A model generated the notes under the pieces. It was not told where the DNA came from. It did no database searches and saw only the letters and a list, made by a program, of their open reading frames with translations. A stretch of 64,000 nucleotides of DNA from Bacilli bacterium. GTDB taxonomy: Bacteria > Bacillota_I > Bacilli_A > RFN20 > CAG-826. The stretch lies in contig JAGAYY010000025.1 in NCBI GenBank assembly GCA_017940265.1, forward strand, positions 256,711-320,710. Reading direction: 5' to 3'. Numbering within the stretch: the first letter of the stretch is position 1; every line of letters begins with the position of its first letter. Position numbers and translations under genes: made by a program. Of this stretch, positions 1-64,000 are shown in pieces.

Positions 1-1
1 G

Positions 2-322
2 ATTAATAGTTTTGAAGAATTAACTAAGCGATTAATTGAGATAAGAACCGATGTAGATGATGCTATTAATACATTAGAGCAGGTTCCTAGTACTGGCCCT
101 TCCGAATATGCTATCTATAGGTTCAAGGGAAATAAATCTATATCTATTAAAGACTACTTCGTTGATTCTAATATTTATAATGGGGCTATTTGGGGACCAG
201 AACCAAAATTGATGAGTGAATTAGAGGCTGAAGTAATTATTAAATATTTAGAATTTAGTAATAACGATGAGTATAAATACAGCATCATACATCTGGTACC
301 GGGAGAAACCAAGACTAAATAA
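2..322 (+). CDS. small basic-loop protein, tandem family copy 0 (5'-partial at window edge)
   Basis: Frame open from window edge to TAA 320-322 (own translation; not in ORF track, no Met). Family core AIYRFKGNKSISIKDYF..W.. Confidence 0.45.
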   Translation: MNSFEELTKRLIEIRTDVDDAINTLEQVPSTGPSEYAIYRFKGNKSISIKDYFVDSNIYNGAIWGPEPKLMSELEAEVIIKYLEFSNNDEYKYSIIHLVPGETKTK

Positions 323-512
323 GAAACGACCAATCATCCGAGAATACTACCAACGTAATCTTGATAAGGTTCCGGATTCAAACGCTTATTGGACTACTGA
401 TAAGAGTCGTGCTATGAGATTTAGTGAGGTGGGACTAGCCGATTGTTTTTGGTGGGCCTTAGATTCTATGGACCCATATAATTATGGATATGAAGAAATT
501 TGTGATAGTTAA
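267..512 (+). CDS. small basic-loop protein, family copy 1
   Basis: 81-aa ORF; core YIWYREKPRLNKKRPIIREYY..YWTTDKSRAMRF..GYEEI; overlaps copy 0 by 56 nt. Confidence 0.55.
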   Translation: MSINTASYIWYREKPRLNKKRPIIREYYQRNLDKVPDSNAYWTTDKSRAMRFSEVGLADCFWWALDSMDPYNYGYEEICDS

Positions 513-696
513 AACCAAAGGAAGTAAACGAAAATCTAAGAAAGAATATTTTATAGGAGAATGGCATTTTAGCCCAGATCCTAGAAATGCTACTTTGTTT
601 AACTCTAAGAAAGAGGCCTCTGGTATTAGGTTTAGACTTGAGACCGGAGCTGATACTTCTTGTGAGATCTATAAGATATTAGAATGGGATACCTAG
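484..696 (+). CDS. small basic-loop protein, family copy 2
   Basis: 70-aa ORF; core FVIVKTKGSKRKSKKEYF..RNATLF..EA. Confidence 0.6.
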   Translation: MDMKKFVIVKTKGSKRKSKKEYFIGEWHFSPDPRNATLFNSKKEASGIRFRLETGADTSCEIYKILEWDT

Positions 697-935
697 TCTA
701 TAAGGAGGGTGGTAGAAATAAACTTTCTATAATTCGATTCTACTTCAGGGAGGATACCGCTTCTAACTTGAAGTTTAGATTAACTAGAGAAAGAAAGGAA
801 GCTACTATATTTCCTAACTACGAAACTGCCAATAAAGCTCTCCACGATTATATTACAAAGTGTTTTTGTTTTGGCTGTGTGGATAAACCTGGAACACCAT
901 TTGGAATAGAAGATGAATTTGAGGAAATGGATTAG
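684..935 (+). CDS. small basic-loop protein, family copy 3
   Basis: 83-aa ORF; core LVYKEGGRNKLSIIRFYF..RKEATIF..GIEDEF; 13-nt overlap with copy 2. Confidence 0.6.
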   Translation: MGYLVYKEGGRNKLSIIRFYFREDTASNLKFRLTRERKEATIFPNYETANKALHDYITKCFCFGCVDKPGTPFGIEDEFEEMD

Positions 936-1227
936 TAGGTTTTTCTCTGAATCCCCATCCTTCCCTCCTCCACCATTAATTTCTTATTATATCGTTATCT
1001 ATGTATTAAAAGGACGAAAGAAAAAGTCTAGGAAAAGGTGGTGGTATGCAGGAGAATATAAGGGAGAACCAGTTTGGACAATAGATCAAGACGCTGCTAA
1101 GAAATTTGATGAACATAGTGAACACGGAGAAATCATGTTTATAGTAAAAGACCTATACGCCCGAACTCCGGAAGCCTTAGAGGTTGGTTATGTCAAGTTA
1201 CGCTATCAAGAAAGGACGTGGAAATAA
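913..1227 (+). CDS. small basic-loop protein, family copy 4
   Basis: 104-aa ORF; core IVIYVLKGRKKKSRKRWWY..VWTIDQDAAKKF. Confidence 0.6.
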   Translation: MNLRKWISRFFSESPSFPPPPLISYYIVIYVLKGRKKKSRKRWWYAGEYKGEPVWTIDQDAAKKFDEHSEHGEIMFIVKDLYARTPEALEVGYVKLRYQERTWK

Positions 1228-1360
1228 AAGATGGCCTACTAGGTGGTGGACTAGTAATGGTTGGGGTCCTAGAAGAGAAGCTACCATATATGACTATGAT
1301 TCTGCTCTTCTAATGACATTAATGATACATGATAATTGCCAAGTTTTTAAAGTGGATTAA
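1190..1360 (+). CDS. small basic-loop protein, family copy 5 (56 aa, below ORF-track cutoff)
   Basis: Own translation: MSSYAIKKGRGNKRWPTRWWTSNGWGPRREATIYDYDSALL..*; ATG 1190, TAA 1358-1360; fills the gap between copies 4 and 6 and carries the family motifs. Confidence 0.45.
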   Translation: MSSYAIKKGRGNKRWPTRWWTSNGWGPRREATIYDYDSALLMTLMIHDNCQVFKVD

Positions 1361-1610
1361 GGGACTAAAGAAAAAGAAAGAGCCTACTATAATACATCGA
1401 ACATTCTGGCTTATCCGACTTTCTGGAAATAAACGAAAATCTGGAAAACTATATTATACTAGGGCTGAGAAAAAGTGGGTAGATAAAAATTCAGCTACTA
1501 GATTTTTTAGTCCTAAGGATGCAGAAAATATTACCAAAGCACTTAAACTTATCGGCTATGACTGCAGAGTTGAAGAAGAAATTCAGAATATTCCGATTAA
1601 TAGGAAATAA
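1329..1610 (+). CDS. small basic-loop protein, family copy 6
   Basis: 93-aa ORF; core FWLIRLSGNKRKSGKLYY..NSATRFF..DAENI..GYDCRVEEE. Confidence 0.6.
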   Translation: MIIAKFLKWIKGLKKKKEPTIIHRTFWLIRLSGNKRKSGKLYYTRAEKKWVDKNSATRFFSPKDAENITKALKLIGYDCRVEEEIQNIPINRK

Positions 1611-1815
1611 AAAGAAAAAGAGAAAATTATACTTTGATGCAAGAAACCCAGATATTCCGACTTTTAGTCAAAAAGAATATATATTTACTAGTACTGAATC
1701 AATAGTAAGAAAAGCTGTTGTTAGAATATTAGATTTTCATCCAGAAGCAAAACTAGGATATGAAGAGGTGGATAGTAATGACAACTTGGGGATCACAAAA
1801 GAAAAAGACTCTTGA
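1558..1815 (+). CDS. small basic-loop protein, family copy 7
   Basis: Core FRIFRLIGNKKKKRKLYF..LGYEEV. Longest ORF starts at 1519; the internal ATG at 1558 gives a shorter overlap. Start uncertain. Confidence 0.5.
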   Translation: MTAELKKKFRIFRLIGNKKKKRKLYFDARNPDIPTFSQKEYIFTSTESIVRKAVVRILDFHPEAKLGYEEVDSNDNLGITKEKDS

Positions 1816-1993
1816 GTATATATGTAGAACAGAAGATAATACTGCTTTTACATTAACAAAAGAAAAATCAGAAGCATATTTATTTGATGACTTTAAAGTT
1901 GCGGCTGATCTAAGGGCCAGCATAATGAAACTCTATTATGGAAAACGAGTTATTATCAAAGAAACAGATTTTAATATCATATCGAGGAAATAA
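1760..1993 (+). CDS. small basic-loop protein, family copy 8
   Basis: 77-aa ORF; core WIVMTTWGSQKKKTLEYI..SEAYLF; 56-nt overlap with copy 7. Confidence 0.55.
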   Translation: MKRWIVMTTWGSQKKKTLEYICRTEDNTAFTLTKEKSEAYLFDDFKVAADLRASIMKLYYGKRVIIKETDFNIISRK

Positions 1994-2156
1994 AAAGAGA
2001 TCATTTTCCGGGTATATCCAACATATTGGGCCTCTTAAAACTAAAATAACTAAAGACAGAAAGGAAGCTACTATATTTTCTGATCTTTCCTCCCTGTTTC
2101 TAGCCATCAAAGTAACCCCTGGAAGAACGAAAACAAAAAATTTGAGTGAAAGTTAA
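1938..2156 (+). CDS. small basic-loop protein, family copy 9
   Basis: 72-aa ORF; core ILISYRGNKKRSFSGYI..RKEATIF; 56-nt overlap with copy 8. Confidence 0.55.
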   Translation: MENELLSKKQILISYRGNKKRSFSGYIQHIGPLKTKITKDRKEATIFSDLSSLFLAIKVTPGRTKTKNLSES

Positions 2157-2175
2157 TTCTTTCACTCTTTTATTT
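2144..2175. terminator. bidirectional intrinsic terminator at the convergence of + and - gene trains
   Basis: Perfect 9-bp stem GAGTGAAAG(2144-2152)/CTTTCACTC(2159-2167), loop TTAATT, followed by TTTTATTT and preceded by an A-run. Both converging stop codons lie inside it. Confidence 0.6.
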
Positions 2176-2497
2176 CCACACCAAAATAAAACCACAAGAT
2201 ATACTTGAGCTCAGGAAGTGTAGGATCTTCGGAATAAGGAGATTCTATATATCTTGGAGTATTAATCACTTGATCTAATATTTCATATTTAACCCATCTC
2301 GGACCAAATAACTTCAACCCAGGGAGACTATGAAACAAAGATACTCCCATATACTGAATTCCCTTAAATATTCTAGGACTTAATAGCCTAAACTTTTGAC
2401 CTTTACCTTTTCCAATAATTTCTAGGTAGAGTCTTGGTCTTATTTTAACATAATAGATAATTACTGAACCACATACTATAACCCAATATTTATACAT
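2162..2497 (-). CDS. hypothetical protein with N-terminal hydrophobic segment
   Basis: 111-aa ORF directly downstream of the flotillin gene; N-terminus YWVIVCGSVIIYYV. Confidence 0.5.
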   Translation of the reverse strand: MYKYWVIVCGSVIIYYVKIRPRLYLEIIGKGKGQKFRLLSPRIFKGIQYMGVSLFHSLPGLKLFGPRWVKYEILDQVINTPRYIESPYSEDPTLPELKYILWFYFGVEIKE

Positions 2498-2539
2498 AGA
2501 AAATGAGAGAGTCCTTTTTTTTTGAACCCTCTCATAAAT

Positions 2540-4102
2540 TTATTTAACAACAACGCCAGTATCGACTGAACCATCACCCTCGATCTTAACATTACGATCG
2601 GTTTTAGCAGCGATAGTATTGGTCTTAAGAATGTCGGCCATATCAACACCAGTCACGTCCTTCATAACATCCATGGTCTGTTTAATTACAGAAGGAACAT
2701 TACCTGCAAATCCTGCAGCCTCAGTTCCAGTAGTACCATAAATCTTGATATCACCAATCTTACCCATTGGTTCAGCAATACTTCGTGCAACCTCTGGCAT
2801 AACCTTTTCTGTCATCTTGGTTAGAATATCAATTACAGCGACATGACCATATTTCTCATAGGCTTCTGCTTTCTTCTGCATAGCTTGAGCTTCTGCCTCA
2901 CCCTTAGCCAGGATACCGGCTGCTTCTGCCTCTAATCCTGCTTGTTTAGCCGCAGCCTCAGCTTTACCCTTCGCTTCAATACCTGCAGCTTCCTGAAGAG
3001 CAGAATACTTATCAGCATCAGCTTTAACCTGAATAGCTTTAGCCTCCTGTTCAGCTAAATATGCCTTAGCTTCAGCCTCACGCTTCTGTTGTTCAAGTTT
3101 TGCCTGAGCATCAATCTCTGTCTGATATTTCTTAGCATCAGAGTTTACTTGAGTTTGATACTTTTCAGCATCGGCTTGAGCATTAACCTGGGCCTTAAGT
3201 TCATTTTGCTTAATTTTGATCTTTTCCTCAGAAAGAACTTGTTCACGCTTAGTTTGTTCAATCTGGGCATCAACAGTTTTAGTGTTGATAGTTTTTTGCT
3301 GTTCCTGCTTCTGAATTTCATATGCAGCATCAGCTTCAGCTTTCTTTGTGTCAGAGACCTTTTTAAGATCTGCTTTTTTAATTTCAAGCTCATTATTACG
3401 TTCAGCAATCTCAGTCTCTGTCTTAACTCTCACATCATTTGCTGTTTTCTTTGCTTCCTGTTCAGCAACGGCAATGTCACGTTCTGCATTTGCTTTGGTA
3501 ATAGCTGCATTCTTTCGGATAGCATAAGTATTATCAGCACCTAAGTTCTCGATAAGTTTATTTGAATCAGTTATGTTCTGAATATTACAAGAAATAACTT
3601 CAAGACCAAGTTTTGCCATATCCTTAGCAGCTTTTGCCTGAATTTCATCTGAGAACTTATCCCTGTCCGTGATTAAATTTTGGAGGGTTATGGCGCCAAC
3701 CACCTCTCTCATATTTCCCTCTAATGAATCCTTAATCTCAGAAGCAATCTGGGATGGATTCATGTTAAGAAAGTTTTTAGCGGCTAATCTTGTACCAGCT
3801 CCATCAGGTAAAGCTCTTACTTTGCACACAGCATCAACCATAACATCAATAAAATCATGCGTTGGTACTGGGATAGAAGTTTTTACATCCACAGAAACCT
3901 GGCCAAGAAACACCTTATCAAGACGTTCCAAGATAGGAATCTTAAATCCACCTGTACCAATAAGAACTCGAGGTTCTTTTTTAAGACCTGATAAAATGTA
4001 GGCATAAGATGGAGGAGCCTTAACATACATACTGAAGGCTAGTACCACCAATAGAACTACAACAATTGCAATTCCAATTAATACTAAATTTGAAGTAAAC
4101 AT
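2540..4102 (-). CDS. flotillin-like SPFH/Band-7 membrane protein
   Basis: 520 aa. N-terminal TM helix, SPFH core (..ILSGLKKEPRVLIGTGGFKIPILERL..GLEVISCNIQNITD..), long Ala/Glu/Lys/Gln coiled coil (AEAEAKA.., GLEAEAAGILAKGEAEAQA), C-terminal flotillin-type tail. Confidence 0.9.
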   Translation of the reverse strand: MFTSNLVLIGIAIVVVLLVVLAFSMYVKAPPSYAYILSGLKKEPRVLIGTGGFKIPILERLDKVFLGQVSVDVKTSIPVPTHDFIDVMVDAVCKVRALPDGAGTRLAAKNFLNMNPSQIASEIKDSLEGNMREVVGAITLQNLITDRDKFSDEIQAKAAKDMAKLGLEVISCNIQNITDSNKLIENLGADNTYAIRKNAAITKANAERDIAVAEQEAKKTANDVRVKTETEIAERNNELEIKKADLKKVSDTKKAEADAAYEIQKQEQQKTINTKTVDAQIEQTKREQVLSEEKIKIKQNELKAQVNAQADAEKYQTQVNSDAKKYQTEIDAQAKLEQQKREAEAKAYLAEQEAKAIQVKADADKYSALQEAAGIEAKGKAEAAAKQAGLEAEAAGILAKGEAEAQAMQKKAEAYEKYGHVAVIDILTKMTEKVMPEVARSIAEPMGKIGDIKIYGTTGTEAAGFAGNVPSVIKQTMDVMKDVTGVDMADILKTNTIAAKTDRNVKIEGDGSVDTGVVVK

Positions 4103-4132
4103 AATTTTTAGTTTATTTGTTTAATAATACAT

Positions 4133-4420
4133 TTATAAGGAATATACCCTTTCTCCAATTTTAAGAACATAATAAATCTTTCCAGGTTCGGCTCCCCAAT
4201 CTGGATTTCCGGATTTCACTTCTATTCCGTTAAGTTTAAATCTCATTCGTCTTGATAGGTCACTGCTCTTAGGATAACCAAGAGTAAATTCAACGAAGTC
4301 ATAGTGTTTTCCAACTAGTCTCTTCGTCCAATATTCTGTTATTTCTCGGTACTCTTCTATTTTGATACCAGCCTCAATTAATCGATACCATATTTCTTTA
4401 AGTGATAAGTATAATATCAT
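4133..4420 (-). CDS. hypothetical protein (possible ASCH/PUA-like fold)
   Basis: 95-aa ORF; LSLKEIWYRLIEAGIKIEEYRE..YW resembles the ASCH N-terminal pattern; weak, by eye. Confidence 0.55.
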   Translation of the reverse strand: MILYLSLKEIWYRLIEAGIKIEEYREITEYWTKRLVGKHYDFVEFTLGYPKSSDLSRRMRFKLNGIEVKSGNPDWGAEPGKIYYVLKIGERVYSL

Positions 4421-4604
4421 AATGATCTACAAAATTATCATTATCTAGGTCCTTAATAGCTTCTTCCTCAGTATCAAATCTACAGGCACAAACATGATGA
4501 CTGGTAAGATTAACGAAACAATATTTACCAGAGGCACGATCAAACATAATCTCTGTTTCTCGCACAGATCCATCCTTTCTAGTGACTATTATTCTTCTCG
4601 GCAT
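4398..4604 (-). CDS. hypothetical protein
   Basis: 68-aa ORF in overlapping minus-strand gene train. Confidence 0.5.
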   Translation of the reverse strand: MPRRIIVTRKDGSVRETEIMFDRASGKYCFVNLTSHHVCACRFDTEEEAIKDLDNDNFVDHYDIILIT

Positions 4605-5217
4605 CTTTTCCCTCTAGGATTAGTTGTATATCGAATGAACTCTTCCAAGCTAGATCTTCTGGTATATCACTAGCACTTACACTTAGTTCACCAGTAAATT
4701 TATCCGTTGAAACCCACACACCTTCCCGAGGATAATCATCATTCTTTTCAAAGTAGAGATTTATTTCGTAGTCATCATCATAAATTTCCGGATCTATAAT
4801 TCCAGCACGATCTGTAGTATATCCAAGTACATCAAGAACAGGGTACAACTCCTCTATAACCCACTTCATATTCTTTGCATGTGCCATAGCGATTTTATAT
4901 TCCTGCAAGATCGGATTACAGACTACCTTAATAGTTTCTTCGAGTATATCAAGACTATATTTATTACGTATGTCCGGCTCCTTAACTAATAGAATTCCCG
5001 GACTTCCAAATTCATCATCATTTGTATAGAAAGTGTTATTTGAGATAAAGATGCTATCTACCTCCCCTGATGTATTATCTACATTAATCCATACAAACCT
5101 ATCATCCTTCCCCTCATAATAAAAAGAAGTGAATTCCTCTTCTATATCAGTATTATCTGGAGAAGGTTTATATCCGTATAACCTAAGTATCTTTTCGTAT
5201 GTATTTATAGACTGCAT
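4579..5217 (-). CDS. hypothetical acidic protein
   Basis: 212-aa ORF in gene train, no recognisable motif. Confidence 0.7.
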   Translation of the reverse strand: MQSINTYEKILRLYGYKPSPDNTDIEEEFTSFYYEGKDDRFVWINVDNTSGEVDSIFISNNTFYTNDDEFGSPGILLVKEPDIRNKYSLDILEETIKVVCNPILQEYKIAMAHAKNMKWVIEELYPVLDVLGYTTDRAGIIDPEIYDDDYEINLYFEKNDDYPREGVWVSTDKFTGELSVSASDIPEDLAWKSSFDIQLILEGKDAEKNNSH

Positions 5218-5614
5218 AATGTTCTAATAAAGGTAATCCATTTATTCTCTGTTTCAGTATCGACTTAAGAACTTTATCCGGATTTCTGAAGTGAATACAT
5301 TTTCCACGTTCTTTATCTGTTATCTCACTACCAACGTTTATACTAATTGAATCAATCTCCTTAACCGGTATTTTAGATGCAGTAGTATATTTATTTTTCC
5401 TGATAAAATCTAATACTGCTGTATATCTGAAATTTATAGTAATCATGGAGGGTATCCAAGAAGTATCTACCTGATCTAATGCTTCCCAGATAGTTTTCCC
5501 CTCAGACATACTTTCCTTGAGATTACTAACTAATACATGAGGGTCGATTCTTCTTGTATCAGGTAACTCAAGATAAAACCAAAGAGACTTTCCTATAAAT
5601 CCAGAATCAATCAT
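5183..5614 (-). CDS. hypothetical protein
   Basis: 143-aa ORF in gene train. Confidence 0.65.
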   Translation of the reverse strand: MIDSGFIGKSLWFYLELPDTRRIDPHVLVSNLKESMSEGKTIWEALDQVDTSWIPSMITINFRYTAVLDFIRKNKYTTASKIPVKEIDSISINVGSEITDKERGKCIHFRNPDKVLKSILKQRINGLPLLEHYAVYKYIRKDT

Positions 5615-6015
5615 AAGGCATCAATCGCATTAATCAATATTTCTCGCTCATCTTTTCCTATATAAGCGTCTGTCACAATTTTCTTTAATCGTTTCTTAAG
5701 AACCTCGAGGTCTTGGATAGGGCACATCTTTATTTCATGTGTCTTCTCATCCATATAGTAACCGAGAGATTCCAACAAAGATTTCATATCATCTACCTGT
5801 TCCTCTTTAGCTACTCTCCAAAAATGAGGCCAAGTATCATCATGTCTTTTAATTCCCCACTTAGTAATTCGTGTGACAGAATCCATTTCAATTCCTGGCG
5901 GCGGATATTCACATCTAGATCCCAAGCCTTCATAGATAGCATAGTACGGTTCCCCAAAACTATCGTTATCTCTGTTCACTAAGATCTCACCTTTCTTATA
6001 ACTTAGAGGCCTCAT
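5611..6015 (-). CDS. hypothetical protein, tandem paralog 1 of 3
   Basis: N-terminus YKKGEILV..YAIYEG and C-terminus LKKRLKKIV..EREILINAIDAL are shared with the next two ORFs. Confidence 0.7.
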   Translation of the reverse strand: MRPLSYKKGEILVNRDNDSFGEPYYAIYEGLGSRCEYPPPGIEMDSVTRITKWGIKRHDDTWPHFWRVAKEEQVDDMKSLLESLGYYMDEKTHEIKMCPIQDLEVLKKRLKKIVTDAYIGKDEREILINAIDAL

Positions 6016-6410
6016 ACAAGACTATCGATTGCATCTGTTAATATAGCTTTATCGGTTTCAGACCTGTCAGACTCGACAACAAGTTCTAATAGTTTATTCT
6101 TAAGAACTTCCATATCGAAAATTCTATTAAGTCTAAGTTCACCTTTTAGATTTAAGTGATAACCCATTTCTGTCAAAATATCAAGGGCAGTTTCTAATTC
6201 CATACCCTTAGCACTTTTCCATTGATGGTTCCAGATTTTCATATCTCTCCAGACCCTACCAACAGAATCGAGTAAATATGCAGAACTTAGCATTTTCCCA
6301 TGAGCTTCACCAATTTCCTCTTGATAGATACAAAACCTAGGCCCTGTTGTTCTCGGAGGGTCAGCTGGTTGGATCAATATCTCTCCCTTCCTGAATTTTG
6401 CTGATTCCAT
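6012..6410 (-). CDS. hypothetical protein, tandem paralog 2 of 3
   Basis: FRKGEILI..FCIYQE..LKNKLLELV..DKAILTDAIDSL. Confidence 0.7.
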   Translation of the reverse strand: MESAKFRKGEILIQPADPPRTTGPRFCIYQEEIGEAHGKMLSSAYLLDSVGRVWRDMKIWNHQWKSAKGMELETALDILTEMGYHLNLKGELRLNRIFDMEVLKNKLLELVVESDRSETDKAILTDAIDSLV

Positions 6411-6813
6411 CTAGTAAGTATTGTTTTTCTGTCTCTTCAATATCAGAACACAAGATAGCTTCAAATAATCTAGACTTAAGGTCCTTGGGAATACCAGGTC
6501 TAGGAATACTTCGATATTCTCCCTCAATCCATACCTTCCCTTGATCCTTAAGATATCTATTTATAGTTTCTACCTCTCCTGGACAAGCTAACTTCCAATT
6601 TGGGACATAAGTACTCATCCATTCCTGTCTACCTCCATCCCAAATATGATCTACCCAACCACGATTCTTTTCTTTTTTACTGTAACCCTGAAAAATACCA
6701 AGAACATGGATTGGATTCTCAATACCAAGATCTATATCAGCAGAAACATAATCACCTTTCTTGAACCCTGTATGTACTGTAGACATATACACTCTCAATT
6801 TCTGGTTCATCAT
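6361..6813 (-). CDS. hypothetical protein, tandem paralog 3 of 3
   Basis: FKKGDYV..LGIFQG..LKSRLFEAI..EKQYLLDGISKI. Confidence 0.65.
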   Translation of the reverse strand: MMNQKLRVYMSTVHTGFKKGDYVSADIDLGIENPIHVLGIFQGYSKKEKNRGWVDHIWDGGRQEWMSTYVPNWKLACPGEVETINRYLKDQGKVWIEGEYRSIPRPGIPKDLKSRLFEAILCSDIEETEKQYLLDGISKIQEGRDIDPTS

Positions 6814-7348
6814 AGAGATAGTCTGTCATGGTGTTTTGGTCACCTATATAAGATCCCCATTTCTCCCATCTCCAACCATCTCTGGGTGGTTCATCTTTCT
6901 TGCGGATCTCCGACATTATAATAACGAATTCAAAACCCTTCCATTTTTCCAAGGCCTTAATTCTTTTATCACGTTCGAGGATTTGCTGGTAATTATCACA
7001 TACACCATAAGGATAGGAGATCCATACCTTACCTTTCTCGTGCTCTCCAAGTCTTTTAATGAAACCAGTACTAATACCTAGGAGACTAGATAATTTACCC
7101 AGGTTCCTTTTGGTGGGTAGATATTCACAGTTCACTAAATGATATGTTCGCTCAAGAAACATAGGCTTATTAACATCCCAATATTCATATATCCCCGGGG
7201 CTAACTCTTTAAAAACGTCACCTATCTTGAGATCCCGCCACATCCTATATACATCTTCTCCATAATCTCGCCTGAAGTCTTCTAATAATTCAGTGCGACC
7301 AGGAGAACTAACATAATACTCATTCGAATCAAAATATAATTTTTTCAT
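6752..7348 (-). CDS. hypothetical protein
   Basis: Longest ORF runs to 7471 but overlaps the upstream gene. ATG at 7348 (MKKLYFDSNEYY..) follows the stop of the 7375-7686 gene. Confidence 0.6.
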   Translation of the reverse strand: MKKLYFDSNEYYVSSPGRTELLEDFRRDYGEDVYRMWRDLKIGDVFKELAPGIYEYWDVNKPMFLERTYHLVNCEYLPTKRNLGKLSSLLGISTGFIKRLGEHEKGKVWISYPYGVCDNYQQILERDKRIKALEKWKGFEFVIIMSEIRKKDEPPRDGWRWEKWGSYIGDQNTMTDYLYDEPEIESVYVYSTYRVQER

Positions 7349-7374
7349 ATCTAATAATAAGGAAAATAAAAGAA

Positions 7375-7686
7375 CTAGATAACAACATAATCGTTTTCTA
7401 GTTCTATTTCCAAGTATATGTAATAACATCCCGGTAGATCCTCTAGAATCCAAGTTCCTTTTCCAGGACATGAATCTCCGAGAGGCGTCCGAATTATTAT
7501 ACCATCTACCATTCCATTTGGCGTTCGGATTTTATCCATATAAGCATATTCACCAGCAAACTCCAGGATCTCATCATAGTTATCGCCAGTAAATTTAATT
7601 GCCCTATGAACTTTTCCTTTCTTCTTATGATTCCAAGTAGGTCTTAATCGAATCACACCACTACTATTGTTCTTCGTTAAGTTCAA
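7375..7686 (-). CDS. hypothetical protein
   Basis: 103-aa ORF in gene train. Confidence 0.6.
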   Translation of the reverse strand: MNLTKNNSSGVIRLRPTWNHKKKGKVHRAIKFTGDNYDEILEFAGEYAYMDKIRTPNGMVDGIIIRTPLGDSCPGKGTWILEDLPGCYYIYLEIELENDYVVI

Positions 7687-8071
7687 GTTGTTCAGTTTTA
7701 ATTACACTACAATACATAATAGGTTTTCCTGGATGTATGATTATCTCTGAGTTCCCTAAGTTTATTAAATGAGTAGTTAGTTCACCATCAGCAGTAAATA
7801 GACAATCCATTAATAAACACGTATTCCTATTCCCAGAATGTTTTATTATTGAGTAGGCATCATTTGACGGTAGAGTAGCTTGAGTAGGGATAAACCTATA
7901 CAAATGAAATCCAGGAAAAACAAGATCCGACGGAATAATTATATCAGAACACGGAAGGAGGACAGATTCAGGAAGATCATCTGGATAATACACTTTAAGC
8001 ACTACGCCAGATCCAAATATCAGGACTGGATCTCTTGTGTTTCTAATCTTACGGTAACTTAAAGAAATCAT
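7664..8071 (-). CDS. hypothetical protein (weak dUTPase/dCTP-deaminase-like pattern)
   Basis: 135 aa; ..ADGELTTHLINLGNSEIIIHPGKPIMYCSVI resembles the dUTPase beta-barrel motif; weak. Confidence 0.55.
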   Translation of the reverse strand: MISLSYRKIRNTRDPVLIFGSGVVLKVYYPDDLPESVLLPCSDIIIPSDLVFPGFHLYRFIPTQATLPSNDAYSIIKHSGNRNTCLLMDCLFTADGELTTHLINLGNSEIIIHPGKPIMYCSVIKTEQLELNEEQ

Positions 8072-8471
8072 ATACTTCCTCCCAATCTACTTCAGGGTCA
8101 AAACCAAATTTATCATCTATTCCAATATTGAAGTAGAGCTTATCGGAGAAACACTGTAATTCCGTATTTTGTACCTCGGGATTTTCGTTTATCCAATCCA
8201 CCTTGATACCATCTACCTCCAGTCTCTCCTTGTATTTCATTAGCTGATCAGTGTAAGATGAGGACCATAGAATTATTCTTATCTCTTCTCTCCTCGACAT
8301 ATTCCTTAATGTATCGAGGGCTAACGGATAATACTCGTAGGTTTCTATCCTTTCATAGGATGGTCTGAATATAGTTCCATGTATATCAACCAAGACATAT
8401 ATCCTATCCCATCCTTTCTTGGCGGCTCTTTTATACGCTGCACTAAATGCATTCACCAGGTTCATACTCAA
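8049..8471 (-). CDS. hypothetical protein (possible HAD-like nucleotidase)
   Basis: 140 aa; YVLVDIHGTIF resembles a degenerate DxDxT motif I; weak. Confidence 0.55.
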   Translation of the reverse strand: MSMNLVNAFSAAYKRAAKKGWDRIYVLVDIHGTIFRPSYERIETYEYYPLALDTLRNMSRREEIRIILWSSSYTDQLMKYKERLEVDGIKVDWINENPEVQNTELQCFSDKLYFNIGIDDKFGFDPEVDWEEVYDFFKLP

Positions 8472-8682
8472 CTATTACTTTTGTTTTGATCTTACCTTTC
8501 TGTATGTATAAGTAATCAGATATCGACTGCGCTTCTCTATAACTACCATACTTAGCTGAATCATCTTTATTCGGGGTCCAAACAGGATCTTGACTATTAA
8601 CATTCATATCAAAACCTGCAAAATATATTTTTCTTTTTCCGAACTTTTTATTTCTAGGCTTCAACCGAATTATACAATCCAT
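8443..8682 (-). CDS. small basic-loop protein, minus-strand family copy M1
   Basis: CIIRLKPRNKKFGKRKIYF..VWTPNKDDSAKY..EA; same family as 2-2156. Confidence 0.6.
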   Translation of the reverse strand: MDCIIRLKPRNKKFGKRKIYFAGFDMNVNSQDPVWTPNKDDSAKYGSYREAQSISDYLYIQKGKIKTKVIVEYEPGECI

Positions 8683-8933
8683 GCTTCAACTCCCTTAGGA
8701 TATTCGATTATCTCTGGTCTCTTAACGCCATCAATCTTTGTTTGAAGTATTTCCAATGATCTAGAGACTTCTCCATGATTATCATATAACCTCATTTTCC
8801 TGGGATCTATAGTCCATCTAGCGGTAAAATTCAGGTTTAGTAAAAAGGGCCCATGAAAGTCTACCAAGTATATTACCTTAGACTTCTTTTTGTTTCCCAT
8901 CCGACTCCTTATGTACCAGATCTTTTTCTTCAT
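8670..8933 (-). CDS. small basic-loop protein, copy M2
   Basis: IWYIRSRMGNKKKSKVIYL..RWTIDPRKMRLY; 13-nt overlap with M1. Confidence 0.6.
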   Translation of the reverse strand: MKKKIWYIRSRMGNKKKSKVIYLVDFHGPFLLNLNFTARWTIDPRKMRLYDNHGEVSRSLEILQTKIDGVKRPEIIEYPKGVEAWIV

Positions 8934-9138
8934 ACGATGTTACAAAAGAGCCCTTAATCCCAAGAATTCCCATAAGTACCATAGTATCTAGGTGACCTTT
9001 AGCTATAACCAAAGAATCGAAAGTGATATTGGTAGTTCCTTGAAAAATAGGAATAAACTTACCACTATCTGGATCTCCCCATATACCATTAAAATATTGT
9101 ATCCTTCTCTTGTGCTTCCTAGCAATTACATATTTCAA
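8878..9138 (-). CDS. small basic-loop protein, copy M3 (divergent)
   Basis: YVIARKHKRRIQYF..; 56-nt overlap with M2. Confidence 0.5.
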   Translation of the reverse strand: MKYVIARKHKRRIQYFNGIWGDPDSGKFIPIFQGTTNITFDSLVIAKGHLDTMVLMGILGIKGSFVTSYEEKDLVHKESDGKQKEV

Positions 9139-9356
9139 CAGTAACGATCCTCCTCTATTTTGATGGGGTATAATCCGAAGATTCCAAGTTCACATATAAC
9201 ACCCAAGGATAGTCTATAATCAGGACATCTATACGCCTCTTGAAAGGAACTAGTCCACTTCACTACTGGTTCTGGACTCTTTAGGTAACGTTTCGATTTC
9301 TTTTTCTGATATCCGCTTCTTACGATTAACCAATTTAACATACAGCCATTTTCCAC
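9135..9356 (-). CDS. small basic-loop protein, copy M4
   Basis: WLIVRSGYQKKKSKRYL..KWTSSFQEAY; alternative start at 9341. Confidence 0.55.
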   Translation of the reverse strand: MENGCMLNWLIVRSGYQKKKSKRYLKSPEPVVKWTSSFQEAYRCPDYRLSLGVICELGIFGLYPIKIEEDRYC

Positions 9357-9456
9357 CAGTATAACCTAACCTAGCAAGATTAAGTTTATCGGTGATCCAA
9401 GAATAACACCAAAAAACTATTATTCCTGACAGAAAACCTACTAGAAACCAAATCAA
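9250..9456 (-). CDS. possible small membrane protein
   Basis: 68-aa ORF; N-terminal TM (IWFLVGFLSGIIVFWCY). Overlaps M4 by about 100 nt in another frame, so extent is doubtful. Confidence 0.35.
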   Translation of the reverse strand: MIWFLVGFLSGIIVFWCYSWITDKLNLARLGYTGGKWLYVKLVNRKKRISEKEIETLPKESRTSSEVD

Positions 9457-9821
9457 TGTTCTGCCTCAATTATATAGGGATAAAGACCAAACACCGGAAA
9501 AGAATATCCTCTAGTCTTTATCTTATAAGTTTTTCCTATCTCTAACGTACCAAATGCCTTAGAAGACATTAAACCAGATGGTGTTATCTCATAGGTTCCT
9601 TTATCTGTTCCTACCAGGTATTTGTAGGATAAGGATTTATTATCCTTACTACCTGTTAATTCTTGTTGAGCATTAACAGATATAACCTTAGCTAATACAA
9701 TATCCTCCTTAGTAAATTCAAGAATAGCAGAACAAATAATAGCTACCAGAAGTCCAAGTACTAATAATCCTTTAGTCGCTTTCATATTTTTCGAGTTCTT
9801 TATTAATTTCAGATAATCCAT
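9453..9821 (-). CDS. membrane-anchored hypothetical protein
   Basis: 122 aa; signal-anchor GLLVLGLLVAIICSAIL. Confidence 0.65.
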   Translation of the reverse strand: MDYLKLIKNSKNMKATKGLLVLGLLVAIICSAILEFTKEDIVLAKVISVNAQQELTGSKDNKSLSYKYLVGTDKGTYEITPSGLMSSKAFGTLEIGKTYKIKTRGYSFPVFGLYPYIIEAEH

Positions 9822-9884
9822 AATCTTCTGCAGCTCTTACACGACCGAGTTGTATAAGTCTGTGAATAATTCCACGTTTTTCTT

Positions 9885-10157
9885 TTAAGTGTTCGTATCT
9901 TGACATAATCCAATATTATAATGTTCTCTCAATAGGTCAAGCGTATCCTGAACATGGGTAGGTATACTGACTAGTGGTTTAAGGATTGGATCGATGTCGT
10001 CTATATGAACATCAACTACCTCTCCATCCTCACGTAGAACAGTTACATTATTTGTATGATATCCCAGTCCCATTAATACATAGGTTGAACCAAGAATTCT
10101 ATGTCTAACTTTTACTCTGAATGGAAGCAATAAAGCTAATAAATCTTTCTTACTCAT
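9885..10157 (-). CDS. hypothetical protein
   Basis: 90-aa ORF. Confidence 0.6.
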   Translation of the reverse strand: MSKKDLLALLLPFRVKVRHRILGSTYVLMGLGYHTNNVTVLREDGEVVDVHIDDIDPILKPLVSIPTHVQDTLDLLREHYNIGLCQDTNT

Positions 10158-10209
10158 TTAACATTTTTATCCATCTCTATTAATAAGGAAAAAGAAGGGA
10201 GAAAGAAAC

Positions 10210-10575
10210 CTAAACTTCTTCCTCTCCTTTCTGAATCCATTCTACTATAATTCCATCTCGTTCCGGACATCTATAATTACACTCATGACACTTGATTTCT
10301 CTAGTACAATTCTTTCGGTAAATACAGAAAACTTTTCCTCCTTCAAGCCTCTCTAACTCAAGACGCCGTTTTCTGAGTTTCTCCGCTGACCAGAAATACC
10401 ATATGACAGAGACTATTCCAAATAGATTAATCACACGGGTTAACCAAAAATTTGTTATTATTAGGCTACCGATAGAATACCCTAAGAAAATAACCTCGAA
10501 CGATGTAATAAATAGACGTTCTTGAAAAGCGAACTTAACTCCTGCTTCTAAGCTCTTCCACTTTTCCGAAAGCAT
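10210..10575 (-). CDS. membrane protein with C-terminal Cys cluster
   Basis: Two hydrophobic helices, then CIYRKNCTREIKCHECNYRCPE. Longest ORF starts at 10623; ATG 10575 reduces overlap. Confidence 0.5.
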   Translation of the reverse strand: MLSEKWKSLEAGVKFAFQERLFITSFEVIFLGYSIGSLIITNFWLTRVINLFGIVSVIWYFWSAEKLRKRRLELERLEGGKVFCIYRKNCTREIKCHECNYRCPERDGIIVEWIQKGEEEV

Positions 10576-10822
10576 TGATGAGCCATTCCTTAAGGGTTTT
10601 CTTGAATTCTCCGTTTGTATCATTGACTAAATCATACAGAAAACCGCTCGGAATATAAGCTATCTGTCTGAAAAAGCATCTTCCATCTGCCATCATCCTG
10701 TAGTCACCGTATAAGTCTCTTGGTTTCTTTTCCAGGAGGCCAAGAGTCTTCACACACAACATATGATCATAGCCTATTAAGGTAACCGATATACCACTAG
10801 TCCCTGTCATCTTAATTCTCAT
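10535..10822 (-). CDS. hypothetical protein
   Basis: 95-aa ORF. Confidence 0.5.
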   Translation of the reverse strand: MRIKMTGTSGISVTLIGYDHMLCVKTLGLLEKKPRDLYGDYRMMADGRCFFRQIAYIPSGFLYDLVNDTNGEFKKTLKEWLINAFGKVEELRSRS

Positions 10823-11310
10823 AGGTCATTAACATCTATGTAGTCAATACCATAGTTTTCCGCACACTTCAGATCAGAGTCAGAGAATTGGCCTGGTTTA
10901 CCTGAGGCATCACCAATCATTAACATCTCGGGTTTAGAAACTACAATTCCTAAGGTTGGTAGAATCTTAAGACAGGTATGATCCAACATCCCCGGGTTTG
11001 GTTTTCGATAAGGATCAGTCTTGGAGTTTCTTGGACAATATACCCATCGGACTGGAACCCCTAGGTACTCTTCGAAGGCTCTCACCAGGTACTCGATCTT
11101 GCCCTTAACCCAATTTTCATGATTAACTTTACCGATTGCTATACCTCCCTGATTTGTTACTATAACCAATACTTCAGGACTCATTTCCCTGATTTTATCC
11201 AAGACATCAAACTTAATTTTCATATCCCAAATACCCTTAGGGAATGAACTACCAGTGAGGGTATCTATCAAAGTACCGTCTAGGTCCGCAAATACAACTT
11301 TCTTTTTCAT
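10819..11310 (-). CDS. HAD-superfamily (subfamily IIIA-type) phosphatase, polynucleotide-3'-phosphatase/GmhB-like
   Basis: Motif I FADLDGTL, motif II VTNQGGI, Lys motif YRKPNPGML, motif IV IGDASG..DSD. Confidence 0.8.
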   Translation of the reverse strand: MKKKVVFADLDGTLIDTLTGSSFPKGIWDMKIKFDVLDKIREMSPEVLVIVTNQGGIAIGKVNHENWVKGKIEYLVRAFEEYLGVPVRWVYCPRNSKTDPYRKPNPGMLDHTCLKILPTLGIVVSKPEMLMIGDASGKPGQFSDSDLKCAENYGIDYIDVNDL

Positions 11311-11576
11311 CTTCTTAAAAATAATTTAATTAATGGGAGACTATCTTCCTGGATACCTAACTTATGTAACATATAAGCCTCCTGTTCAGCCATAAATAAT
11401 AACAATACTAAAAATACACTAGCCCAACATAGCAGATAAATAAATCCCATTTGTAATTTATCACTCAAGGTTGGACATTTCTCTTCAGTTCTTCCCATTA
11501 GCCTAACCATTAATACACAGAGCAGGCTAACTATTCCAGGCATTTCTAAATATTGAAACCACCAAGTTATTTCCAT
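11307..11576 (-). CDS. small membrane protein
   Basis: 89 aa, 2-3 hydrophobic helices. Confidence 0.5.
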   Translation of the reverse strand: MEITWWFQYLEMPGIVSLLCVLMVRLMGRTEEKCPTLSDKLQMGFIYLLCWASVFLVLLLFMAEQEAYMLHKLGIQEDSLPLIKLFLRR

Positions 11577-11845
11577 ACTATTTCTTTTCGTAGATAACCC
11601 TTTCCACTACAGACAGGACACGTATCGGAAAGTTCGATATCTTCCATCTTACATGTTAATTCATTCCTTATGCTCTCCACTCGATGATTAATTCTTCCGG
11701 TACCATAACAATTATCACACCTCTTCCGGATACCATCGAGTTCCTCTTCATAGGCTCGACAGGCTTCTTCGTTCCTGAATTCCTTACCGTCCTTAGCTAC
11801 ATAGATCGTTTCCTTGATTACCCTTTCTTTTTCGTAAGTCCGCAT
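11567..11845 (-). CDS. DnaJ-type zinc-finger protein
   Basis: Two CxxCxGxG units: CDNCYGTG and CPVCSGKG. Confidence 0.65.
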   Translation of the reverse strand: MRTYEKERVIKETIYVAKDGKEFRNEEACRAYEEELDGIRKRCDNCYGTGRINHRVESIRNELTCKMEDIELSDTCPVCSGKGYLRKEIVWK

Positions 11846-12065
11846 ATTTATTTCCTATATTAATAACTTTGACTAGGGCAGATGGGATTCTTATCCATTC
11901 ACTATCTCTTTTTGCTTCAACCACTTCTTCTCCATGTAATACACCAGGATAAGATCTAATGTCTGTTACTTCCCATAAATCACCTGGCTTGGTTGAAATT
12001 GAGAATCTAGACTTATTAGCTTCTATATACCTGAAGGCCTCGTGAGTTATGATCATTCCTCTCAT
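11793..12065 (-). CDS. hypothetical protein
   Basis: 90-aa ORF. Confidence 0.5.
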   Translation of the reverse strand: MRGMIITHEAFRYIEANKSRFSISTKPGDLWEVTDIRSYPGVLHGEEVVEAKRDSEWIRIPSALVKVINIGNKYADLRKRKGNQGNDLCS

Positions 12066-13054
12066 TGCCGTAACCTTCTAAGTAAATCCAGTACATCAAG
12101 TTCCGGATCCCTGACCAACAAAGATTCTAGGGTCATGGCATTAATAAATACCTGACCATTAATTTTCACCGTATCTCCGATGGTACAACCCTCTAAGCCC
12201 ATAATCGGATCTTCCTTCGGCTCTAGAGTATAAGAGTCTTGATCGATGTAAGGAATAGGACCGGTCGTTGTTTCATACCGATCGAGTTCCCGGGCTATAA
12301 CTTTGATTCTTTTATTCCCAGGTCCTAGAATCATATCACCTACCTGGAACCTAATGACGATCGGTTTTCCCTCGGCCGATAAATACCTACCATCCGACAA
12401 TAACCTCTCCATTAGTTTCTTTTTCTGAGTAGGGGAAGCAGGATACATAGGTTCTTCTTTTAAGTCATCGAAGCCATACAGTACCACATCCCCTCCGACC
12501 GTCTCCAAGATATCACCTTCTATCGGACTCCACTCCTCGAAATAGTCTTGAATTCCAGTTTCCCATGAATGTTTCTTCTGGGCCGTATCTTCCTCCGTTA
12601 TACACCCGGGAAATTCTGACAGATATATACCACCGGCTCTATACGGGAAAGAACCATTACTCATCTTCACGTCTTTGAGGCAACGATACCAATGACCTTT
12701 CTCTGGTATTTCCCGGATATCCTCTGAAAACCCGATGTGCTTACCAGAATCGAATACATACTCTTCTCCGGTAATTCCTATGAGAATTCCCTTGTCATAC
12801 TTCTTCCCGGGTTTGAGTTTCGGAGGTATGAAATCGGCCCATTCATTGGTGGACATAGGAAACAGAACACATTTCTTAAAACCACCAAGTCGACCTTCCT
12901 CATCCAGAATTATTTCCTTTCCATCCGGGTCTACCACAACGATTTTCCCATCTGAATTCACTTCTTTGTAGGTAACGGAACCATCAACCAACGGACACCT
13001 AAGACTAAATCCTGGTGTAGCTCCCTTAAGTATATCAATTATCTTTTTCTCCAT
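12062..13054 (-). CDS. hypothetical protein carrying the 'KDVxM..GC(I/L)T(E/D)ED' module
   Basis: 330 aa; WYRCLKDVKMSNGSFPYRAGGIYLSEFPGCITEED..HSW is shared with 27693-27932 and 27907-28455. Confidence 0.75.
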   Translation of the reverse strand: MEKKIIDILKGATPGFSLRCPLVDGSVTYKEVNSDGKIVVVDPDGKEIILDEEGRLGGFKKCVLFPMSTNEWADFIPPKLKPGKKYDKGILIGITGEEYVFDSGKHIGFSEDIREIPEKGHWYRCLKDVKMSNGSFPYRAGGIYLSEFPGCITEEDTAQKKHSWETGIQDYFEEWSPIEGDILETVGGDVVLYGFDDLKEEPMYPASPTQKKKLMERLLSDGRYLSAEGKPIVIRFQVGDMILGPGNKRIKVIARELDRYETTTGPIPYIDQDSYTLEPKEDPIMGLEGCTIGDTVKINGQVFINAMTLESLLVRDPELDVLDLLRRLRQ

Positions 13055-13427
13055 AACACCAACAACTAGCTGAATGAATAGTAGACGGATCCTCTGGATT
13101 ATACTTAGATACAGTAGTCAAATATTCATGACCTTGAATTGTATCTATGTATAATCTATAAGGTCTTGAATCCTCACCTACCTTATTGTACACCTTATAA
13201 TTTTTGACTCTAGGAGAAGGGTTACTATCACAAGACCCCAAGACTAAAGCCATCACGCAAACAGTCATTAACTTTTTCATAACTTTAATTGGAATTAATA
13301 TTAAGAGGATTACTACGAAACATACATATCCGTAGTCCTTTATCCCTGCCAAACACAATAAGCAACCTAATCCGAAGACCAGCCCAAGACAAACCAAGAG
13401 AGCTAACTCAACGGGATTGCTCTTCAT
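13035..13427 (-). CDS. membrane protein with internal lipoprotein-type signal (possible nested start at 13280)
   Basis: Two TM helices, then in-frame MKKLMTVCVMALVLGSC (lipobox). Longest ORF starts at 13469. Confidence 0.45.
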   Translation of the reverse strand: MKSNPVELALLVCLGLVFGLGCLLCLAGIKDYGYVCFVVILLILIPIKVMKKLMTVCVMALVLGSCDSNPSPRVKNYKVYNKVGEDSRPYRLYIDTIQGHEYLTTVSKYNPEDPSTIHSASCWCYGEKDN

Positions 13428-14406
13428 AATCTTGTCTCTTAATGAAATAATACACCGTACCCATTCCATAATCTACCTTGATCTCTGGTTTCAACATCCT
13501 AAGTCTTTTCTGTATCTCCTTCCTTTCCTTGGGCGCAGAAGATAAAAGTTTCCCTTGGAGTTCGGTATATTCTGGATTTTCTATAATGGTCTGGTGATGA
13601 TGAGAGGTCTTAACACCTAGAACCTCAACACCGACCCACTCTTCTTCAATCCGGATAGCCTTAGAGGAACTAGACCCAGAATCATAGAAACCTCTCCCGG
13701 TGGCATCTTTCCCTAGACAATAGGCATAATAGTTATAATAGTCTATAGTCCCACAACCATATACCGGGAATTTCTTGATGACCTGACCAACTCTAGCGAA
13801 TGCATCAAAGAAGTAGACAGGTTCACGATACTCAGGCTTATAATTCTGAGGCTCACACATATAAGTTCCACCTTTCCATGGTGTAACTCTAACTTGACCA
13901 AACTTAGGAATCCAGAGTCGTTGATTATATTGAATTCTCATCTTCCCAAATCCTTTCTTATTTGTACACCCAAGATCTAAGTCACGTTCTCTGATTATCC
14001 CGGAAGAATCAACCCAGAATGGTCTCTTCCCTCCATATGGCCGTAGTACCTGAGAATCTTCATCCATGGTACGATACGACGGGAGGTCCTTAACATGCTG
14101 ATCCCCGACGTCTAAGAACCGAGTATAGCCAAGGGAATCGATAGAGGGAAGATCTTTAGTTTTATGGTTATATTCCTTAATGAACTCGTCAATCCCTCGG
14201 CCAACAAATTTCCGAAGGAGACCTATCAAATATTTACGTTCAGGTTCAGTTCTCCCCAAGCGTTGACCTCCGGAAGTAGGACCGGATTTACTAACCCATC
14301 TTCTATGAATCCCAAGCCTAGTTCCCTCATACCGATCCATCTCATGTCGGTTGAACCTAAAGTCTTTCCATTTCTTAACTTTAATATTCCATTTCTTATT
14401 ACTCAT
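13408..14406 (-). CDS. hypothetical protein
   Basis: About 332 aa from ATG 14406 (MSNKKWNIKV..); no recognisable motif. Confidence 0.75.
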   Translation of the reverse strand: MSNKKWNIKVKKWKDFRFNRHEMDRYEGTRLGIHRRWVSKSGPTSGGQRLGRTEPERKYLIGLLRKFVGRGIDEFIKEYNHKTKDLPSIDSLGYTRFLDVGDQHVKDLPSYRTMDEDSQVLRPYGGKRPFWVDSSGIIRERDLDLGCTNKKGFGKMRIQYNQRLWIPKFGQVRVTPWKGGTYMCEPQNYKPEYREPVYFFDAFARVGQVIKKFPVYGCGTIDYYNYYAYCLGKDATGRGFYDSGSSSSKAIRIEEEWVGVEVLGVKTSHHHQTIIENPEYTELQGKLLSSAPKERKEIQKRLRMLKPEIKVDYGMGTVYYFIKRQDYEEQSR

Positions 14407-14546
14407 ATCAATTATAAGGAAATTACACATCTACTTCTTATATTCGAATCATTATAGAGCGGAATGTAAAATATCGGTCGCTCTTGTACTTTCGATTGTT
14501 AAGTTTCGCTGTGTAAATATTTAGTCATCCCTAATACATTTGCAAA

Positions 14547-16589
14547 TCATTTTCTTGATATTATTTCAAATCCATCTTTAACTCCAGAATCAGTAATTAC
14601 CTTAACTACTTTGAGATTAAAATAGTTTTCTAAATTTTTTGCCTTAGCGACTGATTTATACCCTAATTTTTCATAGATATCCTTTAGTGTAGATTTTATA
14701 TAAACATAAGAATATCTACTACCAACCTCAAAAGTAGAATACACAAGGTCCTCTAATTCTTCCTGCTTTTCTGAATTTTGACTTATTCTATTCCACTCTC
14801 GTTCTATATCAGCTTCTAGATATTTGAGCGCTTTCATCCGTTCTGTTCCGAAAGCTAGGTAATAATCCTTAAATTTACCAGGGAGTCTATCTAAGAACTT
14901 TCCCATATTCTCGGGATCAAGACTAACCTCTATATTATGTATAAACTTAATTTTATCTGGAAATGTCGTTAGTCCATTGAATTCCACTAATAAATCTGAT
15001 ATTCTACTATCCTGGGCTAGGAATCCAGCTTCTCCTAAGGCATTATACACACTGAATCTATCTTTATAATCTACTTGCTGGATATCGAAAGCTCTCATCT
15101 CCGATACCAACATTAGGTTATTAAATACCGGGAGAAGATCAGAACCCGCATGATGATTAACGGCAACATAGTCATTTAAGTAGTGAGATAACTTAATTTC
15201 ACTCTCGTATTTCTTAGCCAATGAATGTCTTTTAGTAGGGTCAGCATCTCTGTATATGTCTAAGAGGTCATAACTAGCTTGTTTTTTCTCTTCTAGGCGT
15301 TTATCAAAAACCTCCTTCGTCTGTTCCTCCTCTGTTGTTTTAACTACCAGATAAGCAGAATTCTTCCAAGGGTTAATATCGAGTCTTTGTCTACCCATAA
15401 TCTGTTCTAAGTCCATACTAATATCAACACTAAGACAATCTATATTACTATCACAGAAAATGAAAGTTCTAGCATTGGTACTATAGAAATCAGCACCGAG
15501 GTATACTGTTCTAGTACAAAAAGTAAACATCTTATGAGGTTCACCTTGTTTAGGAATAGAGCCAATAGCATCAATAGTCCCTGCCTTAGCCCTTTTCATT
15601 GACGGTCGGCCTAATTCGGAAAGAGCCTTATTGAATGCCTGCTTAATTAATTTATTATTTTCGAGAGTCTTAGCACATAGAACGTTACATTGATCTGGAG
15701 TTAATCTATTGTTGATGATAGCCCTAACAATAGCTTTAACTGAATTAACATATATAACTGCCTCCTTAGATACTACTTCATAGGGTCGGCCATCTTCTCC
15801 TATATATCTTCTCCTCTCATACTCCCCACTCAGGTATGGTTGGATTATTTTATTGATCTCTTCATTCAGTCCACGCTTAGTATATCTAACCTCAATCTTC
15901 GGACTAATAACTCGATCCGGATCTTCTTTACTCCAATTAAGTTCATAGTATGGAAGATTCTTAAATTCATCCAGCATATCTAAGTATTCATCTAACATAG
16001 GAGTAGCGGATACAAAGCAAACCTTCTGAATACCTAGGAGCTGATATAAGAGTTCAAGTTCTGTATGAGATTTGAAGCGTGAATCAATGAAGATGCTTTG
16101 AAACTCATCCACTACTATATAGAAATCTTCTAAGACTCCGAGTTCAACTAATACTTCCTTGATATGACGGAATGAATCATAGGTAACTAGAATCTTAGCA
16201 GCTTTTCTATTAAATCTGCATTTCCGGACATAATCTCTGGCTCTATCCTTAAACTCCAAGACTCTTTCAATACTTGGGACTGGTGGATCTACTATTTTTG
16301 CACCTTTAGTCATAGTACTAATATCCTTGTCATATCCAACAACGGATTCAATGTCATTTCTTGCATAGAATACTTCTCCTTGATGTTGATCCTCCTTATT
16401 CTCTAAGAGAAACCGGCGGGGACTACATACGACAACATTAAGTCCGCACCTGATACAATACTCTGTGAAACCGCAACCAGTCAGTGTCTTGTTCAAAATA
16501 TGAGGAGAGTTAAAGTTTTCTAATCCATATTCACTCCACTCTCCTATGTACCTTATTCCTTTTGGTACTACAATCTCTTTTCTATTCAT
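14547..16589 (-). CDS. SF2 helicase-like protein, paralog 1 (Walker A Lys replaced)
   Basis: Motif order GCGFTEY (I, no Lys), CSPRRFLLEN (Ia), VVDEFQS (II), VSATP (III), QIMGRQR (VI). The 718-aa track ORF uses a TTG at 16703. The ATG at 16589 matches the paralog N-terminus, and the 16590-16703 stretch is conserved as DNA with a stop-containing stretch upstream of paralog 2. Confidence 0.8.
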   Translation of the reverse strand: MNRKEIVVPKGIRYIGEWSEYGLENFNSPHILNKTLTGCGFTEYCIRCGLNVVVCSPRRFLLENKEDQHQGEVFYARNDIESVVGYDKDISTMTKGAKIVDPPVPSIERVLEFKDRARDYVRKCRFNRKAAKILVTYDSFRHIKEVLVELGVLEDFYIVVDEFQSIFIDSRFKSHTELELLYQLLGIQKVCFVSATPMLDEYLDMLDEFKNLPYYELNWSKEDPDRVISPKIEVRYTKRGLNEEINKIIQPYLSGEYERRRYIGEDGRPYEVVSKEAVIYVNSVKAIVRAIINNRLTPDQCNVLCAKTLENNKLIKQAFNKALSELGRPSMKRAKAGTIDAIGSIPKQGEPHKMFTFCTRTVYLGADFYSTNARTFIFCDSNIDCLSVDISMDLEQIMGRQRLDINPWKNSAYLVVKTTEEEQTKEVFDKRLEEKKQASYDLLDIYRDADPTKRHSLAKKYESEIKLSHYLNDYVAVNHHAGSDLLPVFNNLMLVSEMRAFDIQQVDYKDRFSVYNALGEAGFLAQDSRISDLLVEFNGLTTFPDKIKFIHNIEVSLDPENMGKFLDRLPGKFKDYYLAFGTERMKALKYLEADIEREWNRISQNSEKQEELEDLVYSTFEVGSRYSYVYIKSTLKDIYEKLGYKSVAKAKNLENYFNLKVVKVITDSGVKDGFEIISRK

Positions 16590-17098
16590 GTTTTTAAATT
16601 TTATTATTCTATCCACCCTTGTATTTTTGGGCGGAATCAGGTCTTTATTCGATAGTAAGGATTTGAGAGCTTCTGAAGTGTGAAACTTCGATTTTATTTT
16701 CAATTTTCAAACATATCCTTATATGAATGTTTGGGTTCAAAAAAGTCGAAAAAATGTATAGGTTATATTGTTAAAACAAAAGGAATCTCGCCTTGGCTTT
16801 CGCCTCGGCTCGAGTCCATTCAAGGGATCTTCGGCTAAAGCCTTCGATCACATTCGGTCGGTTCCCTCCCTCACCTTGAATATAGTATTAGGTCTTGTAA
16901 TATCCTTTACTTCAAGTCTTTGAAGTAAAGATTCTGGTCCGGGCAACGACGAGCTTTAGCGAGGAGGGGCTAGGTGGGCGGACCAGAATGACGAAGTCTT
17001 TGATAACCCTAGAATCATATCAAATAAGTTATCATAGATAACACCCTAGATTCATTTATATACAAAGACAAATACTATAAGCAGAAGCTCTCAACTTC
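16590..17098 (-). promoter_or_regulatory. long structured upstream/leader region of SF2-like paralog 1
   Basis: No credible ORF. GC-rich island 16781-16990 with perfect 11-bp hairpins (16905-16930 and 16931-16989). Block 16655-16686 is conserved with 42708-42737. Confidence 0.45.
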
Positions 17099-17145
17099 AA
17101 AAAAAAAAAAAAAGCTCCGCGCCCGTGTTTTTAACGGTTGCGCGG
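17099..17145 (-). terminator. rho-independent terminator
   Basis: On the minus strand: stem CCGCGC..GCGCGG (17117-17145) with inner CCG/CGG, followed by 15 consecutive T (17099-17113). The stop of gene 17131-17493 lies in the loop. Confidence 0.85.
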
Positions 17146-17493
17146 CTTATTGTTGATTTGGTATTCGTGCATTGGATACCAGACCTCGGTTACTGTAATT
17201 CTATCTCCTACCTTCATATCATAGTAACCTTGAACTCCACGTCGGGATATCTCAAGCCCGGAATCTAATCTAACTCTAACCTTCCTGCGACAATGTTTAG
17301 AGCTTCGTTTACCAATGATAGTTCCGGTATGGGTGACTGGTTTGTGGTATTGGTTAACCACTGAATCACTAAATAGAGGATAAGTTTTAATCCACACGTA
17401 GTCTTTTGTTTCTTTGACTACTACCGGTCGTTTAGGTTCGGTACATCCTATTATTATCAGGAAGAGCGTTACTAGTCTACATAATTTCCACAT
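17131..17493 (-). CDS. putative lipoprotein
   Basis: 120 aa; signal plus lipobox LFLIIIGC. Confidence 0.65.
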   Translation of the reverse strand: MWKLCRLVTLFLIIIGCTEPKRPVVVKETKDYVWIKTYPLFSDSVVNQYHKPVTHTGTIIGKRSSKHCRRKVRVRLDSGLEISRRGVQGYYDMKVGDRITVTEVWYPMHEYQINNKPRNR

Positions 17494-17678
17494 ACCTTAC
17501 ATCTCTTAACAACACCTTCATCTTCCAAAGACTTCATCCATTCTTCTAGTGGTTCATTTGCCTTCCTAAATTCCTTATAGGCCTCATGTAGTCTTATTCT
17601 AGTCTGATAATCCATATACCACAGAGTTCCCACTAATATTACAGCCACTAGGACTAATACTACTTTTATTTTCCCCAT
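17472..17678 (-). CDS. small single-pass membrane protein
   Basis: 68 aa; KVVLVLVAVILVGTLWY. Confidence 0.55.
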   Translation of the reverse strand: MGKIKVVLVLVAVILVGTLWYMDYQTRIRLHEAYKEFRKANEPLEEWMKSLEDEGVVKRCKVCGNYVD

Positions 17679-18013
17679 TTGTCAATTATTCCTAACTTCA
17701 TTGCTTCTTTATACTCCTCAGGTCCGGAAAACACGTCAGCTAATTTTCCTGGAAGTCTAATGTCATCTACACTTATTCCCATATACTCCATACAATCTAG
17801 AGGAGTTATATTCCCATGTTCTGCTTCTAGATGATGAGACGAACAGAGAGCGGCACCATTAGAGAGATAATATCCTCCATCTTTCCATAACCCTCGATCT
17901 AAGATATGGTGAGCATCAACAGCTTCTTTGGTGCAACCGGGAACACAACATTTACCACTTGTCCTCTTGAATACTTGCTCTTTGAATTCTTGTCTTGTTA
18001 GCAGCTCTTCCAT
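17666..18013 (-). CDS. HNH endonuclease
   Basis: CCVPGC..DAHHILDR..NGAALCSSHHLEAEHG (Cys pair, HH..N..H core). Confidence 0.8.
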   Translation of the reverse strand: MEELLTRQEFKEQVFKRTSGKCCVPGCTKEAVDAHHILDRGLWKDGGYYLSNGAALCSSHHLEAEHGNITPLDCMEYMGISVDDIRLPGKLADVFSGPEEYKEAMKLGIIDKWGK

Positions 18014-18384
18014 TTATCAAACTCTTTCTTTTTCTCTTCCAGATATTTTAGGTGTGATCTAGCTTCTTTTAGTTCTTTGTCGATAGTTTTGGTAGCATTC
18101 TCATAAAGTTTGGACTGAATAATTTCCCATATATCGTCTGGAATTTCTGAGTACCTAATTCGTTCACTAGGTTCCCATAAGTTTTCATTTACGGTTGGGT
18201 CTTCGAATACATAGTTAATCCAATCCTCACCATCTCTATCGGCCTCATAACAATAACTAAGGGTAATTGATTTATCCATTAGTCGTATTCTGGGGTAGAC
18301 ATGTTCATATGGGGTGGATTGATACCTCGGATTATTATTAACTAGATTAGCAAAGAATAATCCTACTTTTTCATCTATAATCAT
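17998..18384 (-). CDS. hypothetical protein
   Basis: 128-aa ORF. Confidence 0.65.
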   Translation of the reverse strand: MIIDEKVGLFFANLVNNNPRYQSTPYEHVYPRIRLMDKSITLSYCYEADRDGEDWINYVFEDPTVNENLWEPSERIRYSEIPDDIWEIIQSKLYENATKTIDKELKEARSHLKYLEEKKKEFDKWKSC

Positions 18385-18452
18385 TACCTGATCACTTCAT
18401 CTGCTGCAATAAGGTAATATACTTCTTATGTTCTTAATCCTATCATGTAGCT

Positions 18453-19559
18453 TCATACTATTTCCCATTTAACTTCTTGTGCTTCGTAATATTCTGGGAG
18501 GACTAGAGAAGATATCATTTTATCTATTACCTCTTCCGGAACAATAGCCTCCCTGGAATGATTTCTCTTAGTTTGTTCTTCGGGCGTAGTCTCCAGATAT
18601 ATGATTTTGACTCTTGCCTTATAGGATTCGAAAAGATCTATTAGTTGTCCTCTCGACCTACCTAAGTTGGTTGCATTCCATACGAAGGATTCTTTTCTCC
18701 TTAGGTATTCTTTTGCTTTCTCCTTGGCGGCCTGAATTATTTTACCGTCGATCGAACCCGGCTTAAGTCCTAATTCCTCCCTAATCTGATCCAAGGAAAT
18801 TACGGCCAGATCAGAGTTCTTCTTTATCCACGTGTCCTTGCCTGTTCCCGGAAGACCACACATAAGGATTACTTCTCCCCAGGTGTCATCAAATAAGGAA
18901 GGTCTAGAACAATTCCCCGTTCCGAATCCTAGGAACTTATGATCTGAATAAGGATCTTCTCCAAGGTGTCCCATCCCCTCTAGTAATCCTTCATCTTCTG
19001 CCAAGACCCTGAAATATTCAATATTTTCCAAGGAAACTTCTTTATCGGCGCAGATTCTTCCTTGGATATCTGCTTTCGAGAGTCTATACAAGAGATCTAA
19101 ATTAAAATCTGGGCTGAGGAATCCGGTAGCAGCAATCCGATAGAGTTTAGGAATTCCGTCACTATCGGTTAAAGCATGTGGAGGAAAACCATGATACCTA
19201 ACGAGAGAGACAACCGCTTCTCTGTACAGCATAGCCTCTTTAGTTCCTACTAATCCGAACTTTTTCCATAATATCTCACGGGTCATTTTTGCACCGATGA
19301 TAGAGTGATTTGGACATACTATATCACCGTTGCCTAGGTCTTGAGTGGTTCTGATTTTCCCGATATCATGAAGAAGAGCTGCAATCCTGAGGATAGATTC
19401 CTGATATTCGGTAAGGCCAATAGTGTCTAGAGAATCATAGACTAGTCTGGTATGTGTATAGACATCTCCTTCTCCATGGTATTTCTTGTCTTGTGGAGTT
19501 TCTTTCAAGGAGTCGACCAGACCGGATAAACAATTCTCTTCTATTTCCTTATACTTCAT
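18453..19559 (-). CDS. HD-Pnk type RNA/DNA end-healing enzyme (N-terminal HD phosphoesterase + C-terminal P-loop polynucleotide kinase)
   Basis: HD domain: HGEGDVYTHT.., LLHDIGK. Kinase: ILMCGLPGTGKDTWI. Start taken at ATG 19559 (longest ORF starts at 19601). Confidence 0.8.
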   Translation of the reverse strand: MKYKEIEENCLSGLVDSLKETPQDKKYHGEGDVYTHTRLVYDSLDTIGLTEYQESILRIAALLHDIGKIRTTQDLGNGDIVCPNHSIIGAKMTREILWKKFGLVGTKEAMLYREAVVSLVRYHGFPPHALTDSDGIPKLYRIAATGFLSPDFNLDLLYRLSKADIQGRICADKEVSLENIEYFRVLAEDEGLLEGMGHLGEDPYSDHKFLGFGTGNCSRPSLFDDTWGEVILMCGLPGTGKDTWIKKNSDLAVISLDQIREELGLKPGSIDGKIIQAAKEKAKEYLRRKESFVWNATNLGRSRGQLIDLFESYKARVKIIYLETTPEEQTKRNHSREAIVPEEVIDKMISSLVLPEYYEAQEVKWEIV

Positions 19560-20235
19560 ACACAAGTTTAGCTCGTTTCCAGTTTTTAGCCCAGAAGACA
19601 TCGGTTCTAACGTGATGAGGTCTTACGTACTTGCAAACATGGCGTGGAAATTCGTCCCCAAGACCAAATCCTTCGGTAGTTCTCATTACCACGCCCTCTT
19701 TCTCGATTCCGTAGGTTGAAGGATATTTCATTTGTTCGAGAATAAGTTCTTTAATTTGTTCCTCTGATTCTGCTACTCCTCTCCAAAGAACTGGGACATG
19801 TGGTATTTGTAAGAGCTCAGAGAATTCGGTCACTTCATCCCAAGAATACCATCTCTTATTATCCCTTACGGCGAAGAGATGATAGTAGGAAGGAAGTTTA
19901 TTGTACTCGATTGAATGAATTCCGAAGAGGTTTTCACCATAGATTAGTTCATCTTCACCAATCAAGTCCTTAAGGGTCCAGAATATACCACCAGTTCCCC
20001 ACATATTCCTAGACCAATCCGAGCGTGTGGGGGCGGCATGGGATCTGGCATAAACATCAAAGTGTGAACAAGACGTATTTTCTCCATCTAATTTCTCGGT
20101 TAGGACTATTTCTTTTCCTCTATAATCCTCAAACCAGCCATCATGGAGTAGTCTGTCATCTGATGTAGTCCCAGGTGAAAATGGGACATGATACGTTCTA
20201 GGATACTTCTGATTATCTATTATTTCTTTTTCCAT
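19549..20235 (-). CDS. ATP-dependent RNA ligase (RNA_ligase / nucleotidyltransferase-only type)
   Basis: YPRTYHVPFSPG.., motif I EKLDGEN, motif III IYGENLFG, motif IV EGVVMR, motif V KYVR. Confidence 0.85.
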   Translation of the reverse strand: MEKEIIDNQKYPRTYHVPFSPGTTSDDRLLHDGWFEDYRGKEIVLTEKLDGENTSCSHFDVYARSHAAPTRSDWSRNMWGTGGIFWTLKDLIGEDELIYGENLFGIHSIEYNKLPSYYHLFAVRDNKRWYSWDEVTEFSELLQIPHVPVLWRGVAESEEQIKELILEQMKYPSTYGIEKEGVVMRTTEGFGLGDEFPRHVCKYVRPHHVRTDVFWAKNWKRAKLVYEV

Positions 20236-20261
20236 AACAATAATAAGGAATAGCGGTTAAG

Positions 20262-21098
20262 CTATTCCGTATATAGTTCATTTATTGAGTCTAAAATAAG
20301 TTCCGCCAGATCTCTATGTGTATCTAGGTTATAATCTTGATCCCCTGTTTTTGAAGGATGGAAATAATCTGGCATTCTTAGTAATTTGGTATAAAGAGTG
20401 AGGAACCTATTAATTTCATAGTCCGCTTTCTCAAACACTTCAATTTCTTTGTCTGCCGGAAGTTGTTTGAACAGAGCCATGAAATATTCTGACATTCCCT
20501 CATGACTGTAGATGCCATATTTCTTGGACTTAATAATCTCTTGACATTTTTCGGGAAGCCATATTCCATCTCCTACACCTTTTCCAAAGAATTTAGGAAG
20601 TTTTAGGTTTCTATGATTCTTCCATTCTTTAATGATATCCCTAAACCCAGATAATAAATCCTCTTTTGTCTTAGTAAATTCTAGGTAGATACTTTCATGT
20701 TCCATCATTAAGGATAAGGTAGGGTTTTGATTTCGGAGTCTATTAGTAATCGGAAGAATTCTAGTATATGTATCTTTATCCTTACCTTCCCAATACTTAA
20801 TATTATCCTGAAGGCCTTTCCCATAGAGACAACGTTCTACGCTTTTTAGGATTTCTTCAATACCTACTCCAAAATAATTTTCTAGAGCATCAACAACTGG
20901 CCCGGAATCTATATTCCCTACTGCTCCATAATCATCATATTTTCCATACACCGGAAGAAAATATGGAGCAATAACTGAGTCTGGATAGTACAACTCTCTA
21001 AAACCTCTATGTGTTTCTATTCCGATAAAACACGCTACTCTCTGCCCTGCTAATATTGGGAGACGAGATAAAAATCCTGTAGTATTAAAACATCCCAT
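20262..21098 (-). CDS. hypothetical protein
   Basis: 278-aa ORF. Confidence 0.75.
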   Translation of the reverse strand: MGCFNTTGFLSRLPILAGQRVACFIGIETHRGFRELYYPDSVIAPYFLPVYGKYDDYGAVGNIDSGPVVDALENYFGVGIEEILKSVERCLYGKGLQDNIKYWEGKDKDTYTRILPITNRLRNQNPTLSLMMEHESIYLEFTKTKEDLLSGFRDIIKEWKNHRNLKLPKFFGKGVGDGIWLPEKCQEIIKSKKYGIYSHEGMSEYFMALFKQLPADKEIEVFEKADYEINRFLTLYTKLLRMPDYFHPSKTGDQDYNLDTHRDLAELILDSINELYTE

Positions 21099-21329
21099 TT
21101 ATATTTTTCCTCCAAAATATTTAAACCAATATTCATAGAACGGCTTAAACCAATGATTAACCGTCCATACCAAAGCTCCTATTAAAACCACTAACCAAGA
21201 GAAAGCTGCTATATCAATAGAGAATGTACCTTTCTTCTCTAAGGCATTATCTTTAGCTATAATAATTAAAGCCAGCAAAACACCGATAAGATATATTCCA
21301 GCTACACTAATAAATGCTATCATACTCAC
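21099..21329 (-). CDS. small two-TM membrane protein
   Basis: 76 aa, two hydrophobic helices. Confidence 0.6.
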   Translation of the reverse strand: MSMIAFISVAGIYLIGVLLALIIIAKDNALEKKGTFSIDIAAFSWLVVLIGALVWTVNHWFKPFYEYWFKYFGGKI

Positions 21330-22014
21330 TAAGTTTCTTTTGTGTATCCTCTATTTCAGTCTTAGTAGGTTCATGATTCGGATCTAGCCTTAAAATTTGT
21401 TCCTGCAGTTTTAGGATTTCTTTAAGTCTTCGATATTCTTTGTCCAGCCGTTTCTTAGGTGTGGGAGGTATATAAGATGCGCATTTTTCTTCTATATCGT
21501 CTCCCTGTTCAAATAGAAACTTAAACTCTCTAATATCGTGTCCAAAGAATTCTGCATCTTTTAAAGCATAGGATTTCTTAATGACTTCGGATTTATCATG
21601 ATCTACATTTTCCGGGTTAGCTAAGAAACAAAATCCTACACTTTCAATATCTTTAAGCATTTCTTCTAGACTATCGAATCCACATATTTGAATTCCATGG
21701 TCTGTATCCATTCCTGTAGCTGGGTAATCGAAGTGAATAAGTCGGAGAGCACAATATTCTTCTACCTTATTCCCCGGTGTACTCTCTAATGCTTCCTCTA
21801 GTTCTTCCCAAGTATTTTCTCCAAGAGCTACTAACTTTTTCAAGAGAGGTTCCATTCGCATAAACCTTCTATAGAGATTAAGCTTAGTATCCCAGAGCAA
21901 ATATAGGCGTTGAGCTCTTTTATATCCGTCATTAAATCCCCAGAAACAGATTGCTTCTTCCTGATTTCCTTTTAGCTTGGTTAATTCTGTTTTAATGTCC
22001 ATAAGCTTCTTCAT
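21307..22014 (-). CDS. hypothetical protein
   Basis: 235-aa ORF. Confidence 0.7.
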   Translation of the reverse strand: MKKLMDIKTELTKLKGNQEEAICFWGFNDGYKRAQRLYLLWDTKLNLYRRFMRMEPLLKKLVALGENTWEELEEALESTPGNKVEEYCALRLIHFDYPATGMDTDHGIQICGFDSLEEMLKDIESVGFCFLANPENVDHDKSEVIKKSYALKDAEFFGHDIREFKFLFEQGDDIEEKCASYIPPTPKKRLDKEYRRLKEILKLQEQILRLDPNHEPTKTEIEDTQKKLSEYDSIY

Positions 22015-22154
22015 TTATTACCGCCTTTAGTTCGCTTGCCAAGTTCGGATTCTAGATCTTTGACTCGTCGGATTGCTTCCAGCGAGACAACGAATGCTAC
22101 GAGTCCTAAGAATAATCCGAAAACTAAGCAAGCACTGAGAAAGGCGGTTTTCAT
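22011..22154 (-). CDS. small membrane protein (47 aa, below ORF-track cutoff)
   Basis: Own translation MKTAFLSACLVFGLFLGLVAFVVSLEAIRRVKDLESELGKRTKGGNK*; ATGA start/stop overlaps with both neighbours. Confidence 0.4.
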   Translation of the reverse strand: MKTAFLSACLVFGLFLGLVAFVVSLEAIRRVKDLESELGKRTKGGNK

Positions 22155-22378
22155 CTTGGTTCAATTACGCTAATGTTTCCGTTATTTCCCGTAGTGATTA
22201 AGAGAGTTCTGTAGTCGGAAGTTCTTATTTTCCAAACTGTCACGTGATTTCCATCCAAGACACCACTGTAAATAATTCTCTCACTACCTATCCTCTCACC
22301 TCCCCGTCTATATTGTGGGGTGGCATATATTAATACTGCTACTAATACTATAATAATAATTACTAATAATTTTTTCAT
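22151..22378 (-). CDS. small secreted/membrane-anchored protein
   Basis: 75 aa; KKLLVIIIIVLVAVLIY. Confidence 0.55.
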   Translation of the reverse strand: MKKLLVIIIIVLVAVLIYATPQYRRGGERIGSERIIYSGVLDGNHVTVWKIRTSDYRTLLITTGNNGNISVIEPR

Positions 22379-22998
22379 ATTAATTCGTCTTTAAATTTCA
22401 TAGCAACATCCATTGGTATACTAACTCTTTTAGGGAGCCCATCTACCATAGCTAAATTCCAACATGCGCACTTAACCGGTTCCTTATAGGTCCACCCCGA
22501 ACAAGTTTTATTTTCAACGCACTTAGGAGCAGGACAACCAACTCTACATATATGATCTTCTTTGATAAACGGCTGTCCTTTATAGAATTTATTCCAGCTT
22601 TCCTCACTTTCTTTTAGAGAAGATTCAGGATATTCTTCATAGCCACAAGTGAATGAATGTAAGGTGAAGAGATGACCCACTAGACTTTTGATCTTTTCTC
22701 TCCTCCACTCAATCTCTTTTTGTGCATCTTCTTGAGTATGTCCGAATGCTAAATTATTTCTTGTTATTGCACCGGGCTGTAATGAGAAATACCAAGAAAG
22801 ACATCTATTATCATGTGGAGCTCCATCTAGGAAGGCATACTCTATATAAGTCCCTTCCTCATCTTCTCTTAGCCATACATATTTTTTCTCTTCTCCAGAT
22901 AATATGGCATGAACTCTTATAACTTCTAATTCATCATTTGTTGGTTTCATATTATTTATAAGGAAATAAAAGAAAGAAGACTTAATGTCCTCTTTCAT
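22375..22998 (-). CDS. hypothetical Cys-rich protein
   Basis: 207-aa ORF. Confidence 0.7.
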   Translation of the reverse strand: MKEDIKSSFFYFLINNMKPTNDELEVIRVHAILSGEEKKYVWLREDEEGTYIEYAFLDGAPHDNRCLSWYFSLQPGAITRNNLAFGHTQEDAQKEIEWRREKIKSLVGHLFTLHSFTCGYEEYPESSLKESEESWNKFYKGQPFIKEDHICRVGCPAPKCVENKTCSGWTYKEPVKCACWNLAMVDGLPKRVSIPMDVAMKFKDELI

Positions 22999-23600
22999 TT
23001 TACTATACCCTTAACACATTCAGAAACTAACTTACCATCTGCTCTTTCGAACGCTTTCTTTGCTTTTCCTATAGTTGGGCCCATCTCTTTTTGTGTGATC
23101 CCGTCAGGAAAATTTTCATTAAGCCATTCGATAATATCCTCACGACTAGCTTCTTTCGGTAGCCAAAATTCTAGGATACTTAATTCATATTTCTCCTTCT
23201 CAAGTTGAGTTCCTTTATAAATGCCAATATTTTCCTTATGAGCCTTAACAAGTTTTTCTATAATAGGTCTAGAGAATTGTTCTGGCATTAAGTTAATCCT
23301 CTCCTCCATAGTCTGATCGATAACTTTGACCTCTACAAGTTTATTAGTTTTCTCATCTTTTACTGTTTCGAGGTGAGTTGTAATTTTTCCTTCTGAAATC
23401 AAGAAATCAATGAGCTCCTGATTTTTAGTTAACTCCTCCATAAACAGGGACTTAATGATTTTGAAGAGCCCAAGTTTAGTAGAAAGACTAAAAAGTTTCT
23501 CTGATTCTTCGACTGTTATTTCTCTACCCTTTGTTTCTAACTTAAGAGGCATATATTCATCTGTTACCTCTTTGATCAATCTGTTAATATTAATTTCCAT
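22995..23600 (-). CDS. hypothetical protein with GatB/YqeY-like C-terminus
   Basis: 201 aa; C-terminus ..QKEMGPTIGKAKKAFERADGKLVSECVKGIV resembles the YqeY domain; by eye. Confidence 0.65.
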   Translation of the reverse strand: MEININRLIKEVTDEYMPLKLETKGREITVEESEKLFSLSTKLGLFKIIKSLFMEELTKNQELIDFLISEGKITTHLETVKDEKTNKLVEVKVIDQTMEERINLMPEQFSRPIIEKLVKAHKENIGIYKGTQLEKEKYELSILEFWLPKEASREDIIEWLNENFPDGITQKEMGPTIGKAKKAFERADGKLVSECVKGIVK

Positions 23601-23609
23601 AACTTTACT

Positions 23610-23924
23610 TTATTTATTATCACGATTCTTTCCTATATGATAACCATCACAGAATAAGCACTTATAGTATGAAAAATGTTTACCGTGTTTAAGGCTCATT
23701 TTCTCTGCACTCTTTCTAGCGGTTTCTTTTGTATTATACATTATTTTAGGTTTCCCTGAGGTTTGATTTATATGGGAATTAATCGAGAAAGCACCCCAAG
23801 CATTTCGTGTTATAAAGAAATTTCTGAAGGCTGTTCCTCGTTTGATTTGATCCCATAACCAAATCCAGAGGTTCTTTAATTTTATTCTAGGCATACTGTT
23901 ATAATAGTTTCTTCTCCCATCCAA
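23610..23924 (-). CDS. hypothetical protein
   Basis: 104 aa; C-terminal YYKCLFCDGYHIG. Confidence 0.6.
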   Translation of the reverse strand: MDGRRNYYNSMPRIKLKNLWIWLWDQIKRGTAFRNFFITRNAWGAFSINSHINQTSGKPKIMYNTKETARKSAEKMSLKHGKHFSYYKCLFCDGYHIGKNRDNK

Positions 23925-24100
23925 CCTATCGTACTTCTAACGCTTTTAATTTTAGATGGTGGAATATCTCCGATTGATAATTCACATCCAGGAATTAATG
24001 AGGGAAGAGGAAAATTAGCAATTACCTCTATACTCTCATATTCTGGTTTCTCTACTATAACTTTATAAACTCTGTCTAAATATATTTCTCTATTTTTCAT
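23882..24100 (-). CDS. hypothetical protein
   Basis: 72-aa ORF. Confidence 0.5.
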   Translation of the reverse strand: MKNREIYLDRVYKVIVEKPEYESIEVIANFPLPSLIPGCELSIGDIPPSKIKSVRSTIGWMGEETIITVCLE

Positions 24101-24121
24101 ATGTCTCGGAAGGAGGTTGGT

Positions 24122-24373
24122 TTATTCCTCCTGCTCTTCTCTGCGTCTTTCTAATTCCCTCGCCCAAAAGTCTCTCCATCCTTCTTTCTTATATTTAGCC
24201 TTATAGTTAGGATAGTATTTTTCTTTACCTTCTTTCTGGATAAAGGGATCATTAGGCTCGCAGTAGTTATCTAGCATTCCATCTATTTCCCTGAACCAAT
24301 AACCTAAATAACCACATGCCCATCCTCCGTCATCCTTACAGAGGTGAACACAGATTCTACAGTTACTTGCCAC
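24122..24373 (-). CDS. hypothetical protein
   Basis: 83-aa ORF. Confidence 0.55.
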   Translation of the reverse strand: MASNCRICVHLCKDDGGWACGYLGYWFREIDGMLDNYCEPNDPFIQKEGKEKYYPNYKAKYKKEGWRDFWARELERRREEQEE

Positions 24374-24761
24374 AGTGTAGAAGTATATTAATCACTCTTT
24401 TACATCTATCTCTGAATCTCATTGCCTTCTCTTTGGTTCCGTGAGCAAGAAGGTTAGCATATATTTTTTCTTGGGTTATCCTTATATATTTTACCCTAGA
24501 CCTATCCATTGCCTTAAGGATTATCCAGAAATTCATAGGAACTTCTCCACCCTCTTTGGTTAACTTAAGATCCAGCACTCCTATTTCTCTCCTCAGTCCT
24601 TTGGATTCGAAGCATTCAGTACAGATATGCCCTTTCACTGGCCAATCTTCTTTTTGGCAAGTATCAATCCATATTTTGTCCTTAACCACAAACCAATCTT
24701 CAGGCTTAGTGAGATAGGAACCACAGCTATCACACTTAAATCTCTTGTCCTCAGTTCTCAT
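24363..24761 (-). CDS. zinc-finger protein
   Basis: CDSCGS..C..CTEC Cys pairs. Confidence 0.6.
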   Translation of the reverse strand: MRTEDKRFKCDSCGSYLTKPEDWFVVKDKIWIDTCQKEDWPVKGHICTECFESKGLRREIGVLDLKLTKEGGEVPMNFWIILKAMDRSRVKYIRITQEKIYANLLAHGTKEKAMRFRDRCKRVINILLHCGK

Positions 24762-25513
24762 TTCTTAATCTCAATATAGAATTCATGTGTAACCCATTTT
24801 TCCCACGAACCTTCGATCCGGAGAACTGTACCTACCGGAAGATTCCATCTCTTAATAAGTCTAGAAATTTTTCTCTTCGAGAGGGGACCCCAGAAATTTG
24901 CTGTGTTAGTTTGTTTGTCACTTTCATGGGCTTCTTGCCAAGTATACCACATCCTAGTTCTTTCATCATACCAGAAACTATCTCCTTCCGGTTCCTTGAC
25001 TACTTGAATCCACCACCAAATTTTTCGATCTCGGAGTTGACACCAATATTTGACGTCTTTGATTCTGTAGTGTTTACTCCCCTTACGAATATAGTTATCA
25101 TAGTCTGAAGTTCTAGCCTTAATGTTTTCGTAACTAAATTTATATTGTACTTCCCGTAGTCTCTCCTGAATGAACTCTATCGGGCAATTACGAATCAACC
25201 AGATATCAAATACACAAGAGGTATTCCATAGTACACATTCACCTACCTCATCTATCGGAGTAGGTTTCCAATCAGGGCCCCAGAGTTTTTTCTCTTCGGC
25301 TATATACTCCGGATTTTCTAGGTTTTTCTGATATCGATCACGTTGTCCTTTGATTGACTCTTCGAACTCGGGCTTAGTCCACTCCCATAAATAATTCTTC
25401 GGGTTTAATCTATTTCCATAGTCATCGGTCACTATTCCTACCGACTCAACCCATTTTTTAACCTCTAAGTACTGTTCCCACTTTTTGAAATAGGTTTTAT
25501 CAATTCCTGCCAT
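24758..25513 (-). CDS. hypothetical Trp-rich protein
   Basis: 251-aa ORF. Confidence 0.75.
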   Translation of the reverse strand: MAGIDKTYFKKWEQYLEVKKWVESVGIVTDDYGNRLNPKNYLWEWTKPEFEESIKGQRDRYQKNLENPEYIAEEKKLWGPDWKPTPIDEVGECVLWNTSCVFDIWLIRNCPIEFIQERLREVQYKFSYENIKARTSDYDNYIRKGSKHYRIKDVKYWCQLRDRKIWWWIQVVKEPEGDSFWYDERTRMWYTWQEAHESDKQTNTANFWGPLSKRKISRLIKRWNLPVGTVLRIEGSWEKWVTHEFYIEIKK

Positions 25514-26003
25514 ACCACATTAAGGTGTTATTAATTCTAGCATTTAGTGAACTCCATTTATTATCCCGTGGTTTCCATCTCTCCCTTAATAACTCCTTCC
25601 TCTCTAATAAATCCATATGGTGTTCGGGAGTTGGAAGTATTCTAGGATTAAGGGATGAAAACCATTCCAAGGCTTCGGGGTCTAGTGGATACATGATAGG
25701 TTCTGCTTGTTTATCCCTCCAAAGATGACGATATACAGCAATAGTATGTCTTATATCCGTTAATCCGTCTATCTCCTCGTCATTCAGTTCCTTAAGATTC
25801 AGACCTTTATACGCCCAAGAAATATGTTTAATAATTTTTCTTAAGGTATCGAAATCAGCATGATCTTCAGGGATGAATTTACCAAAGAGAGTGATTGCAT
25901 TATCTGGCACTTTCTTAGGGAGATAGAAACTAATCTTATTTTCTTTCAATAATTCTTTTACTGTTTCTATAATTTGTTTGTTATTCATGTTGTACTTTTT
26001 CAA
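25500..26003 (-). CDS. hypothetical protein
   Basis: 167-aa ORF. Confidence 0.7.
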   Translation of the reverse strand: MKKYNMNNKQIIETVKELLKENKISFYLPKKVPDNAITLFGKFIPEDHADFDTLRKIIKHISWAYKGLNLKELNDEEIDGLTDIRHTIAVYRHLWRDKQAEPIMYPLDPEALEWFSSLNPRILPTPEHHMDLLERKELLRERWKPRDNKWSSLNARINNTLMWYGRN

Positions 26004-26226
26004 AAACCCACATTGCTATATAACATCCTAGGAAATTAGTTGACGCCGCTATAATAATCGAAACTAGCAGGTCAGTCTCAGATATAAATTTAACTACTAC
26101 TGCTGAGAATGTATAACAAATACAATTCATCAGTGAGGCTATTAATTTTCCTGACTTAACAACTAAGAGGGTTCTGAAAATATGTAAGAAAACATTAATG
26201 AATGATATAATTATAAACCAAACCAT
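25981..26226 (-). CDS. small multi-pass membrane protein
   Basis: 81 aa, 3 hydrophobic helices. Confidence 0.55.
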   Translation of the reverse strand: MVWFIIISFINVFLHIFRTLLVVKSGKLIASLMNCICYTFSAVVVKFISETDLLVSIIIAASTNFLGCYIAMWVFEKVQHE

Positions 26227-26332
26227 TCTTTTCTTTTAATAATTTTCATATATTTGTTTCTTTTTCATGTTAAAAATAAATGGAGGAGAGGGACTTAATC
26301 AATAAATCCCTTCCCCTTCATTAATAAGGCAT

Positions 26333-27397
26333 TCAGAGCTTACACCCTAGGATAGCCTTAGTTAATAGGTCAATAGCTCCTCCAATATCCCTCCAATCCA
26401 TAGTCTCAACAGGTGTATGCATTGATAGAAGAGGAAGACTAAGAAGTGTAGTCTCAGCATCAGCACTCTCTAAGTAGAATTTAGCTGTATTTGTTCCACC
26501 TATTCTTGAGACTGAATCTTGTGTCTTAATTTCTCCTTCTACGGCGACTTTTCGGAGGAGAGAGTTTAGGCGACGAGATTTATCTTGGCCATACTCGAGT
26601 ACAACTCCAGAGCCAAGTTTTATGTCGCCATACTTTTCCTCCGGGTATTGACCGCCGTGATTAGCATGAGTAACATCTAGGTCTATTGAAATATCGGGAT
26701 TGATCTGATGTGCGGCTCGATGTGCTCCTAACAAACCAGATTCTTCACCAGTACAAGCAAGTCCTATGATAGTATACTTAGTTTCCCATTCTCCAGAGCA
26801 AGCAGACAGGTTACGTAAAACTTCGGATACTACGAAAACACCCGCCTTATCATCTAGGGAATTACCATGAAGCTTAGTCTTACCAAATTCTAAATTTATA
26901 TGACGGCCAGGAACTATCAATGAACCAACCCGTATTCCATATTCCTCTATAACTTCTTCTTTAGATTCGGCTCCAATATCAATTCTCATATCGTCTAGGT
27001 CATAAGCTTTCTCCTTAAGTTTCTCTTCTCCGTATTCTATATGTATGGCTGGTTTATGCACTACGCCTTCTACGGTACCACCCATTACATCATAACCTTT
27101 CATTACCAAGACATTCCGACCTGGGAGCACTTTTTTATCAATACCACCCATTCCGGTTGGCACTAAGAATCCGTCTTTAGTTATAAATCTAACTGCCATA
27201 CAAATTTCATCGATATGGCCGGACAATAATATCTTAGTTGGTCCAGTTCCTAACGAAAAAGCTAAGTTGCCAGATTTATCTTGATAATAACGATTTCCTA
27301 TTGTACTCATCTCATCCTCCCACGCTTTCAGTCCTAAGGTTTCGAGACCACTGGGAGTAGGAGTCTCTAGGAGTTTCTTTAAGAATTGTTTTTGCAT
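26333..27397 (-). CDS. M42-family metallo-aminopeptidase (FrvX/YsdC/PepA-like)
   Basis: LLETPTPSG.., GHIDEICMAV, LDDKAGVFV, CTGEESGLLGA, SMHTPVE: the canonical M42 metal-ligand blocks in order. Confidence 0.9.
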   Translation of the reverse strand: MQKQFLKKLLETPTPSGLETLGLKAWEDEMSTIGNRYYQDKSGNLAFSLGTGPTKILLSGHIDEICMAVRFITKDGFLVPTGMGGIDKKVLPGRNVLVMKGYDVMGGTVEGVVHKPAIHIEYGEEKLKEKAYDLDDMRIDIGAESKEEVIEEYGIRVGSLIVPGRHINLEFGKTKLHGNSLDDKAGVFVVSEVLRNLSACSGEWETKYTIIGLACTGEESGLLGAHRAAHQINPDISIDLDVTHANHGGQYPEEKYGDIKLGSGVVLEYGQDKSRRLNSLLRKVAVEGEIKTQDSVSRIGGTNTAKFYLESADAETTLLSLPLLSMHTPVETMDWRDIGGAIDLLTKAILGCKL

Positions 27398-27498
27398 ATT
27401 TCTCTCATTATATTAATTACTTCATCTTCCATAATACCATTTCTTCGAGCAATACTTGAAATTGCTCTCATAATATCCTTAGCTGCCTCGTCGTTCAT
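27379..27498 (-). CDS. possible 39-aa protein (below ORF-track cutoff)
   Basis: Own translation MNDEAAKDIMRAISSIARRNGIMEDEVINIMREICKNNS*; fills the 100-nt gap upstream of the M42 gene. Confidence 0.3.
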   Translation of the reverse strand: MNDEAAKDIMRAISSIARRNGIMEDEVINIMREICKNNS

Positions 27499-27499
27499 T

Positions 27500-27709
27500 T
27501 TAGTGATAGTGATTTTCTATAGTATGATGTTCTCCGCAATTAGGACAAACTACCCATTTTTTATACCACCCAGAATTACCAGGACCTAGGATACCATTAT
27601 TCCAAGAATCTTCTCTAGTGTCAGATTGTAGATAAGCAAACTCACACCCACATTTTTTACAAATTACTACCTTTTCTTCGGTAGGATTAGGATTATTGAT
27701 TATTCTCAT
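27500..27709 (-). CDS. zinc-ribbon protein
   Basis: CKKCGC..CPNCGEHH. Confidence 0.6.
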   Translation of the reverse strand: MRIINNPNPTEEKVVICKKCGCEFAYLQSDTREDSWNNGILGPGNSGWYKKWVVCPNCGEHHTIENHYH

Positions 27710-27932
27710 AATATAGTTTTTTATTCTTATTAACTAAAACAAAATGTTCCTTAAAAGATTCGAGCGTCTCTAGATCATCTGTCCAATAATGTGTCTTAGT
27801 TCCATCCTCATTAGTAAGACAATCTTGAACTTCGCATATATAGATTTTTCCTTTTAGATAGAGTACATCACCAGTATCCATCTTAACATCTTTTATGCAT
27901 TTAACCTTATCTCCAGGAATTAGTGTAAACAT
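27693..27932 (-). CDS. hypothetical protein with 'KDVxM..C(L)T(N/D)EDG' module
   Basis: GDKVKCIKDVKMDTGDVLYLKGKIYICEVQDCLTNEDGTKTHYW. Confidence 0.6.
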   Translation of the reverse strand: MFTLIPGDKVKCIKDVKMDTGDVLYLKGKIYICEVQDCLTNEDGTKTHYWTDDLETLESFKEHFVLVNKNKKLYYENNQ

Positions 27933-28455
27933 CTAGTAATCGTAGAATTCCTGCCTCAATTGCTTCCTCCGGGATATTATACAAGAAACCACCAGAATGA
28001 TTTTGGCAATTATACATAAATTTTCCTTCCTTCGAGATCGCTTCAATCCAGATCCCATATCTTTTCCATACCCAAGAAATAGCTACCCAAATTGATGGAG
28101 CAAGGATTAGGTCTGGTTCAGAATTATCATACCTGATTTGTGCATCTTCGAAAGTTCCATCCTGATAATACACAGTATAGAGCTCAGACTTAAATCCCAG
28201 CTCTTTTAATAACTTAGAAACCTTAAAAGAACAGTAACTTTCTTTTACTTTCACTTCCGGAGGAACAGACTTACAGAAGAAAGAATCGAAGTAGAAAACG
28301 TTACTCCAATGATGATCTTTGTTTCCATCTTCATCCGTCAGGCATCCATCCATTTCAGAGATATATGTAGTACCTTTTCGATAGGCGATGTCCTTCGGAT
28401 TACCATTCATACACACATCTTTATAGCATAACCATCTATCTCCGACTTTAATCAT
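27907..28455 (-). CDS. hypothetical protein with 'KDVxM..C(L)T(N/D)EDG' module
   Basis: GDRWLCYKDVCMNGNPKDIAYRKGTTYISEMDGCLTDEDGNKDHHW. Confidence 0.7.
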   Translation of the reverse strand: MIKVGDRWLCYKDVCMNGNPKDIAYRKGTTYISEMDGCLTDEDGNKDHHWSNVFYFDSFFCKSVPPEVKVKESYCSFKVSKLLKELGFKSELYTVYYQDGTFEDAQIRYDNSEPDLILAPSIWVAISWVWKRYGIWIEAISKEGKFMYNCQNHSGGFLYNIPEEAIEAGILRLLDVYTNSWR

Positions 28456-29312
28456 AATTTTCTGAGATCAATTCTTTGTCCACGTTTTCCACCAGAGATA
28501 CATGGAGATAGGGAAAACCATTCTTGAAGATCTTTAGCAGCAGGAGTACGATCAGGGAAACCACATCTAATATATATTTCCTTTAATCTCTCCTTAACTC
28601 CTGAAGCTCCATCTAATAATTCTTCCCCCAGCCTAAATTCCTTGTACACCTCAGAAGCTAGGTCTGGATATTCTGGACCTATGGTTTCGTCCGGTCTGCA
28701 AAATTCAGGCTCTTCTCGATTACCTACCTCCTTAGATTCACCCATATACCTAAGGTGCTCTTGAATCCACTCCGGTAATAAACTCACAGCAGAATCAGTG
28801 GTCAATCCTTCCCGAGCAAGTTCTAGTTTCTTATAAGTGGTCGGCAGGATAGAAATTTTACGCAGTACTTCTTTTTCTGCCGACGATAATCCTAGAAACT
28901 TATTTGCTGCTCGGAGATTATCGACCCCAACTAAATCGGTGAGGTAATTTTCGGAGTCTATAGTATACAAAATCTCATAATCCAGAGTCTTATTTTCCCA
29001 ACTCCTTCCCAATATCCTCAGGGCACCAAGAACTTCAGATACTCGTCTCTCATGTTCTCTCTCCGACACTCTCCTAAGCTCTGTTACCCCTTTCCATTCT
29101 ATCAAGCCGGGAAGTTCTGTAAGTAAGGAGAGTTTATAATAGTCGGTAGTTTTGATCCCTAGATATTTCCAAGGCCTTAGGTTGGCTCGAATTCTATCAG
29201 AGAGTTCTAACTCCGGGAATGTATATAGTAACTCCGTTCTTCCCAGGTCAAATTCTCTTCTAGGTTCTTCAGATAAATATACTAAATCTTTCTTTTTTAT
29301 AACCCTAATCAT
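28452..29312 (-). CDS. hypothetical protein sharing the C-terminal module of the two SF2-like proteins
   Basis: C-terminus VYKEF..LKEIYIRCGF..AAKDLQEWFSL..GGKRGQRI aligns with ..LKDIYEKLGY..AKNLENYFNL.. (paralog 1) and ..IRKIYSELGM..ATDLNNYFVF.. (paralog 2). First gene of the minus arm. Confidence 0.75.
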   Translation of the reverse strand: MIRVIKKKDLVYLSEEPRREFDLGRTELLYTFPELELSDRIRANLRPWKYLGIKTTDYYKLSLLTELPGLIEWKGVTELRRVSEREHERRVSEVLGALRILGRSWENKTLDYEILYTIDSENYLTDLVGVDNLRAANKFLGLSSAEKEVLRKISILPTTYKKLELAREGLTTDSAVSLLPEWIQEHLRYMGESKEVGNREEPEFCRPDETIGPEYPDLASEVYKEFRLGEELLDGASGVKERLKEIYIRCGFPDRTPAAKDLQEWFSLSPCISGGKRGQRIDLRKL

Positions 29313-29355
29313 AAAATCTTTATCAATATTAAGGAAAAGACGGCAAAATTAGACC

Positions 29356-29417
29356 AAAAATCCCAAAAAATCCTTGAAAAATTGTCGGAATCCCTTATCC
29401 TATGAAGTAATATCAAG
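29356..29417 (+). promoter_or_regulatory. conserved intergenic element, copy 1 (phased A-tracts + TTGTCGGAATCCCTTATCCTATGAAGT)
   Basis: About 80% identical without gaps to 47711-47773; lies in the divergent control region. Confidence 0.5.
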
Positions 29418-29554
29418 TCGAGGTAAGTATATTATTTCAGGGATAGACTAGTGTTCCAGGAGTTGGGAAAGGAGATCTAACGGGTGGAATCTCGTCTTGA
29501 TCACTCCGACTGCCTTGGAACCAGTCTTCCCTTCTTTTTAATTTTCTAAATACT

Positions 29555-30043
29555 ATGATAAAAGAATTATTATTGTTAATTTGGATTTTTATTATTGATT
29601 ATCCAAGGAAACATAGACTCTTAGATATTCACCCAGAAACTAAGTATTTTCCTATCGGAAAAACTAAAGAGAGAATGTGGGCAGGTTATGTAATTCATAG
29701 AGGAGAGTTTGAGCAGTGGTATGATAATAGAGTTAGGTGGCTTCATTTAAACATACATCTCGCCCAAGCCAGAACACACCATGTTACTTGGATTGGTTGG
29801 TACTTAGATTATTTCTTTGAAACATTGATAGGAGCACTTTACCTATCATCCTGGAAAGGTGGCTCTCTAACAAACCGATATGAAGTCGAAGCATTATCTA
29901 ATGAGGATGACATGTACTATCTCTCTAACTATAATTCAGAGAGTATCAAGAGATATAGAATTCCACTATCCCAGAGAAAAGAATTATGGGAATCAGTTGG
30001 AAAAGATAAAACCAAACTAAAAGAATTAATTAAGTCAATATGA
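29555..30043 (+). CDS. hypothetical protein (HExxH-less paralog of 34781-35272)
   Basis: ..W.GWYLDYFFETL..RYEVEAL..DDMYY aligns with ..WIKYYWGYLIEWL..KYEVEAY..DDTY. Confidence 0.7.
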   Translation: MIKELLLLIWIFIIDYPRKHRLLDIHPETKYFPIGKTKERMWAGYVIHRGEFEQWYDNRVRWLHLNIHLAQARTHHVTWIGWYLDYFFETLIGALYLSSWKGGSLTNRYEVEALSNEDDMYYLSNYNSESIKRYRIPLSQRKELWESVGKDKTKLKELIKSI

Positions 30044-30504
30044 TATTAATAAGAACATTCTCGAAAACTTGGGAATCTCTTAAGACTCCTGAGGAACGCT
30101 CCAAGAAAGCTAAAGAACTTCTTGAGGCTAGAAAGAAAATCAACACCAGAAAAGAAAACCTTAAGACTAAATACGCCGAAGATTTAGAGAAAGCGGGTCT
30201 TGGTGAATTGAAAGGCAAAGATGGTAAACGAATTAATACCAGAGGCGTTGATGAAAAATTTAAATCTGATATGGCTGATCTGAAGAGATATCAAGAATCT
30301 ATTCAGGATACCACCAAACGCAAACCTTCCTTCAAACCTAAAACCACCCCTAAAATAAACCCTGAGACTCTCAAAAAAGTAGGTAAGGGAGCAGGAGTTG
30401 TTGCCGGAGTAGTGGGAGCTGGTCTGGCTGGAAAAGCTGTTTATAAGAAAGTAAAAAATAAGAAGAGAGAAAATGAAGTTCGTGGGAGGTTTAATACAAA
30501 ATGA
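30040..30504 (+). CDS. leader-bearing basic protein with Gly/Ala-rich hydrophobic segment
   Basis: N-terminus MILIRTFS; GKGAGVVAGVVGAGLAGKAVY. Confidence 0.7.
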   Translation: MILIRTFSKTWESLKTPEERSKKAKELLEARKKINTRKENLKTKYAEDLEKAGLGELKGKDGKRINTRGVDEKFKSDMADLKRYQESIQDTTKRKPSFKPKTTPKINPETLKKVGKGAGVVAGVVGAGLAGKAVYKKVKNKKRENEVRGRFNTK

Positions 30505-30884
30505 GTATCTTAGTTAAAAATATAATCCGTGGGTCTAAATGTCCAGAGGAGAGATCCTATCAGGCTATATCTATCGGCTTAGACACTAAACCAGACTCTT
30601 ACCTAATCCTGGCGGAGGACGGATATTACCCTAAGACCTTCAACCTGCATTTTCATGGGATACACCTTCTCTCAGAATATGAAGTGGACTCTGTATTAGA
30701 TGCTCTAGTTGCATATCTTCAACCAGGTACTTACTTAGCTAGAGCAGGAGAATCAATCCCAGAGGAGCATGGATGGTGGATGAAACTAACCTATAAGCTT
30801 GAGGAAACAACAGCTATCCGGGTTCTTCATTCTAGATACAACCACTTAGAAAAAACATATTGGAATATACTTAAGAAACAATGA
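30501..30884 (+). CDS. hypothetical protein
   Basis: 127-aa ORF, ATGA-coupled to both neighbours. Confidence 0.65.
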   Translation: MSILVKNIIRGSKCPEERSYQAISIGLDTKPDSYLILAEDGYYPKTFNLHFHGIHLLSEYEVDSVLDALVAYLQPGTYLARAGESIPEEHGWWMKLTYKLEETTAIRVLHSRYNHLEKTYWNILKKQ

Positions 30885-31615
30885 TTACGCAAGTTCCATA
30901 CACCAAAGAAAACGTTGAGAGATATAAATCTTCGGATAATCTTCTCCGACATGCTAGAACTAAAGGATGTGATGGGATAATTCTGGTGGATGGAACTAAA
31001 CTCGTCGGCTATGTGGGTTGGGAAAAGAACTGGATTATTTCTCTCGAAGTTTCTAGTGATTATCGCTCCAAGGGTTTCGGCGGTAAATTACTCGACAAAG
31101 CTATTAAGAAAGGTTGCAACGGTCTAACTGTCGATTTTGAGAATACCGTTGCTATTTCATTATATAAGTCGAGAGGATTTATAACCGCCGGATGGATTGG
31201 AGCGGATAGGATAAATATGGTTAAGGTGGATTCATTTTTCCTGGTTTCTGCTACACCAAAGTTAAAAACGGCAGAACCTAAGGTAAAAGTGTATAAAACA
31301 ATCGAAGACGCAATAACCGGAAGATACCTAGACCAGAACCTAACCGGAAAGACATTAACCGTTTATTTTCCAAGAACAAAACTAAATCCGGAATCTCTCC
31401 TTAAACCTTCCCTCACTGACTGTCCATATGGTTTAGTGGTTGATGAATATTGGTACCTCAGAGATATGGATGTGATAGAAATCAGTACCATCCGAATCGA
31501 CCAGGAGATAGGAACCATCTCATATCACACTGGCCCTAGATCATCCCTCAAGCGTATAAAAAGATGGAGATGGCACGAAGAATTAAAGGGATGGGAGAAA
31601 ACTAAATTATTATGA
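30881..31615 (+). CDS. GNAT-family N-acetyltransferase with C-terminal extension
   Basis: ..ISLEVSSDYRSKGFGGKLLDKAI..ISLYKSRGF (GNAT motif A). Confidence 0.7.
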   Translation: MITQVPYTKENVERYKSSDNLLRHARTKGCDGIILVDGTKLVGYVGWEKNWIISLEVSSDYRSKGFGGKLLDKAIKKGCNGLTVDFENTVAISLYKSRGFITAGWIGADRINMVKVDSFFLVSATPKLKTAEPKVKVYKTIEDAITGRYLDQNLTGKTLTVYFPRTKLNPESLLKPSLTDCPYGLVVDEYWYLRDMDVIEISTIRIDQEIGTISYHTGPRSSLKRIKRWRWHEELKGWEKTKLL

Positions 31616-31684
31616 GAATTAAACGTAAACATATTCCACCTACTCTAGATGATGTGATAATTAGGGTAATCAAGAAACGCCGCC

Positions 31685-31927
31685 ATGAAGATAAAGAGAA
31701 ATAACTATATAATAGGACTCGGGAAACAAAGAATCAAAGGTATGAAACCCGCACAAATCAAATTCCTAGATTCAAATCTCAAGTCTGTCAATGAATGGAT
31801 AAGCCCTGGGAAATATAACTCCCTTAAGGTTAACCACTCAAAAGAATCGACCCTCAAGAGAATTGGTCGGGCAGAATCAACTAAGATGAGTGAACCCGAA
31901 TTCTCTAAGGCGATTGAAAAACTTTAA
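31685..31927 (+). CDS. hypothetical basic protein
   Basis: 80 aa, N-terminus MKIKRNNY. A 30-aa ORF (31612-31704, MRIKRKHIPP..) overlaps its start. Confidence 0.5.
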   Translation: MKIKRNNYIIGLGKQRIKGMKPAQIKFLDSNLKSVNEWISPGKYNSLKVNHSKESTLKRIGRAESTKMSEPEFSKAIEKL

Positions 31928-32156
31928 TTATTTAATAACATGTGTACAACTAAAATTTGCAAGAAAGCCGGAAAATTATTGGTTAAACCATTGAAGTGGT
32001 ATATCAGAACTTCGGCTAGGAACTATGAGAACATGTTTGGTGAGAATCTTCAGTATGTTAGATTCTGGATGTAAAAACATGTATTTTTAGAGATGTAAAA
32101 CACAGAGAGTGCCTAGGAAACGCTTAGGGTATACCACTCTCGTGTTGGTGGTGTTG

Positions 32157-32164
32157 TACATTTG
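32157..32164 (+). promoter_or_regulatory. Bacteroidota-type -7 promoter box (TAnnTTTG)
   Basis: TACATTTG lies 13 nt upstream of the lipoprotein ATG, after a 250-nt non-coding gap and a 7-bp hairpin (32104-32140). Confidence 0.35.
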
Positions 32165-32176
32165 TGACAAACTAAA

Positions 32177-33883
32177 ATGAAGAAAATAATACTATTAATC
32201 TTAACTACTCTTCTTCTCATTGGCTGTATCAAAGGTCCTGAATATAATGAGTCCGAGGTAGTTAAGGGAAATATAGAAAATATATTTGGGAATACTTTTG
32301 ATCCTGAACATGATTGGAGCAGCATAGTCTCTGGAGAAATTACGGTAACTCCACTTTCAGGATCAACAGAAATCCAGATATTAGCTTATACAGAAGATGG
32401 GACTCTTAAGATATTAACTAAATCAGAAGGAAATTCAGAAACAAAACTTAAGTATGATGCTCCTAATACAATGATAGCTCTTTTTGTAGCTTGTATCTCT
32501 GAAGGTGGTGGTTATTATATAAAAGAAATAAAACCTACAGATAAGATAGTTTCTTTTCTTATGCCATTATCAACAAGAGCTATAACTCGTAGTAGTATGG
32601 ATGGGAGTAAAAGACTAACTATAATTGGAAGTGAAATATCCTATGAAACTCAGCGTGGATATCCTGGGTTTGAGTCTGAGATATTATATCAGTTTAATTC
32701 AGTCCCTTATACTGTTTCTAATTATGATCTTTCCACCTTAGTAATCCTGAGGTCTATTATATTTACTTATCTTCCAAATGGTAGAAAATATAATAATCTA
32801 CCTCAAATAAAAGAAAGTGGTTATTATAATGAAAACTGTTATGCTATCACAACCGGAAAAGAACCTATCATAGTTTCACCTATTTATAAGAATGATGGTG
32901 GATATCATGAGGTAGAAACTTGTGAACTATATTACTATTATTTCAAGGATCCAGAAACTGATATTAAATCCCTTCCTAAGTATAGACTAATTAAACTTAA
33001 CGAATGTATTAAAGGTGATGATGTCCTAGAAAAGCATTGTTCATATAAACTTGTCTATTGGAAGAAAGATGGAACTGGCACTTATGATTTCCCTCCTGGA
33101 TATAAGATTGGGTTTATGTTAAGGAGTAATTATAAGAATGACGTTAAGAAAGGTGAACTCTATTTTGATGGACGTCTAAATACTGAAATCAATAAACATG
33201 GCCATTTTGCTTCCTCTAAGTTAGGTCCAGTAGATCCCAGAATGTGTTGGTTAAGTATAAATCATATGATGCTAATGTGTTGTGAAGGAGGAACGGATTC
33301 AGATTTCAACGACGTAATTCTAGAGGTCTCAGGTGGCGTAGAGCCAATTGAAATTCCTATCACACCTGAATACAATTCTTATACTTTTCTTTTCGAGGAT
33401 CAACTTTTAGGTGACTATGACATGAATGATGTTGTACTTAAGGCAGAAAGATTAAGTGACACTAAAATTAAATATTCACTTTTGGCTTGCGGAGCCTGTG
33501 ATGAACTATATCTTAGAAACTTAGGAGGTAAGGTATTAAATGAAGGTACCGAAATTCATAGGATCTTAGGCTCGGAGGGATTTATTAATACTGTTTCTAA
33601 GAGCATAGAACCTATTACAGAAATTATAACAGTACCTAAGACGTTTAGTTTTAATAATTTGGACGAACAGGTTTATATATATAATAAAACAACCAACCGT
33701 GAAATCAGGATGTCCCAAAAAGGGCAAGATCCTCACGGCATAATGATCCCCACAGATTTCAAATGGCCTAAGGAGAAAATATGTATTAAAGATGCCTACC
33801 TCGGATTTGGATCTTGGGGACATAATAAAATCGATAGCATCGGATGGTACTTAAGTCCGGTGGAAAATAATGTAATAAAATGA
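32177..33883 (+). CDS. surface lipoprotein with LruC/DUF4842-type C-terminal domain
   Basis: Signal plus lipobox LLLIGC. FEDQLLGDYDMNDVVLK and DSDFNDVILEV match the D-x-D-[FYM]-N-D-[VL]-V signature of LruC-domain proteins. Confidence 0.8.
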   Translation: MKKIILLILTTLLLIGCIKGPEYNESEVVKGNIENIFGNTFDPEHDWSSIVSGEITVTPLSGSTEIQILAYTEDGTLKILTKSEGNSETKLKYDAPNTMIALFVACISEGGGYYIKEIKPTDKIVSFLMPLSTRAITRSSMDGSKRLTIIGSEISYETQRGYPGFESEILYQFNSVPYTVSNYDLSTLVILRSIIFTYLPNGRKYNNLPQIKESGYYNENCYAITTGKEPIIVSPIYKNDGGYHEVETCELYYYYFKDPETDIKSLPKYRLIKLNECIKGDDVLEKHCSYKLVYWKKDGTGTYDFPPGYKIGFMLRSNYKNDVKKGELYFDGRLNTEINKHGHFASSKLGPVDPRMCWLSINHMMLMCCEGGTDSDFNDVILEVSGGVEPIEIPITPEYNSYTFLFEDQLLGDYDMNDVVLKAERLSDTKIKYSLLACGACDELYLRNLGGKVLNEGTEIHRILGSEGFINTVSKSIEPITEIITVPKTFSFNNLDEQVYIYNKTTNREIRMSQKGQDPHGIMIPTDFKWPKEKICIKDAYLGFGSWGHNKIDSIGWYLSPVENNVIK

Positions 33884-34230
33884 AAATTATACGACTTAAA
33901 CAATTCTCTAAGAAAGAGGATGCTGCTAAAACTGCTGCTGTTGCTGGGTCTGTAGTTGGGCTTGGTGGTGCAGCTACTTCTCTCGGTGCTAAGGTTGCCG
34001 AACAGAAGACACAAAAAGATATTGCCGATGCTCTTAAGAAAATCACAGGCAATGAAACCGGTATTAAAGGAAAGAAAGCCCTCTTAGACAAGGCTTCCGA
34101 GCTCAGCAAGAAAAAGGGCCTATTAGAGAAGATAGGTAAAAAGGCTGGCAAAATTGGTAAAGTAGGTCTTGGTGTATCTGTTGCAGGTGGAGCTACCTAT
34201 AAGGCTCTTAAGAAAAACGACAAGAAATGA
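33880..34230 (+). CDS. leader-bearing Gly/Ala-rich protein
   Basis: MKIIRLKQFS; AAVAGSVVGLGGAATSLGA; VGLGVSVAGGA. Confidence 0.7.
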   Translation: MKIIRLKQFSKKEDAAKTAAVAGSVVGLGGAATSLGAKVAEQKTQKDIADALKKITGNETGIKGKKALLDKASELSKKKGLLEKIGKKAGKIGKVGLGVSVAGGATYKALKKNDKK

Positions 34231-34781
34231 AGAAAACCATTTTATCTATATTAGCATTTGTTTTGATCTTAGGTGGTATTATACTATATTGTGTAGTCAA
34301 CAGTCCTAAGCAGCAGAAACTTGTGTTAGAAAATACGATATCGTTAGATCGTGAGAGTATGTATTTAATAGATAGTACATATTTCTGGTATGAATCACAG
34401 ATCGAACTTAAAGATATGATGAGTGATTCTCTATCTACCGATACTATTATATCTATTAGGAATATATTTCAGGATACAATTCCTAAGGTCTATATCTACA
34501 TACATACTTTTGGTGTAGATAGTGTTAGATTAAGTGTACGAGATGATTTCGTTGTTGGGGATTCTGATATGAGTAGTGATTCAATTAAAGTAACGTTCGA
34601 TAAGGCTTTCCAGTTAATGAAAAACTCAGGTCTCTATATTCCCAATAGTAGATATTGTACCCTTAGAAAGGAAGTAGGCTCTAAAGAAGCTAATCCACAA
34701 TACATCTTTGGAAACGATAAAGTTCAGATCTATGTTGATGCTGTGACAGGTAACGTCTCCGATACAAATCCCGCTTATTAA
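34227..34781 (+). CDS. membrane-anchored protein
   Basis: N-terminal TM ILSILAFVLILGGIILYCVV. Confidence 0.7.
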   Translation: MKKTILSILAFVLILGGIILYCVVNSPKQQKLVLENTISLDRESMYLIDSTYFWYESQIELKDMMSDSLSTDTIISIRNIFQDTIPKVYIYIHTFGVDSVRLSVRDDFVVGDSDMSSDSIKVTFDKAFQLMKNSGLYIPNSRYCTLRKEVGSKEANPQYIFGNDKVQIYVDAVTGNVSDTNPAY

Positions 34782-35272
34782 TGAGGTTCTTTAAAGAAAT
34801 CTGGACATTTATTCAGCTATTCTTTACTGGAATGGATAAGAGTAAGACTGAATTAGAGCCCTGGGGAGTTAAGTATATACTTTCTGGGAAATACAAATAT
34901 ATGTGTTGGTGTGGTAGAGTATTATTCCACCTAGAGAAACCAGAAGAAGGTATCTTGGTAGGTGAGGATAAAAATCATGAGACTCTTCACCTAATACAAG
35001 CTCATGATTCCGGTTCTTGGATTAAGTATTACTGGGGTTACCTCATTGAATGGCTAAAAGGTGGTGGTCCGTTCTCTAAAAAGTCTTATTATGTCGGAAA
35101 ATATGAGGTAGAGGCATATGCTAAGGAAGGAGATGACACCTATATCTCAAGGAGACCAGCCGGAAACGTAGATAAATTCATTCTTAAAGATAAAACCCAA
35201 GAATGGAAGAACGGTCGGAAGAGTTCTTATCTCTTCAAACTCTACATTAAAGAAAAATTTAAAGATATATGA
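34781..35272 (+). CDS. putative HExxH zinc-metallopeptidase-like protein
   Basis: DKNHETLHLIQAHD (HExxH), plus downstream YEVEAYA glutamate block. Confidence 0.6.
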   Translation: MRFFKEIWTFIQLFFTGMDKSKTELEPWGVKYILSGKYKYMCWCGRVLFHLEKPEEGILVGEDKNHETLHLIQAHDSGSWIKYYWGYLIEWLKGGGPFSKKSYYVGKYEVEAYAKEGDDTYISRRPAGNVDKFILKDKTQEWKNGRKSSYLFKLYIKEKFKDI

Positions 35273-35583
35273 TTATCAAACGCTTTTCCCGTTCTAATGA
35301 AGATCTTGAGAAGTTAAGTGATTATGAACTTACCAAGATAATTAAGAAAGGAGAAAATAGACATAAAACAACTCGGGATTTAGGCACCGCATCTGGACTA
35401 GTAGGGGCAGCTATAGCGGGAAACCTAGCTAAGCGAGATCTAATCAATGCGGCTGGTGCTGGTTTTATGGTTGGTGCGATTCCGGGTCTAGTAGCTGGTA
35501 TTAAAAGTGGTAAAAAGAAAAAGGAAGAGGCTGAAACTGCTACTAAAATTCTAAGAAAAAGGAGAAATAAAAATGATAATTAA
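35269..35583 (+). CDS. leader-bearing Gly/Ala-rich protein
   Basis: MIIKRFS; SGLVGAAIAGNLA..AAGAGFMVGAIPGLVAGI. Confidence 0.7.
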   Translation: MIIKRFSRSNEDLEKLSDYELTKIIKKGENRHKTTRDLGTASGLVGAAIAGNLAKRDLINAAGAGFMVGAIPGLVAGIKSGKKKKEEAETATKILRKRRNKNDN

Positions 35584-35989
35584 ACGTCAGAAAACATTTG
35601 GAGTTAAATCAAAAGCTCTCGGTTTATTAGCCCCAGGTTCTTATCAAGCCAAAGAAGCTGCTAAGTATGGTTACGATGAGGACGAATATAAGAAAAAAAG
35701 AGCTGGATATGCACTTAAGGGACTTTTTGCACCAGGAACAAGTACCTATATGAAAAAGAAAGCTCAAGAAATGCATGAGGAAGGTAAATCTCAAAAAGAA
35801 ATTCGTAACTTTCTTGAAAATAAAGGAAAGCATAAGAGTTCTGGACGTGTGGCTGCTGGAGTTGCTGAAGCCTTAACAGGTAGTGCTGGTGGTGTTGGTC
35901 ATACAATTGCTCAAGGTGTCGGTATCTATGATAAAGTAACCGGACATAGAGTTAAATATAAGAAGAAAAATGCTAGTCCTAAGAAATAA
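35573..35989 (+). CDS. leader-bearing protein
   Basis: MIIKRQKTFG; VAAGVAEALTGSAGGVGHTIAQGVG. Confidence 0.7.
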   Translation: MIIKRQKTFGVKSKALGLLAPGSYQAKEAAKYGYDEDEYKKKRAGYALKGLFAPGTSTYMKKKAQEMHEEGKSQKEIRNFLENKGKHKSSGRVAAGVAEALTGSAGGVGHTIAQGVGIYDKVTGHRVKYKKKNASPKK

Positions 35990-36392
35990 AAAGCCTATCA
36001 GAAAAATAGGTGGAATATATTGCTTCAAGGCTAATACATCGAATGAAATAATAATTGAACATATCTTGCGTGACTTTGCTCTTAAACTCTATGGGATAAT
36101 GAAAGAATACTATGACCCTAGAGTTGGTTGTTCTAGTCTTTGTACTTATGAGATCTTCGATAAACACTGGGGACTTGATGATCCAGGTGATGTTTCTAGT
36201 ACAGGGCAAGAAATCTATAGTGAGATACCTTCGGAGAAAGTTGCAGGCTACATAAGAGAACTCGATCCTAATTTCTCTAAGGAAACCGTCCGAAGATCTT
36301 TTGATGGTGGCGAATTTCCAATCATCAAGATATGGAAAGGCTATCATGAGGGGAGAAATGAGATTCACGTTACTTATCATATTTGCAGATGA
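35970..36392 (+). CDS. hypothetical protein
   Basis: 140-aa ORF. Confidence 0.65.
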   Translation: MLVLRNKKPIRKIGGIYCFKANTSNEIIIEHILRDFALKLYGIMKEYYDPRVGCSSLCTYEIFDKHWGLDDPGDVSSTGQEIYSEIPSEKVAGYIRELDPNFSKETVRRSFDGGEFPIIKIWKGYHEGRNEIHVTYHICR

Positions 36393-36532
36393 TAGTTTTA
36401 AGACAACAAAATTATAGTAAAAAACGATATGAGGATGTTATACCTTTTGGAAATACTAAGAAAAAAGATAAACCGAAAGAGTATAAAACAAAAAGTCCAG
36501 AAACAGATAAACCCTTGGAACAGTTTGAATAA
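36389..36532 (+). CDS. leader-bearing 47-aa basic protein (below ORF-track cutoff)
   Basis: Own translation MIVLRQQNYSKKRYEDVIPFGNTKKKDKPKEYKTKSPETDKPLEQFE*; ATGA overlap with the upstream stop. Confidence 0.45.
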   Translation: MIVLRQQNYSKKRYEDVIPFGNTKKKDKPKEYKTKSPETDKPLEQFE

Positions 36533-36540
36533 AATCTATT

Positions 36541-36597
36541 CTCTTGTAGCGATCACCTCTTTTATACCGGATCTACTCTTCGATGAGACTACAAGAG
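36541..36597 (+). promoter_or_regulatory. late-region hairpin element S1
   Basis: 9-bp stem CTCTTGTAG/CTACAAGAG closing a loop that ends in CTACTCTTCGATGAG; TATAAT lies 4 nt downstream. Confidence 0.6.
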
Positions 36598-36715
36598 CTG
36601 TTATAATCCTTGCTCGATAAGATATGAAAGTTAGGAATTAAGGAGCGGGAGTATCAAAGTCAGCGCTCCTTATTTTACTTTCAAAATTCTATCGAGCCTT
36701 AAAACCAGAATGAAT

Positions 36716-36904
36716 ATGAAAATAAAACGTAAGAATTTCGCTGTTAAAGTAATTAGCGATGATCTAATTAAGAAACAAGTAGCGGCAGAAGTCAAGAAAA
36801 GTACAGATTGGATATTAAAAAATAAACCATCCATAAAATTCCTTCGACCTGCCACTAAGAAGAGTAGTTGGTTTAGTAAGAAGGAAGGAGAAAAAGATGA
36901 ATAA
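36716..36904 (+). CDS. leader-bearing small basic protein
   Basis: MKIKRKNFA (longest ORF starts at 36710); overlaps the terL start by 8 nt. Confidence 0.55.
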   Translation: MKIKRKNFAVKVISDDLIKKQVAAEVKKSTDWILKNKPSIKFLRPATKKSSWFSKKEGEKDE

Positions 36905-37538
36905 CCTAGATTTTATAGATCATTCCCCCAAGTTTGATCCTTTGGCAAGTGAAAGGGAAATAGATAATGCTTCCCTTGAAAAACAATACGCATCTTTAAG
37001 TGAAGAAGAAAAAAATTTAGTTTATGCTAAACTGAATGGCTATAGGTATATTCCACCAACTATACGTCAAATGTGGGAAGACACTTATTTTTTAGGTGGA
37101 GAAGCTTTTTACAATAAAGGTATTGCATTATTTGATTACTGGAAAAAAGTTCTTGAGGATGATATATTCAGTGGTCCTTTTTTTATAAAGAAGAACTATA
37201 TAGTAGCTAGTGGTGCTATAGGAATTGGCAAAAGTACGTTCGCTAGGTTATGCTGGATGGAGAATCACGCTAGAATGCTTTCAATGCGTCAGCCCTATAG
37301 TACTCTTAAGATTGTTCCAAAAACACTAAGTTATGTAATAATGCATAAATCTGAAGAAACTGCAATTGTAGAGTTTAAGAGATGGTTTTTAAGAGACGTT
37401 ATGGAATTATCTCCATTTTTTAAAAATGTCAAAAACGAAAATTTTAAATTCAAAGTAATTTGTAGCGGTCCAAGAGGTGTAGCAGGATTAGGTAGTGATA
37501 GAAATGTCGTCTATATTGGTAACAGTATAGATTATTAG
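36897..37538 (+). CDS. terL: terminase large subunit, N-terminal (ATPase) part
   Basis: Walker A VASGAIGIGKSTFA. The frame ends at TAG 37536-38, before any Walker B or nuclease domain. Confidence 0.85.
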   Translation: MNNLDFIDHSPKFDPLASEREIDNASLEKQYASLSEEEKNLVYAKLNGYRYIPPTIRQMWEDTYFLGGEAFYNKGIALFDYWKKVLEDDIFSGPFFIKKNYIVASGAIGIGKSTFARLCWMENHARMLSMRQPYSTLKIVPKTLSYVIMHKSEETAIVEFKRWFLRDVMELSPFFKNVKNENFKFKVICSGPRGVAGLGSDRNVVYIGNSIDY

Positions 37539-37755
37539 TGGGCAAAAACGGTGAAAGGTGTGATTCCTAATACCGTGCTAATTTAAAAGTTAACATATTT
37601 AAATAGTGTAACGAGTAGGCAGTGAAACTTTTATAAAGAATATAATCTGCCCAAGAGTGTCCGCCATCCTTCCTAGGAAGGATGAAAATGTACTCTGAAC
37701 TAATGCGAACAAGAAGTATTAGAACTACAAGATAAATAGCTTGTAGGATAACATA
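37539..37755 (+). mobile_element. structured insertion in terL: candidate ORF-less group I intron
   Basis: No ORF. Nested perfect helices: 37548-52/37572-76, 37618-22/37647-51, 37654-58/37692-96, 37665-73/37676-84 (9 bp), 37700-04/37718-22, 37725-31/37740-46 (7 bp). The boundaries are only the ORF limits, not mapped splice sites. Confidence 0.5.
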
Positions 37756-39060
37756 TTGGTTATTTTTTACCTAATAAGTGAATCTAATTTCTGGACCCCA
37801 TCTGAATTAGCTTTTGATAAGATTTCAACCGCCTTAATAAGATTTAAATCAAGATTTAACTCAGATACTCTACAAAATGTAGGACAAATTATCATTGACT
37901 CTTCTGCTAAAGGTGTACTAGATAGTACAAAGTGGTTTGTTGAGAATTCAGATCCTAAATATACCTGGTTTGATAGTCCTGCTCACTACGAAGTTAGGCC
38001 CCAAGATTATAAGGAGTCAGATGGAAAAACGTTTAAAGTATTTACCGGTAGTGGAAAATATCCGCCTCAAATATTGGCTAATGATGATAACCCTGACCCT
38101 TCTATATATGATCCCGATAAAATAATAAAAGTACCTATTCAATTATTACGCGACTATAAAAGAGCTTTAGTAAAAAGTTTACAGGATTATTCAGGTATTA
38201 GTACTGGAAGTACTGATTCTTTCTTCGGTGGAAATATTAAACACATTGTTGAATCTTCTACTATAATAAATAGAATTCCTGAAATAATAACCGTAGATTT
38301 TTATGATAAAACAGACAGGCTCTTAGATCATATATGGCCAATGTTATCTTTACTTCCTTATAAAACTCCAATTTGGTTAGGACTTGACCTTAGTTATGCT
38401 AAAGGAGGAGATAAAACAGGAATAGCTATATCTACATTTGAGGGCTGGGAAATAATAAACGGCACTAAACTTCCAAAAATGGCTGTTAGATTAATTGTAG
38501 CTATCCAAAATAAAGAAGGTCAAGAAATATCATTATTCCACATAGAACAGCTAATAATGGATTTACATAAGAGATTTAATCTAACAGTAAATGCAGATGC
38601 TGCATATTCTAGACAAATCTTACAAGCTTGCGATAGGGAAGGAATTAATAATAATGGTAGAATATCAACTGATATTGTTCCATGTGAGCCAGCACTTTAT
38701 ACAAAATCTGCAATAAATGGTGGACAAGTTCAACTAGTCATACATAAAAGATTTCAGAGAGAAGCTTATGATTTATATTATACAGAAAAAGGGAAAGTAG
38801 ATCACCCTAAAAAAGCTTCTATTAGTAATGACTTTGACAATCCACCAGGTAATCCAACTCCAGAAAAAGGAAGTAAGGACTGTTGGGATGCAGTATGTCA
38901 AAGCTTATATGGTATCAAACTAAGTATTGATGCCGGAGACGAATATGGAATGAATGGCGGATATTATAAAGAACTACAGGTAATGAATAAAGTGACTGAT
39001 GACCCAAGAGAAAGATCTAGAGAAATAGTTCAATCTATGATGGAGTCAGTATTCGATTAA
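37756..39060 (+). CDS. terL: terminase large subunit, C-terminal part (rest of ATPase + RNase H-like nuclease)
   Basis: ..VIFYLISESNFW.., nuclease acidic blocks WLGLDLSYAKGGDKTGIAI, VNADAAYS, KDCWDAV. The frame is open from 37747, and the 'start' at 37756 is a TTG artefact. Confidence 0.85.
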   Translation: MVIFYLISESNFWTPSELAFDKISTALIRFKSRFNSDTLQNVGQIIIDSSAKGVLDSTKWFVENSDPKYTWFDSPAHYEVRPQDYKESDGKTFKVFTGSGKYPPQILANDDNPDPSIYDPDKIIKVPIQLLRDYKRALVKSLQDYSGISTGSTDSFFGGNIKHIVESSTIINRIPEIITVDFYDKTDRLLDHIWPMLSLLPYKTPIWLGLDLSYAKGGDKTGIAISTFEGWEIINGTKLPKMAVRLIVAIQNKEGQEISLFHIEQLIMDLHKRFNLTVNADAAYSRQILQACDREGINNNGRISTDIVPCEPALYTKSAINGGQVQLVIHKRFQREAYDLYYTEKGKVDHPKKASISNDFDNPPGNPTPEKGSKDCWDAVCQSLYGIKLSIDAGDEYGMNGGYYKELQVMNKVTDDPRERSREIVQSMMESVFD

Positions 39061-39093
39061 AGTGTAATAAGGTAGTTATGCACTAAATAAACT

Positions 39094-40965
39094 ATGAAAT
39101 TGAAAACTAATAAACATAAGATTATGAATAAAGTAAATTGGAAAAATGAATTATCTAAACTTCGAGAATATATTGAAGTGAAACATATGACATTCGAGGA
39201 GGTTGGAAAAATATATAATAAGCCTAAAGGACAAATCGAAGTTGTATGTATAAGATATGGTATTAAATATGCCCATAGAAAAGTTTTCCCTTGGAGAGAA
39301 GATGAAATAAATACTGTCAAAGAGGAATTGCTTAAAGGTAAAACCTATGAAGAAATTTCTGAGTTACTACCAGGGAGAACCAAAAATGCGGTAAAGTCTC
39401 TTTATGAATATCATAGTAAGGAATTAAATTTAGTAAAACCTAAAAAACCAAATGGTATTACTAGTGAAAATGAAATAAAAATAAAGGAACTAGTATTAGA
39501 TGGTTATCCTGACCCTTGGATAAAACAATTAACTGGAGTATCTACTGATTGGATTTTAAAAGTAAAAGAAAAATACAATATTATTCAACCTAGTATAGAA
39601 GAACTACAAGATAAAGGTATATTTTTTACTAGTACTCCTAATATTACGCGTATAGAAACTGAATTGACTAAAGAAAAATTAATTTTATTACTGAATGACA
39701 ACGTTTCTATATGTGAAATGTCCAGAAGATATAGTATAAATATAAACACTATAAGAAATTTAGTAAGACGCCTTGGTTGGAAAGATGAAAAACTTGCATC
39801 TGCTAAAAATCTTAAACGCAAATTATATAAAGAGATACATGGGATAATAAATCCTACAGAAAAGCAACTTAATAAATCTTTCTTAAGCATATTTACTAGA
39901 GATTATATTCTAGATCTTCTCATAAGAAATGAATATAGTCTTAAGAAATGTTCATTAGAGCTTGATAATATAGATCCGAAATGTATATCTAGTGCTATAA
40001 AGAAATATAATATTGATATACCAGAAGATTTTGATTATAAAAGAAAATTTGGTCCATCATTTCAAAGTAGAATGGAGAACAATAGGAAAGAGTTTAGAGA
40101 ATATATGAATATTTATTTTCCGGATTATGAAATTATAGAAGATTATATTGGATCAGAAGAACATATAAAGCTAAGATGCAAAATACATCCGGAAGAAATT
40201 ATAGTAACCACTCCTTACTCTATAAAAACTATATTTACTTTACATGATGAAAACGGAAATATAATAGGAACTAAGCACCTCTGCAAAAAGTGTAAAGACC
40301 TAGAAGAAATCGCTAAAAAACTAACTGTTATTAAAAAAGAAATAGAAGAAACTTTTCCTGGTAAATTTGATCTTTCTGAATCAACTATAGAAAAAGTTTT
40401 TGTTTCTGAAAAATCTGGGCATAAATTAGTACTTACTAATATAAAATGCAATAAATGTGGTAATGTGTTTAAAGCAGATATTTATGACATTAGAAACAGT
40501 GGAGTTTGTAAGTTCTGTGATCTAAAATCTTCTGGAGAAATAAAAACAAAAACAGTTCTAGATAGACTTGGGATAAGCTATACAGAACAAAAATTAAACA
40601 ATCATGCAGTTCCCAAAGAAATAAGATCAATGGGTATATTTATAGATTTTTGTTTGGAGTATAATGGAAAAGAAATATGGATTGAATATAATGGTTCTCA
40701 ACATTATAAGTTTTCCACTAAATTTCATCAGAATATGGATGAATTTAAAAATAATATTCTACGTGATCTTTATGAGAGAAAATATTGTGAAGAGAATGGA
40801 ATACTTCTTATAGAAATACCATATACTTTCGATACTATAGATAAAATCCAAAATCTCTTACAGAAGGTAATTATTGATGGTCAGGATATAAATACTATCA
40901 TTGACTATAAACCTTTCTATGAGAAGATTAATAAACTTGGTGGTATATATGCAAATAATACGTAA
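39094..40965 (+). CDS. free-standing homing-endonuclease-like protein (multi-HTH + Zn-ribbons + PD-(D/E)XK/Vsr-like C-terminus)
   Basis: At least 5 HTH-like modules (e.g. MTFEEVGKIYNKPKGQIEVVCIRYGI; VSICEMSRRYSININTIRNLVRRLGW). CKKC/CNKCG..CKFC. C-terminus SSGEIKTKTVLDRLGI..FIDFCL..IWIEYNGSQHY. Markedly more AT-rich than terL. Confidence 0.6.
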   Translation: MKLKTNKHKIMNKVNWKNELSKLREYIEVKHMTFEEVGKIYNKPKGQIEVVCIRYGIKYAHRKVFPWREDEINTVKEELLKGKTYEEISELLPGRTKNAVKSLYEYHSKELNLVKPKKPNGITSENEIKIKELVLDGYPDPWIKQLTGVSTDWILKVKEKYNIIQPSIEELQDKGIFFTSTPNITRIETELTKEKLILLLNDNVSICEMSRRYSININTIRNLVRRLGWKDEKLASAKNLKRKLYKEIHGIINPTEKQLNKSFLSIFTRDYILDLLIRNEYSLKKCSLELDNIDPKCISSAIKKYNIDIPEDFDYKRKFGPSFQSRMENNRKEFREYMNIYFPDYEIIEDYIGSEEHIKLRCKIHPEEIIVTTPYSIKTIFTLHDENGNIIGTKHLCKKCKDLEEIAKKLTVIKKEIEETFPGKFDLSESTIEKVFVSEKSGHKLVLTNIKCNKCGNVFKADIYDIRNSGVCKFCDLKSSGEIKTKTVLDRLGISYTEQKLNNHAVPKEIRSMGIFIDFCLEYNGKEIWIEYNGSQHYKFSTKFHQNMDEFKNNILRDLYERKYCEENGILLIEIPYTFDTIDKIQNLLQKVIIDGQDINTIIDYKPFYEKINKLGGIYANNT

Positions 40966-41434
40966 CTTTAAGTGTTCGGCCTGTGGAGAATGCTGCCGAC
41001 ACATATCACACGTTCTTCCTGAGTATGACATCGGGAATGGGACTTGTTGCTGGCTAGATCAGAGCACTAATCTTTGTCGAATCTACCAAAAGAGGCCATT
41101 GATCTGTCGTGTGAAAGAATATTGGCAGCAAATTCTCAGGCCGGAAGGAATAAGTTGGGAAGATTGGTGCCGTGAAAATTATAAAGCTTGTGCGAGGATG
41201 AAGAAGAAAACAAACATAATCCAGGCTATCTTATCTATTTCAGAGGGATTAGATAAGAACAAAGATTATGGGGATGATAAGGTCTCTATAACTTGGCAAC
41301 CTAATCCCGGAAGATGGTGTGTTAATATAGGGGACTTTGAGTTTGGAACCCTGACAGAACAATATCTTACCCAACTCCCAGAAGATAAAGTGATGGAGAT
41401 CTGGGAAAGACTAAATAAAAAAGACCAGACTTAA
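40949..41434 (+). CDS. YkgJ/CxxCxxCC-family zinc/iron-chelating protein
   Basis: MQIIRNFKCSACGECCRH..C..CRIYQKRPLICR; start at ATG 40949 (longest ORF starts at 40901). Confidence 0.7.
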   Translation: MQIIRNFKCSACGECCRHISHVLPEYDIGNGTCCWLDQSTNLCRIYQKRPLICRVKEYWQQILRPEGISWEDWCRENYKACARMKKKTNIIQAILSISEGLDKNKDYGDDKVSITWQPNPGRWCVNIGDFEFGTLTEQYLTQLPEDKVMEIWERLNKKDQT

Positions 41435-41547
41435 TACGTCTGGCTCCCTTGGGTTTTAAATCCCATAACCTTAGTACAGAGACCTATAATCTCTGGTACT
41501 CTCGGATCTTTCTTACATATATAGGGTTCCTGAGACGATCCAAATTT

Positions 41548-41590
41548 CCTCATGCGTCTTCTGGTGACTACTCTTCGATGAGACATGAGG
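41548..41590 (+). promoter_or_regulatory. late-region hairpin element S2
   Basis: 7-bp stem CCTCATG/CATGAGG closing a loop that ends in CTACTCTTCGATGAG; TATAAT lies 6 nt downstream. Confidence 0.6.
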
Positions 41591-41845
41591 AACAATTATA
41601 ATAAACTTAAAAATATGATTACAGGAGAAACTACCTTATGTGTTTTGCGTCACGGGAATACATACGCAACAATCCTCAAGACTACAGAAGATACTTATGA
41701 TGTCTATAGAGGAAATGACTTAATGTATGAAGAAGTAACATACACCGAAGCCTGCGAGTTCTACAAAGCTTTTATGGCTACTAAATCACTAAACCATTCA
41801 GAAGAGATTATATGTATAACAAAGAAACAACCCATATTATCCTAG
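41585..41845 (+). CDS. hypothetical protein
   Basis: 86-aa ORF; alternative start at 41615, because ATG 41585 sits in the S2 stem. Confidence 0.55.
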   Translation: MRNNYNKLKNMITGETTLCVLRHGNTYATILKTTEDTYDVYRGNDLMYEEVTYTEACEFYKAFMATKSLNHSEEIICITKKQPILS

Positions 41846-42498
41846 GAACAGCTCACCTAGGTTCTACCCCAGGAAAATGTAGTCCAGATTCTAAATTCAG
41901 AGAAGCAGTATGGAGTAGAGAAATTATTGCTGAACTTGCCCCTGCCCTTGAAAGTTATGGTTGGACGGTACATGTTGATTATCCCTCAATGCTTCCCGGT
42001 CCTGCTCTCAAAGACAAAGACCCAAAGAAAGAACAATCCAAAGAACTTCAGTATAGGGTTGGATTCGTTAACGGTCTTTGCAAACGACATGGCAAAGAGA
42101 ATTGTATCTACGTGTCAATTCATGTTAATGGAGCTGGAAATGGAGGGAAATGGTTAGGAGCTAGAGGATGGAGCGCTTATACTTCTCCGGGGCAAACAAA
42201 AAGTGATATCCTAGCCTCTGACTTATACTGGGCCGCTACCAAAAATATTGTCCCTGATTACTCTAAAACTGGTGAATGGGTCGGAAGTCAGAAACCTATC
42301 AGGACAGATCTCTCAGATGGTGACCCCGATCTAGAAGAGAGATTATATGTTCTTACTAAAACCCTCTGTCCTGCCGTCCTAACCGAAAATCTCTTCCAGG
42401 ATAATAAGGACGATGTCAGTTTCCTTACCTCAGATCTAGGCCGACAATTAATCCTGAGGACTCATGTAGAAGGAATATTACGATTCTTAGAACGATAA
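41812..42498 (+). CDS. N-acetylmuramoyl-L-alanine amidase (Amidase_3 type endolysin)
   Basis: IILGTAHLGSTPGKCSPD.., YVSIHVNGAGNGG, GWSAYTSPGQTKSD, AVLTENLFQDNKDD. Confidence 0.9.
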   Translation: MYNKETTHIILGTAHLGSTPGKCSPDSKFREAVWSREIIAELAPALESYGWTVHVDYPSMLPGPALKDKDPKKEQSKELQYRVGFVNGLCKRHGKENCIYVSIHVNGAGNGGKWLGARGWSAYTSPGQTKSDILASDLYWAATKNIVPDYSKTGEWVGSQKPIRTDLSDGDPDLEERLYVLTKTLCPAVLTENLFQDNKDDVSFLTSDLGRQLILRTHVEGILRFLER

Positions 42499-42820
42499 TT
42501 ACAAGATGATAGATTTCCATTTTCTCTCGCGCCAGGGGAACCGGAAAGGGAGCCCCTTAATGCCTATCTGCCGATGACGGCATTAAGGCCGCTACGCGGA
42601 AGGCTAAAGCCATTGAACTCCTCTCCCTAATTCCAATTTTTCTAATTTTTTGGTGCCAAAATAATATATTAAACCAATTACAGTAAAAATTGCGTTATAA
42701 ATAGAAATTTCACGCCTCAGAGAAGCTCAAATCCTAATATGTGATGTAGAGAATCGGGCTTCCCCGATTCCCTTGGCCGGTTTATTGGCCAAGGAATTAA
42801 CTTTAAATATAAAACATATT
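42499..42820 (+). promoter_or_regulatory. structured upstream/leader region of SF2-like paralog 2
   Basis: GC-rich island with a 10-bp hairpin (42555-64/42579-88). Block 42708-42737 is conserved with 16655-16686. Two perfect 8-bp hairpins (42751-70, 42771-94) lie just before ATG 42821. Confidence 0.45.
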
Positions 42821-44839
42821 ATGGATATAGTTAAATTAGAAAATGGAAAATCTTTAATAAGAGTTCCAGAAAATATAAGGTACATGAATGATTGGAAAGA
42901 ATTTGATTTCGATTTATTTCATGGACCTTATATTATTGACAAACAAATCCCAGGTTGCGGATTTACAGAGTATTGTCTTACTTCAGGAGATAATCTTATA
43001 CTATGTTCTCCTCGTAAGATTCTTCTAGAAAATAAAGCTAATCAACATCTAGGGGAAGTCTATTATGCTAAGAATGAGATGGAAACGGATCTTAGTATTG
43101 ATAGAGATTCTACTAAAAAGGTTAAGAAGTTATCTAGGGAAACTAAGAAAGAGGATATACATGCTGTTCTTGAAGCTATCGAAAAAATGTATAAAGGGTT
43201 GGATGAGTACATAGAAGATAGAATTAAGAATAGAAAACCTATTAAAATATTGGTTACCTATGATTCTTTCAAACATATCAAGAATTATCTTTTAAAAAGA
43301 AGTAGTCCAGAGCTAGATATCCTAGGATCATTTAAAATAGTGATAGATGAATTCCAGTCGGTTTTTGTAGATTCACACTTTAAACCAACAGTAGAATTAG
43401 ATTTTGTTAATCAACTTTTGGGGTTATCTAATAACATTTGTTTTGTCTCAGCGACTCCTATGCTAGATAAATACCTTAAGCAGGTTGATTATTTCAAGGA
43501 TCTACCATATTTTGAATTTGATTGGGAAACTTTAGATCCGGGCAGAGTTATTAAGCCTGAACTTAAGGTTAGAAAAGAAAGATCTGTTTATGGTAAAGCA
43601 GTTAATATTATTCAAGAGTACCTAGATGGGAAATTTGCTGTTCTTGCAGATCCTACCTCAGGTAAATTAGTTAAAAGTACAGAGGCCGTATTTTATGTAA
43701 ATTCTGTCTTAGGAATTATTAAGATAATAGGAAAAGCTGGTCTTACACCAGATCAGGTTAATATTTTATGTTCTAATACTCCACAAAATCAGAAGAAGAT
43801 TAGAAAAATGTTAGGCAAGGGATTTGTGATTGGTTCAGTTCCCTTGAAAGGGCAGCCACATAAGATGTTTACATTCTGTACTCGAACTGTTTACTTAGGA
43901 GCAGACTTCTACTCAATGTGTGCTAGAACCTTTATATTTAGTGATGCTAATGTGGACTCTATGGCTATTGATATTTCTCTCGACTTACCACAGATTCTAG
44001 GTCGACAGAGGCGTATAGAAAATCCATGGAAGAATCATGCAGAATTCTACTTCAAAACTATTGGAAAAACTAAAGAAGAAACTATAGAAATATTTAGTAA
44101 ACGTCTTGATGAAAAACTAAGGGAAACCTATAGACTTCTGAGAGCTTTTGAAGGAGCAGTAGAGGAAGATAAATCGGCACTATTGAGGAAATATACAAAA
44201 GATATTGCTTCATCTAATTATATGGATGATTATGTATCGATAAGTTTTGTCAATGGTGAGAAAATACCAGTTAAGAACAATCTTGTATACATCTCTGAAC
44301 AACGAGCTTATGAAATACAGCAAATAGATTATAAAGATAGATTCTCAGTTTTTAGTTCTATACAGAAAGAAGGATTGAAACTAGATAGATTAAGTAAAGC
44401 AATAGGAAGGTTAAGGGAGACTTCTATTCCTTTCTCAGCTCGACTAAAATATTTATGTGAATCTACCGAGTATTCTGATGAGGAAAAGAAAATAATAGCG
44501 CAACAAGCTTCGGAGAGCTTTGATAGATATTATAATCTCCTAGGACCTGAAAGATGTAAGGCGCTAAGATATAATATTACTGATCTTAAAAAAGAAATAG
44601 CCGATATTTCTATACCAAAAGAAAAGATAAGTCAAACTTTTCAGAGTAATTTTTTGGTTGGTGCTAGATATTCTAATGTTCAGGCTAAAGAAATTATTAG
44701 AAAAATTTATTCTGAACTTGGTATGAATAAATCACCTAAGGCAACTGACCTAAACAACTATTTTGTTTTTAAGAAAGTAAAATTTCCTGATTCAACCGGA
44801 AAAATGATAAACGGTATTGAAATTCTAGGAACTAAATAA
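42821..44839 (+). CDS. SF2 helicase-like protein, paralog 2 (Walker A Lys replaced)
   Basis: PGCGFTEY, CSPRKILLEN, VIDEFQS, VSATP, QILGRQR. Collinear with 14547-16589. The track start at 42773 is a TTG inside a hairpin. Confidence 0.8.
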   Translation: MDIVKLENGKSLIRVPENIRYMNDWKEFDFDLFHGPYIIDKQIPGCGFTEYCLTSGDNLILCSPRKILLENKANQHLGEVYYAKNEMETDLSIDRDSTKKVKKLSRETKKEDIHAVLEAIEKMYKGLDEYIEDRIKNRKPIKILVTYDSFKHIKNYLLKRSSPELDILGSFKIVIDEFQSVFVDSHFKPTVELDFVNQLLGLSNNICFVSATPMLDKYLKQVDYFKDLPYFEFDWETLDPGRVIKPELKVRKERSVYGKAVNIIQEYLDGKFAVLADPTSGKLVKSTEAVFYVNSVLGIIKIIGKAGLTPDQVNILCSNTPQNQKKIRKMLGKGFVIGSVPLKGQPHKMFTFCTRTVYLGADFYSMCARTFIFSDANVDSMAIDISLDLPQILGRQRRIENPWKNHAEFYFKTIGKTKEETIEIFSKRLDEKLRETYRLLRAFEGAVEEDKSALLRKYTKDIASSNYMDDYVSISFVNGEKIPVKNNLVYISEQRAYEIQQIDYKDRFSVFSSIQKEGLKLDRLSKAIGRLRETSIPFSARLKYLCESTEYSDEEKKIIAQQASESFDRYYNLLGPERCKALRYNITDLKKEIADISIPKEKISQTFQSNFLVGARYSNVQAKEIIRKIYSELGMNKSPKATDLNNYFVFKKVKFPDSTGKMINGIEILGTK

Positions 44840-45005
44840 ACAAGAATATTGTCTATCCCGAAAGGGCTGGGCAATATTTCTTTTAACCATGTACAAAATA
44901 TGAAAAGAAATTTTTGGGGCACAAGACCGGGTAGTGCTCGCAGAATAATTAAGAAACCCAAATCCCCGGCTATCAAAGATTCTGGGGTATTAATGTCTAT
45001 TGATT

Positions 45006-45524
45006 ATGAAGGTAATACGACAAAATAAGGTTATTATCGATGCTCTTAAGGGGATTGATACAACGAAAATTAACTTGGATGATCGAGAATTTCATTTTAT
45101 AGACGAAGTAACTCAGGGGCCAGGTTATACTAAGGTTTGTATTTCTGGTGGTCTTAATGGAAGAGGTATCTGGTCTAACTATTTCGAAGTCCTGGCTAAA
45201 GTTATGTTTCAGATAGAACTTAGGTTTCCTGACGCTTTTGTTGTATCACTGGAGAATGATACTGCGGATGATATTTTCTATCTCTACATAGGTATTCCGA
45301 ATGATAATGAGGAACGTATTTTCTCTAAGGCATCCGGACGAGAAACGGTACCTGACTCTATCGTTAAGAAAGTTAAAGCAGGTGAAGGAGTAATTCATCA
45401 GTATAAAGGAAAATGGAGAATTGTTAGTATGAAAACTAACCCTCCCACTTTTTGGAACGCTGAGTATGAGACTAGGGAAAAAGCTGAATCTGCGCTTAAA
45501 GCATATCAAGCAAATAAAAGATGA
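45006..45524 (+). CDS. hypothetical protein
   Basis: ATG 45006 (MKVIRQNKV..); the track start at 45000 is a TTG. Confidence 0.65.
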   Translation: MKVIRQNKVIIDALKGIDTTKINLDDREFHFIDEVTQGPGYTKVCISGGLNGRGIWSNYFEVLAKVMFQIELRFPDAFVVSLENDTADDIFYLYIGIPNDNEERIFSKASGRETVPDSIVKKVKAGEGVIHQYKGKWRIVSMKTNPPTFWNAEYETREKAESALKAYQANKR

Positions 45525-46882
45525 TAACATTTAAAGAAAAAACAACAGATCTCCTAGACGAAAAAGACTTCCTCCCTAAGGCTATAGATAGTTTTTTCAA
45601 GTTTAGGGGAAGGGAATTGTACTCAGAACCAATCTCCTCTACAAAGCCGTCGGGAACAAAATTGGCCGGACTCTCTAAGGGCAAATTTTCTACTCCGGAG
45701 GTTAAGGGGATAATTAAGGAAGTAACTATAATACATCCAGCTTCTCACCGTGAATATAAGGCTTCGGAGTTTGTGTATACAGGAAAACCAAAGGACTCTA
45801 CTCTTGATTTAGGTTTCAAGGTATCGGTGAAAGAAGGCTTAATAGTACCTGAAGAATTTGAATACTATAATTTCCTGATGTACACTTTAGGAAAATACAC
45901 AGGAGATTATGACTACAAATTTGTTATGGTGGGCTCTAATCCCCCTAAGCCAATTATCACTATTCCAAACTCAAAGACTGGATGGATAAATCTAGTAAGG
46001 GCATTGACTGAATTTTGTGTTTCCCTTAAGTTATTCTTCGGGATTAAGTATTATGTTTGGTTAGTCCCCGAGGAAGTTCCAGAAGCAAAGAATTTCTCAG
46101 GACTTGCATCTTTTATACCTACTCTTACTTCACTGGTCTATAAAACAATAGTACTCCCTATCCTTAAAAAACGTGTAGCTCTTAAGTGGGAAAAATCATT
46201 AACTACTAAATACTCTTCTTCTCTTCTCCCTAAGCTTCTCAAGAAAATAAAAGGAGATTGGGGAGATAAACTGATATTAGGGGATTGTACGCAGCAGTCA
46301 TATTATCTCAACCTAACTAAAGGAAAACAAGCAGCAGAGGTTAGGAAGGTATTTACGAACAAGAAATTCCTAGAAGATGAAGGGATAGATCCAGAGAGAA
46401 GAAGATGTCCAGTTGATTGGTGGGCATTTGCAGCTTCGAAAGAAAAAGATCTGATAATGATTTCTGACCTAGATCCTGTTCCTGCTATTTTCCATGAGGT
46501 TGGACATTTCTTAGCTAACAATGAAAATCTATTAGGTCCCATTCAGAGAGCTTCCCATCGTGGAGTATTCAGTGATGGATTCGTTTCACTAGCCTCATTT
46601 CTTTTAGGTACTGGAGGGGGTATAGCTGGAAGCCCGGTAGGAGAAATATCAGGGTGGGTAGTTTCTATACTTCTTAAGTTCCCTACCTTGTGCACAGAAT
46701 TTATGGCTTCGTGGTATGGACTCCAGCTTATGAAGTCGTTAGGTGCTACTGATAAGGACCTGACAGAAGCTAAGTATGCATTTAAGACAGCATTCTCTAC
46801 TTATGTACTATCTGCCTTAGGAAAAGCTGGCAATTCTGGATATGGTCGTCTATTAGGTGAAGGAATTAAACGATATAAATAA
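45521..46882 (+). CDS. leader-bearing HExxH zinc metalloprotease with C-terminal membrane segments
   Basis: MITFKEKT..; PAIFHEVGHFLA; hydrophobic LASFLLGTGGGIAGSPVGEISGWVVSILL. Confidence 0.7.
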   Translation: MITFKEKTTDLLDEKDFLPKAIDSFFKFRGRELYSEPISSTKPSGTKLAGLSKGKFSTPEVKGIIKEVTIIHPASHREYKASEFVYTGKPKDSTLDLGFKVSVKEGLIVPEEFEYYNFLMYTLGKYTGDYDYKFVMVGSNPPKPIITIPNSKTGWINLVRALTEFCVSLKLFFGIKYYVWLVPEEVPEAKNFSGLASFIPTLTSLVYKTIVLPILKKRVALKWEKSLTTKYSSSLLPKLLKKIKGDWGDKLILGDCTQQSYYLNLTKGKQAAEVRKVFTNKKFLEDEGIDPERRRCPVDWWAFAASKEKDLIMISDLDPVPAIFHEVGHFLANNENLLGPIQRASHRGVFSDGFVSLASFLLGTGGGIAGSPVGEISGWVVSILLKFPTLCTEFMASWYGLQLMKSLGATDKDLTEAKYAFKTAFSTYVLSALGKAGNSGYGRLLGEGIKRYK

Positions 46883-46883
46883 T

Positions 46884-47678
46884 ATGGTTACAATCAAACA
46901 AGGAAGCAAGGGACCAGAGGTAACTCGTCTTGCTAAACTCCTCGGTCTTTCCCCAAGGACCGTATGTGATAAGGAGATGTCTGATGCTATGTGTGCCTAT
47001 CAGAAAGCTTGGGGACTCACAGCGGATGGTGTTTTTGGGTATAAATCTTGGAAACATATCTTGATCGCTGAGAGATATTCAAAAAATAAGTCTGGGAAAA
47101 TAGTTGACTCAGATTATGAATTATTTGCCTGGCTCCTGGGATGTGAGGCTATAATGATTAAAGCTTTTGTATCTGTAGAGTCTGGAGGTTCTGGTTTTCT
47201 TCCTTCTGGTAGACCTAGGATTCTTTTTGAGTCTTATCAATTCTGGAAGAACCTTAAGGCTGAAGGAATCGACCCCAACAAATATCTCCCCGAGTATTCT
47301 GACGTTATAACCACTAAATGGATCAAGAATTACAAGGGAGGTGAAGGAGAATGGACTCGGATGGAAAAAGCTAGAAAGATATCTCAGGGGGCAGCTAATA
47401 AATCAGCTTCTTGGGGTATGCTTCAGATTATGGGATTCAATTATTCTTTATGTGCCGAACCCTCTATTACTAAATTTGTTGAGGATATGGGAAAAGACGA
47501 ATTCACACAACTTAGCCTGGGAATTGAATTTATGAGATCGGCAGGAATAGTTCCATACATGATCTCTAAAGATTTCACTAAGCTAGCTAAGAAGTATAAT
47601 GGTCCGGGTTATGCTGCCAACAAGTACGATTTGAAGCTTAAAAACGCATATTACAGCCTAAAATCGAAGAAAAACTAG
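46884..47678 (+). CDS. peptidoglycan-binding domain + N-acetylmuramidase (DUF3380-type)
   Basis: PG_binding_1-like KQGSKGPEVTRLAKLLGL..YQKAWGLTADGVFG. Muramidase blocks VSVESGGSGF, ILFESYQFW, SWGMLQIMGFNY, KYNGPGYAANKYD. Confidence 0.85.
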   Translation: MVTIKQGSKGPEVTRLAKLLGLSPRTVCDKEMSDAMCAYQKAWGLTADGVFGYKSWKHILIAERYSKNKSGKIVDSDYELFAWLLGCEAIMIKAFVSVESGGSGFLPSGRPRILFESYQFWKNLKAEGIDPNKYLPEYSDVITTKWIKNYKGGEGEWTRMEKARKISQGAANKSASWGMLQIMGFNYSLCAEPSITKFVEDMGKDEFTQLSLGIEFMRSAGIVPYMISKDFTKLAKKYNGPGYAANKYDLKLKNAYYSLKSKKN

Positions 47679-47710
47679 TTATTTTGGCATATTAACTGTC
47701 ATTTTGGCCG

Positions 47711-47773
47711 AAAAATCCCAAAAAATCATCAAAAATTTGTCGGATACCCTTATACCATGAAGTTAAACATCGA
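47711..47773 (+). promoter_or_regulatory. conserved intergenic element, copy 2
   Basis: AAAAATCCCAAAAAATC..AAAAATTTGTCGGATACCCTTATACCATGAAGT; about 80% identical to 29356-29417; directly upstream of the portal gene. Confidence 0.5.
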
Positions 47774-47826
47774 TATTTTCCTCCTTCCCCGAGTAATATC
47801 GATTCTATAAATTGAAATTATTACTT

Positions 47827-49488
47827 ATGAAGAAGAGTGAAAATATGATTCAAAAGATGTTCGGATCATTCGCAATCGGATCAAGTCGTGTACCAATCCG
47901 AAGTAATGTATATCGAACAGGTGGAGGGTATTCGGCAATTGGCGGAACTGGTGGAGCGTCGATTTTCGATAGCTTTGACAGAAAATCTCCACTTCTCGGA
48001 AATGCTAGTCCGAGTAATCGTATCTCTGGGTATATCGATCGAATTGGAGAGCTCAAGGGATACCAACTTTTAGATATCTCGAAGCTTGCAACTAATTTCT
48101 TCGCCGACTATGTAACGAATTTCTTAGTCGATGGAAATGGACAGCAACTCGTGACTATATTAAATGAAGAGGATGATTCAACCGACGAACAGGTGACTGA
48201 GCGTATTAACAACATCCTCTCGAAAGACCTGAAAATTCTAGACTGGATTCGAGATCACTTACAGGATTATATATTCTATGGTGAGTACTTCGGAATGTTA
48301 CAGAAATCTCAGGATGAAACTGGTCATACGAAGTTCAGAATTGAGGAACTGCATGACCCGATTTGTGTAATTACCAAGAAAAAGCGCAATTCTGATGGTG
48401 AGATGGAAGAAACTTATCTTGCCAGAGGTGAAGATGGTGGTATTTACGAGATTCCAAGAAATGAGATCGTCTATATTGCCTCTCAGAACTTGCGCTTAAT
48501 AAATGACCTCTCTGACGAATGGAAAGAGAATGAGAAGAAACAGAAAAAACTAATCCTTAAGGGTGAGAGCAATCGAGATAAGGTACTTAAGTCAGAATCT
48601 TATATGACCTCTGAACCTCTCCTGTATGCTCTAATCCTGAAGGTTAAGGAGTTAGTTATTAAAGAGTTATTAGTTAGCCTGATCTCTCTTCGTGACTTAT
48701 CTTCAGTACAAATTTTTCTCCTTCAGTTCGATAAATCCATTCCCCTAGAAAGTGCTAATGAATTATGTGCTAGAGCCACTAAGTTAGCTAATAATACAAA
48801 CGAACTTGGTAGCTTTCTGTCCAGTCAATTTGATGTGATTTCCTTTATTGAAAACACCTTGACCCAGAGTGCTAAATTCGTTCCTGACTATAACTCTACT
48901 CTGGGAGGTAAGAATTCAATGCTCCCCTTAGATAAGCTCACTGATAAACTCTTAGATATTATGCAGACCCTTGATCAATGTAAGGGTAATATCTTAGGTC
49001 CCCTTGGTCTTCCTACTACTATGATGGATTCAACCTCTGGTAATAAATGGCAAGTCCTTCAACAATCAGAACGTGCTAATTCAAGAGTTACCGGATTTAT
49101 GTCAGGGATTAAGGATTCTATGATTTCCTTAGTTTGCACGATCTATCGAACCCTGTATAATGATGAACTTGATCCTGGACTTATTAAACTTCATATCGCT
49201 GAGAAAACGAGCGTAGAGTATAATAATCAGATCAACCAATCAGAATCAGTAAGTGGTTTAGTTCAGGGTATAACTGGTATTGTTCAGAATGCAATTCAGA
49301 CTCTTGAAACTGCTGCCCCACTCATTGATGGAAAAGCGTTCTTGAGTTATATTCAGACACTTATCAAGAACATAGACTCTAATACCGGTGACTTAATAAC
49401 AGAGGAATCACTAGAATCATACCTTAAGTTATTACAGGCTAAGGTTGACTCACAGTACGAACAATTAGGATTAACACCAGATGAATAA
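47827..49488 (+). CDS. putative portal protein
   Basis: About 550 aa. First gene of a T4-like head module (portal, small proteins, protease, scaffold, MCP). Called from position and size only. Alternative start at 47845 gives MIQKMFG, which matches the leader. The track start at 47812 is a TTG. Confidence 0.55.
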   Translation: MKKSENMIQKMFGSFAIGSSRVPIRSNVYRTGGGYSAIGGTGGASIFDSFDRKSPLLGNASPSNRISGYIDRIGELKGYQLLDISKLATNFFADYVTNFLVDGNGQQLVTILNEEDDSTDEQVTERINNILSKDLKILDWIRDHLQDYIFYGEYFGMLQKSQDETGHTKFRIEELHDPICVITKKKRNSDGEMEETYLARGEDGGIYEIPRNEIVYIASQNLRLINDLSDEWKENEKKQKKLILKGESNRDKVLKSESYMTSEPLLYALILKVKELVIKELLVSLISLRDLSSVQIFLLQFDKSIPLESANELCARATKLANNTNELGSFLSSQFDVISFIENTLTQSAKFVPDYNSTLGGKNSMLPLDKLTDKLLDIMQTLDQCKGNILGPLGLPTTMMDSTSGNKWQVLQQSERANSRVTGFMSGIKDSMISLVCTIYRTLYNDELDPGLIKLHIAEKTSVEYNNQINQSESVSGLVQGITGIVQNAIQTLETAAPLIDGKAFLSYIQTLIKNIDSNTGDLITEESLESYLKLLQAKVDSQYEQLGLTPDE

Positions 49489-49729
49489 AGAAAAACATGG
49501 ACAAGCCGTAGGAGTAGCAACAACTTTAACAGGAGCGGGACTTATGGCTGCAGGAAAACTCGCTGGCGCAAAGAAATTCCAAGAATATGCTGGTGAGGGT
49601 ATTAAGAAACATGCTAAGACCTTAAAAGTAGCCGGTCCTATTCTCACAGCTGGGGGAATTGGATTGACTGGGGTTAGTACTTATAAACTCAAGAGAAAGA
49701 AGAAAGATGATAGTTCTGAGAAGAAGTAA
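49481..49729 (+). CDS. small Gly/Ala-rich (glycine-zipper-like) protein
   Basis: VGVATTLTGAGLMAAGKLAGA..LTAGGIGLTGV. Confidence 0.6.
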   Translation: MNKEKHGQAVGVATTLTGAGLMAAGKLAGAKKFQEYAGEGIKKHAKTLKVAGPILTAGGIGLTGVSTYKLKRKKKDDSSEKK

Positions 49730-50036
49730 ATCATTCTCCTCTCCTGAACAATCCCAAGAAGTTACATCTCGTGATCTTTTGGTCGAGCAAATGAAACAGC
49801 AACGTCAATTACTTCAGACTCAGAGGTTGCGCGAAAAATTACAGGCTCAAGAACGGCGCGACATGATGAAAAATCTTAGGGAGGCTCAGAAGGATAGTGA
49901 CGAAGACAAGAACGACCAGATGAAAAATCAGGTTAAGATAAACAAGATACAAGCAGAACAGAATGATGGCGCCAAAAATGTAAGCCTGTATAAAACTCGC
50001 GCAAAAACTGTTCCCCCTGTATCAATGAAAGTCTAA
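49707..50036 (+). CDS. leader-bearing basic coiled-coil protein
   Basis: MIVLRRSKSFS. Confidence 0.6.
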   Translation: MIVLRRSKSFSSPEQSQEVTSRDLLVEQMKQQRQLLQTQRLREKLQAQERRDMMKNLREAQKDSDEDKNDQMKNQVKINKIQAEQNDGAKNVSLYKTRAKTVPPVSMKV

Positions 50037-50043
50037 AGAAAAT

Positions 50044-50139
50044 ATGGAACTGAAAGAGAAAACATTTACCAAGGAAGTTGAGAATGGACCACAGGAAACC
50101 GATGAGTCCAAAATCTATAATCCACTCCGCCCATGGTAA
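50044..50139 (+). CDS. possible 31-aa leader-bearing peptide (below ORF-track cutoff)
   Basis: Own translation MELKEKTFTKEVENGPQETDESKIYNPLRPW*; its stop overlaps the next ATG. Confidence 0.3.
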   Translation: MELKEKTFTKEVENGPQETDESKIYNPLRPW

Positions 50140-50324
50140 TCAAGCGTAAAAAGAAGAAAGTATCGGGCGAAGAACTACGTGATGTTCTCTCCGATCATGT
50201 CCTGGAACCTACCACCGACGTACTTAATAAGGTCGAAGAATCTAAGGTAGGTCAAGTAGCACCCGTCAAGAAAAAGACGAGGATGGTACGAAACTTTATT
50301 ACTGGAGTCAAGGCATACTCCTGA
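50133..50324 (+). CDS. leader-bearing small protein
   Basis: MVIKRKKKKVS. Confidence 0.5.
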   Translation: MVIKRKKKKVSGEELRDVLSDHVLEPTTDVLNKVEESKVGQVAPVKKKTRMVRNFITGVKAYS

Positions 50325-50338
50325 TAAAAGAAACAATT

Positions 50339-50650
50339 ATGTATATACGTAGAAAAGCATTCTCAGTAGCAACGATTGATGGTGAGGAAAAGTTATTCTC
50401 TACTAAGGATCGTGCCAAGAAAGCAGCTGAAGGAACTGCCGTAGCTGGTGGTGTAGCTGCTGTTGGTCTTGCTGGTGCTCATAAACTGGGTGATAAGATT
50501 AAGAATAAGATTGCCAAAGAAACTGAAGAAGCTGGTTATAAATCAAGAAAGAATCAGAAACTTGAGAAGGTAGCCGAAAAACTTCAGAAACCAGGTGAAA
50601 AAGTATCTAAAGGTCTTGCCAAGGTTCTTAAGAGAGTTACTAAGCGATAA
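50339..50650 (+). CDS. leader-bearing Gly/Ala-rich protein
   Basis: MYIRRKAFS..EEKLFS..; GTAVAGGVAAVGLAGA. Confidence 0.65.
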   Translation: MYIRRKAFSVATIDGEEKLFSTKDRAKKAAEGTAVAGGVAAVGLAGAHKLGDKIKNKIAKETEEAGYKSRKNQKLEKVAEKLQKPGEKVSKGLAKVLKRVTKR

Positions 50651-50660
50651 ACACCTATAA

Positions 50661-50706
50661 TCCTAGGGAGAACATAATGGTTCTATGATTCGATTCAACC
50701 CTAGGA
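50661..50706 (+). promoter_or_regulatory. late-region hairpin element S4 (divergent copy)
   Basis: 8-bp stem TCCTAGGG/CCCTAGGA. The loop ends in CTA-TGA-TTCGAT-TCA, so the 3-bp mini-stem flanking TTCGAT covaries with CTC..GAG of S1-S3. Confidence 0.4.
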
Positions 50707-50722
50707 ACTAATTACACAAAAA

Positions 50723-50977
50723 ATGCCTATGGAAAAACTAAAAGAAATTTGGCACAAGATCCTAGCCTACATCTATGATATGGAGTATGGAGTTGGCAAG
50801 ACCCATTACATCATACTTAGCGTATTCATAGGTTTTCTGTTTGGGGCTTGTCCTGTAGTAGCTTTCATGCTCGGATACAATTACGAGCGATCAAAGGAAG
50901 GTAAGGCTGATATAAAATCTGCCCTAACCTATTTTGCAGCAGCCTTTGTAGGTTGTTTTGTTAGACACATAATCTGA
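50723..50977 (+). CDS. small membrane protein
   Basis: 84 aa, two hydrophobic helices. Confidence 0.6.
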   Translation: MPMEKLKEIWHKILAYIYDMEYGVGKTHYIILSVFIGFLFGACPVVAFMLGYNYERSKEGKADIKSALTYFAAAFVGCFVRHII

Positions 50978-51063
50978 GGTACTGGGGAGGGGAGAACAAA
51001 ACCTATTCTCTCTCTTCATCAGTTTTCCCCTACCCTATCCTCATTTCAAAAACTAAAACCAAT

Positions 51064-51741
51064 ATGATACACTCAAGTGACCCATTTAATGATCCAGAGT
51101 TCAAGAAACAGATCCTGGCGGGTGAAGGCGTGGATCAATTGGACGATGATAATGTTGAGGACGAAATTAAAGGTATGTTAACTAATGCCCCTGTCCTCCC
51201 CAGTAGCGCAAAAAATATAATCCTAGACTCTTCTGCAATCGTTAAATCAGAGAAAGACAAGAAGGCAGCTGAATTTAATCTTGCTCTTAATTCGATTATT
51301 ACCCGATACAATGAGGAGTACGGAACCGACATAAATATAGATTTCGGAAATATCTCTAATACTTTGGTGGCTGTTTCAGATCCCGAGAAGAGAAAAGTTT
51401 TAGAGTTATATGTATCCGAAGTCTTCAAATCAATAAAACCTATTCTCTTACTACATCTCCTAAATAGGTTAGTCCTGTGTTTAGATTATATCTTAGATCC
51501 GAAGAGAATGTTATCGGGCAATGAACTTAGTCTTCCCGATATGTTCTTAGCGGTAGAAAAACTCCAGGGCTACATATTAAACCTGCAAGAGATAATCGAA
51601 ACCAGTACTATCAAAGATTCTGATGCTATCCTTGAGAAGATTGCATCCGATAAAGACGACTCTACCATAAATTCGCCCGAGTCTAAGAAAGTAGTGGATG
51701 AATTTATGCAGCTCTTTAAGAGAGATCAGGGAATAGAATAA
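51064..51741 (+). CDS. hypothetical head-module protein
   Basis: 225-aa acidic ORF between the portal and the protease. Confidence 0.65.
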   Translation: MIHSSDPFNDPEFKKQILAGEGVDQLDDDNVEDEIKGMLTNAPVLPSSAKNIILDSSAIVKSEKDKKAAEFNLALNSIITRYNEEYGTDINIDFGNISNTLVAVSDPEKRKVLELYVSEVFKSIKPILLLHLLNRLVLCLDYILDPKRMLSGNELSLPDMFLAVEKLQGYILNLQEIIETSTIKDSDAILEKIASDKDDSTINSPESKKVVDEFMQLFKRDQGIE

Positions 51742-51821
51742 GATATAGACCAACTTCTGTCATAAATCATATATTTTGCCGCGTCCCCGAGTTGCGATAA
51801 CTAGGGGTCGAAACCTTAAAA

Positions 51822-51874
51822 GTCTTGGAGTGAATCTGTAATATGGACTCTACTCTTCGATGAGGCTCCAAGAC
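51822..51874 (+). promoter_or_regulatory. late-region hairpin element S3
   Basis: 9-bp stem GTCTTGGAG/CTCCAAGAC closing a loop that ends in CTACTCTTCGATGAG; upstream of the protease-scaffold-MCP genes. Confidence 0.6.
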
Positions 51875-51943
51875 CTAATTCAATATCAAACAGAATGCTC
51901 ATTAAACTGTGAGCTGATTTTTAACTTAATAAATAATTAATTT

Positions 51944-53176
51944 ATGCGTTGTAAGGTACGTGTTTTAAAATTTGGTACCAAAGCAAGTGATGGTAGCTTA
52001 ATCGGAGAATCTGTAGTACGGAGTTATCTAGAAACCCCGGAATGCATCGAGGATCTAAAAGCTCACCGCATGATAGGATCATTAACTCACAGAGTTCGTA
52101 ATATATCAGCACTAGGGTATTCAAGTGAAACGGCGTCAAATCTTAAGAAAACTATTGCCAAAGATGATGGACTTCTTTTGATTGATAGTAATTGTCCACC
52201 CACTCACTATGTTGATAAATTATGGATTGAAAATGGAGCACTTTGGGCCGAGTTACAAATTTTTGATGAAGAAGGATTTGATGATCAAGCTGTTCAGGCC
52301 ATTCGTAGACTTAAATCTCTCTTGAAATGTACTCAGATAGGCATTTCGAGCGTAATACTAGGCTTCTGGTCGGGCATGAAAGATGGTGTAGATGTTTTAG
52401 AGAAACTTGTACGCTGTAAGGGTATAGACTTTACTTTAAGCCCCAGTTTTCCTGGCAGTTATGTTACCGATGTCATGAATGATGATGGAACTGTTATTGA
52501 AAAAACTTACAGTATTCCACAAGAAGAAATGTTCGAAGGATATAGAGTAAAAACTTTCTCTAGTCTTGAGGGATTTGATATTAATGTTCCAAAAACTTCA
52601 AAGATTGAGAATAAGTTTACTATTCTAAAAGCTAAGGAATTTAATTCAATAACAGATCTTTCAACTGTTAATGATGAATGTGAGCCTAAACAGAAAGAAT
52701 TCACAGTAGCTTCAGTAAATGATCAGATTAGGATGACGAAACTTAGTCCTCGTATTAGGTTTAGACGTATAATCCTAGAATATCGTCAAGTCCTTAAGCA
52801 ACATGGTGGTATAGAAAAGATTGATGAAGAAACTTTGAGAATTATGAAGTCTTTGTTTGCTAATGAAATTCTTAAATTACTGCAGGAAGCTACTCCCCAG
52901 GTAATGAAAGGCAAACAACTTAATGCATTACTTGGCGCTGCATCTCTTAGTGCCGAAGTCAGAAAGGCTTGTAACTCTCTAAACCTTCCACTCAGATTAG
53001 CTTTGATGGAAAATAAGAAGCAAGGTTTTGTAAGTAAGGCTAGATATCAGAAGATTCAAGATGCTTATAATGACTTTGTTCATAGCATTTTGGCCTATGT
53101 ATTCGAAACTCCAACCACCAAGAAGCTACAGGAAGAGGAACTTAATCCAGAAGAAGGCAATGAAGGAAAGAATTAA
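51944..53176 (+). CDS. prohead (maturation) serine protease, T4 gp21-like, with C-terminal coiled-coil extension
   Basis: By eye, blocks MIGSLTH (His), LWIENGALWAELQIFDE, QIGISSVILG (Ser) and IDFTLSPSFPGSYV parallel the gp21 blocks ..GELNHP.., ..MWWKGNDVYGRARVIEG.., ..PGVSSRGLG.., ..VDAVWGPSAPDAWV.. as I recall them. Sits just upstream of the scaffold and MCP. Confidence 0.7.
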   Translation: MRCKVRVLKFGTKASDGSLIGESVVRSYLETPECIEDLKAHRMIGSLTHRVRNISALGYSSETASNLKKTIAKDDGLLLIDSNCPPTHYVDKLWIENGALWAELQIFDEEGFDDQAVQAIRRLKSLLKCTQIGISSVILGFWSGMKDGVDVLEKLVRCKGIDFTLSPSFPGSYVTDVMNDDGTVIEKTYSIPQEEMFEGYRVKTFSSLEGFDINVPKTSKIENKFTILKAKEFNSITDLSTVNDECEPKQKEFTVASVNDQIRMTKLSPRIRFRRIILEYRQVLKQHGGIEKIDEETLRIMKSLFANEILKLLQEATPQVMKGKQLNALLGAASLSAEVRKACNSLNLPLRLALMENKKQGFVSKARYQKIQDAYNDFVHSILAYVFETPTTKKLQEEELNPEEGNEGKN

Positions 53177-53963
53177 ATTATTTTCAGACCCCACCCCAAA
53201 AGAGAGGATTAAGCTTTTCTCTAAGGATGGTAGTGGAACAAAAGTAGTAGTTTGTGCAGATTGTGGGTTTAAACAAGAGACCTCCGCCCATACTACTAAT
53301 TTGCTATGTCCTAAATGTGGTAGTACCCGGTTTAATGTTCTTAGAGCTGTTTATAGCCCTGAAGTATCACCGGAGAAAATCGAAGAACAGGAATGGCAAA
53401 AAGAATTTAATGAAACAAGTGATGAGTTAGAACTTAGATTAAAGGAATTTTCGGGGACAAGTCTTAGTGCTGCCAACTTCGAAAAGGAATTTAGCGTCAT
53501 AGGAGTTACTTCCGAAGATCTTCAAGCGAGAGGTTATGCTAATACCGCTGAAGATGGAAGTATCGAGATTCCTAGCGATGCCTTCTTAATGTCGAGACTC
53601 TTCAGTAATATCAAGATCAGCATAACTAAAACGCTTGAACTAGATCCGGAAGTAATGAATGACGCTTCTACTGGCATATCTAAACTGGAAGAGGTCAGTG
53701 ATCTAAGTCCAAAGAGTATTGCCATAATCAAGAAAGTTCATGGATTTAAAGTCCCTGAGATAGATAAAGAGTCTTGGTTGGCTGATTCTGGTATACAAGG
53801 TGATTTGAAACTCGAGTTTGGTGGTCAGAATATGGATACACCAGAATTTCAATCATTACTAGCAGAAAGATATCCTGATGCTCCGGAGGATCTCTTTGAA
53901 GTTTTAAAAACAAAAGGTATAATCCGAGACACCGGAGATAACAGATTAGAAATCATAAAATAA
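53160..53963 (+). CDS. zinc-ribbon protein with duplicated leader
   Basis: MKERIKLFSDPTPKERIKLFSK..; CADCG..CPKCG; start at ATG 53160 (longest ORF starts at 53061). Confidence 0.7.
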   Translation: MKERIKLFSDPTPKERIKLFSKDGSGTKVVVCADCGFKQETSAHTTNLLCPKCGSTRFNVLRAVYSPEVSPEKIEEQEWQKEFNETSDELELRLKEFSGTSLSAANFEKEFSVIGVTSEDLQARGYANTAEDGSIEIPSDAFLMSRLFSNIKISITKTLELDPEVMNDASTGISKLEEVSDLSPKSIAIIKKVHGFKVPEIDKESWLADSGIQGDLKLEFGGQNMDTPEFQSLLAERYPDAPEDLFEVLKTKGIIRDTGDNRLEIIK

Positions 53964-53966
53964 ATT

Positions 53967-56075
53967 ATGGCTAATACACGTTTAATGGATCGACTCTTTA
54001 GTGCTACAGAAAATAAAGAGGAAGATGTTTTGAATCAGACCGCTCAGGAAATCGAGAAGGCTAAGGAAAATGGCTCTCACGATACGGATGAGTTGGCCTA
54101 TGAAAAGGTAGACGATAATAAAGTTAAAGTTACCGATAAGGAGAATGGTGAGGTTACTATGATCGAGAATTCAGAAGATGGTTACGATATCTATAACCCT
54201 GAGGACGTCTTAGAGGATGAGCAGCCCAAACTTGAGGGATTCTTGCATCCGGAAGTGGATGATCAGGTTGTTCCTGGTGAGCAGACTAATCCTACCGAGA
54301 AAGTCGAAGATCATGAAAATGAACCTATCTCTCCAAATGTAGAAGGTGGTGGTCTCAATCCAGAGGCAGGCCAGGAGAAGAGCGTTGAGGAAACAGCAGC
54401 TGAAGGTCCACAGCCTGAGGAAGGTAAGTGCCCTGAGTGCGGTAAGGAATCTTGTGAATGCAAAAAGGAAGAGCCCAAGAAGGAAGAGGAAGAGAAGAAG
54501 TTCTCTGTATATACTTCTAATTCTGCTGTTCATCGTATCTTCAGTGATCAGGAGTTCTGTGAGCGTTTGTTCTCAGAGGTTCTTGAATCAACTGGTGATG
54601 TTGAAGATGTTACTAAGGTTGGTAACCTCAAGATTGAGAAGACTGCAGACAATGAGCTGATTGTAACTGACTGTGCAACTGGTGATGCTGCTAAGGTATC
54701 TCTCGATGCAGAAGAGCTTTCTGTGACTGAACTTGAGAAGAAGACATTCTCTGAGGAGGGTTCAGAAGGTATTAATCAGCCAGATCAATTTGAACCTGTT
54801 CATGTAGTAGGTGTTGATACTGGTAATCATCAGTTAGTTGACTCTAGTGCATATGGCGCAGAGGAGGCTCAGGAATTAGCTAACCGCCTTACAGAGGCTG
54901 GCGTAGACGGCGTTCAGGTAATTGAAGATGAGGAGGCCGCTCGTGATTACGCTATCGACCTGTTGAATAATCTCGGTGTTAATAATCCCGAGAATGTTGA
55001 AGAGCCCGAAGAGGTTACTTTCAGTGACACAGAAGGCAAGGAATATAGCGTATTTGTTACTCGCTATTTCTCTAATAACACTATCTTCATGGATCGCTTA
55101 TTCAGTGAGTCTGCTAATGGTGTTGAAACCAGTCAGGCTAAGATTGAAGATGCTCTGAAGAGTGGTGACGAGATTGAAACCGATAGTGAAATTGTTACTC
55201 CAATTAGTGCTACAGAAGCTGTAGTCGAAGACAAGGATAATGACCAATTCACGAAGGTTACTCTCGTAGATGACGAACTTAAGCTTGATCCTATTTCTAA
55301 GGATGAAGCAGACGAACTTTTAGATGACGTCGCTGTTTCAGAAAAAGAGAAGGATTTCTCTGATATCTGGACAAATGAGGCTCGCACTAAGTTCTTCTCT
55401 GAAAATGAACCTATGACTGCTTACATGGAACGTCTATTCTCTGATGAAGAGAAGGAAGAACTAATTGAGGAAGCAATCGAGAAAGGTGAACAGAATGAGA
55501 CCGATACTATTGTTATTACTCCGGTAGATGCAGAAACTGCTATTATCCAGGATAAAGGAAATGGTGAGTTTACTAAAGCTGTTCTGTCAGAGGAAGATAT
55601 TGATCTCGCTCCTATCAGTGAGGAAGAAGCTGATAAATTAACTGAGGAGAAGAAGGTCGAGGAAGAGCCTAAGAAAGAAGAGAAAGAGGAAGAAAAGGGA
55701 TTCTCCGTACTCACTAAGTGGTTCACTCAGGTTGTTCCTGCACAGGCACAGCCCGTAGTAGCTGCTCCTCAAGCTGCTCCAGTTCCCGTTGCTCCTGCAG
55801 TTGATGAGAATGGTCAGCCTGTAGTTCCTGCTAATGAAGTACCTAGCGTAGAAGCTATCGAAGACAAGGCTATCGCTGCTGTTCAGCAAATTCAGGCTGC
55901 TGCTGCTGAAGCTGAGGCTCAGATTCTTAATGCTAAGGCTGCTCCGGTGGAGAATGCAGAAGTAGATCTTCAGGAAGCTCAGTTCTCTGAGAAGAAAGAC
56001 GAAAAGACTTTCTCTGCTAATGAAAACGATTCTCTCGTTTCTTGGCTGAACGGCATTTCTAAATTTCGTCGTTAA
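53967..56075 (+). CDS. acidic scaffolding-like protein with internal repeats
   Basis: 702 aa and highly acidic, immediately upstream of the MCP. Four RLFS-initiated modules; Ala/Pro/Gln-rich C-terminal region. Confidence 0.65.
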   Translation: MANTRLMDRLFSATENKEEDVLNQTAQEIEKAKENGSHDTDELAYEKVDDNKVKVTDKENGEVTMIENSEDGYDIYNPEDVLEDEQPKLEGFLHPEVDDQVVPGEQTNPTEKVEDHENEPISPNVEGGGLNPEAGQEKSVEETAAEGPQPEEGKCPECGKESCECKKEEPKKEEEEKKFSVYTSNSAVHRIFSDQEFCERLFSEVLESTGDVEDVTKVGNLKIEKTADNELIVTDCATGDAAKVSLDAEELSVTELEKKTFSEEGSEGINQPDQFEPVHVVGVDTGNHQLVDSSAYGAEEAQELANRLTEAGVDGVQVIEDEEAARDYAIDLLNNLGVNNPENVEEPEEVTFSDTEGKEYSVFVTRYFSNNTIFMDRLFSESANGVETSQAKIEDALKSGDEIETDSEIVTPISATEAVVEDKDNDQFTKVTLVDDELKLDPISKDEADELLDDVAVSEKEKDFSDIWTNEARTKFFSENEPMTAYMERLFSDEEKEELIEEAIEKGEQNETDTIVITPVDAETAIIQDKGNGEFTKAVLSEEDIDLAPISEEEADKLTEEKKVEEEPKKEEKEEEKGFSVLTKWFTQVVPAQAQPVVAAPQAAPVPVAPAVDENGQPVVPANEVPSVEAIEDKAIAAVQQIQAAAAEAEAQILNAKAAPVENAEVDLQEAQFSEKKDEKTFSANENDSLVSWLNGISKFRR

Positions 56076-56163
56076 ACAAGATATATAATCACATGCGGCT
56101 TTAATAAAATGTCCGGGGAAAATTCCCTGGACTCAGCCACATACAAAACACATAATCATAATT

Positions 56164-57624
56164 ATGAATAGCAATACATATTATTTGTCTATGATGCAGC
56201 AGCCCGCTATGATGGATGCTCTGCTTGCAAGCTCGGTTAGTGCTGAAGACGCTAATCTCCGTTCACGCGAGTATGCTAAGATGTTCTCTCGCAATGAAGA
56301 CCTGAAGAATGTATTTGGTCTTAATAACAGTGCTAATCTGATGCAGAAGACTTTCTCTGGTTATGCAGAGACTCCGCTGCTGAGCACGCAGTATTTCAAT
56401 GCTTCGGTTGCTTCTTATGTAAGCTCTTTCGCTGGCTATATGTCTATCGAGCGCGACTTTGATCAGCCTAATGGTCTGTTCTATTGGTTCGACGTTCTCG
56501 GTGTTACCGATATGCGTTCAATTATTCCTAACCTGGGTCCGGATCAGTATCAGGACATTCAGAGCATGGGTGGATTTGAACTCGAGATTACTCCTACTGC
56601 TAATGCTGACTATAGCGCACTGGTAGGTCGTAAGATTATCCCCGGTACTGTGCGTATTAAGATTAAGAATGCTACTGAGGCTTTCGAGCTGATTGATAAT
56701 GGTCAGGGTGCTTTCATGGCTGTTGCTAATAAGATCACTACTGGTACTGTTAACTATCTGAACGGTCGTATCGAGTTCACACTGGCTACTGCTCTGAGCG
56801 GTGATGCTAATACTGAGTCTATCGTTATCGTAGGTAAGGAAGACGTTACTGGTACTCCTTGCAATACCGTAGGTGCAAGCAATGCTCATACTAATGACAA
56901 GCGTTTCATTGCTAAGATGCAGCAAATTGGTCTGTCTACAGTTCCCGATATGCTGGTTGCTGAGTATAACATTGCAGCTCTCGGTGCAATGAAGAAGGCT
57001 ACTGGTGCTGATATGGCTACTTTCCTGTTCACCAAGCTGCGCGAGCTCTATACCAAGATGATTAACTACAAGCTGGTTAGCACTCTGGAAGAGGGTTATG
57101 TAGGTAACACTATGAATGACCTGGATCTGAGTGTTGCATCTGTTGGTGTATCTAGCAAGTTCCACGATTATCGTTCTCGCGTTGATGTATTCGATGCATA
57201 TCTGATCAACGTTGAGAGTGCACTGGCTACAAAGGCTGTTAAGGGTGTTAACACAACTGCTTATGTTGTTGGTAACCAGGCTGCTAACCAGTTCCAGAAG
57301 GGTGGTATGATTGGTAAGTTCGAGAAGAATACCAAGATGACCTACATCAACGACCTGCTTGGTTGGTACGACGGTGTTCCCGTGCTGCGTTCTACCGATA
57401 TCGCTGAGGCTCAAGGTGAGGGTACATTCTATGCTATCCACAAGACCGCTGATGGTCAGATGGCTCCTCTGGCTCGTGGTATCTACATGCCTTTGACAGA
57501 TACTCCTACCATTGGTAACTATAACAACCCAACTCAGATGGCTTCTGGTATCTACTACCAGGAGGGTACTAAGTACATGGCTCCTGAGCTGGTTCAGAAG
57601 GTTACCTTCAAGTACGGCATCTAA
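56164..57624 (+). CDS. major capsid protein (gp23-like position)
   Basis: 486 aa. Follows the protease and scaffold. Codon usage differs sharply from its neighbours (CTG/CGT/GGT-rich), as expected for a highly expressed gene. RSIIPNLG resembles the gp23 RRAIPNLIA block. Flanked by strong hairpins. Confidence 0.75.
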   Translation: MNSNTYYLSMMQQPAMMDALLASSVSAEDANLRSREYAKMFSRNEDLKNVFGLNNSANLMQKTFSGYAETPLLSTQYFNASVASYVSSFAGYMSIERDFDQPNGLFYWFDVLGVTDMRSIIPNLGPDQYQDIQSMGGFELEITPTANADYSALVGRKIIPGTVRIKIKNATEAFELIDNGQGAFMAVANKITTGTVNYLNGRIEFTLATALSGDANTESIVIVGKEDVTGTPCNTVGASNAHTNDKRFIAKMQQIGLSTVPDMLVAEYNIAALGAMKKATGADMATFLFTKLRELYTKMINYKLVSTLEEGYVGNTMNDLDLSVASVGVSSKFHDYRSRVDVFDAYLINVESALATKAVKGVNTTAYVVGNQAANQFQKGGMIGKFEKNTKMTYINDLLGWYDGVPVLRSTDIAEAQGEGTFYAIHKTADGQMAPLARGIYMPLTDTPTIGNYNNPTQMASGIYYQEGTKYMAPELVQKVTFKYGI

Positions 57625-57692
57625 ACTGTCAATAACAATTCTTGACCCCTCTAGGAAACTAGCGGGTCCTTAAGATAAAGAATTAAATCAAT

Positions 57693-57748
57693 AGAGAGGA
57701 ATTACACTGTCTTTTAACCGGAGAGTGTGTTCCTCTCTTACTTTTATA
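57693..57748 (+). terminator. intrinsic terminator after the MCP gene
   Basis: 9-bp stem AGAGAGGAA/TTCCTCTCT (57693-57738) with inner ACACT/AGTGT, followed by TACTTTTAT. Confidence 0.6.
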
Positions 57749-57753
57749 TAGAT

Positions 57754-58026
57754 ATGGCTACATACAAGCTAAAGAGAAAAACTTTTGGTATACCGGGTGC
57801 GCTTTTTGGTGCTAAAAACTTCAAGGCTATGGCTTCTGGAATGAAAGGTACAGAGGCTCTTAGTGCTGGTAAAAGAGCTCTCGAAGGCGCAAAAGGCCTG
57901 GCCAAATCAGTCGGAACGGTTGGTGCAGTAGGTGCTGTTGGGGCTGGCGCTCTTGCAAATAAAGCCGGAGCTAGTGAAGTCCTAAGTGGCGGTGAGAACA
58001 CTGCCCAAAAAATGGAATTCTCATAA
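57754..58026 (+). CDS. leader-bearing Gly/Ala-rich protein
   Basis: MATYKLKRKTFG..ALFG..; VGTVGAVGAVGAGALA. The track start at 57727 lies inside the terminator hairpin. Confidence 0.65.
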   Translation: MATYKLKRKTFGIPGALFGAKNFKAMASGMKGTEALSAGKRALEGAKGLAKSVGTVGAVGAVGAGALANKAGASEVLSGGENTAQKMEFS

Positions 58027-58030
58027 AAAC

Positions 58031-59161
58031 ATGACAAATAAAGTAATCTATAAGGGACTGGAACTAACAACCCTTAAGGGATGTAAATATTATAATGTTG
58101 TTGAGGGATGTGTATGCTCGATTGTAGATGATCCTACCCATTCTGTCCTCACCCTAACCTACACCCCTGGATCTAGCTCTTGGACTTTATCAGAGTTACT
58201 TGGGATACCTCGACTTGGAAGAGATCAAGAGATGGAACCTACTTATGGACCCGTTAGATTCCAGGAGGTTACAGTTTCTCTTGGGGGTATGGTTCTCAGG
58301 AAAATGACAGCCGATACCCACATAATCCACATTGTCATAGTATCAGATTCGGAATCTAGAGTTGTTCAGAATTATGAAGGAACAACTATTGTAGTTTCAC
58401 TTGAGGATAGTAAAAACCCAGATTTTGTTGAGTTTGTGTTTTATTCTGGCGGGCTCGTATATCTAAAACCCGTTGGACCTAAACCTAAATGCTGGACTTT
58501 TGCTAATTACCCAAGAATAATAATAGGAAATAAAAATCTAGTACTCAGCTCGGAAAATCAAGAGGTGTATAGTTTGCGTCGGAGATATGATGATTATGTT
58601 ATACGTGCGACTGACTACTTAGATCAATTCCTGGGAGAAGTTAGACGAATTCTAGACGGTTATGGGCTTGAGTTAGTTAGATTAAATAAGGAAACTACAC
58701 TAAAGAAAACCTCGCACGTAGTTTATAACATCACACAAACACCGACGCGAGAATTACACCCCGGACGTGACGAGCTGGATTCTAGAGTAATTTCATATAA
58801 ACTACCCATCGACTTCTACCTGAGAGCAACAGATATGCCTATGTTCTTTGATTTCAAGAGCAAGTACATAAACGTTAATCTTCTCACTAACTTGACAGAA
58901 TTTAAGACGGGTGATAGATATGGAAAAAGATGGACTGCTGCTGTGAAATGGGGATCAATTACCGAAGATTTTAATCACTTGTATCAACTCGACGATAACT
59001 CTAATTTCTCTTTCCAGTGTCAATTTAGGTGCGAACTCCATTTTTATGAAGCCTTCGACACTAGATATAAGTTCTTAGAGGAAATTGTCTATAATATCAA
59101 ATCTGACAATCATGATATCGTTCAGGAAGAAGCAGTCCCTCGTACAAGACCTAATGCCTGA
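58031..59161 (+). CDS. hypothetical structural-module protein
   Basis: 376 aa from ATG 58031 (the track start at 57986 is a GTG). Confidence 0.7.
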   Translation: MTNKVIYKGLELTTLKGCKYYNVVEGCVCSIVDDPTHSVLTLTYTPGSSSWTLSELLGIPRLGRDQEMEPTYGPVRFQEVTVSLGGMVLRKMTADTHIIHIVIVSDSESRVVQNYEGTTIVVSLEDSKNPDFVEFVFYSGGLVYLKPVGPKPKCWTFANYPRIIIGNKNLVLSSENQEVYSLRRRYDDYVIRATDYLDQFLGEVRRILDGYGLELVRLNKETTLKKTSHVVYNITQTPTRELHPGRDELDSRVISYKLPIDFYLRATDMPMFFDFKSKYINVNLLTNLTEFKTGDRYGKRWTAAVKWGSITEDFNHLYQLDDNSNFSFQCQFRCELHFYEAFDTRYKFLEEIVYNIKSDNHDIVQEEAVPRTRPNA

Positions 59162-59501
59162 AGCAATAGAGTACTTGGAAAAGACAGAGGGAAAATCATT
59201 TAACATTATACCTCCTGAAAAAGCTGACGAAACCTCAAGGGTAAATTCGAAAGCTATGGTCCTTGTATCCTTCGTTAAGAATGAATACGGATATTATCAG
59301 ATACAAGTTCAAGATAAGGAGTTATATAATTATACTCAGAAACTTATCAAAGATATATTTAGAATGAGAATTACTGATATTGATAGAGAACACCGAGTAA
59401 TAACTGCTGAATGCGATCACAAGGGAATAGCTCTACAAATTATTGATGTTCTTAGAGAAAAATATAATCTTTCTATAGTAGTTTCTGGCAAAAGTCGATA
59501 A
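59154..59501 (+). CDS. hypothetical protein
   Basis: ATG 59154 (MPEAIEYLEK..) overlaps the upstream stop by 8 nt. Confidence 0.6.
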   Translation: MPEAIEYLEKTEGKSFNIIPPEKADETSRVNSKAMVLVSFVKNEYGYYQIQVQDKELYNYTQKLIKDIFRMRITDIDREHRVITAECDHKGIALQIIDVLREKYNLSIVVSGKSR

Positions 59502-59507
59502 TATACT

Positions 59508-60089
59508 ATGATTATATTCAAACAAAAAACTTTCTCAGAGTATGATGCAATGAGAAGTTTAGTCGTCACTTTACAAAAATATGGTGACCGAACAAAATGG
59601 AAAACTATCGACTCTAGTGCAGTAGTTCCCGTTCTTCGTGGAAATAATGTAGTAATTGAAAGATTCGTAATATCAACTTCATTCTTACATAGAGATCGTT
59701 ATAGGATGTATTTAAAAATAGGTGCTAAAGCGAAACTCCCGGATGAAGTAAGATTACCAGAAAAAGTATATGATAAAAGACTTGGAAATGCATCTTTAAA
59801 CATAAATGTTGCTAATTTTGCTCCCGGTAGTCAACCTCAGCAAAAGAACAACTCAGTTATATTTAAGCAAAAAGAATTTAAAGGCGGTGGTGCTCCTCCT
59901 ACCGTAAGTGCTAACCTTTCTCCAAATATTGATCTTACATATCAAGTCAGAGAACTATTAGGAGAAGCAGTTAAATACGATAAGAAAGCTCGCTCACTTG
60001 TCTTAGAATTCAAATCAATTCAAGATGCAATTACAGCCTTAAATATACTACCTTTTGGTATAGACTATAATATATTCTTACTCAAATGA
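59508..60089 (+). CDS. leader-bearing protein
   Basis: MIIFKQKTFS; internal repeat of the leader VIFKQKEFKG. Confidence 0.7.
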   Translation: MIIFKQKTFSEYDAMRSLVVTLQKYGDRTKWKTIDSSAVVPVLRGNNVVIERFVISTSFLHRDRYRMYLKIGAKAKLPDEVRLPEKVYDKRLGNASLNINVANFAPGSQPQQKNNSVIFKQKEFKGGGAPPTVSANLSPNIDLTYQVRELLGEAVKYDKKARSLVLEFKSIQDAITALNILPFGIDYNIFLLK

Positions 60090-60307
60090 TAATCTTGCGT
60101 AAACAATTCTCAGGGACTAAGATCTTGAATACAAATGGTGCTCCCGGATTTATTAGGGGAAGAAAATATGATACTGACCTTGATAGACTTGGACGTATGG
60201 AGACATCACAACGAGAACTTCAGAGGACTGGGCAAATAGGGCAAGAGATTAGACAATTGGGAAAAGAATTAAATCAAGGAAGACTAGGAAAATGGCAAAA
60301 TTCGTAG
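60086..60307 (+). CDS. leader-bearing small protein
   Basis: MIILRKQFS. Confidence 0.6.
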   Translation: MIILRKQFSGTKILNTNGAPGFIRGRKYDTDLDRLGRMETSQRELQRTGQIGQEIRQLGKELNQGRLGKWQNS

Positions 60308-60564
60308 TTAAAAGAAAAACATTTGGAATTGCTGAAGCTGCACAGAATACGATCGGTACAGCCGCTGAAACTGCTGGTAATGTTGCTGATACTAAAATCG
60401 GTGGTATGGTAGGTGGACTTGCTACTGGAGGTGCTATTCAAAGTGCCTTGGGTCTTGGATTAGGTCCTTTAGGTTGGTTAGCAGGTGCAGCTCTCGGAAC
60501 AGCAGCTACTCGTGCCGCAGGTAAGGGTCTCAAATCCCTTGGTGAAAGTATTAAGACTGATTAA
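60292..60564 (+). CDS. leader-bearing glycine-zipper protein
   Basis: MAKFVVKRKTFG; GGMVGGLATGGAIQSALGLGLGPLGWLAGAALG. Confidence 0.7.
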   Translation: MAKFVVKRKTFGIAEAAQNTIGTAAETAGNVADTKIGGMVGGLATGGAIQSALGLGLGPLGWLAGAALGTAATRAAGKGLKSLGESIKTD

Positions 60565-60570
60565 AATACA

Positions 60571-61878
60571 ATGATAACATTCAAGCAGAAAAAATTTGCT
60601 ATTCCTGCAATTGCTATGGGAGCACTAAACGCTGCTGGAACTGTAGCTACCGTAGCAGGAATAAAACAGTCTGCTGATCAAGCCAAGGAAGCTGAGGAAC
60701 AAGCCGAAAAACAACGAGAAGCTATAGAAAAACAAACCAAAGCTCTCAATAAAATAGCTAAAGAAGCCAAATCTAATCCTGAGGTTGCCGATAAAGTTCA
60801 GAAAGAATTTGCTGCTACACCACTAATAAAAAATGTAGCCGGATTTGCAAAGGATGTATGGGGAACTCAGAAAGGCAACGTAAGCAAAGCTGCAAAAGCG
60901 GGCTTAGGTTTTGGTGCATTAGGTTGGGCAGGTAATAGATTAACAACATCCATAAAAGACCATGATGAGGGAAATGATGAAAAAAATCGTAGTTTCCTTA
61001 AGAAAGCCGCACTAGGTGCTGCTACCGTTGGGGGTGGTATCTTGGCTGCTAAAAAGGGAGTACTTGGAAAATCCGCTCAAGAATTCATGACTAATGGTGC
61101 AGGATCTAAAGCCTTAACCACAACCAAAGAAGCTATTAATCCAATTGTTCGAGATCCTAAAACCGGTTCTATCTCCAAAGGACAAACAGCTATGAAGGTT
61201 GGTATGAATGGTGTTTTTGTTGGGATGCCTGTTATGGGTTATCTTGGACAGAAAAAACAACAGGATGATCAAATTCAGAAAAGCTATTCGGATAGAAAAG
61301 ATTCTGGACTCCTTAAAGGATTAGCTGGTGCTGCAACATTAGCAGGAACAGTAGCCTTGGGTAGGAAAGGAATGCTAGGGGCTAAGGTTCAAAGAGGCAT
61401 TGGTAATGTCACTGCACACACTGGTGGGATTCTTAAGTCAGTTGGTGCTACTAAAACAGGTGATAAACTGGCGAAAAGTGGTGCTAATACTTTTGCTCAA
61501 GGATTCCGCGATAAGAATGGTAATGCTGTTATAGGTGCTGTCAAAAATAGTGTAGCAAATAAAAAATACAATACGGCTGCTGCTCCTAATAAAATATCAG
61601 ATGGAATATCTAAGGCGGGTAGCTTCTTAGGCTTCTATGGTAAAGGAGGTACTAAGGCCGTTCAGAATACAGCAAATACCTTGGCTAAATCAGATAATCA
61701 AATCTCTAAAAACGTAGGTGAGTTCTTACAAAAACACAAGACGACTGCTAATGTGGCTGGAAGTGTTGGAGCTCTTGCAGTAGGTGGAACAGTAATGGGA
61801 GCTGGTGAAAAACCATTCAAAGTACTAGATTCACGTGCCTACGATTATGAGAAACAACAAAATCAGGAGGTTCGATAA
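60571..61878 (+). CDS. leader-bearing large Gly/Ala/Lys-rich protein
   Basis: MITFKQKKFA; 435 aa with repeated KKGVLGKSAQ / RKGMLGAKVQ units. Confidence 0.75.
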   Translation: MITFKQKKFAIPAIAMGALNAAGTVATVAGIKQSADQAKEAEEQAEKQREAIEKQTKALNKIAKEAKSNPEVADKVQKEFAATPLIKNVAGFAKDVWGTQKGNVSKAAKAGLGFGALGWAGNRLTTSIKDHDEGNDEKNRSFLKKAALGAATVGGGILAAKKGVLGKSAQEFMTNGAGSKALTTTKEAINPIVRDPKTGSISKGQTAMKVGMNGVFVGMPVMGYLGQKKQQDDQIQKSYSDRKDSGLLKGLAGAATLAGTVALGRKGMLGAKVQRGIGNVTAHTGGILKSVGATKTGDKLAKSGANTFAQGFRDKNGNAVIGAVKNSVANKKYNTAAAPNKISDGISKAGSFLGFYGKGGTKAVQNTANTLAKSDNQISKNVGEFLQKHKTTANVAGSVGALAVGGTVMGAGEKPFKVLDSRAYDYEKQQNQEVR

Positions 61879-62312
61879 TGGCAACATACAAGTTAAAAAG
61901 AAAAGTTTTTACCAAGTATGATGAGACTGATAACTTGAAACGTATGAAAGACTCGGATATCCTTGCTGAACAAAAAAAGCAAGCTCCTGGTTACGGTTCA
62001 GTTGCAAGTCAAGCAGCTGGTGGCGCTATTGCTGGTGGTATAGCCGCAGGTGCAGCCGGAATTGCTAAAGGACTTGGAAATAAAGGTGCTAGAGTTGCTA
62101 CTGCTGGAGCTAATCTCTCCAAGTATGGAAAACTCGGAGCCATCGGTGGAGCTGCAATCCTCGGAGGTATGGCACTTAAAAATAGAAATAAACAGGCTGA
62201 GGAAAACAACTTCTATAATCGTCGTCTAGAATATGCTCAAAAACAAGCAATTAGACGCGAGAAAAAGGACTGGAAAGCCAATATGACACAGCGAGATGGG
62301 TACTCTTATTAA
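61878..62312 (+). CDS. leader-bearing glycine-zipper protein
   Basis: MATYKLKRKVFT; AAGGAIAGGIAAGAAGIA; LGAIGGAAILGGMA. Confidence 0.7.
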   Translation: MATYKLKRKVFTKYDETDNLKRMKDSDILAEQKKQAPGYGSVASQAAGGAIAGGIAAGAAGIAKGLGNKGARVATAGANLSKYGKLGAIGGAAILGGMALKNRNKQAEENNFYNRRLEYAQKQAIRREKKDWKANMTQRDGYSY

Positions 62313-62583
62313 ATTTCGACAAAAAAAGTTTGGAAAAGTAGAAAAGTTTTTGAAGACGCCTGCAGGAATTATTAGTACTACAGGTTTAGCAGTTTCTTCA
62401 GCCAATCTAACTACCAACGTAAGTAGACATCGAAACGATAAGAAATACCAAGAAAATCAGATTGAAGCTATGAATAAACTTACTTCTTCAATTAAAGGGC
62501 TGGATAAAACAGTTAAAGGAGTTGAGAAGGGAAAAGAAAATCTACACAGCTTCATAACATTTAAACCAAAACATAAGAAATGA
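62296..62583 (+). CDS. leader-bearing small protein
   Basis: MGTLIKFRQKKFG. Confidence 0.6.
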   Translation: MGTLIKFRQKKFGKVEKFLKTPAGIISTTGLAVSSANLTTNVSRHRNDKKYQENQIEAMNKLTSSIKGLDKTVKGVEKGKENLHSFITFKPKHKK

Positions 62584-63197
62584 TTCAGTTTAGACAAAAA
62601 CAATTTGGTCTAGGTGCTGATACTTTAAAATGGGCAGGCCTCGGTGGAATAGCTGGTCAAGTTGCATCTAAAATTCCTTACTTCAGAAAAAAAATAAGGG
62701 GAAAAGAAGATTGGTCAACTACTTTGGCTATCGTTGGAGGTGGTACTGTAATTGGTGCTGGTTTAGGTCTACTGGTTGGATTAACTAAGGACGCATCTCA
62801 AAAAATCAATCGAGCTACTACAGTCGATAGAAGACTTATGCAAAGTGTAATAGAAAATCTTAAGAAATCAGGACTTAAAGAAGATCAAGACTTTACCCGA
62901 GATCCAAAAATTGCTAACGACTTGAAGGTTAAAGTTTGCATAGTCATTTCTAAAGATTCAGGTAACTTACACCTCTTAGTTAATACAGTAGCAGACGCAA
63001 AATTAAAGACTGTTACTAACGGAATGGCTAAAAACATTCCAAACTCAGCTACAGTACATACAAAACTGTCAGATAAATATAACGATATATCGATATCAGC
63101 TATATCAGATTCTTCAGCTGACACAGGATTAATCACCGGAATTGCAGAATACTTCATACATAATAAGTATCCGGTCTATCTTGTTGAAGTTGGATAA
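62580..63197 (+). CDS. leader-bearing protein with glycine-zipper segment
   Basis: MIQFRQKQFG; LAIVGGGTVIGAGLGLLVGL. Confidence 0.7.
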   Translation: MIQFRQKQFGLGADTLKWAGLGGIAGQVASKIPYFRKKIRGKEDWSTTLAIVGGGTVIGAGLGLLVGLTKDASQKINRATTVDRRLMQSVIENLKKSGLKEDQDFTRDPKIANDLKVKVCIVISKDSGNLHLLVNTVADAKLKTVTNGMAKNIPNSATVHTKLSDKYNDISISAISDSSADTGLITGIAEYFIHNKYPVYLVEVG

Positions 63198-63224
63198 TAA
63201 CATTTAAATTCATAAATAATAATT

Positions 63225-64000
63225 ATGGCACAATGGACACAAACTCTTGAGCCGTATGTAAAAGTTCAAGAGCAAGTAATGACCGCACCACTTAATCCGA
63301 CTGCTGGTGAGGATTTGATTGTTGGTGTTGTTTTAATTTCCGATGCAGGTCCCAGTGTTCCCACTCTGATCTCAAGTCAGAAAGAATATTTGGAAACTTA
63401 TACTTCCAAAGATCTTACTCAGGATTATCTAGAATCCCTGAAGAAACTCTATACAGGAGCTGATAAGGAAATCCCCACGACAATGTGGGCTAATGGATAT
63501 CGTCTGGCTGGATCGAACCACATGTTAGTTGTTCGTGCATCTAAAGCTAATGATATCTATTTCTCAAAGCCAATGGCCAAGGGTGATATGAATACCTATA
63601 TTCTTCGCGATGGTCTTCTGATGAAGAAGGTTGGTCCGAGCGAGAAGGTATTTAAGTTTGTTCTTGACATTGATGCTGATGATGCCGATCACGATCAGGA
63701 CGGATGGGCTATTGCTATTAGTGGTGTAGGCGTTCTTGGTAATCGCACAACCGACGAAGGTCCTCAGTATGATTACTATGTTAATAACCTCCCCGACCTA
63801 GTAGAACAACTTAACGAAACCTCTAAGTTCTTCTCTCCTTCTTATAAATATTACACAGATGTTAAGTGTGAGAATGAGATCGAGATTGATGCTGATTCAG
63901 ACATCATTACCCGTGGAAAGGTTCGCGCAGTATTGTTTGATGAAGTATATCTTGGCTCTTACGCTATTGACACCACAGATGAACGTTGCCCTGAGGGTTA
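63225..64000 (+). CDS. contractile tail sheath protein (3'-partial, runs off window)
   Basis: Own translation from ATG 63225: MAQWTQTLEPYVKVQEQVMTAPLNPTAGEDLIVGVVLISDAGPSVPTLISSQKEYLETY..ANGYRLAGSNHMLVVRAS. Pattern resembles the N-terminus of T4 gp18-type sheaths. No stop before the window end. Confidence 0.55.
   Translation, partial: MAQWTQTLEPYVKVQEQVMTAPLNPTAGEDLIVGVVLISDAGPSVPTLISSQKEYLETYTSKDLTQDYLESLKKLYTGADKEIPTTMWANGYRLAGSNHMLVVRASKANDIYFSKPMAKGDMNTYILRDGLLMKKVGPSEKVFKFVLDIDADDADHDQDGWAIAISGVGVLGNRTTDEGPQYDYYVNNLPDLVEQLNETSKFFSPSYKYYTDVKCENEIEIDADSDIITRGKVRAVLFDEVYLGSYAIDTTDERCPEG

Follow-up and report, generated by a model that had tools for sequence, protein, structure and literature searches.

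A chain of out-of-frame overlapping genes encodes a family of small proteins with a predicted lysine-rich hairpin in an uncultivated jumbo phage

An uncultivated jumbo phage represented in ruminant-gut metagenomes by contigs of 376-394 kb carries about 20 diverged copies of a gene for a very small protein, and most of these are packed into a single operon in which the genes overlap out of frame. Its contigs include one of 394,002 bp and an NCBI contig of 376,162 bp that encodes MBP3732464.1 and MBP3732466.1, and SRR12529173 is among the samples carrying the phage. The window – the whole stretch of 64,000 nucleotides analysed here – contains ten of them between positions 2 and 2156, forming a plus-strand island flanked by minus-strand blocks. 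This region is the 3' two-thirds of an operon of ~3.3 kb with 16-17 paralogous genes that starts ~1.2 kb upstream of the window. The ten are paralogous tandem genes, as seen in mutual homology beyond chance, conservation of the reading frames, and purifying selection.

The array and its members

All ten plus-strand reading frames noted in a preliminary description of this DNA exist at the coordinates given there. They are shown below with leave-one-out E values and with dN/dS from comparison with a relative, L007, that is 86% identical to the array in nucleotide sequence.

2-322, +, o1, family member, 5'-partial in the window; E 5.5e-4; dN/dS 0.18
267-512, +, o2, family member, 81 aa; E 3.6e-3; dN/dS 0.33
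484-696, +, o3, 70 aa (68 aa from the ATG at 490); E 6.4e-8; dN/dS 0.15
684-935, +, o4, family member, 83 aa; E 8.3e-5; dN/dS 0.11
913-1227, +, o5, family member, 104 aa; E 5.8e-7; dN/dS 0.08
1190-1360, +, o6, 56 aa, short and divergent; E 0.61
1329-1610, +, o7, family member, 93 aa; E 7.9e-6; dN/dS 0.28
1519-1815, +, o8, 98 aa (85 aa from the ATG at 1558); E 1.8e-3; dN/dS 0.55
1760-1993, +, o9, family member, 77 aa; E 1.4e-3; dN/dS 0.25
1938-2156, +, o10, 72 aa, last gene of the operon, NCBI MBP3732466.1; E 1.2e-5; dN/dS 0.22
2144-2167, either strand, bidirectional intrinsic-terminator-like hairpin; 9-bp stem, 6-nt loop, T-runs on both strands

In full, o1 encodes 107 aa, its start lying 2 nt beyond the upstream edge of the window (L001 position 8062). 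Individual members differ at their ends: o5 has a Pro-rich N-terminal extension, o4 has an acidic C-terminal tail, and o8, which gene callers start at the ATG at 1558, has a replaced C-terminus in L007. The hairpin at 2144-2167 is fully conserved in L007 and is predicted from its sequence to close both the plus-strand operon and the convergent minus-strand gene at 2162-2497.

Membership of the family was assessed by building an HMM from nine members and seeking the omitted one among 701 six-frame segments. Nine of the ten were recovered at E = 6e-8 to 4e-3, with only other family copies ranking higher. The remaining gene, o6 (annotated at NCBI as MBP3732464.1), is marginal by HMM, yet its substitution pattern indicates a conserved coding gene: dN/dS is 0.16 in frame as opposed to 1.0 and 2.6 off frame, and it is intact in the diverged relative L007. 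The HMM also recovers copies on which it was not trained, both upstream of the window and in a group of three or four on the minus strand at 8443-9356:

8443-8682, -, family member, 79 aa; HMM E 1.6e-4, outside the training set
8670-8933, -, family member, 87 aa; HMM E 6.6e-6, outside the training set
8878-9138, -, probable divergent member, 86 aa; HMM E 0.28, not significant
9135-9356, -, family member P0003, 68 aa from the ATG at 9341; HMM E 4.3e-3, outside the training set

The gene at 8670-8933 overlaps the next one by 13 nt. The preliminary description counted 14 copies, probably the ten of the array and these four, but the family is larger than that: iterating the search raises the count to 19 members, all within ~12 kb, with none in the remaining ~55 kb of the window.

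Immediately downstream of the array, in convergent orientation, lies a flotillin (SPFH) gene at 2540-4102, and a 27-kb minus-strand block separates the array from the structural genes, including an MCP-like gene at 56164-57624. The window contains no tRNAs and an Rfam scan of it returned no family, while a sigma-70 promoter scan gave no signal above shuffled controls. None of 50,697 phage records matched window positions 1-2600 by megablast.

Overlapping junctions and selection

Each pair of neighbouring reading frames overlaps out of frame by 13-56 nt, such that the strand is tiled without gaps, and the frame shifts by +1 at eight of the nine junctions. Two types of junction recur: a 13-nt overlap on x-A-TGG, and a 38-56-nt overlap in which the upstream gene stops within the codons GGA-AAT-AAA (G-N-K) of its successor. 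At the end of o2 the C-terminal GYEEI is dual-coded with the start of o3, MDMKKF. The overlap between o8 and o9 is lost in L007 and is therefore not obligatory. A 19-nt sequence, AGAAAGGAAGCTACTATAT, is identical in o4 and o10; we do not regard it as a functional DNA-level repeat because the upstream member uses different codons for the same DEATIF, which points to conservation at the protein level or to local gene conversion.

All ten are genuine genes, and the selection acting on them is purifying rather than diversifying. Every one is intact in L007 with its own start codon (that of o2 is changed from ATG to GTG) and with all indels in frame. In-frame dN/dS is 0.08-0.55 (0.08-0.33 for nine of the ten) compared to 0.46-2.6 off frame, and the overlapping segments are 91.3% identical versus 84.8% for single-coding DNA (Fisher p = 0.001). 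The array as a whole has diverged more than window positions 4149-10137, which are 96% identical in the same pair of genomes, and dS across its genes is 0.22-0.62. Because the extra divergence is mostly synonymous, it has the appearance of recombination or mosaicism and not of positive selection.

These data bear directly on whether the reading frames might not be independent genes at all, and instead represent chance ORFs or the frameshifted decay of one long repeat protein. Single-chain multi-repeat relatives do exist (P0018 with three and P0020 with ~9 domain copies, see below), the frame advances regularly along the array, and gene callers skip some members. Nonetheless, every frame remains open from its own start at 86% nucleotide identity, purifying selection is present in each annotated frame and absent in the others, the overlaps are more conserved than the remaining DNA, and the structural models are confident single-domain folds. 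Programmed frameshifting into fused polyproteins is likewise rejected, since each ORF has its own conserved start; moreover, the same nucleotides encode beta4 of one gene and beta1 of the next, so that no frameshift at a junction can give both. As a description of the present state this explanation is contradicted and we consider it exceedingly improbable, although the array may have originated in evolution by fission of a repeat protein.

Predicted fold and relatives

The alignments bear out the common architecture first noted by eye, with a hydrophobic strand, a G-x-K-K-K-S loop, an aromatic strand, W-T, A-T-h-F, a helix, and a terminal strand. AlphaFold2 models of o3 (pLDDT 87.5) and o7 (pLDDT 90.9) have the same core, which in o3 comprises beta1 (residues 3-12), beta2 (15-23), beta3 (26-28), a helix (40-53), and beta4 (59-66); the o7 model carries in addition an N-terminal amphipathic helix. 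The predicted family fold is beta-beta-beta-alpha-beta, in which a beta1-beta2 hairpin is followed by a short beta3, the helix, and beta4 in a domain of ~60 aa. The motif [KR]-[EN]-A-T-[IL]-F had been described as the start of the helix; in the models, A-T-h-F is placed just before it.

Conservation is limited to the aromatic residues of the core and, on the surface, to the Lys-rich tip of the beta1-beta2 hairpin (G-x-K-K-K-S-x-K), for which the family consensus is hhIh+..G.KKKS.+.Yh. The K-K-K-S-K-K loop is flanked by W-W-Y or Y-F. Within 12 residues the hairpin tip has a charge of +4 to +8, whereas the remainder of each protein is near neutral; the pI is 8.8-11.4 in 16 of the 19 listed members, and o1, o2, and o4 are acidic or neutral overall. 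There are 0-3 cysteines per member with no conserved Cys column. Neither a role for the K-K-K-S serine as a phospho-site nor interpretation of the loop as P-loop-like is supported by the evidence.

The family is novel, as had been proposed, in that it has no significant Pfam, PHROG, or NCBIfam match and no PDB relative by sequence or by Foldseek. The best Pfam E values across the ten proteins are 0.064-0.24, all below the cut-off; the best PHROG match, at E 0.009, spans 20 residues, and further members reach E 0.0038, none of these being significant, and the best NCBIfam match (E 0.044) is also not significant. A sequence-profile search of the PDB yielded no credible relative, the match to 26 residues of the pilin EbpC (E 7.9e-4) being a coincidence of motif, and the best Foldseek matches of the o3 and o7 models in the PDB have E values of 0.62 and 0.29. 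We looked among solved structures for DNA- or RNA-binding relatives (phi29 p6, HU/IHF, dsRBD) and anti-defence relatives at Foldseek E <= 1e-3 or TM >= 0.5 over the domain, or by sequence-profile match, and found none; phi29 p6 (E 5.3, TM 0.35 with o3; E 1.0, TM 0.24 with o7) and a topoisomerase (E ~1 or more, TM below 0.4) are at noise level. When 1.84 billion proteins were searched exhaustively with HMMER, 18 matched, 15 of them from this phage lineage, and two word-indexed searches of 5.8 billion proteins added nothing beyond these proteins and near-identical orthologues; with o5 as query there was no match in IMG/VR or GTDB genomes. The earlier suggestion of a lineage-specific expansion of tiny proteins is supported, and HMMER places the family essentially only in this phage lineage.

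The predicted fold is not unique to the family and similar models are found in other small phage proteins. Foldseek comparison with BFVD gives many uncharacterised small phage proteins with TM 0.6-0.81 and probability 0.9-1.0, at E 1.7e-3 to 7e-2 and with 11-24% identity for nearly all, which over 60 residues does not prove homology. They include P-TIM68 A0A0K0KVR3 (Prochlorococcus), A0A6J5M523 (uncultured Caudovirales), D3W0G7 of Lactococcus phage 1358, and ORF150 of Vibrio phage ICP1, which share the size (50-90 aa) and topology of the family (full-length TM 0.6-0.8) but occur as single copies and do not have the extended G-x-K-K-K-S loop; since all are without known function, the likeness gives no mechanism. 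A relative at the sequence level, P0021 on a cyanophage-like contig, has the Y-h-I / Y-Y / W-T / A-T-h-F / helix motifs in common with the family but is also single-copy and without the extended loop. The metagenomic proteins P0018 (220 aa, three repeats; E 2.6e-5) and P0020 (1113 aa, ~9 repeats; E 8.3e-4) match the same domain over several stretches in the HMM search of 1.84 billion proteins, but have their domains fused in one polypeptide instead of in separate overlapping genes, and their hairpin has a short, non-basic turn. The contig that carries P0018 measures 984 bp. That distant relatives keep the fold motifs without the long basic loop suggests that the loop is a lineage-specific functional elaboration. 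Against the 22.5-bit gathering threshold of DUF2849 (PF11011), P0020 (19.0 bits) and P0021 (16.6 bits) are sub-threshold, and no window member matches.

The N-terminal domain of HicB and UPF0150-type antitoxins is also beta-beta-beta-alpha-beta and a topological look-alike, with the same order of elements and a similar size, and one BFVD match (rank 41) is annotated 'Antitoxin'. However, none of the ten proteins has a HicB-family Pfam match at E <= 1, no HicB/TTHA1013-type structure is among the best 50 Foldseek PDB matches of either model, and the family has no C-terminal DNA-binding domain; we therefore do not accept HicB membership. The operon-internal neighbours all belong to the same family.

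Possible functions of the array

We favour, tentatively and at somewhat less than even odds, a model in which the paralogues are co-translated via their overlaps and use the basic hairpin to bind a polyanion, most probably nucleic acid. The arrangement of the genes suggests that the overlaps couple translation and that the paralogues are made together from a single transcript. The Lys-rich hairpin would then act as a basic arm binding RNA or DNA, and the variable helix face together with the N- and C-terminal tails may give each paralogue its own partner or specificity. Polyanion binding is favoured because the hairpin tip is the only conserved surface feature, although membranes, polymers of the cell envelope, or acidic surfaces on proteins would be equally plausible ligands for a polybasic loop with aromatic flanks. 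The acidic or neutral overall character of o1, o2, and o4 and the absence of significant matches to DNA- or RNA-binding folds weigh against the model. A role in host takeover or in protection against the host would be compatible with it.

An unlikely but substantive alternative, first raised in the preliminary description, is that the array is a diversified host-takeover or anti-defence arsenal expanded in an arms race. Each paralogue would bind and block its own target protein in the host, which probably belongs to Bacteroidota; sensors or effectors of defence and factors for transcription or replication are examples of such targets. Conflict is one context in which the lineage-specific expansions of jumbo phages have been discussed (PMC7824862), and the small size of the proteins, their many diverged copies, and their confinement to one phage lineage all fit, as does the position of the array at a divergence hot spot with the adjacent flotillin gene replaced in L007. 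Whole-gene dN/dS is nevertheless low in nine of the ten genes, with the excess divergence mostly silent, no known anti-defence protein resembles the members, and neither model has an anti-CRISPR or other anti-defence protein among its best 50 Foldseek PDB matches. A generic basic loop as the sole conserved surface feature also argues for a common class of ligand and not for many protein targets.

The aromatic residues flanking the loop, the amphipathic helix of o7, and the adjoining flotillin gene might instead suggest peripheral membrane or envelope binders, with the polybasic loop inserting at anionic lipid or polysaccharide, possibly together with the phage SPFH protein. We think this quite improbable, given that the array is kept in L007 where no flotillin gene is present at the orthologous position, that the two are convergent and not co-transcribed, and that inspection by eye shows neither transmembrane segments nor signal peptides in any member. 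Also very improbable is that these are virion-packaged internal or DNA-condensing proteins injected with the DNA, like the T4 internal or phiKZ inner-body proteins. In favour are the small size and basic character of most members, the very large genome, and the hypervariability that internal-protein loci of T-even phages also show; however, the N-termini differ with no conserved capsid-targeting or protease-cleavage motif, and the array lies across the 27-kb minus-strand block from the structural genes.

A more elaborate form of the nucleic-acid-binding model, which we regard as improbable, is that the overlap-chained operon is a device for making ~17 basic-hairpin paralogues in fixed proportions that act jointly on nucleic acid of the phage or of its host, perhaps as a phage-encoded set that coats RNA or resembles chromatin, or as combinatorial specificity factors. 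The dual-coded junctions, in which GYEE[IV] of one gene is read as MKK[FW] of the next, would then have been selected to enforce co-translation, as would the stop codons inside the G-N-K codons. If true, this would be a new nucleic-acid-binding fold without a solved relative.

The closest parallel is in Bacillus phage G, where a zinc ribbon has undergone lineage-specific expansion to ~35 copies (PMC7824862). In both cases many diverged copies of a very small domain are present in one giant phage genome, and the suggestion by Iyer et al. 2021 that the zinc-ribbon copies are specific transcription factors or structural DNA-binding proteins (PMC7824862) parallels the nucleic-acid reading favoured here. 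The family described here differs in having no Cys pairs but a beta-beta-beta-alpha-beta fold with a Lys-rich hairpin, and in the concentration of its copies in one operon with systematic out-of-frame overlaps. The host-takeover module of SPO1 and the early ORFan clusters of T4 and T5 also consist of many tiny co-transcribed genes of unknown fold that are often variable, but these are mostly unrelated genes, with known timing, and have no comparable overlap chain; here a single paralogous family is chained by overlaps.

The array is thus a new family within a known phenomenon, the expansion of small domains, and without a function it is a well-documented ORFan expansion and not a surprise. Finding a function would extend the known repertoire by a new small basic-hairpin domain and provide a role for a fold that recurs in many uncharacterised small BFVD proteins, from cyanophages, ICP1, and lactococcal phages among others. 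In addition, the array offers a clean natural example of long, conserved overlaps out of frame that gene duplication has spread, which is useful for studying how translation is coupled where hosts lack Shine-Dalgarno initiation, and for making gene callers better. Several members are missed by gene callers and, on indirect evidence, by the public NCBI annotation as well; the callers skip o6 in L001-L006, and o2, o6, and o7 in L007.

A family of small overlapping genes

Ten plus-strand ORFs tile window positions 2-2156 at the coordinates assigned in the preliminary description, and the shared architecture proposed there is visible in alignments of the copies. They leave no gap on the plus strand, and each ORF shares 13-56 nt with its neighbour in a different reading frame. 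The consensus of 19 copies is hhIh+..G.KKKS.+.Yh, followed by a variable stretch, W-T, A-x-x-[FY], a helix and a last strand.

Family ORFs of the window
2-322, +, array ORF o1, partial
267-512, +, array ORF o2
484-696, +, array ORF o3
684-935, +, array ORF o4
913-1227, +, array ORF o5
1190-1360, +, array ORF o6
1329-1610, +, array ORF o7
1519-1815, +, array ORF o8
1760-1993, +, array ORF o9
1938-2156, +, array ORF o10
8443-8682, -, untrained family copy, same HMM
8670-8933, -, untrained family copy, same HMM
9135-9356, -, untrained family copy, same HMM

Because pairwise similarity between members is weak we ran a formal family test: each member was left out in turn, and an HMM trained on the other nine was run against the window's full set of 701 six-frame segments. 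This recovered nine of the ten, with E between 6e-8 and 4e-3, and only other, untrained family copies ranked above the omitted members; the 56-aa o6 was missed (E 0.61 against the same 701 segments). The ORF at 8878-9138, sitting among the minus-strand copies, is probably a divergent copy.

Contig L001, from the same genome and 99.99% identical, supplies the DNA upstream of the window (window position 1 is L001 8064), where the plus-strand block begins at L001 6906 and five or six further members precede o1. An iterative search finds 19 members inside about 12 kb and none in the other ~55 kb of the window. One of the members preceding o1 is an uncalled ORF at L001 7577-7759 (MKMRLYKQGHKRTSKRMY...), roughly 490-300 nt before the window begins, whose membership is clear from the iterative search (E 2.5e-10). 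The 5' end of a 95-aa gene call at 7638-7925 overlaps this ORF, and the true start of that call is probably an internal ATG (MCNQDYWLIW...). A 68-aa protein at 4398-4604 (-) (MPRRIIVTRKDGSVRETEIMF...RFDTEEEAIKDL) has a similar pattern, a hairpin followed by F-x-T-x-E-E-A; the family HMM gives no match to it, and it may belong to the same fold as a very remote relative.

Coding evidence and gene junctions

The array ORFs are genes. In L007, a diverged relative with 86% nucleotide identity across the array, all ten are open, indels are in frame, and the start codons are retained, with one ATG changed to GTG. Nei-Gojobori dN/dS between the two arrays is 0.08-0.33 in the annotated frames, except for o8 (0.55), whose C-terminus is replaced in L007, against 0.46-2.6 in the other two frames of the same DNA; for the marginal o6 the values are 0.16 in frame versus 1.0 and 2.6 in the alternative frames. 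Identity to L007 is 91.3% in the overlap segments as opposed to 84.8% in single-coding segments (Fisher p = 0.001), an excess that dual coding predicts.

The NCBI locus tags over 1190-2156 are J6I84_04385 for o6 and J6I84_04395 for o10. The NCBI annotation pipeline usually numbers tags in steps of 5 and, on the assumption that it did so here, just one annotated gene lies between them and two of o7-o9 are absent from the public annotation. Metagenome gene callers miss o6 in L001-L006, and o2, o6 and o7 in L007.

The junctions are of a few recurrent kinds. An overlap of 13 nt, with the start ATG formed from x-A-TGG at the upstream gene's Trp codon, occurs at o3/o4, at 8670/8443 and at up4/up5, two members upstream of the window. 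In overlaps of 38-56 nt at o5/o6, o7/o8 and o9/o10, the upstream TAA stop falls within the downstream gene's GGA-AAT-AAA (G-N-K) codons; o7/o8 and o9/o10 also have the 14-mer AGGAAATAAAAAGA in common. At o2/o3 and o8/o9, and similarly at o7/o8, GGATATGAAGA(A/G) encodes both the G-Y-E-E of one gene and the M-K-K/R of the next. The overlaps were therefore duplicated together with the genes and have been retained ever since. Such systematic, inherited out-of-frame overlaps are unusual. Frame steps are +1 at eight of the nine junctions within the window. We infer co-transcription and translational coupling of the array genes, although L007 has lost the o8/o9 overlap.

The array is a plus-strand island flanked by minus-strand blocks. 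At its end a perfect 9-bp hairpin (2144-2167) with T-runs on both strands, fully conserved in L007, looks like a bidirectional terminator common to the array and to gene 2162-2497, which converges on it. Separately, o4 (792-810) and o10 (2058-2076) share an identical 19-nt stretch, AGAAAGGAAGCTACTATAT (R-K-E-A-T-I), within a 40-nt segment of 88% identity; the two genes are elsewhere very diverged, and local gene conversion may account for this.

Fold, relatives and possible roles

Giant phages are already known to carry lineage-specific expansions of tiny domains; phage G, with roughly 35 zinc ribbons (PMC7824862), is an example. The small-protein family itself is new, and the tests for membership of a known family or solved fold came out negative. 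Searches of Pfam, PHROGs and NCBIfam gave nothing significant, and a profile search of PDB sequences gave nothing beyond a short motif coincidence. AlphaFold2 models of o3 and o7, for which the alignment input was paralogues only, are both confident (pLDDT 87.5 and 90.9) and share a core of a long beta1-beta2 hairpin, a short beta3, a 14-residue helix and beta4, with an additional N-terminal helix in o7. Foldseek found no PDB match to either model (best E 0.62 and 0.29). Against the BFVD structure set it returned many uncharacterised phage proteins of 50-90 aa, with TM of 0.6-0.8 yet E of just 2e-3 to 7e-2; the predicted fold is therefore probably widespread in phage ORFans.

Searched exhaustively with HMMER, a set of 1.84 billion representative proteins gave just 18 matches at E <= 1e-3, 15 of them from this phage lineage. 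The others are P0021, a 62-aa protein from a cyanophage-like freshwater contig, and P0018 and P0020, with 3 and about 9 tandem domain copies, respectively, per single chain. All three retain the aromatic strands, W-T, A-x-x-F and helix, but have a short non-basic turn in place of the G-x-K-K-K-S-x-K of the window family.

The conserved positions are core aromatics and a single surface element, the Lys-rich hairpin tip. Charge is concentrated in the hairpin loop (+4 to +8 in 12 residues), the remainder of each protein being about neutral, and 16 of the 19 listed members have a pI of 8.8-11.4. Our preferred, though tentative, reading is that the hairpin would serve as a basic arm contacting a polyanion, likeliest nucleic acid. 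Differences in specificity between paralogues would then come from the helix face and the tails, which are variable. Inhibition of host proteins, as anti-defence or takeover factors, is rather unlikely but deserves consideration; the array locus is a divergence hot spot, whereas selection on its genes is purifying. Binding of membrane or envelope is improbable, a role as virion internal proteins slightly more so, and next to no weight can be given to non-genes or a decayed repeat protein, which the in-frame dN/dS, the conservation of the overlaps and the intact ORFs of L007 contradict.

Carrier genome and neighbouring genes

The largest contigs that carry family proteins measure 376,162 and 394,002 bp; two of the proteins, MBP3732464.1 and MBP3732466.1, have an NCBI record labelled 'MAG: Bacilli bacterium'. 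The window looks phage-like, with PHROG matches to an HNH endonuclease, a D5-like protein and a polynucleotide kinase, and with a gene at 56164-57624 that weakly resembles a major capsid protein gene; most of its long ORFs match nothing in Pfam or PHROGs, and it contains no tRNAs. The 376-kb contig is probably a jumbo phage binned as a bacterium. Leaders before the start codons of 41 long ORFs across the whole window are A-rich with the Shine-Dalgarno motif almost absent, which would suit a Bacteroidota-type host better than Bacilli. The record names place the samples among ruminant gastrointestinal metagenomes.

At 2540-4102 (-) the phage encodes a 520-aa SPFH/Band 7-flotillin protein (Pfam 1.1e-19 and 1e-11). 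L007 has at this position an unrelated 465-aa gene without a Pfam match, which makes the stretch immediately downstream of the array a replacement hot spot. Three adjacent genes at 5611-6015, 6012-6410 and 6361-6813 (-), of 132-150 aa, form a second paralogue family unrelated to that of the array (BLASTP 1e-15 and 2e-6 between neighbours), with a common C-terminal motif L-K-x-+-L ... A-I-D-x-L. A polynucleotide kinase/ATPase-like protein at 18453-19601 (-) (PHROG 505 and 2071) and a PNK3P-type phosphatase at 10819-11310 (-) (Pfam PF08645, matched by the identical L001 gene) lie in one minus-strand block and look like a module for RNA/DNA end repair. In the 623-aa protein at 39094-40965 (+), a D5-like N-terminal region is accompanied by an HNH/homing-endonuclease region (PHROG 323, 559, 7140 and 9084).

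Follow-up and report, generated by a model that had tools for sequence, protein, structure and literature searches.

In Bacillus subtilis the flotillin FloT (YuaG) is encoded beside yuaF, an NfeD-type gene, and the flotillins of this species interact with the protease FtsH. In Escherichia coli, YccA binds both FtsH and HflKC and inhibits FtsH; HflK/HflC, the SPFH part of this system, forms a cage in the inner membrane. [quoted passage not shown] Phages carry members of the family as well: SPFH genes have been annotated in T4-like, RaK2-like, Vi01-like and crAss-like phages (PMC1524935, PMC7760394, PMC13239085), and the carriers of SPFH/Band-7 genes include the T4-like phages 44RR, Aeh1 and RB43, RaK2-like Erwinia jumbo phages, GIB1, Xanthomonas phage X1, Vibrio phage KIT04 and the crAss-like csAssE-Sib (PMC1524935, PMC7760394, PMC13239085, PMC13384950).

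Here we analyse a flotillin gene on contig C18, from which a stretch of 64,000 nucleotides (the window) was examined. The C18 flotillin shares its anchor, SPFH domain, EA-rich coiled coil and C-terminal domain with FloT and E. coli YqiK, although FloT has a yuaF partner and the C18 protein has no such partner. It is collinear with the proteins of the human cage, but it is encoded by a single gene and has an N-terminal hydrophobic helix. HflK/HflC, likewise an inner-membrane SPFH cage, belongs to another SPFH subfamily. As in the phages named above, an SPFH-family gene is found here in a large virulent phage; however, the SPFH proteins of those phages are mostly short, either SPFH-only or of the lipoprotein type, or show ~25% identity, whereas C18 encodes a full-length flotillin. 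Moreover, the SPFH protein of RaK2-like phages was detected in virions, while the C18 gene lies in a non-structural arm.

The closest cellular match is found on bacterial chromosomes. Flotillins of Paludibacteraceae-like Bacteroidales (for example, GCA_017550335.1, GCA_024401615.1 and GCA_045641065.1, annotated as 'flotillin family protein') are 74–76% identical to the C18 protein over the full length, have the same architecture at 516–531 aa and fall into the same well-supported clade. Both there and on C18 the flotillin is a single gene that lacks an NfeD neighbour. In contrast, the bacterial genes lie among nuo, recA, ruvA and gldH and have the GC3 of their neighbours, while the C18 copy ends a phage operon among ORFans.

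Architecture of the protein

The gene (positions 2,540–4,102, minus strand) is intact, opens with an ATG codon and specifies a protein of 520 aa, as established from the ORF listing, Pfam, NCBIfam and alignment with human flotillin-1/2. All of the following segments lie on the same strand. Residues 1–25 (4,028–4,102) constitute a predicted hydrophobic membrane anchor, in which hydrophobicity is strong over residues ~5–25, with a Kyte–Doolittle 19-residue maximum of 3.31 at residues 6–24; this anchor is kept in all 14 aligned phage and bacterial copies, while its sequence is 34–41% conserved. The SPFH/Band_7 domain (residues 28–207; 3,482–4,021) was recovered by Pfam PF01145 (E = 1.1e-19; 71.6 bits against a gathering score of 23.6) and is 81–83% identical to verified phage and bacterial copies. 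It is followed by an A/E/K/Q-rich coiled-coil region (residues 208–415; 2,858–3,481), recognized from its composition (21% A, 15% K, 14% E and 11% Q) and from alignment with the coiled coil of flotillin-1. The Flot C-terminal oligomerization domain (residues 380–480; 2,663–2,965) was recovered by PF15975 (E = 1e-11; 45.4 bits against a gathering score of 27), and a variable tail (residues 481–520; 2,543–2,662), 52–57% identical to relatives, completes the protein. Thus, the initial annotation, which had described a complete bacterial-type flotillin with these parts, is borne out, and the profile searches that it proposed recovered both the Band_7 and the flotillin domain.

NCBIfam FloT (NF058507) scored 224.7 bits over residues 45–388, far under its equivalog cut-off of 700, so the protein is not a FloT equivalog. 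No family was found for it in PHROGs. Human flotillin-1 and flotillin-2 (9l3g, 9bq2) aligned collinearly with it (E = 7e-46 and 6e-40, respectively) across the SPFH domain, the coiled coil and the C-terminal region, while the match to QmcA reached E = 8e-5 only. Judged by these profiles and alignments, the protein is a flotillin and not of the HflK/C type. From its collinearity with the human cage, the protein is predicted to form a dome-shaped oligomer at the membrane's cytoplasmic face.

The carrier contig

Contig C18 is 376 kb long, circular through a 141-nt end overlap, and encodes 8 tRNAs. Among its genes is a capsid-like one, which matches a protein annotated as major capsid protein and has 96 relatives in IMG/VR, on contigs of up to 401 kb; two of the genomes with capsid relatives (G008 and G009) have DTRs and 100% CheckV completeness. 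C18 also has one tail-fibre PHROG match. An AlphaFold model of the capsid-like protein, generated from a 16-sequence alignment, had a mean pLDDT of 49 and was too poor for use.

That the contig was filed in a bacterial MAG, that C18 gave no match to three terminase models (Pfam PF03237, PF17289 and PF03354) and that most of its genes have neither a PHROG nor a Pfam family (among the large genes, almost none are in PHROGs) could be taken to mean that it is chimaeric, a megaplasmid or a chromosome fragment, and that the flotillin is bacterial DNA rather than phage-encoded. We give this reading almost no credence: the contig is circular, the same junctions occur on 13 independently assembled contigs, the capsid-like gene has the IMG/VR relatives described above alongside the tail-fibre match, and the flanks of the flotillin are short genes typical of phages. 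Furthermore, the bacterial contigs of the bin belong to a Bacilli bacterium, and the flotillin which that bacterium itself encodes shares only 38% identity with that of C18. C18 is most probably a jumbo phage that ended up in a Bacilli MAG through mis-binning, and the earlier description of the flotillin as phage-encoded stands, given a circular element with capsid-like and tail-fibre genes and ~100 IMG/VR relatives. The putative host is a gut Bacteroidales, an assignment that rests on the kin of the flotillin, the bin being a Bacilli MAG.

Low-GC jumbo-phage contigs were observed inside MAGs of Bacilli, Mycoplasmatota and Paludibacteraceae. By this route, 'flotillin' and other phage genes can enter bacterial pangenomes.

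Locus and transcription unit

A terminator-like hairpin (2,503–2,535, minus strand) begins 5 nt past the stop codon of the flotillin. Identified from sequence and folding, it has a 12-bp stem and an A9 loop, is followed by TTT, and folds at −15.9 kcal/mol (z = −5.42; equally good folds in 0 of 200 shuffles). Downstream of the flotillin lies a 111-aa ORFan (2,162–2,497, minus strand), and a bidirectional terminator with a 9-bp stem (2,144–2,167, both strands), found in a scan, marks the convergence of the plus and minus arms. These terminators agree with the placement of the flotillin, in the initial annotation, as the last large gene of the minus arm. The ORFan has no Pfam family, and a search of 1.84 billion representatives gave only 2 relatives (84% and 41%); it is absent beside the flotillins of other phages and is not a conserved flotillin partner.

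Upstream, a 95-aa gene from the ORF listing (4,133–4,420, minus strand) is separated from the flotillin start by only 30 nt, and no promoter was recognized. We infer that the 95-aa gene and the flotillin form one transcription unit. The arrangement of the two genes is the same on 13 contigs, and a homologue of the 95-aa gene (36% identical) lies ~7 kb from the flotillin in locus L016. The Bacteroidota promoter motif TTTG-N17-21-TAnnTTTG gave 0 matches against 1.7 expected.

The genes neighbouring the flotillin have no Pfam family. Many small transmembrane proteins had been said to be encoded nearby, an observation that proved weak: a strongly hydrophobic segment was found in 4 of the 27 other ORFs within 12 kb, none of them adjacent, and no cluster of transmembrane genes adjoins the flotillin. 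The functions put forward in the initial annotation, namely to scaffold phage membrane proteins encoded in the vicinity, to modify host membrane physiology or to interfere with membrane-based defence, are thus candidate roles; besides the lack of such a cluster, PADLOC gave no match.

Phylogeny and direction of transfer

Loci were assigned to phages or bacteria by three criteria: homology of the flanks to C18, with overlaps left out; gene-length statistics, for which known cases served as calibration; and the Pfam context. Sorting by BLAST of the flanks against the non-C18 contigs of the bin was tried and rejected: not even nuo genes are present in the bin, a small Bacilli genome, and spurious matches arose from ORFs lying antisense to the flotillin.

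Four chromosomal flotillins of Bacteroidales (P0058, P0053, P0045 and P0047), with nuo, RecA, RuvA, DNA polymerase III delta-prime and GldH among their neighbours, are 74–76% identical to the C18 protein. On this comparison, the nearest cellular relatives of the C18 flotillin are the chromosomal flotillins of Paludibacteraceae-like Bacteroidales. A phylogeny against Bacteroidota flotillins, proposed in the initial annotation as a way to date the acquisition, placed the C18 flotillin in a clade with Paludibacteraceae-like chromosomal copies, in which phage and bacterial copies are interleaved. The maximum-likelihood tree of 32 context-verified copies contains at least 6 changes between phage and bacterium labels, at least 4 of which are forced by starred branches. 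AU tests rejected a tree with the 10 phage copies in a single clade (P = 0.004) and also one in which the 4 bacterial copies form a single clade (P = 0.013). The C18 flotillin is as identical to phage copies as it is to bacterial copies, and no residue in the SPFH or coiled-coil regions separates the two sets.

The GC3 of the flotillin equals that of its flanks in bacteria and lies above it in most phages (for example, 0.34 versus 0.20 and 0.38 versus 0.16). By composition the gene is thus at home in the bacterial genomes but foreign to most of the phage genomes, which indicates transfer from bacterium to phage. On the other hand, the basal branches in the 14-member clade are phage copies and the individual transfers are unrooted, so that some phage-to-bacterium transfers are possible. 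We conclude that flotillin genes have moved several times between these bacteria and their large phages, with composition pointing from bacterium to phage.

Distribution and selection

Presence of the gene among near relatives of the C18 phage is patchy. Three of the five (G006, G007 and G009, the first two being 92–93% complete) have no SPFH gene, and the other two (G008 and G010) have different SPFH scaffolds, at positions other than that of the C18 flotillin. A single phage clade, with capsid proteins 73–86% identical, therefore holds three different SPFH scaffolds. The G010 type is widespread on phage-sized contigs of ~387 kb and is 64–67% identical to flotillins that NCBI names as those of Alistipes sp. 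and Prevotella sp. Near-identical flotillin copies are also found in unrelated jumbo or mega-phages. The absence of any SPFH gene from three of the five near relatives shows that the flotillin is accessory and dispensable for this type of phage. The earlier remark that flotillins are not standard phage equipment nevertheless overstates their rarity, given that SPFH genes are annotated in several phage groups and that relatives of the flotillin occur on 47 IMG/VR contigs.

The flotillin lies within a 12-kb variable region that has no DNA match in the near relatives lacking an SPFH gene; a DNA search with window positions 1–12,000 matched nothing in G006 and G007. A helicase-like gene was considered as an anchor for the syntenic site in relatives and discarded, being present in 6–10 copies per genome. 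Such a position, together with absence from most near relatives, would be expected of a neutral passenger, picked up by illegitimate recombination, of no use to the phage and in the process of being lost. Several observations make this very unlikely. The reading frame is intact in every flotillin copy examined, and omega among the copies is 0.03–0.12, remaining at ~0.1 even between two phage copies; the unsaturated pair L001/L101 has a dN of 0.026 and a dS of 0.248. In C18 the GC3 of the flotillin has ameliorated to the phage's own value (0.28 versus 0.31), and 13 contigs, which come from at least 5 samples, encode an identical protein between the same flanks. In addition, three different SPFH scaffolds were captured independently within one clade. 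As judged from these substitution ratios, the flotillin is kept under purifying selection. The initial annotation had proposed that a gene absent from all relatives would be a recent passenger; absence does apply to three of the five near relatives, while passenger status is contradicted by purifying selection, amelioration and stability across samples.

Partner genes

All-against-all clustering of the genes flanking the flotillin at 92 dereplicated loci revealed no conserved partner or client gene that would point to a pathway. An NfeD-type neighbour was not found beside the C18 flotillin, and no partner recurs in the phage or the Bacteroidales loci. In three relatives (L012, L013 and L014), a gene of the Bax1-I/YccA family (Pfam E = 6.5e-47) directly follows the flotillin. 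Given the interactions of YccA with FtsH and HflKC and of B. subtilis flotillins with FtsH, and given the analogy to HflK/C raised for a phage SPFH domain in a Crassvirales preprint (10.64898/2026.08.21.746148), this pairing raises the idea that the phage flotillin, instead of maintaining the membrane, cages or recruits the host protease FtsH or other clients in the manner of HflK/C and alters membrane-protein turnover. Phage membrane proteins could thereby be protected, holin action delayed or host stress signalling altered. We regard this as rather unlikely for C18: among the 92 loci the pairing is limited to one phage sub-lineage, the C18 phage has no Bax1-I gene (the sole copy in the assembly is on the bacterial contig C36), and the protein is, by the matches described above, a flotillin and not of the HflK/C type.

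Discussion

SPFH genes in large phages were already known from annotation in the literature. New here are the repeated exchange between Bacteroidales and phages, the direction indicated by GC3, the status of the gene as accessory yet kept, and the lack of a conserved partner.

We propose that the gene probably encodes a functional flotillin of bacterial origin, optional in a jumbo phage of gut Bacteroidales, which sustains or reorganizes the membrane of the infected cell by means of host-type cages. In this model, transcription of the non-structural minus-strand arm would end with the flotillin gene, and the N-terminal anchor of the protein would insert it into the host inner membrane. There it would form the family's typical dome-shaped oligomeric cages, either by itself or in combination with the flotillin of the host, and these cages would top up or replace the host scaffold. 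Membrane organization, fluidity and integrity would then last through the long infection by a giant phage, and with them the supply of energy and the function of membrane proteins. The flotillin would in this respect follow the logic of other host-derived auxiliary genes, of which cyanophage psbA is an example. Like these, it is host-like, repeatedly acquired, patchily distributed, under purifying selection and presumed to serve the upkeep of a host function; it differs in being a predicted structural membrane scaffold, whereas auxiliary genes of the psbA type encode metabolic enzymes.

A role in conflict, in which the flotillin, by stabilizing or repairing the membrane, keeps out superinfecting phages or weakens abortive-infection effectors that act on the membrane, would fit the patchy, moron-like distribution of the gene and its position at an operon end beside terminators. 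It would also recall that, in membrane repair, PspA is linked to the membrane by SPFH proteins (PMC8581546) and that phage lysis is delayed by DynA, a dynamin with a genetic link to flotillin (PMC8844932). We nonetheless consider such a role distinctly improbable, as the flotillin matched no defence-system family in PADLOC-DB 2.0 at E ≤ 0.01, neither an effector nor a sensor gene accompanies it, and its host-like sequence diverges slowly and uniformly (omega 0.03–0.12), without the rapid diversification that is usual for conflict genes.

Besides maintenance of the host membrane, our preferred role, a further and more specific proposal is that flotillin-type cages are a host factor of particular value to giant phages of gut Bacteroidales. 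The three SPFH scaffolds captured independently in one clade and the near-identical copies in unrelated jumbo and mega-phages would fit the use of a membrane platform or compartment, but we hold this proposal to be fairly doubtful. If the cages are valuable in this way, they may help to build or stabilize a membrane platform or compartment that serves replication, assembly or the timing of lysis, each phage encoding a flotillin compatible with the membrane of its own host. This would be a bacterial-virus counterpart of the use that eukaryotic viruses make of rafts and flotillins.

Bacterial flotillins are poorly understood, and SPFH proteins recur in large phages. Repeated exchange and purifying selection, in a gene that sister phages nevertheless do without, argue for a conditional benefit during infection. 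Natural pairs of phages with and without the gene, together with host and phage proteins that are ~75% identical, offer a comparative handle on flotillin cages under viral stress.

A flotillin encoded by a jumbo phage

The 520-aa ORF at window 2540-4102(-), listed with an ATG start at exactly these positions, was analysed using Pfam, which recovered both Band_7/SPFH (residues 28-207, E 1.1e-19) and Flot, the C-terminal domain of flotillins (residues 380-480, E 1e-11), above their gathering scores. Profile searches of this kind had been proposed as a check in the initial annotation, and its description of a phage-encoded full-length flotillin proved real and correctly named: in addition to the two domains, there is strong hydrophobicity at residues ~5-25, consistent with an anchor, residues 208-415 have a coiled-coil composition rich in A, K, E and Q, and human flotillin-1 and -2 (cage structures 9l3g and 9bq2) align collinearly with the protein (E 7e-46 and 6e-40, respectively). 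On the NCBIfam FloT equivalog model, it scores 224.7 bits, far under the cut-off of 700, and thus is a flotillin-family member rather than an equivalog of B. subtilis FloT. Neither PHROGs nor PADLOC has a family for it.

The gene lies on C18, one of the 63 contigs of a 1.73-Mb MAG labelled as a Bacilli bacterium; the window spans C18:256711-320710. C18 measures 376,162 bp and has 8 tRNA genes; a repeat of its first 141 nt at the other end closes it into a circle. The gene at window 56164-57624 matches a protein annotated in Escherichia phage vB_EcoM_IME392 as putative major capsid protein (31.5% over 194 aa, E 1e-6). IMG/VR contains 96 relatives of this gene, 63-86% identical and in many cases carried by contigs of 355-401 kb; 2 of these records have direct terminal repeats (DTR) and a CheckV completeness of 100%. 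The protein encoded at C18 369104-370498 matches tail-fibre PHROGs. Searches with three terminase Pfam models had no match, and AlphaFold modelled the capsid-like protein too poorly for the result to be used. The set of hallmarks is therefore incomplete, but C18 is well supported as a phage.

The bacterial contigs of the same bin are those of a ‘Bacilli bacterium’, as the SPFH protein on contig C13 is 99% identical to that of an NCBI MAG so named. As the flotillin of that bacterium is only 38% identical to the phage copy, C18 was probably mis-binned, and our analysis corrects its bin assignment. Related phage contigs sit in MAGs labelled ‘Mycoplasmatota’ and ‘Paludibacteraceae’ (loci L029, L045 and L019), one of the former being 370,971 bp long; low-GC jumbo phages appear to be systematically mis-binned.

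Relatives in phages and bacteria

More than 7,700 proteins match the phage flotillin, the best 120 at 70-90% identity. We read the genomic context of nine of the best, defining as phage-like those with many short genes lacking a Pfam family and with flanking genes that have homologues elsewhere on C18. Phage-like contexts surround P0003 (84%; 94-kb contig with DNA_pol_A and ClpP), P0025 (82%; 152 kb), P0037 (79%; 299 kb), P0043 (76%; 224 kb, phage lysozyme) and P0066 (72%; 314 kb, Tad2-like and NADAR). The contexts of P0047 (76%; DNA pol III delta-prime, GldH, RecA, HflX), P0058 (74%; just behind the nuo operon, with Fur and a T9SS-secreted protein close by), P0045 (74%; A2M, SDF transporter, RuvA; Paludibacteraceae according to NCBI) and P0053 (phosphomannose isomerase, peptidase C1) are unmistakably bacterial. 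Members of the P0005 cluster (82%) lie on contigs of 714,857 and 463,177 bp, which are either mega-phages or bacterial chromosomes.

Further relatives are found on 47 IMG/VR viral contigs (38-70% identity) and, among named genomes, in Bacteroidales (52-59%), Lachnospiraceae and Treponema (~50%). Two phage proteins, from Vibrio phage KIT04 and csAssE-Sib, are annotated in GenBank as ‘flotillin family protein’, each ~25% identical to ours. Our literature search found no functional study of a phage flotillin or SPFH protein.

In a FastTree phylogeny of 132 dereplicated sequences, all 65-90% matches belong to a single supported clade that mixes phage with bacterial copies. Using IQ-TREE (LG+C20) on the 32 copies with verified context, we counted at least six changes between phage and bacterium labels, of which starred branches force at least four; a single origin of the label appears in none of the bootstrap trees. 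Within the 14-member clade of the C18 flotillin, AU tests reject monophyly of the 10 phage copies (p 0.004) and likewise of the 4 bacterial ones (p 0.013). Phage copies L010, L012 and L014 stand nearest to the C18 flotillin, and the bacterial pair L147/L149 is their sister group.

In bacterial loci, flotillin GC3 resembles that of neighbouring genes (0.68 versus 0.70, 0.38 versus 0.38 and 0.43 versus 0.49), whereas in most phage loci it is well over that of the flanks (0.34/0.20, 0.33/0.19, 0.38/0.16 and 0.28/0.17). By its composition, the gene is thus foreign in most phage loci and native in bacterial ones, a pattern pointing to phages having captured it from bacteria. The GC3 of the C18 copy is ameliorated (0.28 versus 0.31). 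Because synonymous sites are saturated between it and every known bacterial copy, its capture was not very recent.

Pairwise omega is 0.03-0.12, and the unsaturated phage pair L001/L101 gives 0.105 (dN 0.026, dS 0.248). No residue in the SPFH and coiled-coil regions separates phage from bacterial copies, and the SPFH domain is equally similar to both groups (0.81 to bacterial and 0.83 to phage copies); we therefore see no sign of neofunctionalisation. The identical protein with the same flanks recurs on 13 contigs, which come from at least 5 samples and reach a length of 394 kb. That the flotillin is a neutral passenger is argued against by the overall data, and we consider it highly improbable.

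An optional gene in the phage clade

We searched five IMG/VR relatives of C18, found via the capsid-like gene, with the protein and the Band_7 profile. Neither recovered an SPFH gene in G006 (capsid 86% to C18, completeness 92%), G007 (86%, 93%) or G009 (73%, 100%, DTR). G008 (400,901 bp; 80%, 100%, DTR) encodes, at L230:589-2706(-), a 705-aa protein 27% identical to ours, whose N-terminal anchor and SPFH are accompanied by a charged coiled coil that is very long; it has Band_7 only, lacks a Flot domain and is a third SPFH scaffold type in the clade. In G010 (85%, 64%), the SPFH gene is a flotillin from a different lineage, 56% identical to ours, and lies ~137 kb away from the capsid gene (~52 kb in C18). 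This type is common on ~387-kb contigs and is 64-67% identical to proteins named by NCBI as Alistipes sp. and Prevotella sp. flotillins. A second, unrelated SPFH gene of C18 (C18:145,6xx-146,5xx(-), locus L005, ~111 kb before the window) encodes a 281-aa protein with an N-terminal anchor (Band_7 E 8e-21) and had no match in G006-G010, in a search run without a positive control.

With G010 as positive control, window 1-12000 had no DNA match in G006 or G007, and the flotillin gene therefore lies in a variable accessory region. Absence from all relatives, which the initial annotation had set against its own reading, is partly borne out, since three of the five near relatives have no SPFH gene. 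In L012 and L014, other genes are 29-49% identical to those of C18 and the flotillins 79-82%. As distant phages have near-identical flotillins while near relatives lack the gene or carry a different one, its history is uncoupled from that of the phage backbone. That three SPFH scaffolds were captured independently within a single clade speaks for a benefit to the phage that is real but conditional.

Gene surroundings and partner genes

Upstream, a 95-aa gene lies 30 nt before the flotillin start codon. A hairpin at 2503-2535, 5 nt past the stop codon, has a 12-bp stem and an A9 loop followed by TTT (-15.9 kcal/mol, z -5.4); the terminator scanner overlooked it because its loop limit is 8. Downstream, the 111-aa ORF at 2162-2497 is an ORFan rather than an NfeD-type partner: it lacks a Pfam family, and a search of 1.84 billion representatives turned up just 2 relatives. 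It is followed by a bidirectional terminator (2144-2167), where the two arms, minus and plus, meet. Many small TM proteins had been thought to lie nearby, but of the 27 other ORFs up to 12 kb away, only 4 have a strongly hydrophobic segment, none of them adjoining the flotillin gene.

At least 8 small ORFs (70-104 aa) flank the flotillin on both sides, at window 484-2156(+) and 8443-9356(-). A basic motif, G-x(0-2)-[KR][KR][KR] (for example, GNKKKK, GRKKK or GSKRK), is common to their N-termini, and they look like a tandem paralogous family. The helicase-like gene at window 14547-16703(-) belongs to a multi-copy family (6-10 copies in each of G006-G010, 38-48% identity); the match contains 1-2 in-frame TAA in several copies and TAG in one, which suggests introns, recoding or decay.

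Clustering the flank genes of 92 dereplicated loci revealed no recurrent flotillin neighbour in phages or Bacteroidales chromosomes. A gene of the Bax1-I/YccA family (Pfam E 6.5e-47), lacking in C18, follows the flotillin only in the L012/L013/L014 lineage, where it precedes a release factor and PTH2. This link would fit a flotillin that controls FtsH or other clients, which we regard as unlikely. A role in exclusion or anti-defence seems less likely still.

In L012:8001-15345 and L014:8001-12964 (large phage contigs of 299 and 152 kb), the flotillin heads a block continuing with the Bax1-I/YccA-like gene, a class-I release factor (PCRF/RF-1) and PTH2 peptidyl-tRNA hydrolase, with adenylosuccinate synthetase behind it; in L014, an IS605 OrfB/TnpB element is present there too. 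In the L001/L101 group (MT835492-type phages, 94-181 kb, human faeces), the flotillin is 67-69% identical and always precedes a 677-aa protein, itself followed by one of 122 aa.

Implications for phage biology

These findings show an intact, host-like, selected and optional flotillin gene on a jumbo phage. We propose that its product would anchor in the host inner membrane and assemble into the oligomeric cages of flotillins, by itself or together with the flotillin of the host. Such cages may sustain or reorganise membrane organisation, fluidity and integrity throughout a lengthy infection, a role like that of other auxiliary genes of host origin. Our confidence in this mechanism is moderate, since the data separate membrane upkeep neither from control of FtsH or other clients nor from exclusion or anti-defence. 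What is new here is the evolutionary behaviour of the phage flotillin, which, without a partner gene, is host-derived, repeatedly exchanged, and optional yet conserved.

Follow-up and report, generated by a model that had tools for sequence, protein, structure and literature searches.

The window, by which we mean the whole 64,000-nucleotide stretch of DNA that was analysed, contains two paralogous open reading frames for SF2-like proteins, as the first-pass annotation had claimed. In a BLASTP comparison the two products aligned over ~700 aa with 42% identity (E 1e-176). For both genes we preferred the ATG starts of that annotation over longer TTG reading frames, because homologues begin with MNK or MNR and because the TTG extension of copy 1 overlaps a conserved nucleotide motif of the leader.

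14547..16589, minus strand: copy 1 coding sequence, 680 aa, ATG at 16589, stop codon at 14547-14549
42821..44839, plus strand: copy 2 coding sequence, 672 aa, ATG at 42821

The window is part of a gut jumbo phage that also occurs on contigs of 268-394 kb and carries at least four paralogues of the gene; jumbo phages harbor three, four or more diverged copies each. The paralogues lie 28-70 kb apart (28-44 kb on the one contig with all four mapped), and each of them heads a transcription unit, which it opens behind a gap of 320-560 bp. The two window copies had been placed on opposite genome arms and described as facing each other. This description was wrong in orientation, as transcription of copy 1 on the minus strand and copy 2 on the plus strand diverges, with a strand switch near 29.4 kb between them, and wrong in scope, as the window covers only part of the phage and two of its paralogues. 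Segmental duplication of neighbouring genes was considered and rejected, the helicase-like gene alone being duplicated. A conserved downstream partner was likewise rejected: a T5orf172-like protein is encoded 3' of the gene in three relatives but not in the window.

A lysine-less motif I in a conserved SF2 core

In both copies motif I reads K-x3-G-C-G-F-T, so that the replacement of the Walker A lysine by Phe, first noticed from the sequence, is present in both reading frames. Copy 1, with T-L-T-G-C-G-F-T, thereby departs from the canonical SF2 motif I, A/G-x-x-G-x-G-K-[ST]. The motifs follow one another in the canonical order I-Ia-Ib-II-III-V-VI, including the succession of motifs II, III and VI that serves as an SF2 criterion.

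Residues ~1-225 of copy 1: RecA-like domain 1
Residues ~226-420 of copy 1: RecA-like domain 2
14550..15317, minus strand: copy 1 C-terminal domain, residues 425-680, 256 aa
16464-16490, minus strand: copy 1 motif I, KTLTGCGFT, with the invariant K34, G38 and G40, F41 (Walker lysine position) and T42
16383..16424, minus strand: copy 1 motif Ia region, SPRRFLLENKEDQH, with the invariant N64-K65
16098-16109, minus strand: copy 1 motif II (Walker B), DEFQ
15999-16010, minus strand: copy 1 motif III, SATP
15384-15404, minus strand: copy 1 motif VI, QIMGRQR
42941-42967, plus strand: copy 2 motif I, KQIPGCGFT
43346-43357, plus strand: copy 2 motif II, DEFQ
43448-43459, plus strand: copy 2 motif III, SATP
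43991-44011, plus strand: copy 2 motif VI, QILGRQR

The AlphaFold model (pLDDT 87.6, pTM 0.81) contains two tandem RecA-like domains, and Foldseek matched it with a probability of 1.0 to Pol theta helicase, WRN, Brr2, HSV-1 UL9, Hel308 and RecQ. Together with the motif positions, these data support the SF2-like fold and canonical motif order proposed in the first-pass annotation. In the model, GCGF forms part of the loop that connects strand 1 (residues 30-33) to helix 1 (residues 41-47) and therefore occupies the canonical P-loop position, with K34 placed where strand 1 passes into the P-loop.

To what extent the substitution is shared became evident from 203 diverse relatives. The Walker lysine position is taken by Phe in 88 of them, Gly in 68, Tyr in 28, Ala in 9, Met in 6 and Ile in 1, and by Lys or Arg in none. 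Homologues carrying the normal GxGK[ST], which the earlier annotation had named as evidence against its reading, were thus absent, and its suggestion that the substitution is under selection gains support. Clade A has bulky Phe or Tyr at this position, whereas clade B has Gly or Ala and reads DEYH in motif II in place of the DEFQ seen here. Across clades that are only ~20% identical, the pattern of catalytic residues is nonetheless kept. K34, seven residues upstream of the Walker lysine position, was found in 200/200 relatives and K65 in all relatives compared; the Walker B pair D161-E162 is retained in 202/203 and the motif VI residues Q396, R400 and R402 in 203/203. Conservation reaches 0.96 for T42 of Walker A, 0.99 for D389 and ~1.0 for A195-T196 of motif III, T359, G365 and D367. 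According to these data, the lysine-less motif I, K-x3-G-x-G-[F/Y/G/A/M]-[T/S], is a defining hallmark of the family and not a local oddity.

The family comprises 4,210 representative clusters (defined at 50% identity) at E <= 0.001, of which ~1,100 score between E 1e-3 and 1e-10. Among 185,579 species genomes only three matches were obtained, all on MAG contigs of 5-28 kb, indicating that the family is phage-restricted and essentially absent from cellular genomes. Scans of the window proteins against Pfam, PHROGs, NCBIfam and PADLOC returned no match for the helicase-like domain, and among relatives the only PHROGs, NCBIfam or PADLOC match concerned the primase part of the fusion protein P0230. 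The DEAD profile PF00270 did not match the window proteins; in a few relatives it scored below threshold (best 25.5 bits, cut-off 26), and the three matches available in detail begin at profile position 42-44, past the P-loop. Sequence searches of the PDB with a single protein and with a 59-sequence profile yielded chance matches only, and our literature searches retrieved no account of a phage SF2 family without the lysine. The family is thus unnamed so far and lacks a Pfam, PHROG, NCBIfam or PADLOC model, which leaves a large annotation gap for a protein present in multiple copies in gut and rumen jumbo phages.

The C-terminal domain of copy 1 is helical, ends in a strand-helix-helix-hairpin unit and is modelled with a pLDDT of 94. 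When searched alone against PDB folds, it gave nothing significant, the weak matches being winged-helix-like (E > 0.5). In other phages the same domain is found, in addition, as a separate gene immediately behind the full-length one. An intron or intein in IMG/VR matches of ~3 kb was rejected, as their extra length corresponds to a separate downstream reading frame homologous to the C-terminal domain only.

Three independent fusions join the helicase-like domain to an archaeo-eukaryotic primase (AEP) domain, PF08800, in both domain orders, with the primase C-terminal in P0230 and P0340 and N-terminal in P0334. All three have a motif I of the form KKxxGCGAT and a canonical Walker A nowhere in the protein, leaving the Lys-less domain as their sole NTPase module. 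In a viral fold library the best match was a likely family member of 606 aa (E 4.6e-36), and the next named matches were mostly replication origin-binding proteins and helicase-primases of NCLDV and herpesviruses. Free-standing endonuclease genes (HNH, T5orf172) often adjoin the family gene, as they also adjoin conserved replication genes.

Structured leaders upstream of the genes

A GC-rich, apparently structured element precedes most of the gene copies examined, including nearly all of ~70 further jumbo-phage loci. At least 545 loci are present in IMG/VR. In the window, the leaders comprise the following features:

16590..17095, minus strand: copy 1 leader, structured, non-coding
17082-17095 and 16663-16675, minus strand: arms of the copy 1 long-range helix
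16780-16990, minus strand: copy 1 GC-rich hairpins
16895..16990, minus strand: two-hairpin module H1-H2, conserved in front of three of the phage's four paralogues
42499..42820, plus strand: copy 2 leader, non-coding
42520-42640, plus strand: copy 2 GC-rich folded segment
42715-42733, plus strand: copy 2 conserved 3' leader motif

A long-range helix that covaries in 16 copies defines a 5' leader of 350-500 nt, and G-U pairs indicate a sense-strand RNA. In the copy 2 leader, a clear 5' partner for this helix was not found. Within the H1-H2 module, compensatory changes affect 4/10 H1 pairs and two H2 pairs. A covariance model, R1, restricted the module to this phage lineage; nhmmer detected no further occurrences, and an exact-pattern scan of IMG/VR gave chance matches only. 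For the window and seven related loci, Rfam returned no match at the gathering score, and at E <= 10 the copy 1 leader produced nothing but chance-level matches. The module is inverted at two loci, L094 and L095. An invertible promoter segment was considered on this basis; as an inversion of the whole leader it is unsupported, the other leader parts of both loci keeping their orientation. The leader probably regulates expression of its gene, and it represents a candidate new RNA class.

Function of the family and comparison with known systems

We tentatively favor, with a probability of about 0.45, the reading that both copies are NTP-driven motors with a relocated lysine that act in replication or priming. 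The glycine-rich loop and the Thr would bind phosphate and Mg as usual, while the positive charge of the Walker lysine would be supplied from elsewhere in the protein. The leading candidate for this charge is the invariant K34, at a position that in typical SF2 enzymes is an ordinary strand residue; the invariant K65 appears a less likely substitute. An active site is favored because conservation to this degree would be unexpected of a dead one. It is not obvious, though, how a single compensating side chain would be compatible with both Phe or Tyr in clade A and Gly or Ala in clade B. As to the process served, the primase fusions and the origin-binding helicases among the nearest viral folds favor an active replication or priming motor. 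The proteins may thus start or prime phage DNA replication, as an origin-binding-type helicase or a primase partner, with the family-specific C-terminal domain providing target recognition. Each copy forms a transcription unit of its own, which in most of the jumbo-phage copies examined lies behind a large structured leader. The DNA-binding initiator suggested in the first-pass annotation remains plausible in light of the same fold neighbours and fusions, although three to four or more paralogues per genome are unusual for a replication initiator. A more far-reaching version, which we regard as improbable, sees a new class of active SF2 motors with K34 as the relocated lysine, shifted from the P-loop's end to its start, in which paralogue and leader constitute a self-contained module. 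Such modules, several of them spread along a jumbo genome, could be replicator-initiator or protein-RNA pairs.

The ATP-independent or pseudo-enzyme function initially proposed for the two copies is not the reading we favor, and we consider it unlikely, though less so than the other alternatives. Here, the protein would hydrolyse no NTP and serve as a nucleic-acid clamp, an origin or operator binder or a scaffold, its conserved 'catalytic' residues serving to bind nucleotide or nucleic acid with no turnover. The universal loss of the Walker lysine among the 203 members speaks for such a protein, and an aromatic residue at this position could partly fill the nucleotide pocket. However, the near-invariance at ~20% identity of the Mg-binding Thr, D-E, the A-T of motif III, motif V and the Q/R/R of motif VI is hard to reconcile with a site devoid of chemistry. 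Helicase modules known to be dead have usually decayed in more than one motif. The primase fusions, in which no other NTPase module is present, argue in the same direction. On the other hand, in the canonical phage SF2 helicase T5 D2 mutation of the Walker lysine (K405E) abolishes ATPase activity (PMC3632103), and according to work cited in the same paper UL9 together with ICP8 opens the origin without nucleotide. Brr2, one of the top fold matches, likewise has a C-terminal cassette that is inactive but binds nucleotide (PMC8220420).

It is improbable, in our view, that the protein is directed at RNA, binding or remodelling the structured RNA upstream of its gene, in autoregulation or as a ribonucleoprotein, or acting with phage RNA-repair enzymes. 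Genes for an RNA ligase and an HD-polynucleotide kinase lie 2-3 kb upstream of copy 1, and in Psychrobacter phage D'Alembert an RNA ligase gene is located two genes from a distant homologue, the shorter DAL_143; these neighbours, together with the structured leader RNA, would equally fit an RNA-directed role. Many of the top PDB fold matches, such as Brr2, Mtr4 and Dbp10, are moreover RNA helicases. The widespread leader element, its covarying helix and the sense-strand G-U pairs point to RNA as well, but ordinary cis-regulation also predicts a structured leader, and in distant 90 kb phages the upstream regions are AT-rich and repeat-filled and lack the GC-rich structured element. Furthermore, RNA-repair genes do not lie close to the remaining three paralogues, and the primase fusions point toward DNA replication.

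Quite doubtful is an SF2-type transcription or termination factor with a role like that of poxvirus NPH-I or the VETF small subunit, one paralogue serving each genome block. The wide spacing of the paralogues at the heads of transcription units would suit it, and the D'Alembert homologue, as expected of an early gene, adjoins the terminal repeat and an array of promoter-like repeats. Yet we detected no fold or sequence tie to the NPH-I and VETF families beyond the generic SF2 core, and the primase fusions would be left unexplained. Finally, a misassigned motif I, with a normal ATP site in another part of the protein and GCGFT outside the P-loop, can hardly be upheld: no point in its favor emerged, a search for a true P-loop at another place, as proposed in the earlier annotation, retrieved none (a whole-protein scan of copy 1 found no other GK[ST] site and no G-x4-G-K-[ST], and copy 2 has two GK[ST] dipeptides only, both away from the conserved motifs), and GCGF is modelled exactly where a P-loop belongs, within a canonical motif order.

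Few residues in biology are as conserved as the Walker A lysine, which is the standard target of mutations designed to kill a helicase. Thousands of sequence clusters make up a phage-wide family that does without it, yet keeps the rest of the catalytic site under strict selection. If its members still hydrolyse NTP, they would represent a P-loop active site built in a new way; otherwise, no larger group of helicase-fold pseudo-enzymes with a seemingly intact site would be known.

Among known systems, UL9-type proteins (PF02399: HSV-1 UL9, NCLDV proteins and T5 D2) resemble the family in having a family-specific C-terminal domain behind two RecA-like domains. They are viral, account for most of the best named matches in the viral fold library, with UL9 also among the best PDB matches, and are tied to primases and replication; in T5, an HNH endonuclease gene follows D2. 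Unlike the present family, UL9 and D2 possess a canonical Walker A, and the C-terminal domain described here has no significant PDB fold match. A Pfam search gave no match to PF02399, the A2 family profile did not match UL9 sequences in the PDB, and hhalign of this profile against T5 D2 returned a probability of 0.2. Sequence profiles do not join the family to UL9 or T5 D2, and the replication analogy therefore rests on fold ranking and the primase fusions. A further parallel, drawn by description, is offered by pVOG1685 and pVOG9714, virus- and plasmid-specific predicted helicases with remote SF2 similarity that are fused to archaeo-eukaryotic primases and have UL9 as nearest characterised relative; the passages on these groups in Kazlauskas et al. 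2018 (PMC5862659) do not mention loss of the Walker lysine.

The helicase-like domain of XPF/ERCC4 and the C-terminal cassette of Brr2 are, like the present family, SF2 folds that depart from the canonical ATPase. These inactive modules usually have several degraded motifs and have lost activity, whereas here the lysine alone is missing and all remaining catalytic residues show little or no variation. In the deviant Walker A of ParA, MinD and NifH, K-G-G-x-x-G-K-[ST], an extra conserved lysine stands at the start of the P-loop, as K34 does. These proteins belong to a different P-loop class and keep the canonical lysine, and their signature lysine lies five, not seven, residues upstream and acts across a dimer. 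Protein kinases, of unrelated fold, generally combine a Lys-free glycine loop with a lysine from another strand, and in WNK kinases the catalytic lysine has moved to a different position. They share with the phage family a lysine-less, glycine-rich phosphate loop, and as an analogy of mechanism only they illustrate how a lysine from elsewhere might serve such a loop, in keeping with the relocation hypothesized here.

The Walker lysine across the family

The two helicase-like copies of the window share 42% identity across ~700 residues (E 1e-176) and carry the SF2 motifs in canonical order.

Open reading frames and shared motifs of the two helicase-like copies
14547-16703, minus: copy 1, open reading frame as called
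42773-44839, plus: copy 2, open reading frame as called
Motif I, both copies: K-x3-GCGFT
Motif Ia, both copies: SPRxxLLENKxxQH
Motif Ib, both copies: TYDS
Motif II, both copies: DEFQ
Motif III, both copies: SATP
Motif V, both copies: TRTVYLGADF
Motif VI, both copies: QI[ML]GRQR

The ATG starts picked in the first-pass annotation (16589 and 42821) proved to be better gene models than these longer frames, because homologues begin with MNK or MNR, public contigs record a 672-residue form of copy 2, and the TTG extension of copy 1 runs into a nucleotide motif conserved in the leader. The same annotation had noticed that the Walker A lysine is replaced in both copies, an observation that we confirm and extend to the entire family. 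No P-loop was found elsewhere in the protein: GK[ST] is absent from the whole copy 1 protein, and its only two occurrences in copy 2 lie outside the conserved motifs. Likewise, GxGK[ST] occurs in none of the sampled homologues.

More than 4,700 relatives were found among 90%-identity clusters, none with a precomputed Pfam domain, and TGCG[FY]TE is present in 120 of the 120 top relatives. A distant branch, ~20% identical and reading xGxG[GA][TS] at motif I, includes an Edwardsiella phage protein as well as DAL_143 of Psychrobacter phage D'Alembert, whose annotation is 'DEAD-like helicase'. When 1.84 billion representatives were searched exhaustively with a profile, 4,210 clusters matched at E <= 0.001, of which 1,419 reached E <= 1e-30. 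We then took a residue census of 203 diverse members, numbered by copy 1.

Residue census of the family
Walker-lysine position: F 88, G 68, Y 28, A 9, M 6, I 1, gap 3
K34, seven residues upstream of that position: present in 200 of 200
K65: present in all
Walker B D-E: 202 of 203
Motif VI Q, R, R: 203 of 203

Lys or Arg does not occur at the Walker position in any of these members, so that the absent lysine is a hallmark of the entire family. The Walker A Thr, the A-T of motif III and the motif V residues are likewise invariant or nearly so. Two clades can be told apart, clade A having F/Y/M at the Walker position with DEFQ as motif II, and clade B having G/A with DEYH. Sequence-profile comparison yielded no match of the family to Pfam, PHROG, NCBIfam or PADLOC models and no link to UL9/D2. 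The family is nearly absent from cellular genomes: among 185,579 species representatives there were three matches, each located on a MAG contig 5-28 kb long.

Paralogues and their structured leaders

Ruminant gut metagenomes contain the jumbo phage of which the window is part, on contigs of 268-394 kb. The 268 kb contig ERZ27256935 k141_328788 (ENA) has at least four paralogues, at ~129, 157, 199 and 243 kb, and IMG/VR jumbo contigs (330-400 kb) have at least three apiece. The paralogues are diverged, lie tens of kb apart and each stand first in their own transcription unit; duplication is confined to the helicase-like gene, the neighbouring genes not being co-duplicated. The two window copies had been described as facing each other, which is not borne out: the strand switches near 29.4 kb, between the two copies, and both are read outward from that point. 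In several phages, an extra ORF behind the full-length gene is homologous solely to the C-terminal 150-290 residues, indicating that the C-terminal domain is an independent module. Such ORFs lie ~300-650 nt downstream at nine related loci (L018, L019, L022, L051, L076, L078, L080, L082 and L085), with two at L078.

Genes near the helicase-like copies, in the window and at related loci (L numbers)
19549-20235, minus: RNA ligase, near copy 1
18453-19601, minus: HD domain and polynucleotide kinase, near copy 1
10819-11310, minus: PNK3P phosphatase-like, near copy 1
2540-4102, minus: phage-encoded SPFH/Band 7 and flotillin-domain protein, 520 aa
L093 3245-4258, L094 2489-3484, L096 3374-4402: endonuclease-type genes downstream of the helicase-like gene
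L001 5899-6642, L124 from 2881: further such genes

The first three genes form an RNA-repair-like set. An RNA ligase gene also lies two genes from the distant D'Alembert homologue, and RNA-repair neighbours are absent at the other paralogues. The SPFH/flotillin-domain protein is uncommon in a phage. The endonuclease-type genes, T5orf172/GIY-YIG-like or HNH, are free-standing and, in several phages, lie directly 3' of the helicase-like gene; T5 D2 likewise has one behind it. Homing endonucleases beside conserved genes are a usual arrangement.

Going beyond the original finding, a non-coding gap of 320-560 bp precedes every paralogue, which we take as a structured 5' leader of 350-500 nt. This upstream element has no Rfam match.

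Leader elements
16590-17095, minus: leader upstream of copy 1
L008 7450-7962, L010 7516-7966: leaders at related loci
L025-L091 (IMG/VR loci): leaders ~60-450 nt upstream of the gene
16895-16990, minus: two-hairpin module H1-H2
L008 7545-7638, L010 7598-7691: H1-H2
L094 119-200, L095 9-90, opposite strand: H1-H2
17016-17030, minus: perfect palindrome GTTATCTATGATAAC
L010 ~7563-7577: the same palindrome

A long-range helix encloses the entire leader, its arms varying between paralogues with complementarity largely kept (89-100%). The copy 1 arms are GTTGAGAGCTTCTG and CAGAAGCTCTCAA, separated by 406 nt, and the matching pairs upstream of the paralogues P0006 and P0103 differ in sequence. Among 48 alignable IMG/VR leaders, the same helix recurs in 13 distinct arm pairs, unrelated in sequence to that of the window, with pairing maintained by two sequence types; the G-U/A-U alternation points to sense-strand RNA. 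Its 3' strand stops 62-79 nt short of the ATG in these copies and 74 nt short in the window. A further hairpin, directly before the ATG, seems to covary (GGATTC/GAATC vs GAACTC/GAGTT, in an alignment judged by eye). Upstream of the gene in distant 90 kb phages lies a long, AT-rich, repeat-filled region instead of a structured leader.

The GC-rich H1-H2 module occurs only upstream of helicase-like paralogues of the window-phage lineage; in the phage of the window it precedes three of the four. Its 37-nt loop (CCCACCTAGCCCCTCCTC...CTTCG..) is near-identical in these three copies, and compensatory changes affect 4 of 10 helix 1 pairs and two helix 2 pairs. In a relative (L094, L095), H1-H2 is inverted relative to the gene while the remaining leader parts keep their orientation, so the module may be a separate unit. 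The palindrome, conserved in two paralogue leaders upstream of H1-H2, may be a protein-binding site. Metagenomic contigs frequently end shortly before the helicase-like gene, within a few hundred bases (246-404 nt upstream in L092, L094 and L095), as would fit a leader that is repeated within the genome and so disrupts assembly.

Proposed catalytic state and link to replication

An AlphaFold model built from a 59-sequence alignment was confident (pLDDT 87.6, pTM 0.81), with a pair of RecA-like domains followed by a C-terminal domain. The residues GCGF fall within the loop joining strand 1 (residues 30-33) to helix 1 (41-47), the P-loop position, and Foldseek matched many SF2 helicases in the PDB at probability 1.0. 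The best match in a viral fold library was a 606-aa protein, nameless in the tables (E 4.6e-36), which from its length is probably the Edwardsiella phage homologue; the named matches that followed were mostly giant-virus and herpesvirus entries, listed as 'replication origin-binding protein' or helicase-primase. The C-terminal 256 residues were modelled confidently (pLDDT 94.1) but matched nothing in the PDB significantly; the weak hits that appeared were winged-helix-like.

The sequence pattern favours the view that family members are working NTPases in which another residue would supply the positive charge at the phosphate site. The first-pass annotation had suggested a pseudo-enzyme, which is possible but not favoured, as the Mg ligand, the catalytic acid pair and both arginine fingers stay invariant at 20% overall identity, and an inactive site would not be expected to keep such residues. 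A real counter-argument to a working Lys-less NTPase comes from the UL9-like T5 D2 helicase, in which the K405E mutation abolishes ATPase activity and unwinding (PMC3632103). For the favoured working NTPase, K34 is the obvious candidate substitute, being invariant and placed where strand 1 meets the P-loop; there, it may supply the phosphate-facing charge in place of the missing lysine. The reading with the most support is an active motor associated with replication, whose P-loop would have been rewired.

The connection to replication is drawn from three members in which an archaeo-eukaryotic primase domain (PF08800) is fused to the family domain, one also having PriCT. In the metagenomic proteins P0230 and P0340 the helicase-like domain precedes the primase, and in P0334, also metagenomic, the primase comes first; all three retain KKxxGCGAT, and a canonical Walker A was found nowhere in them. 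These fusions point the same way as the viral fold neighbours, tying the family to the priming and replication of DNA. Kazlauskas et al. predicted a virus-specific remote SF2 helicase family fused to such primases (PMC5862659), which by its description resembles, and may be, the family studied here.
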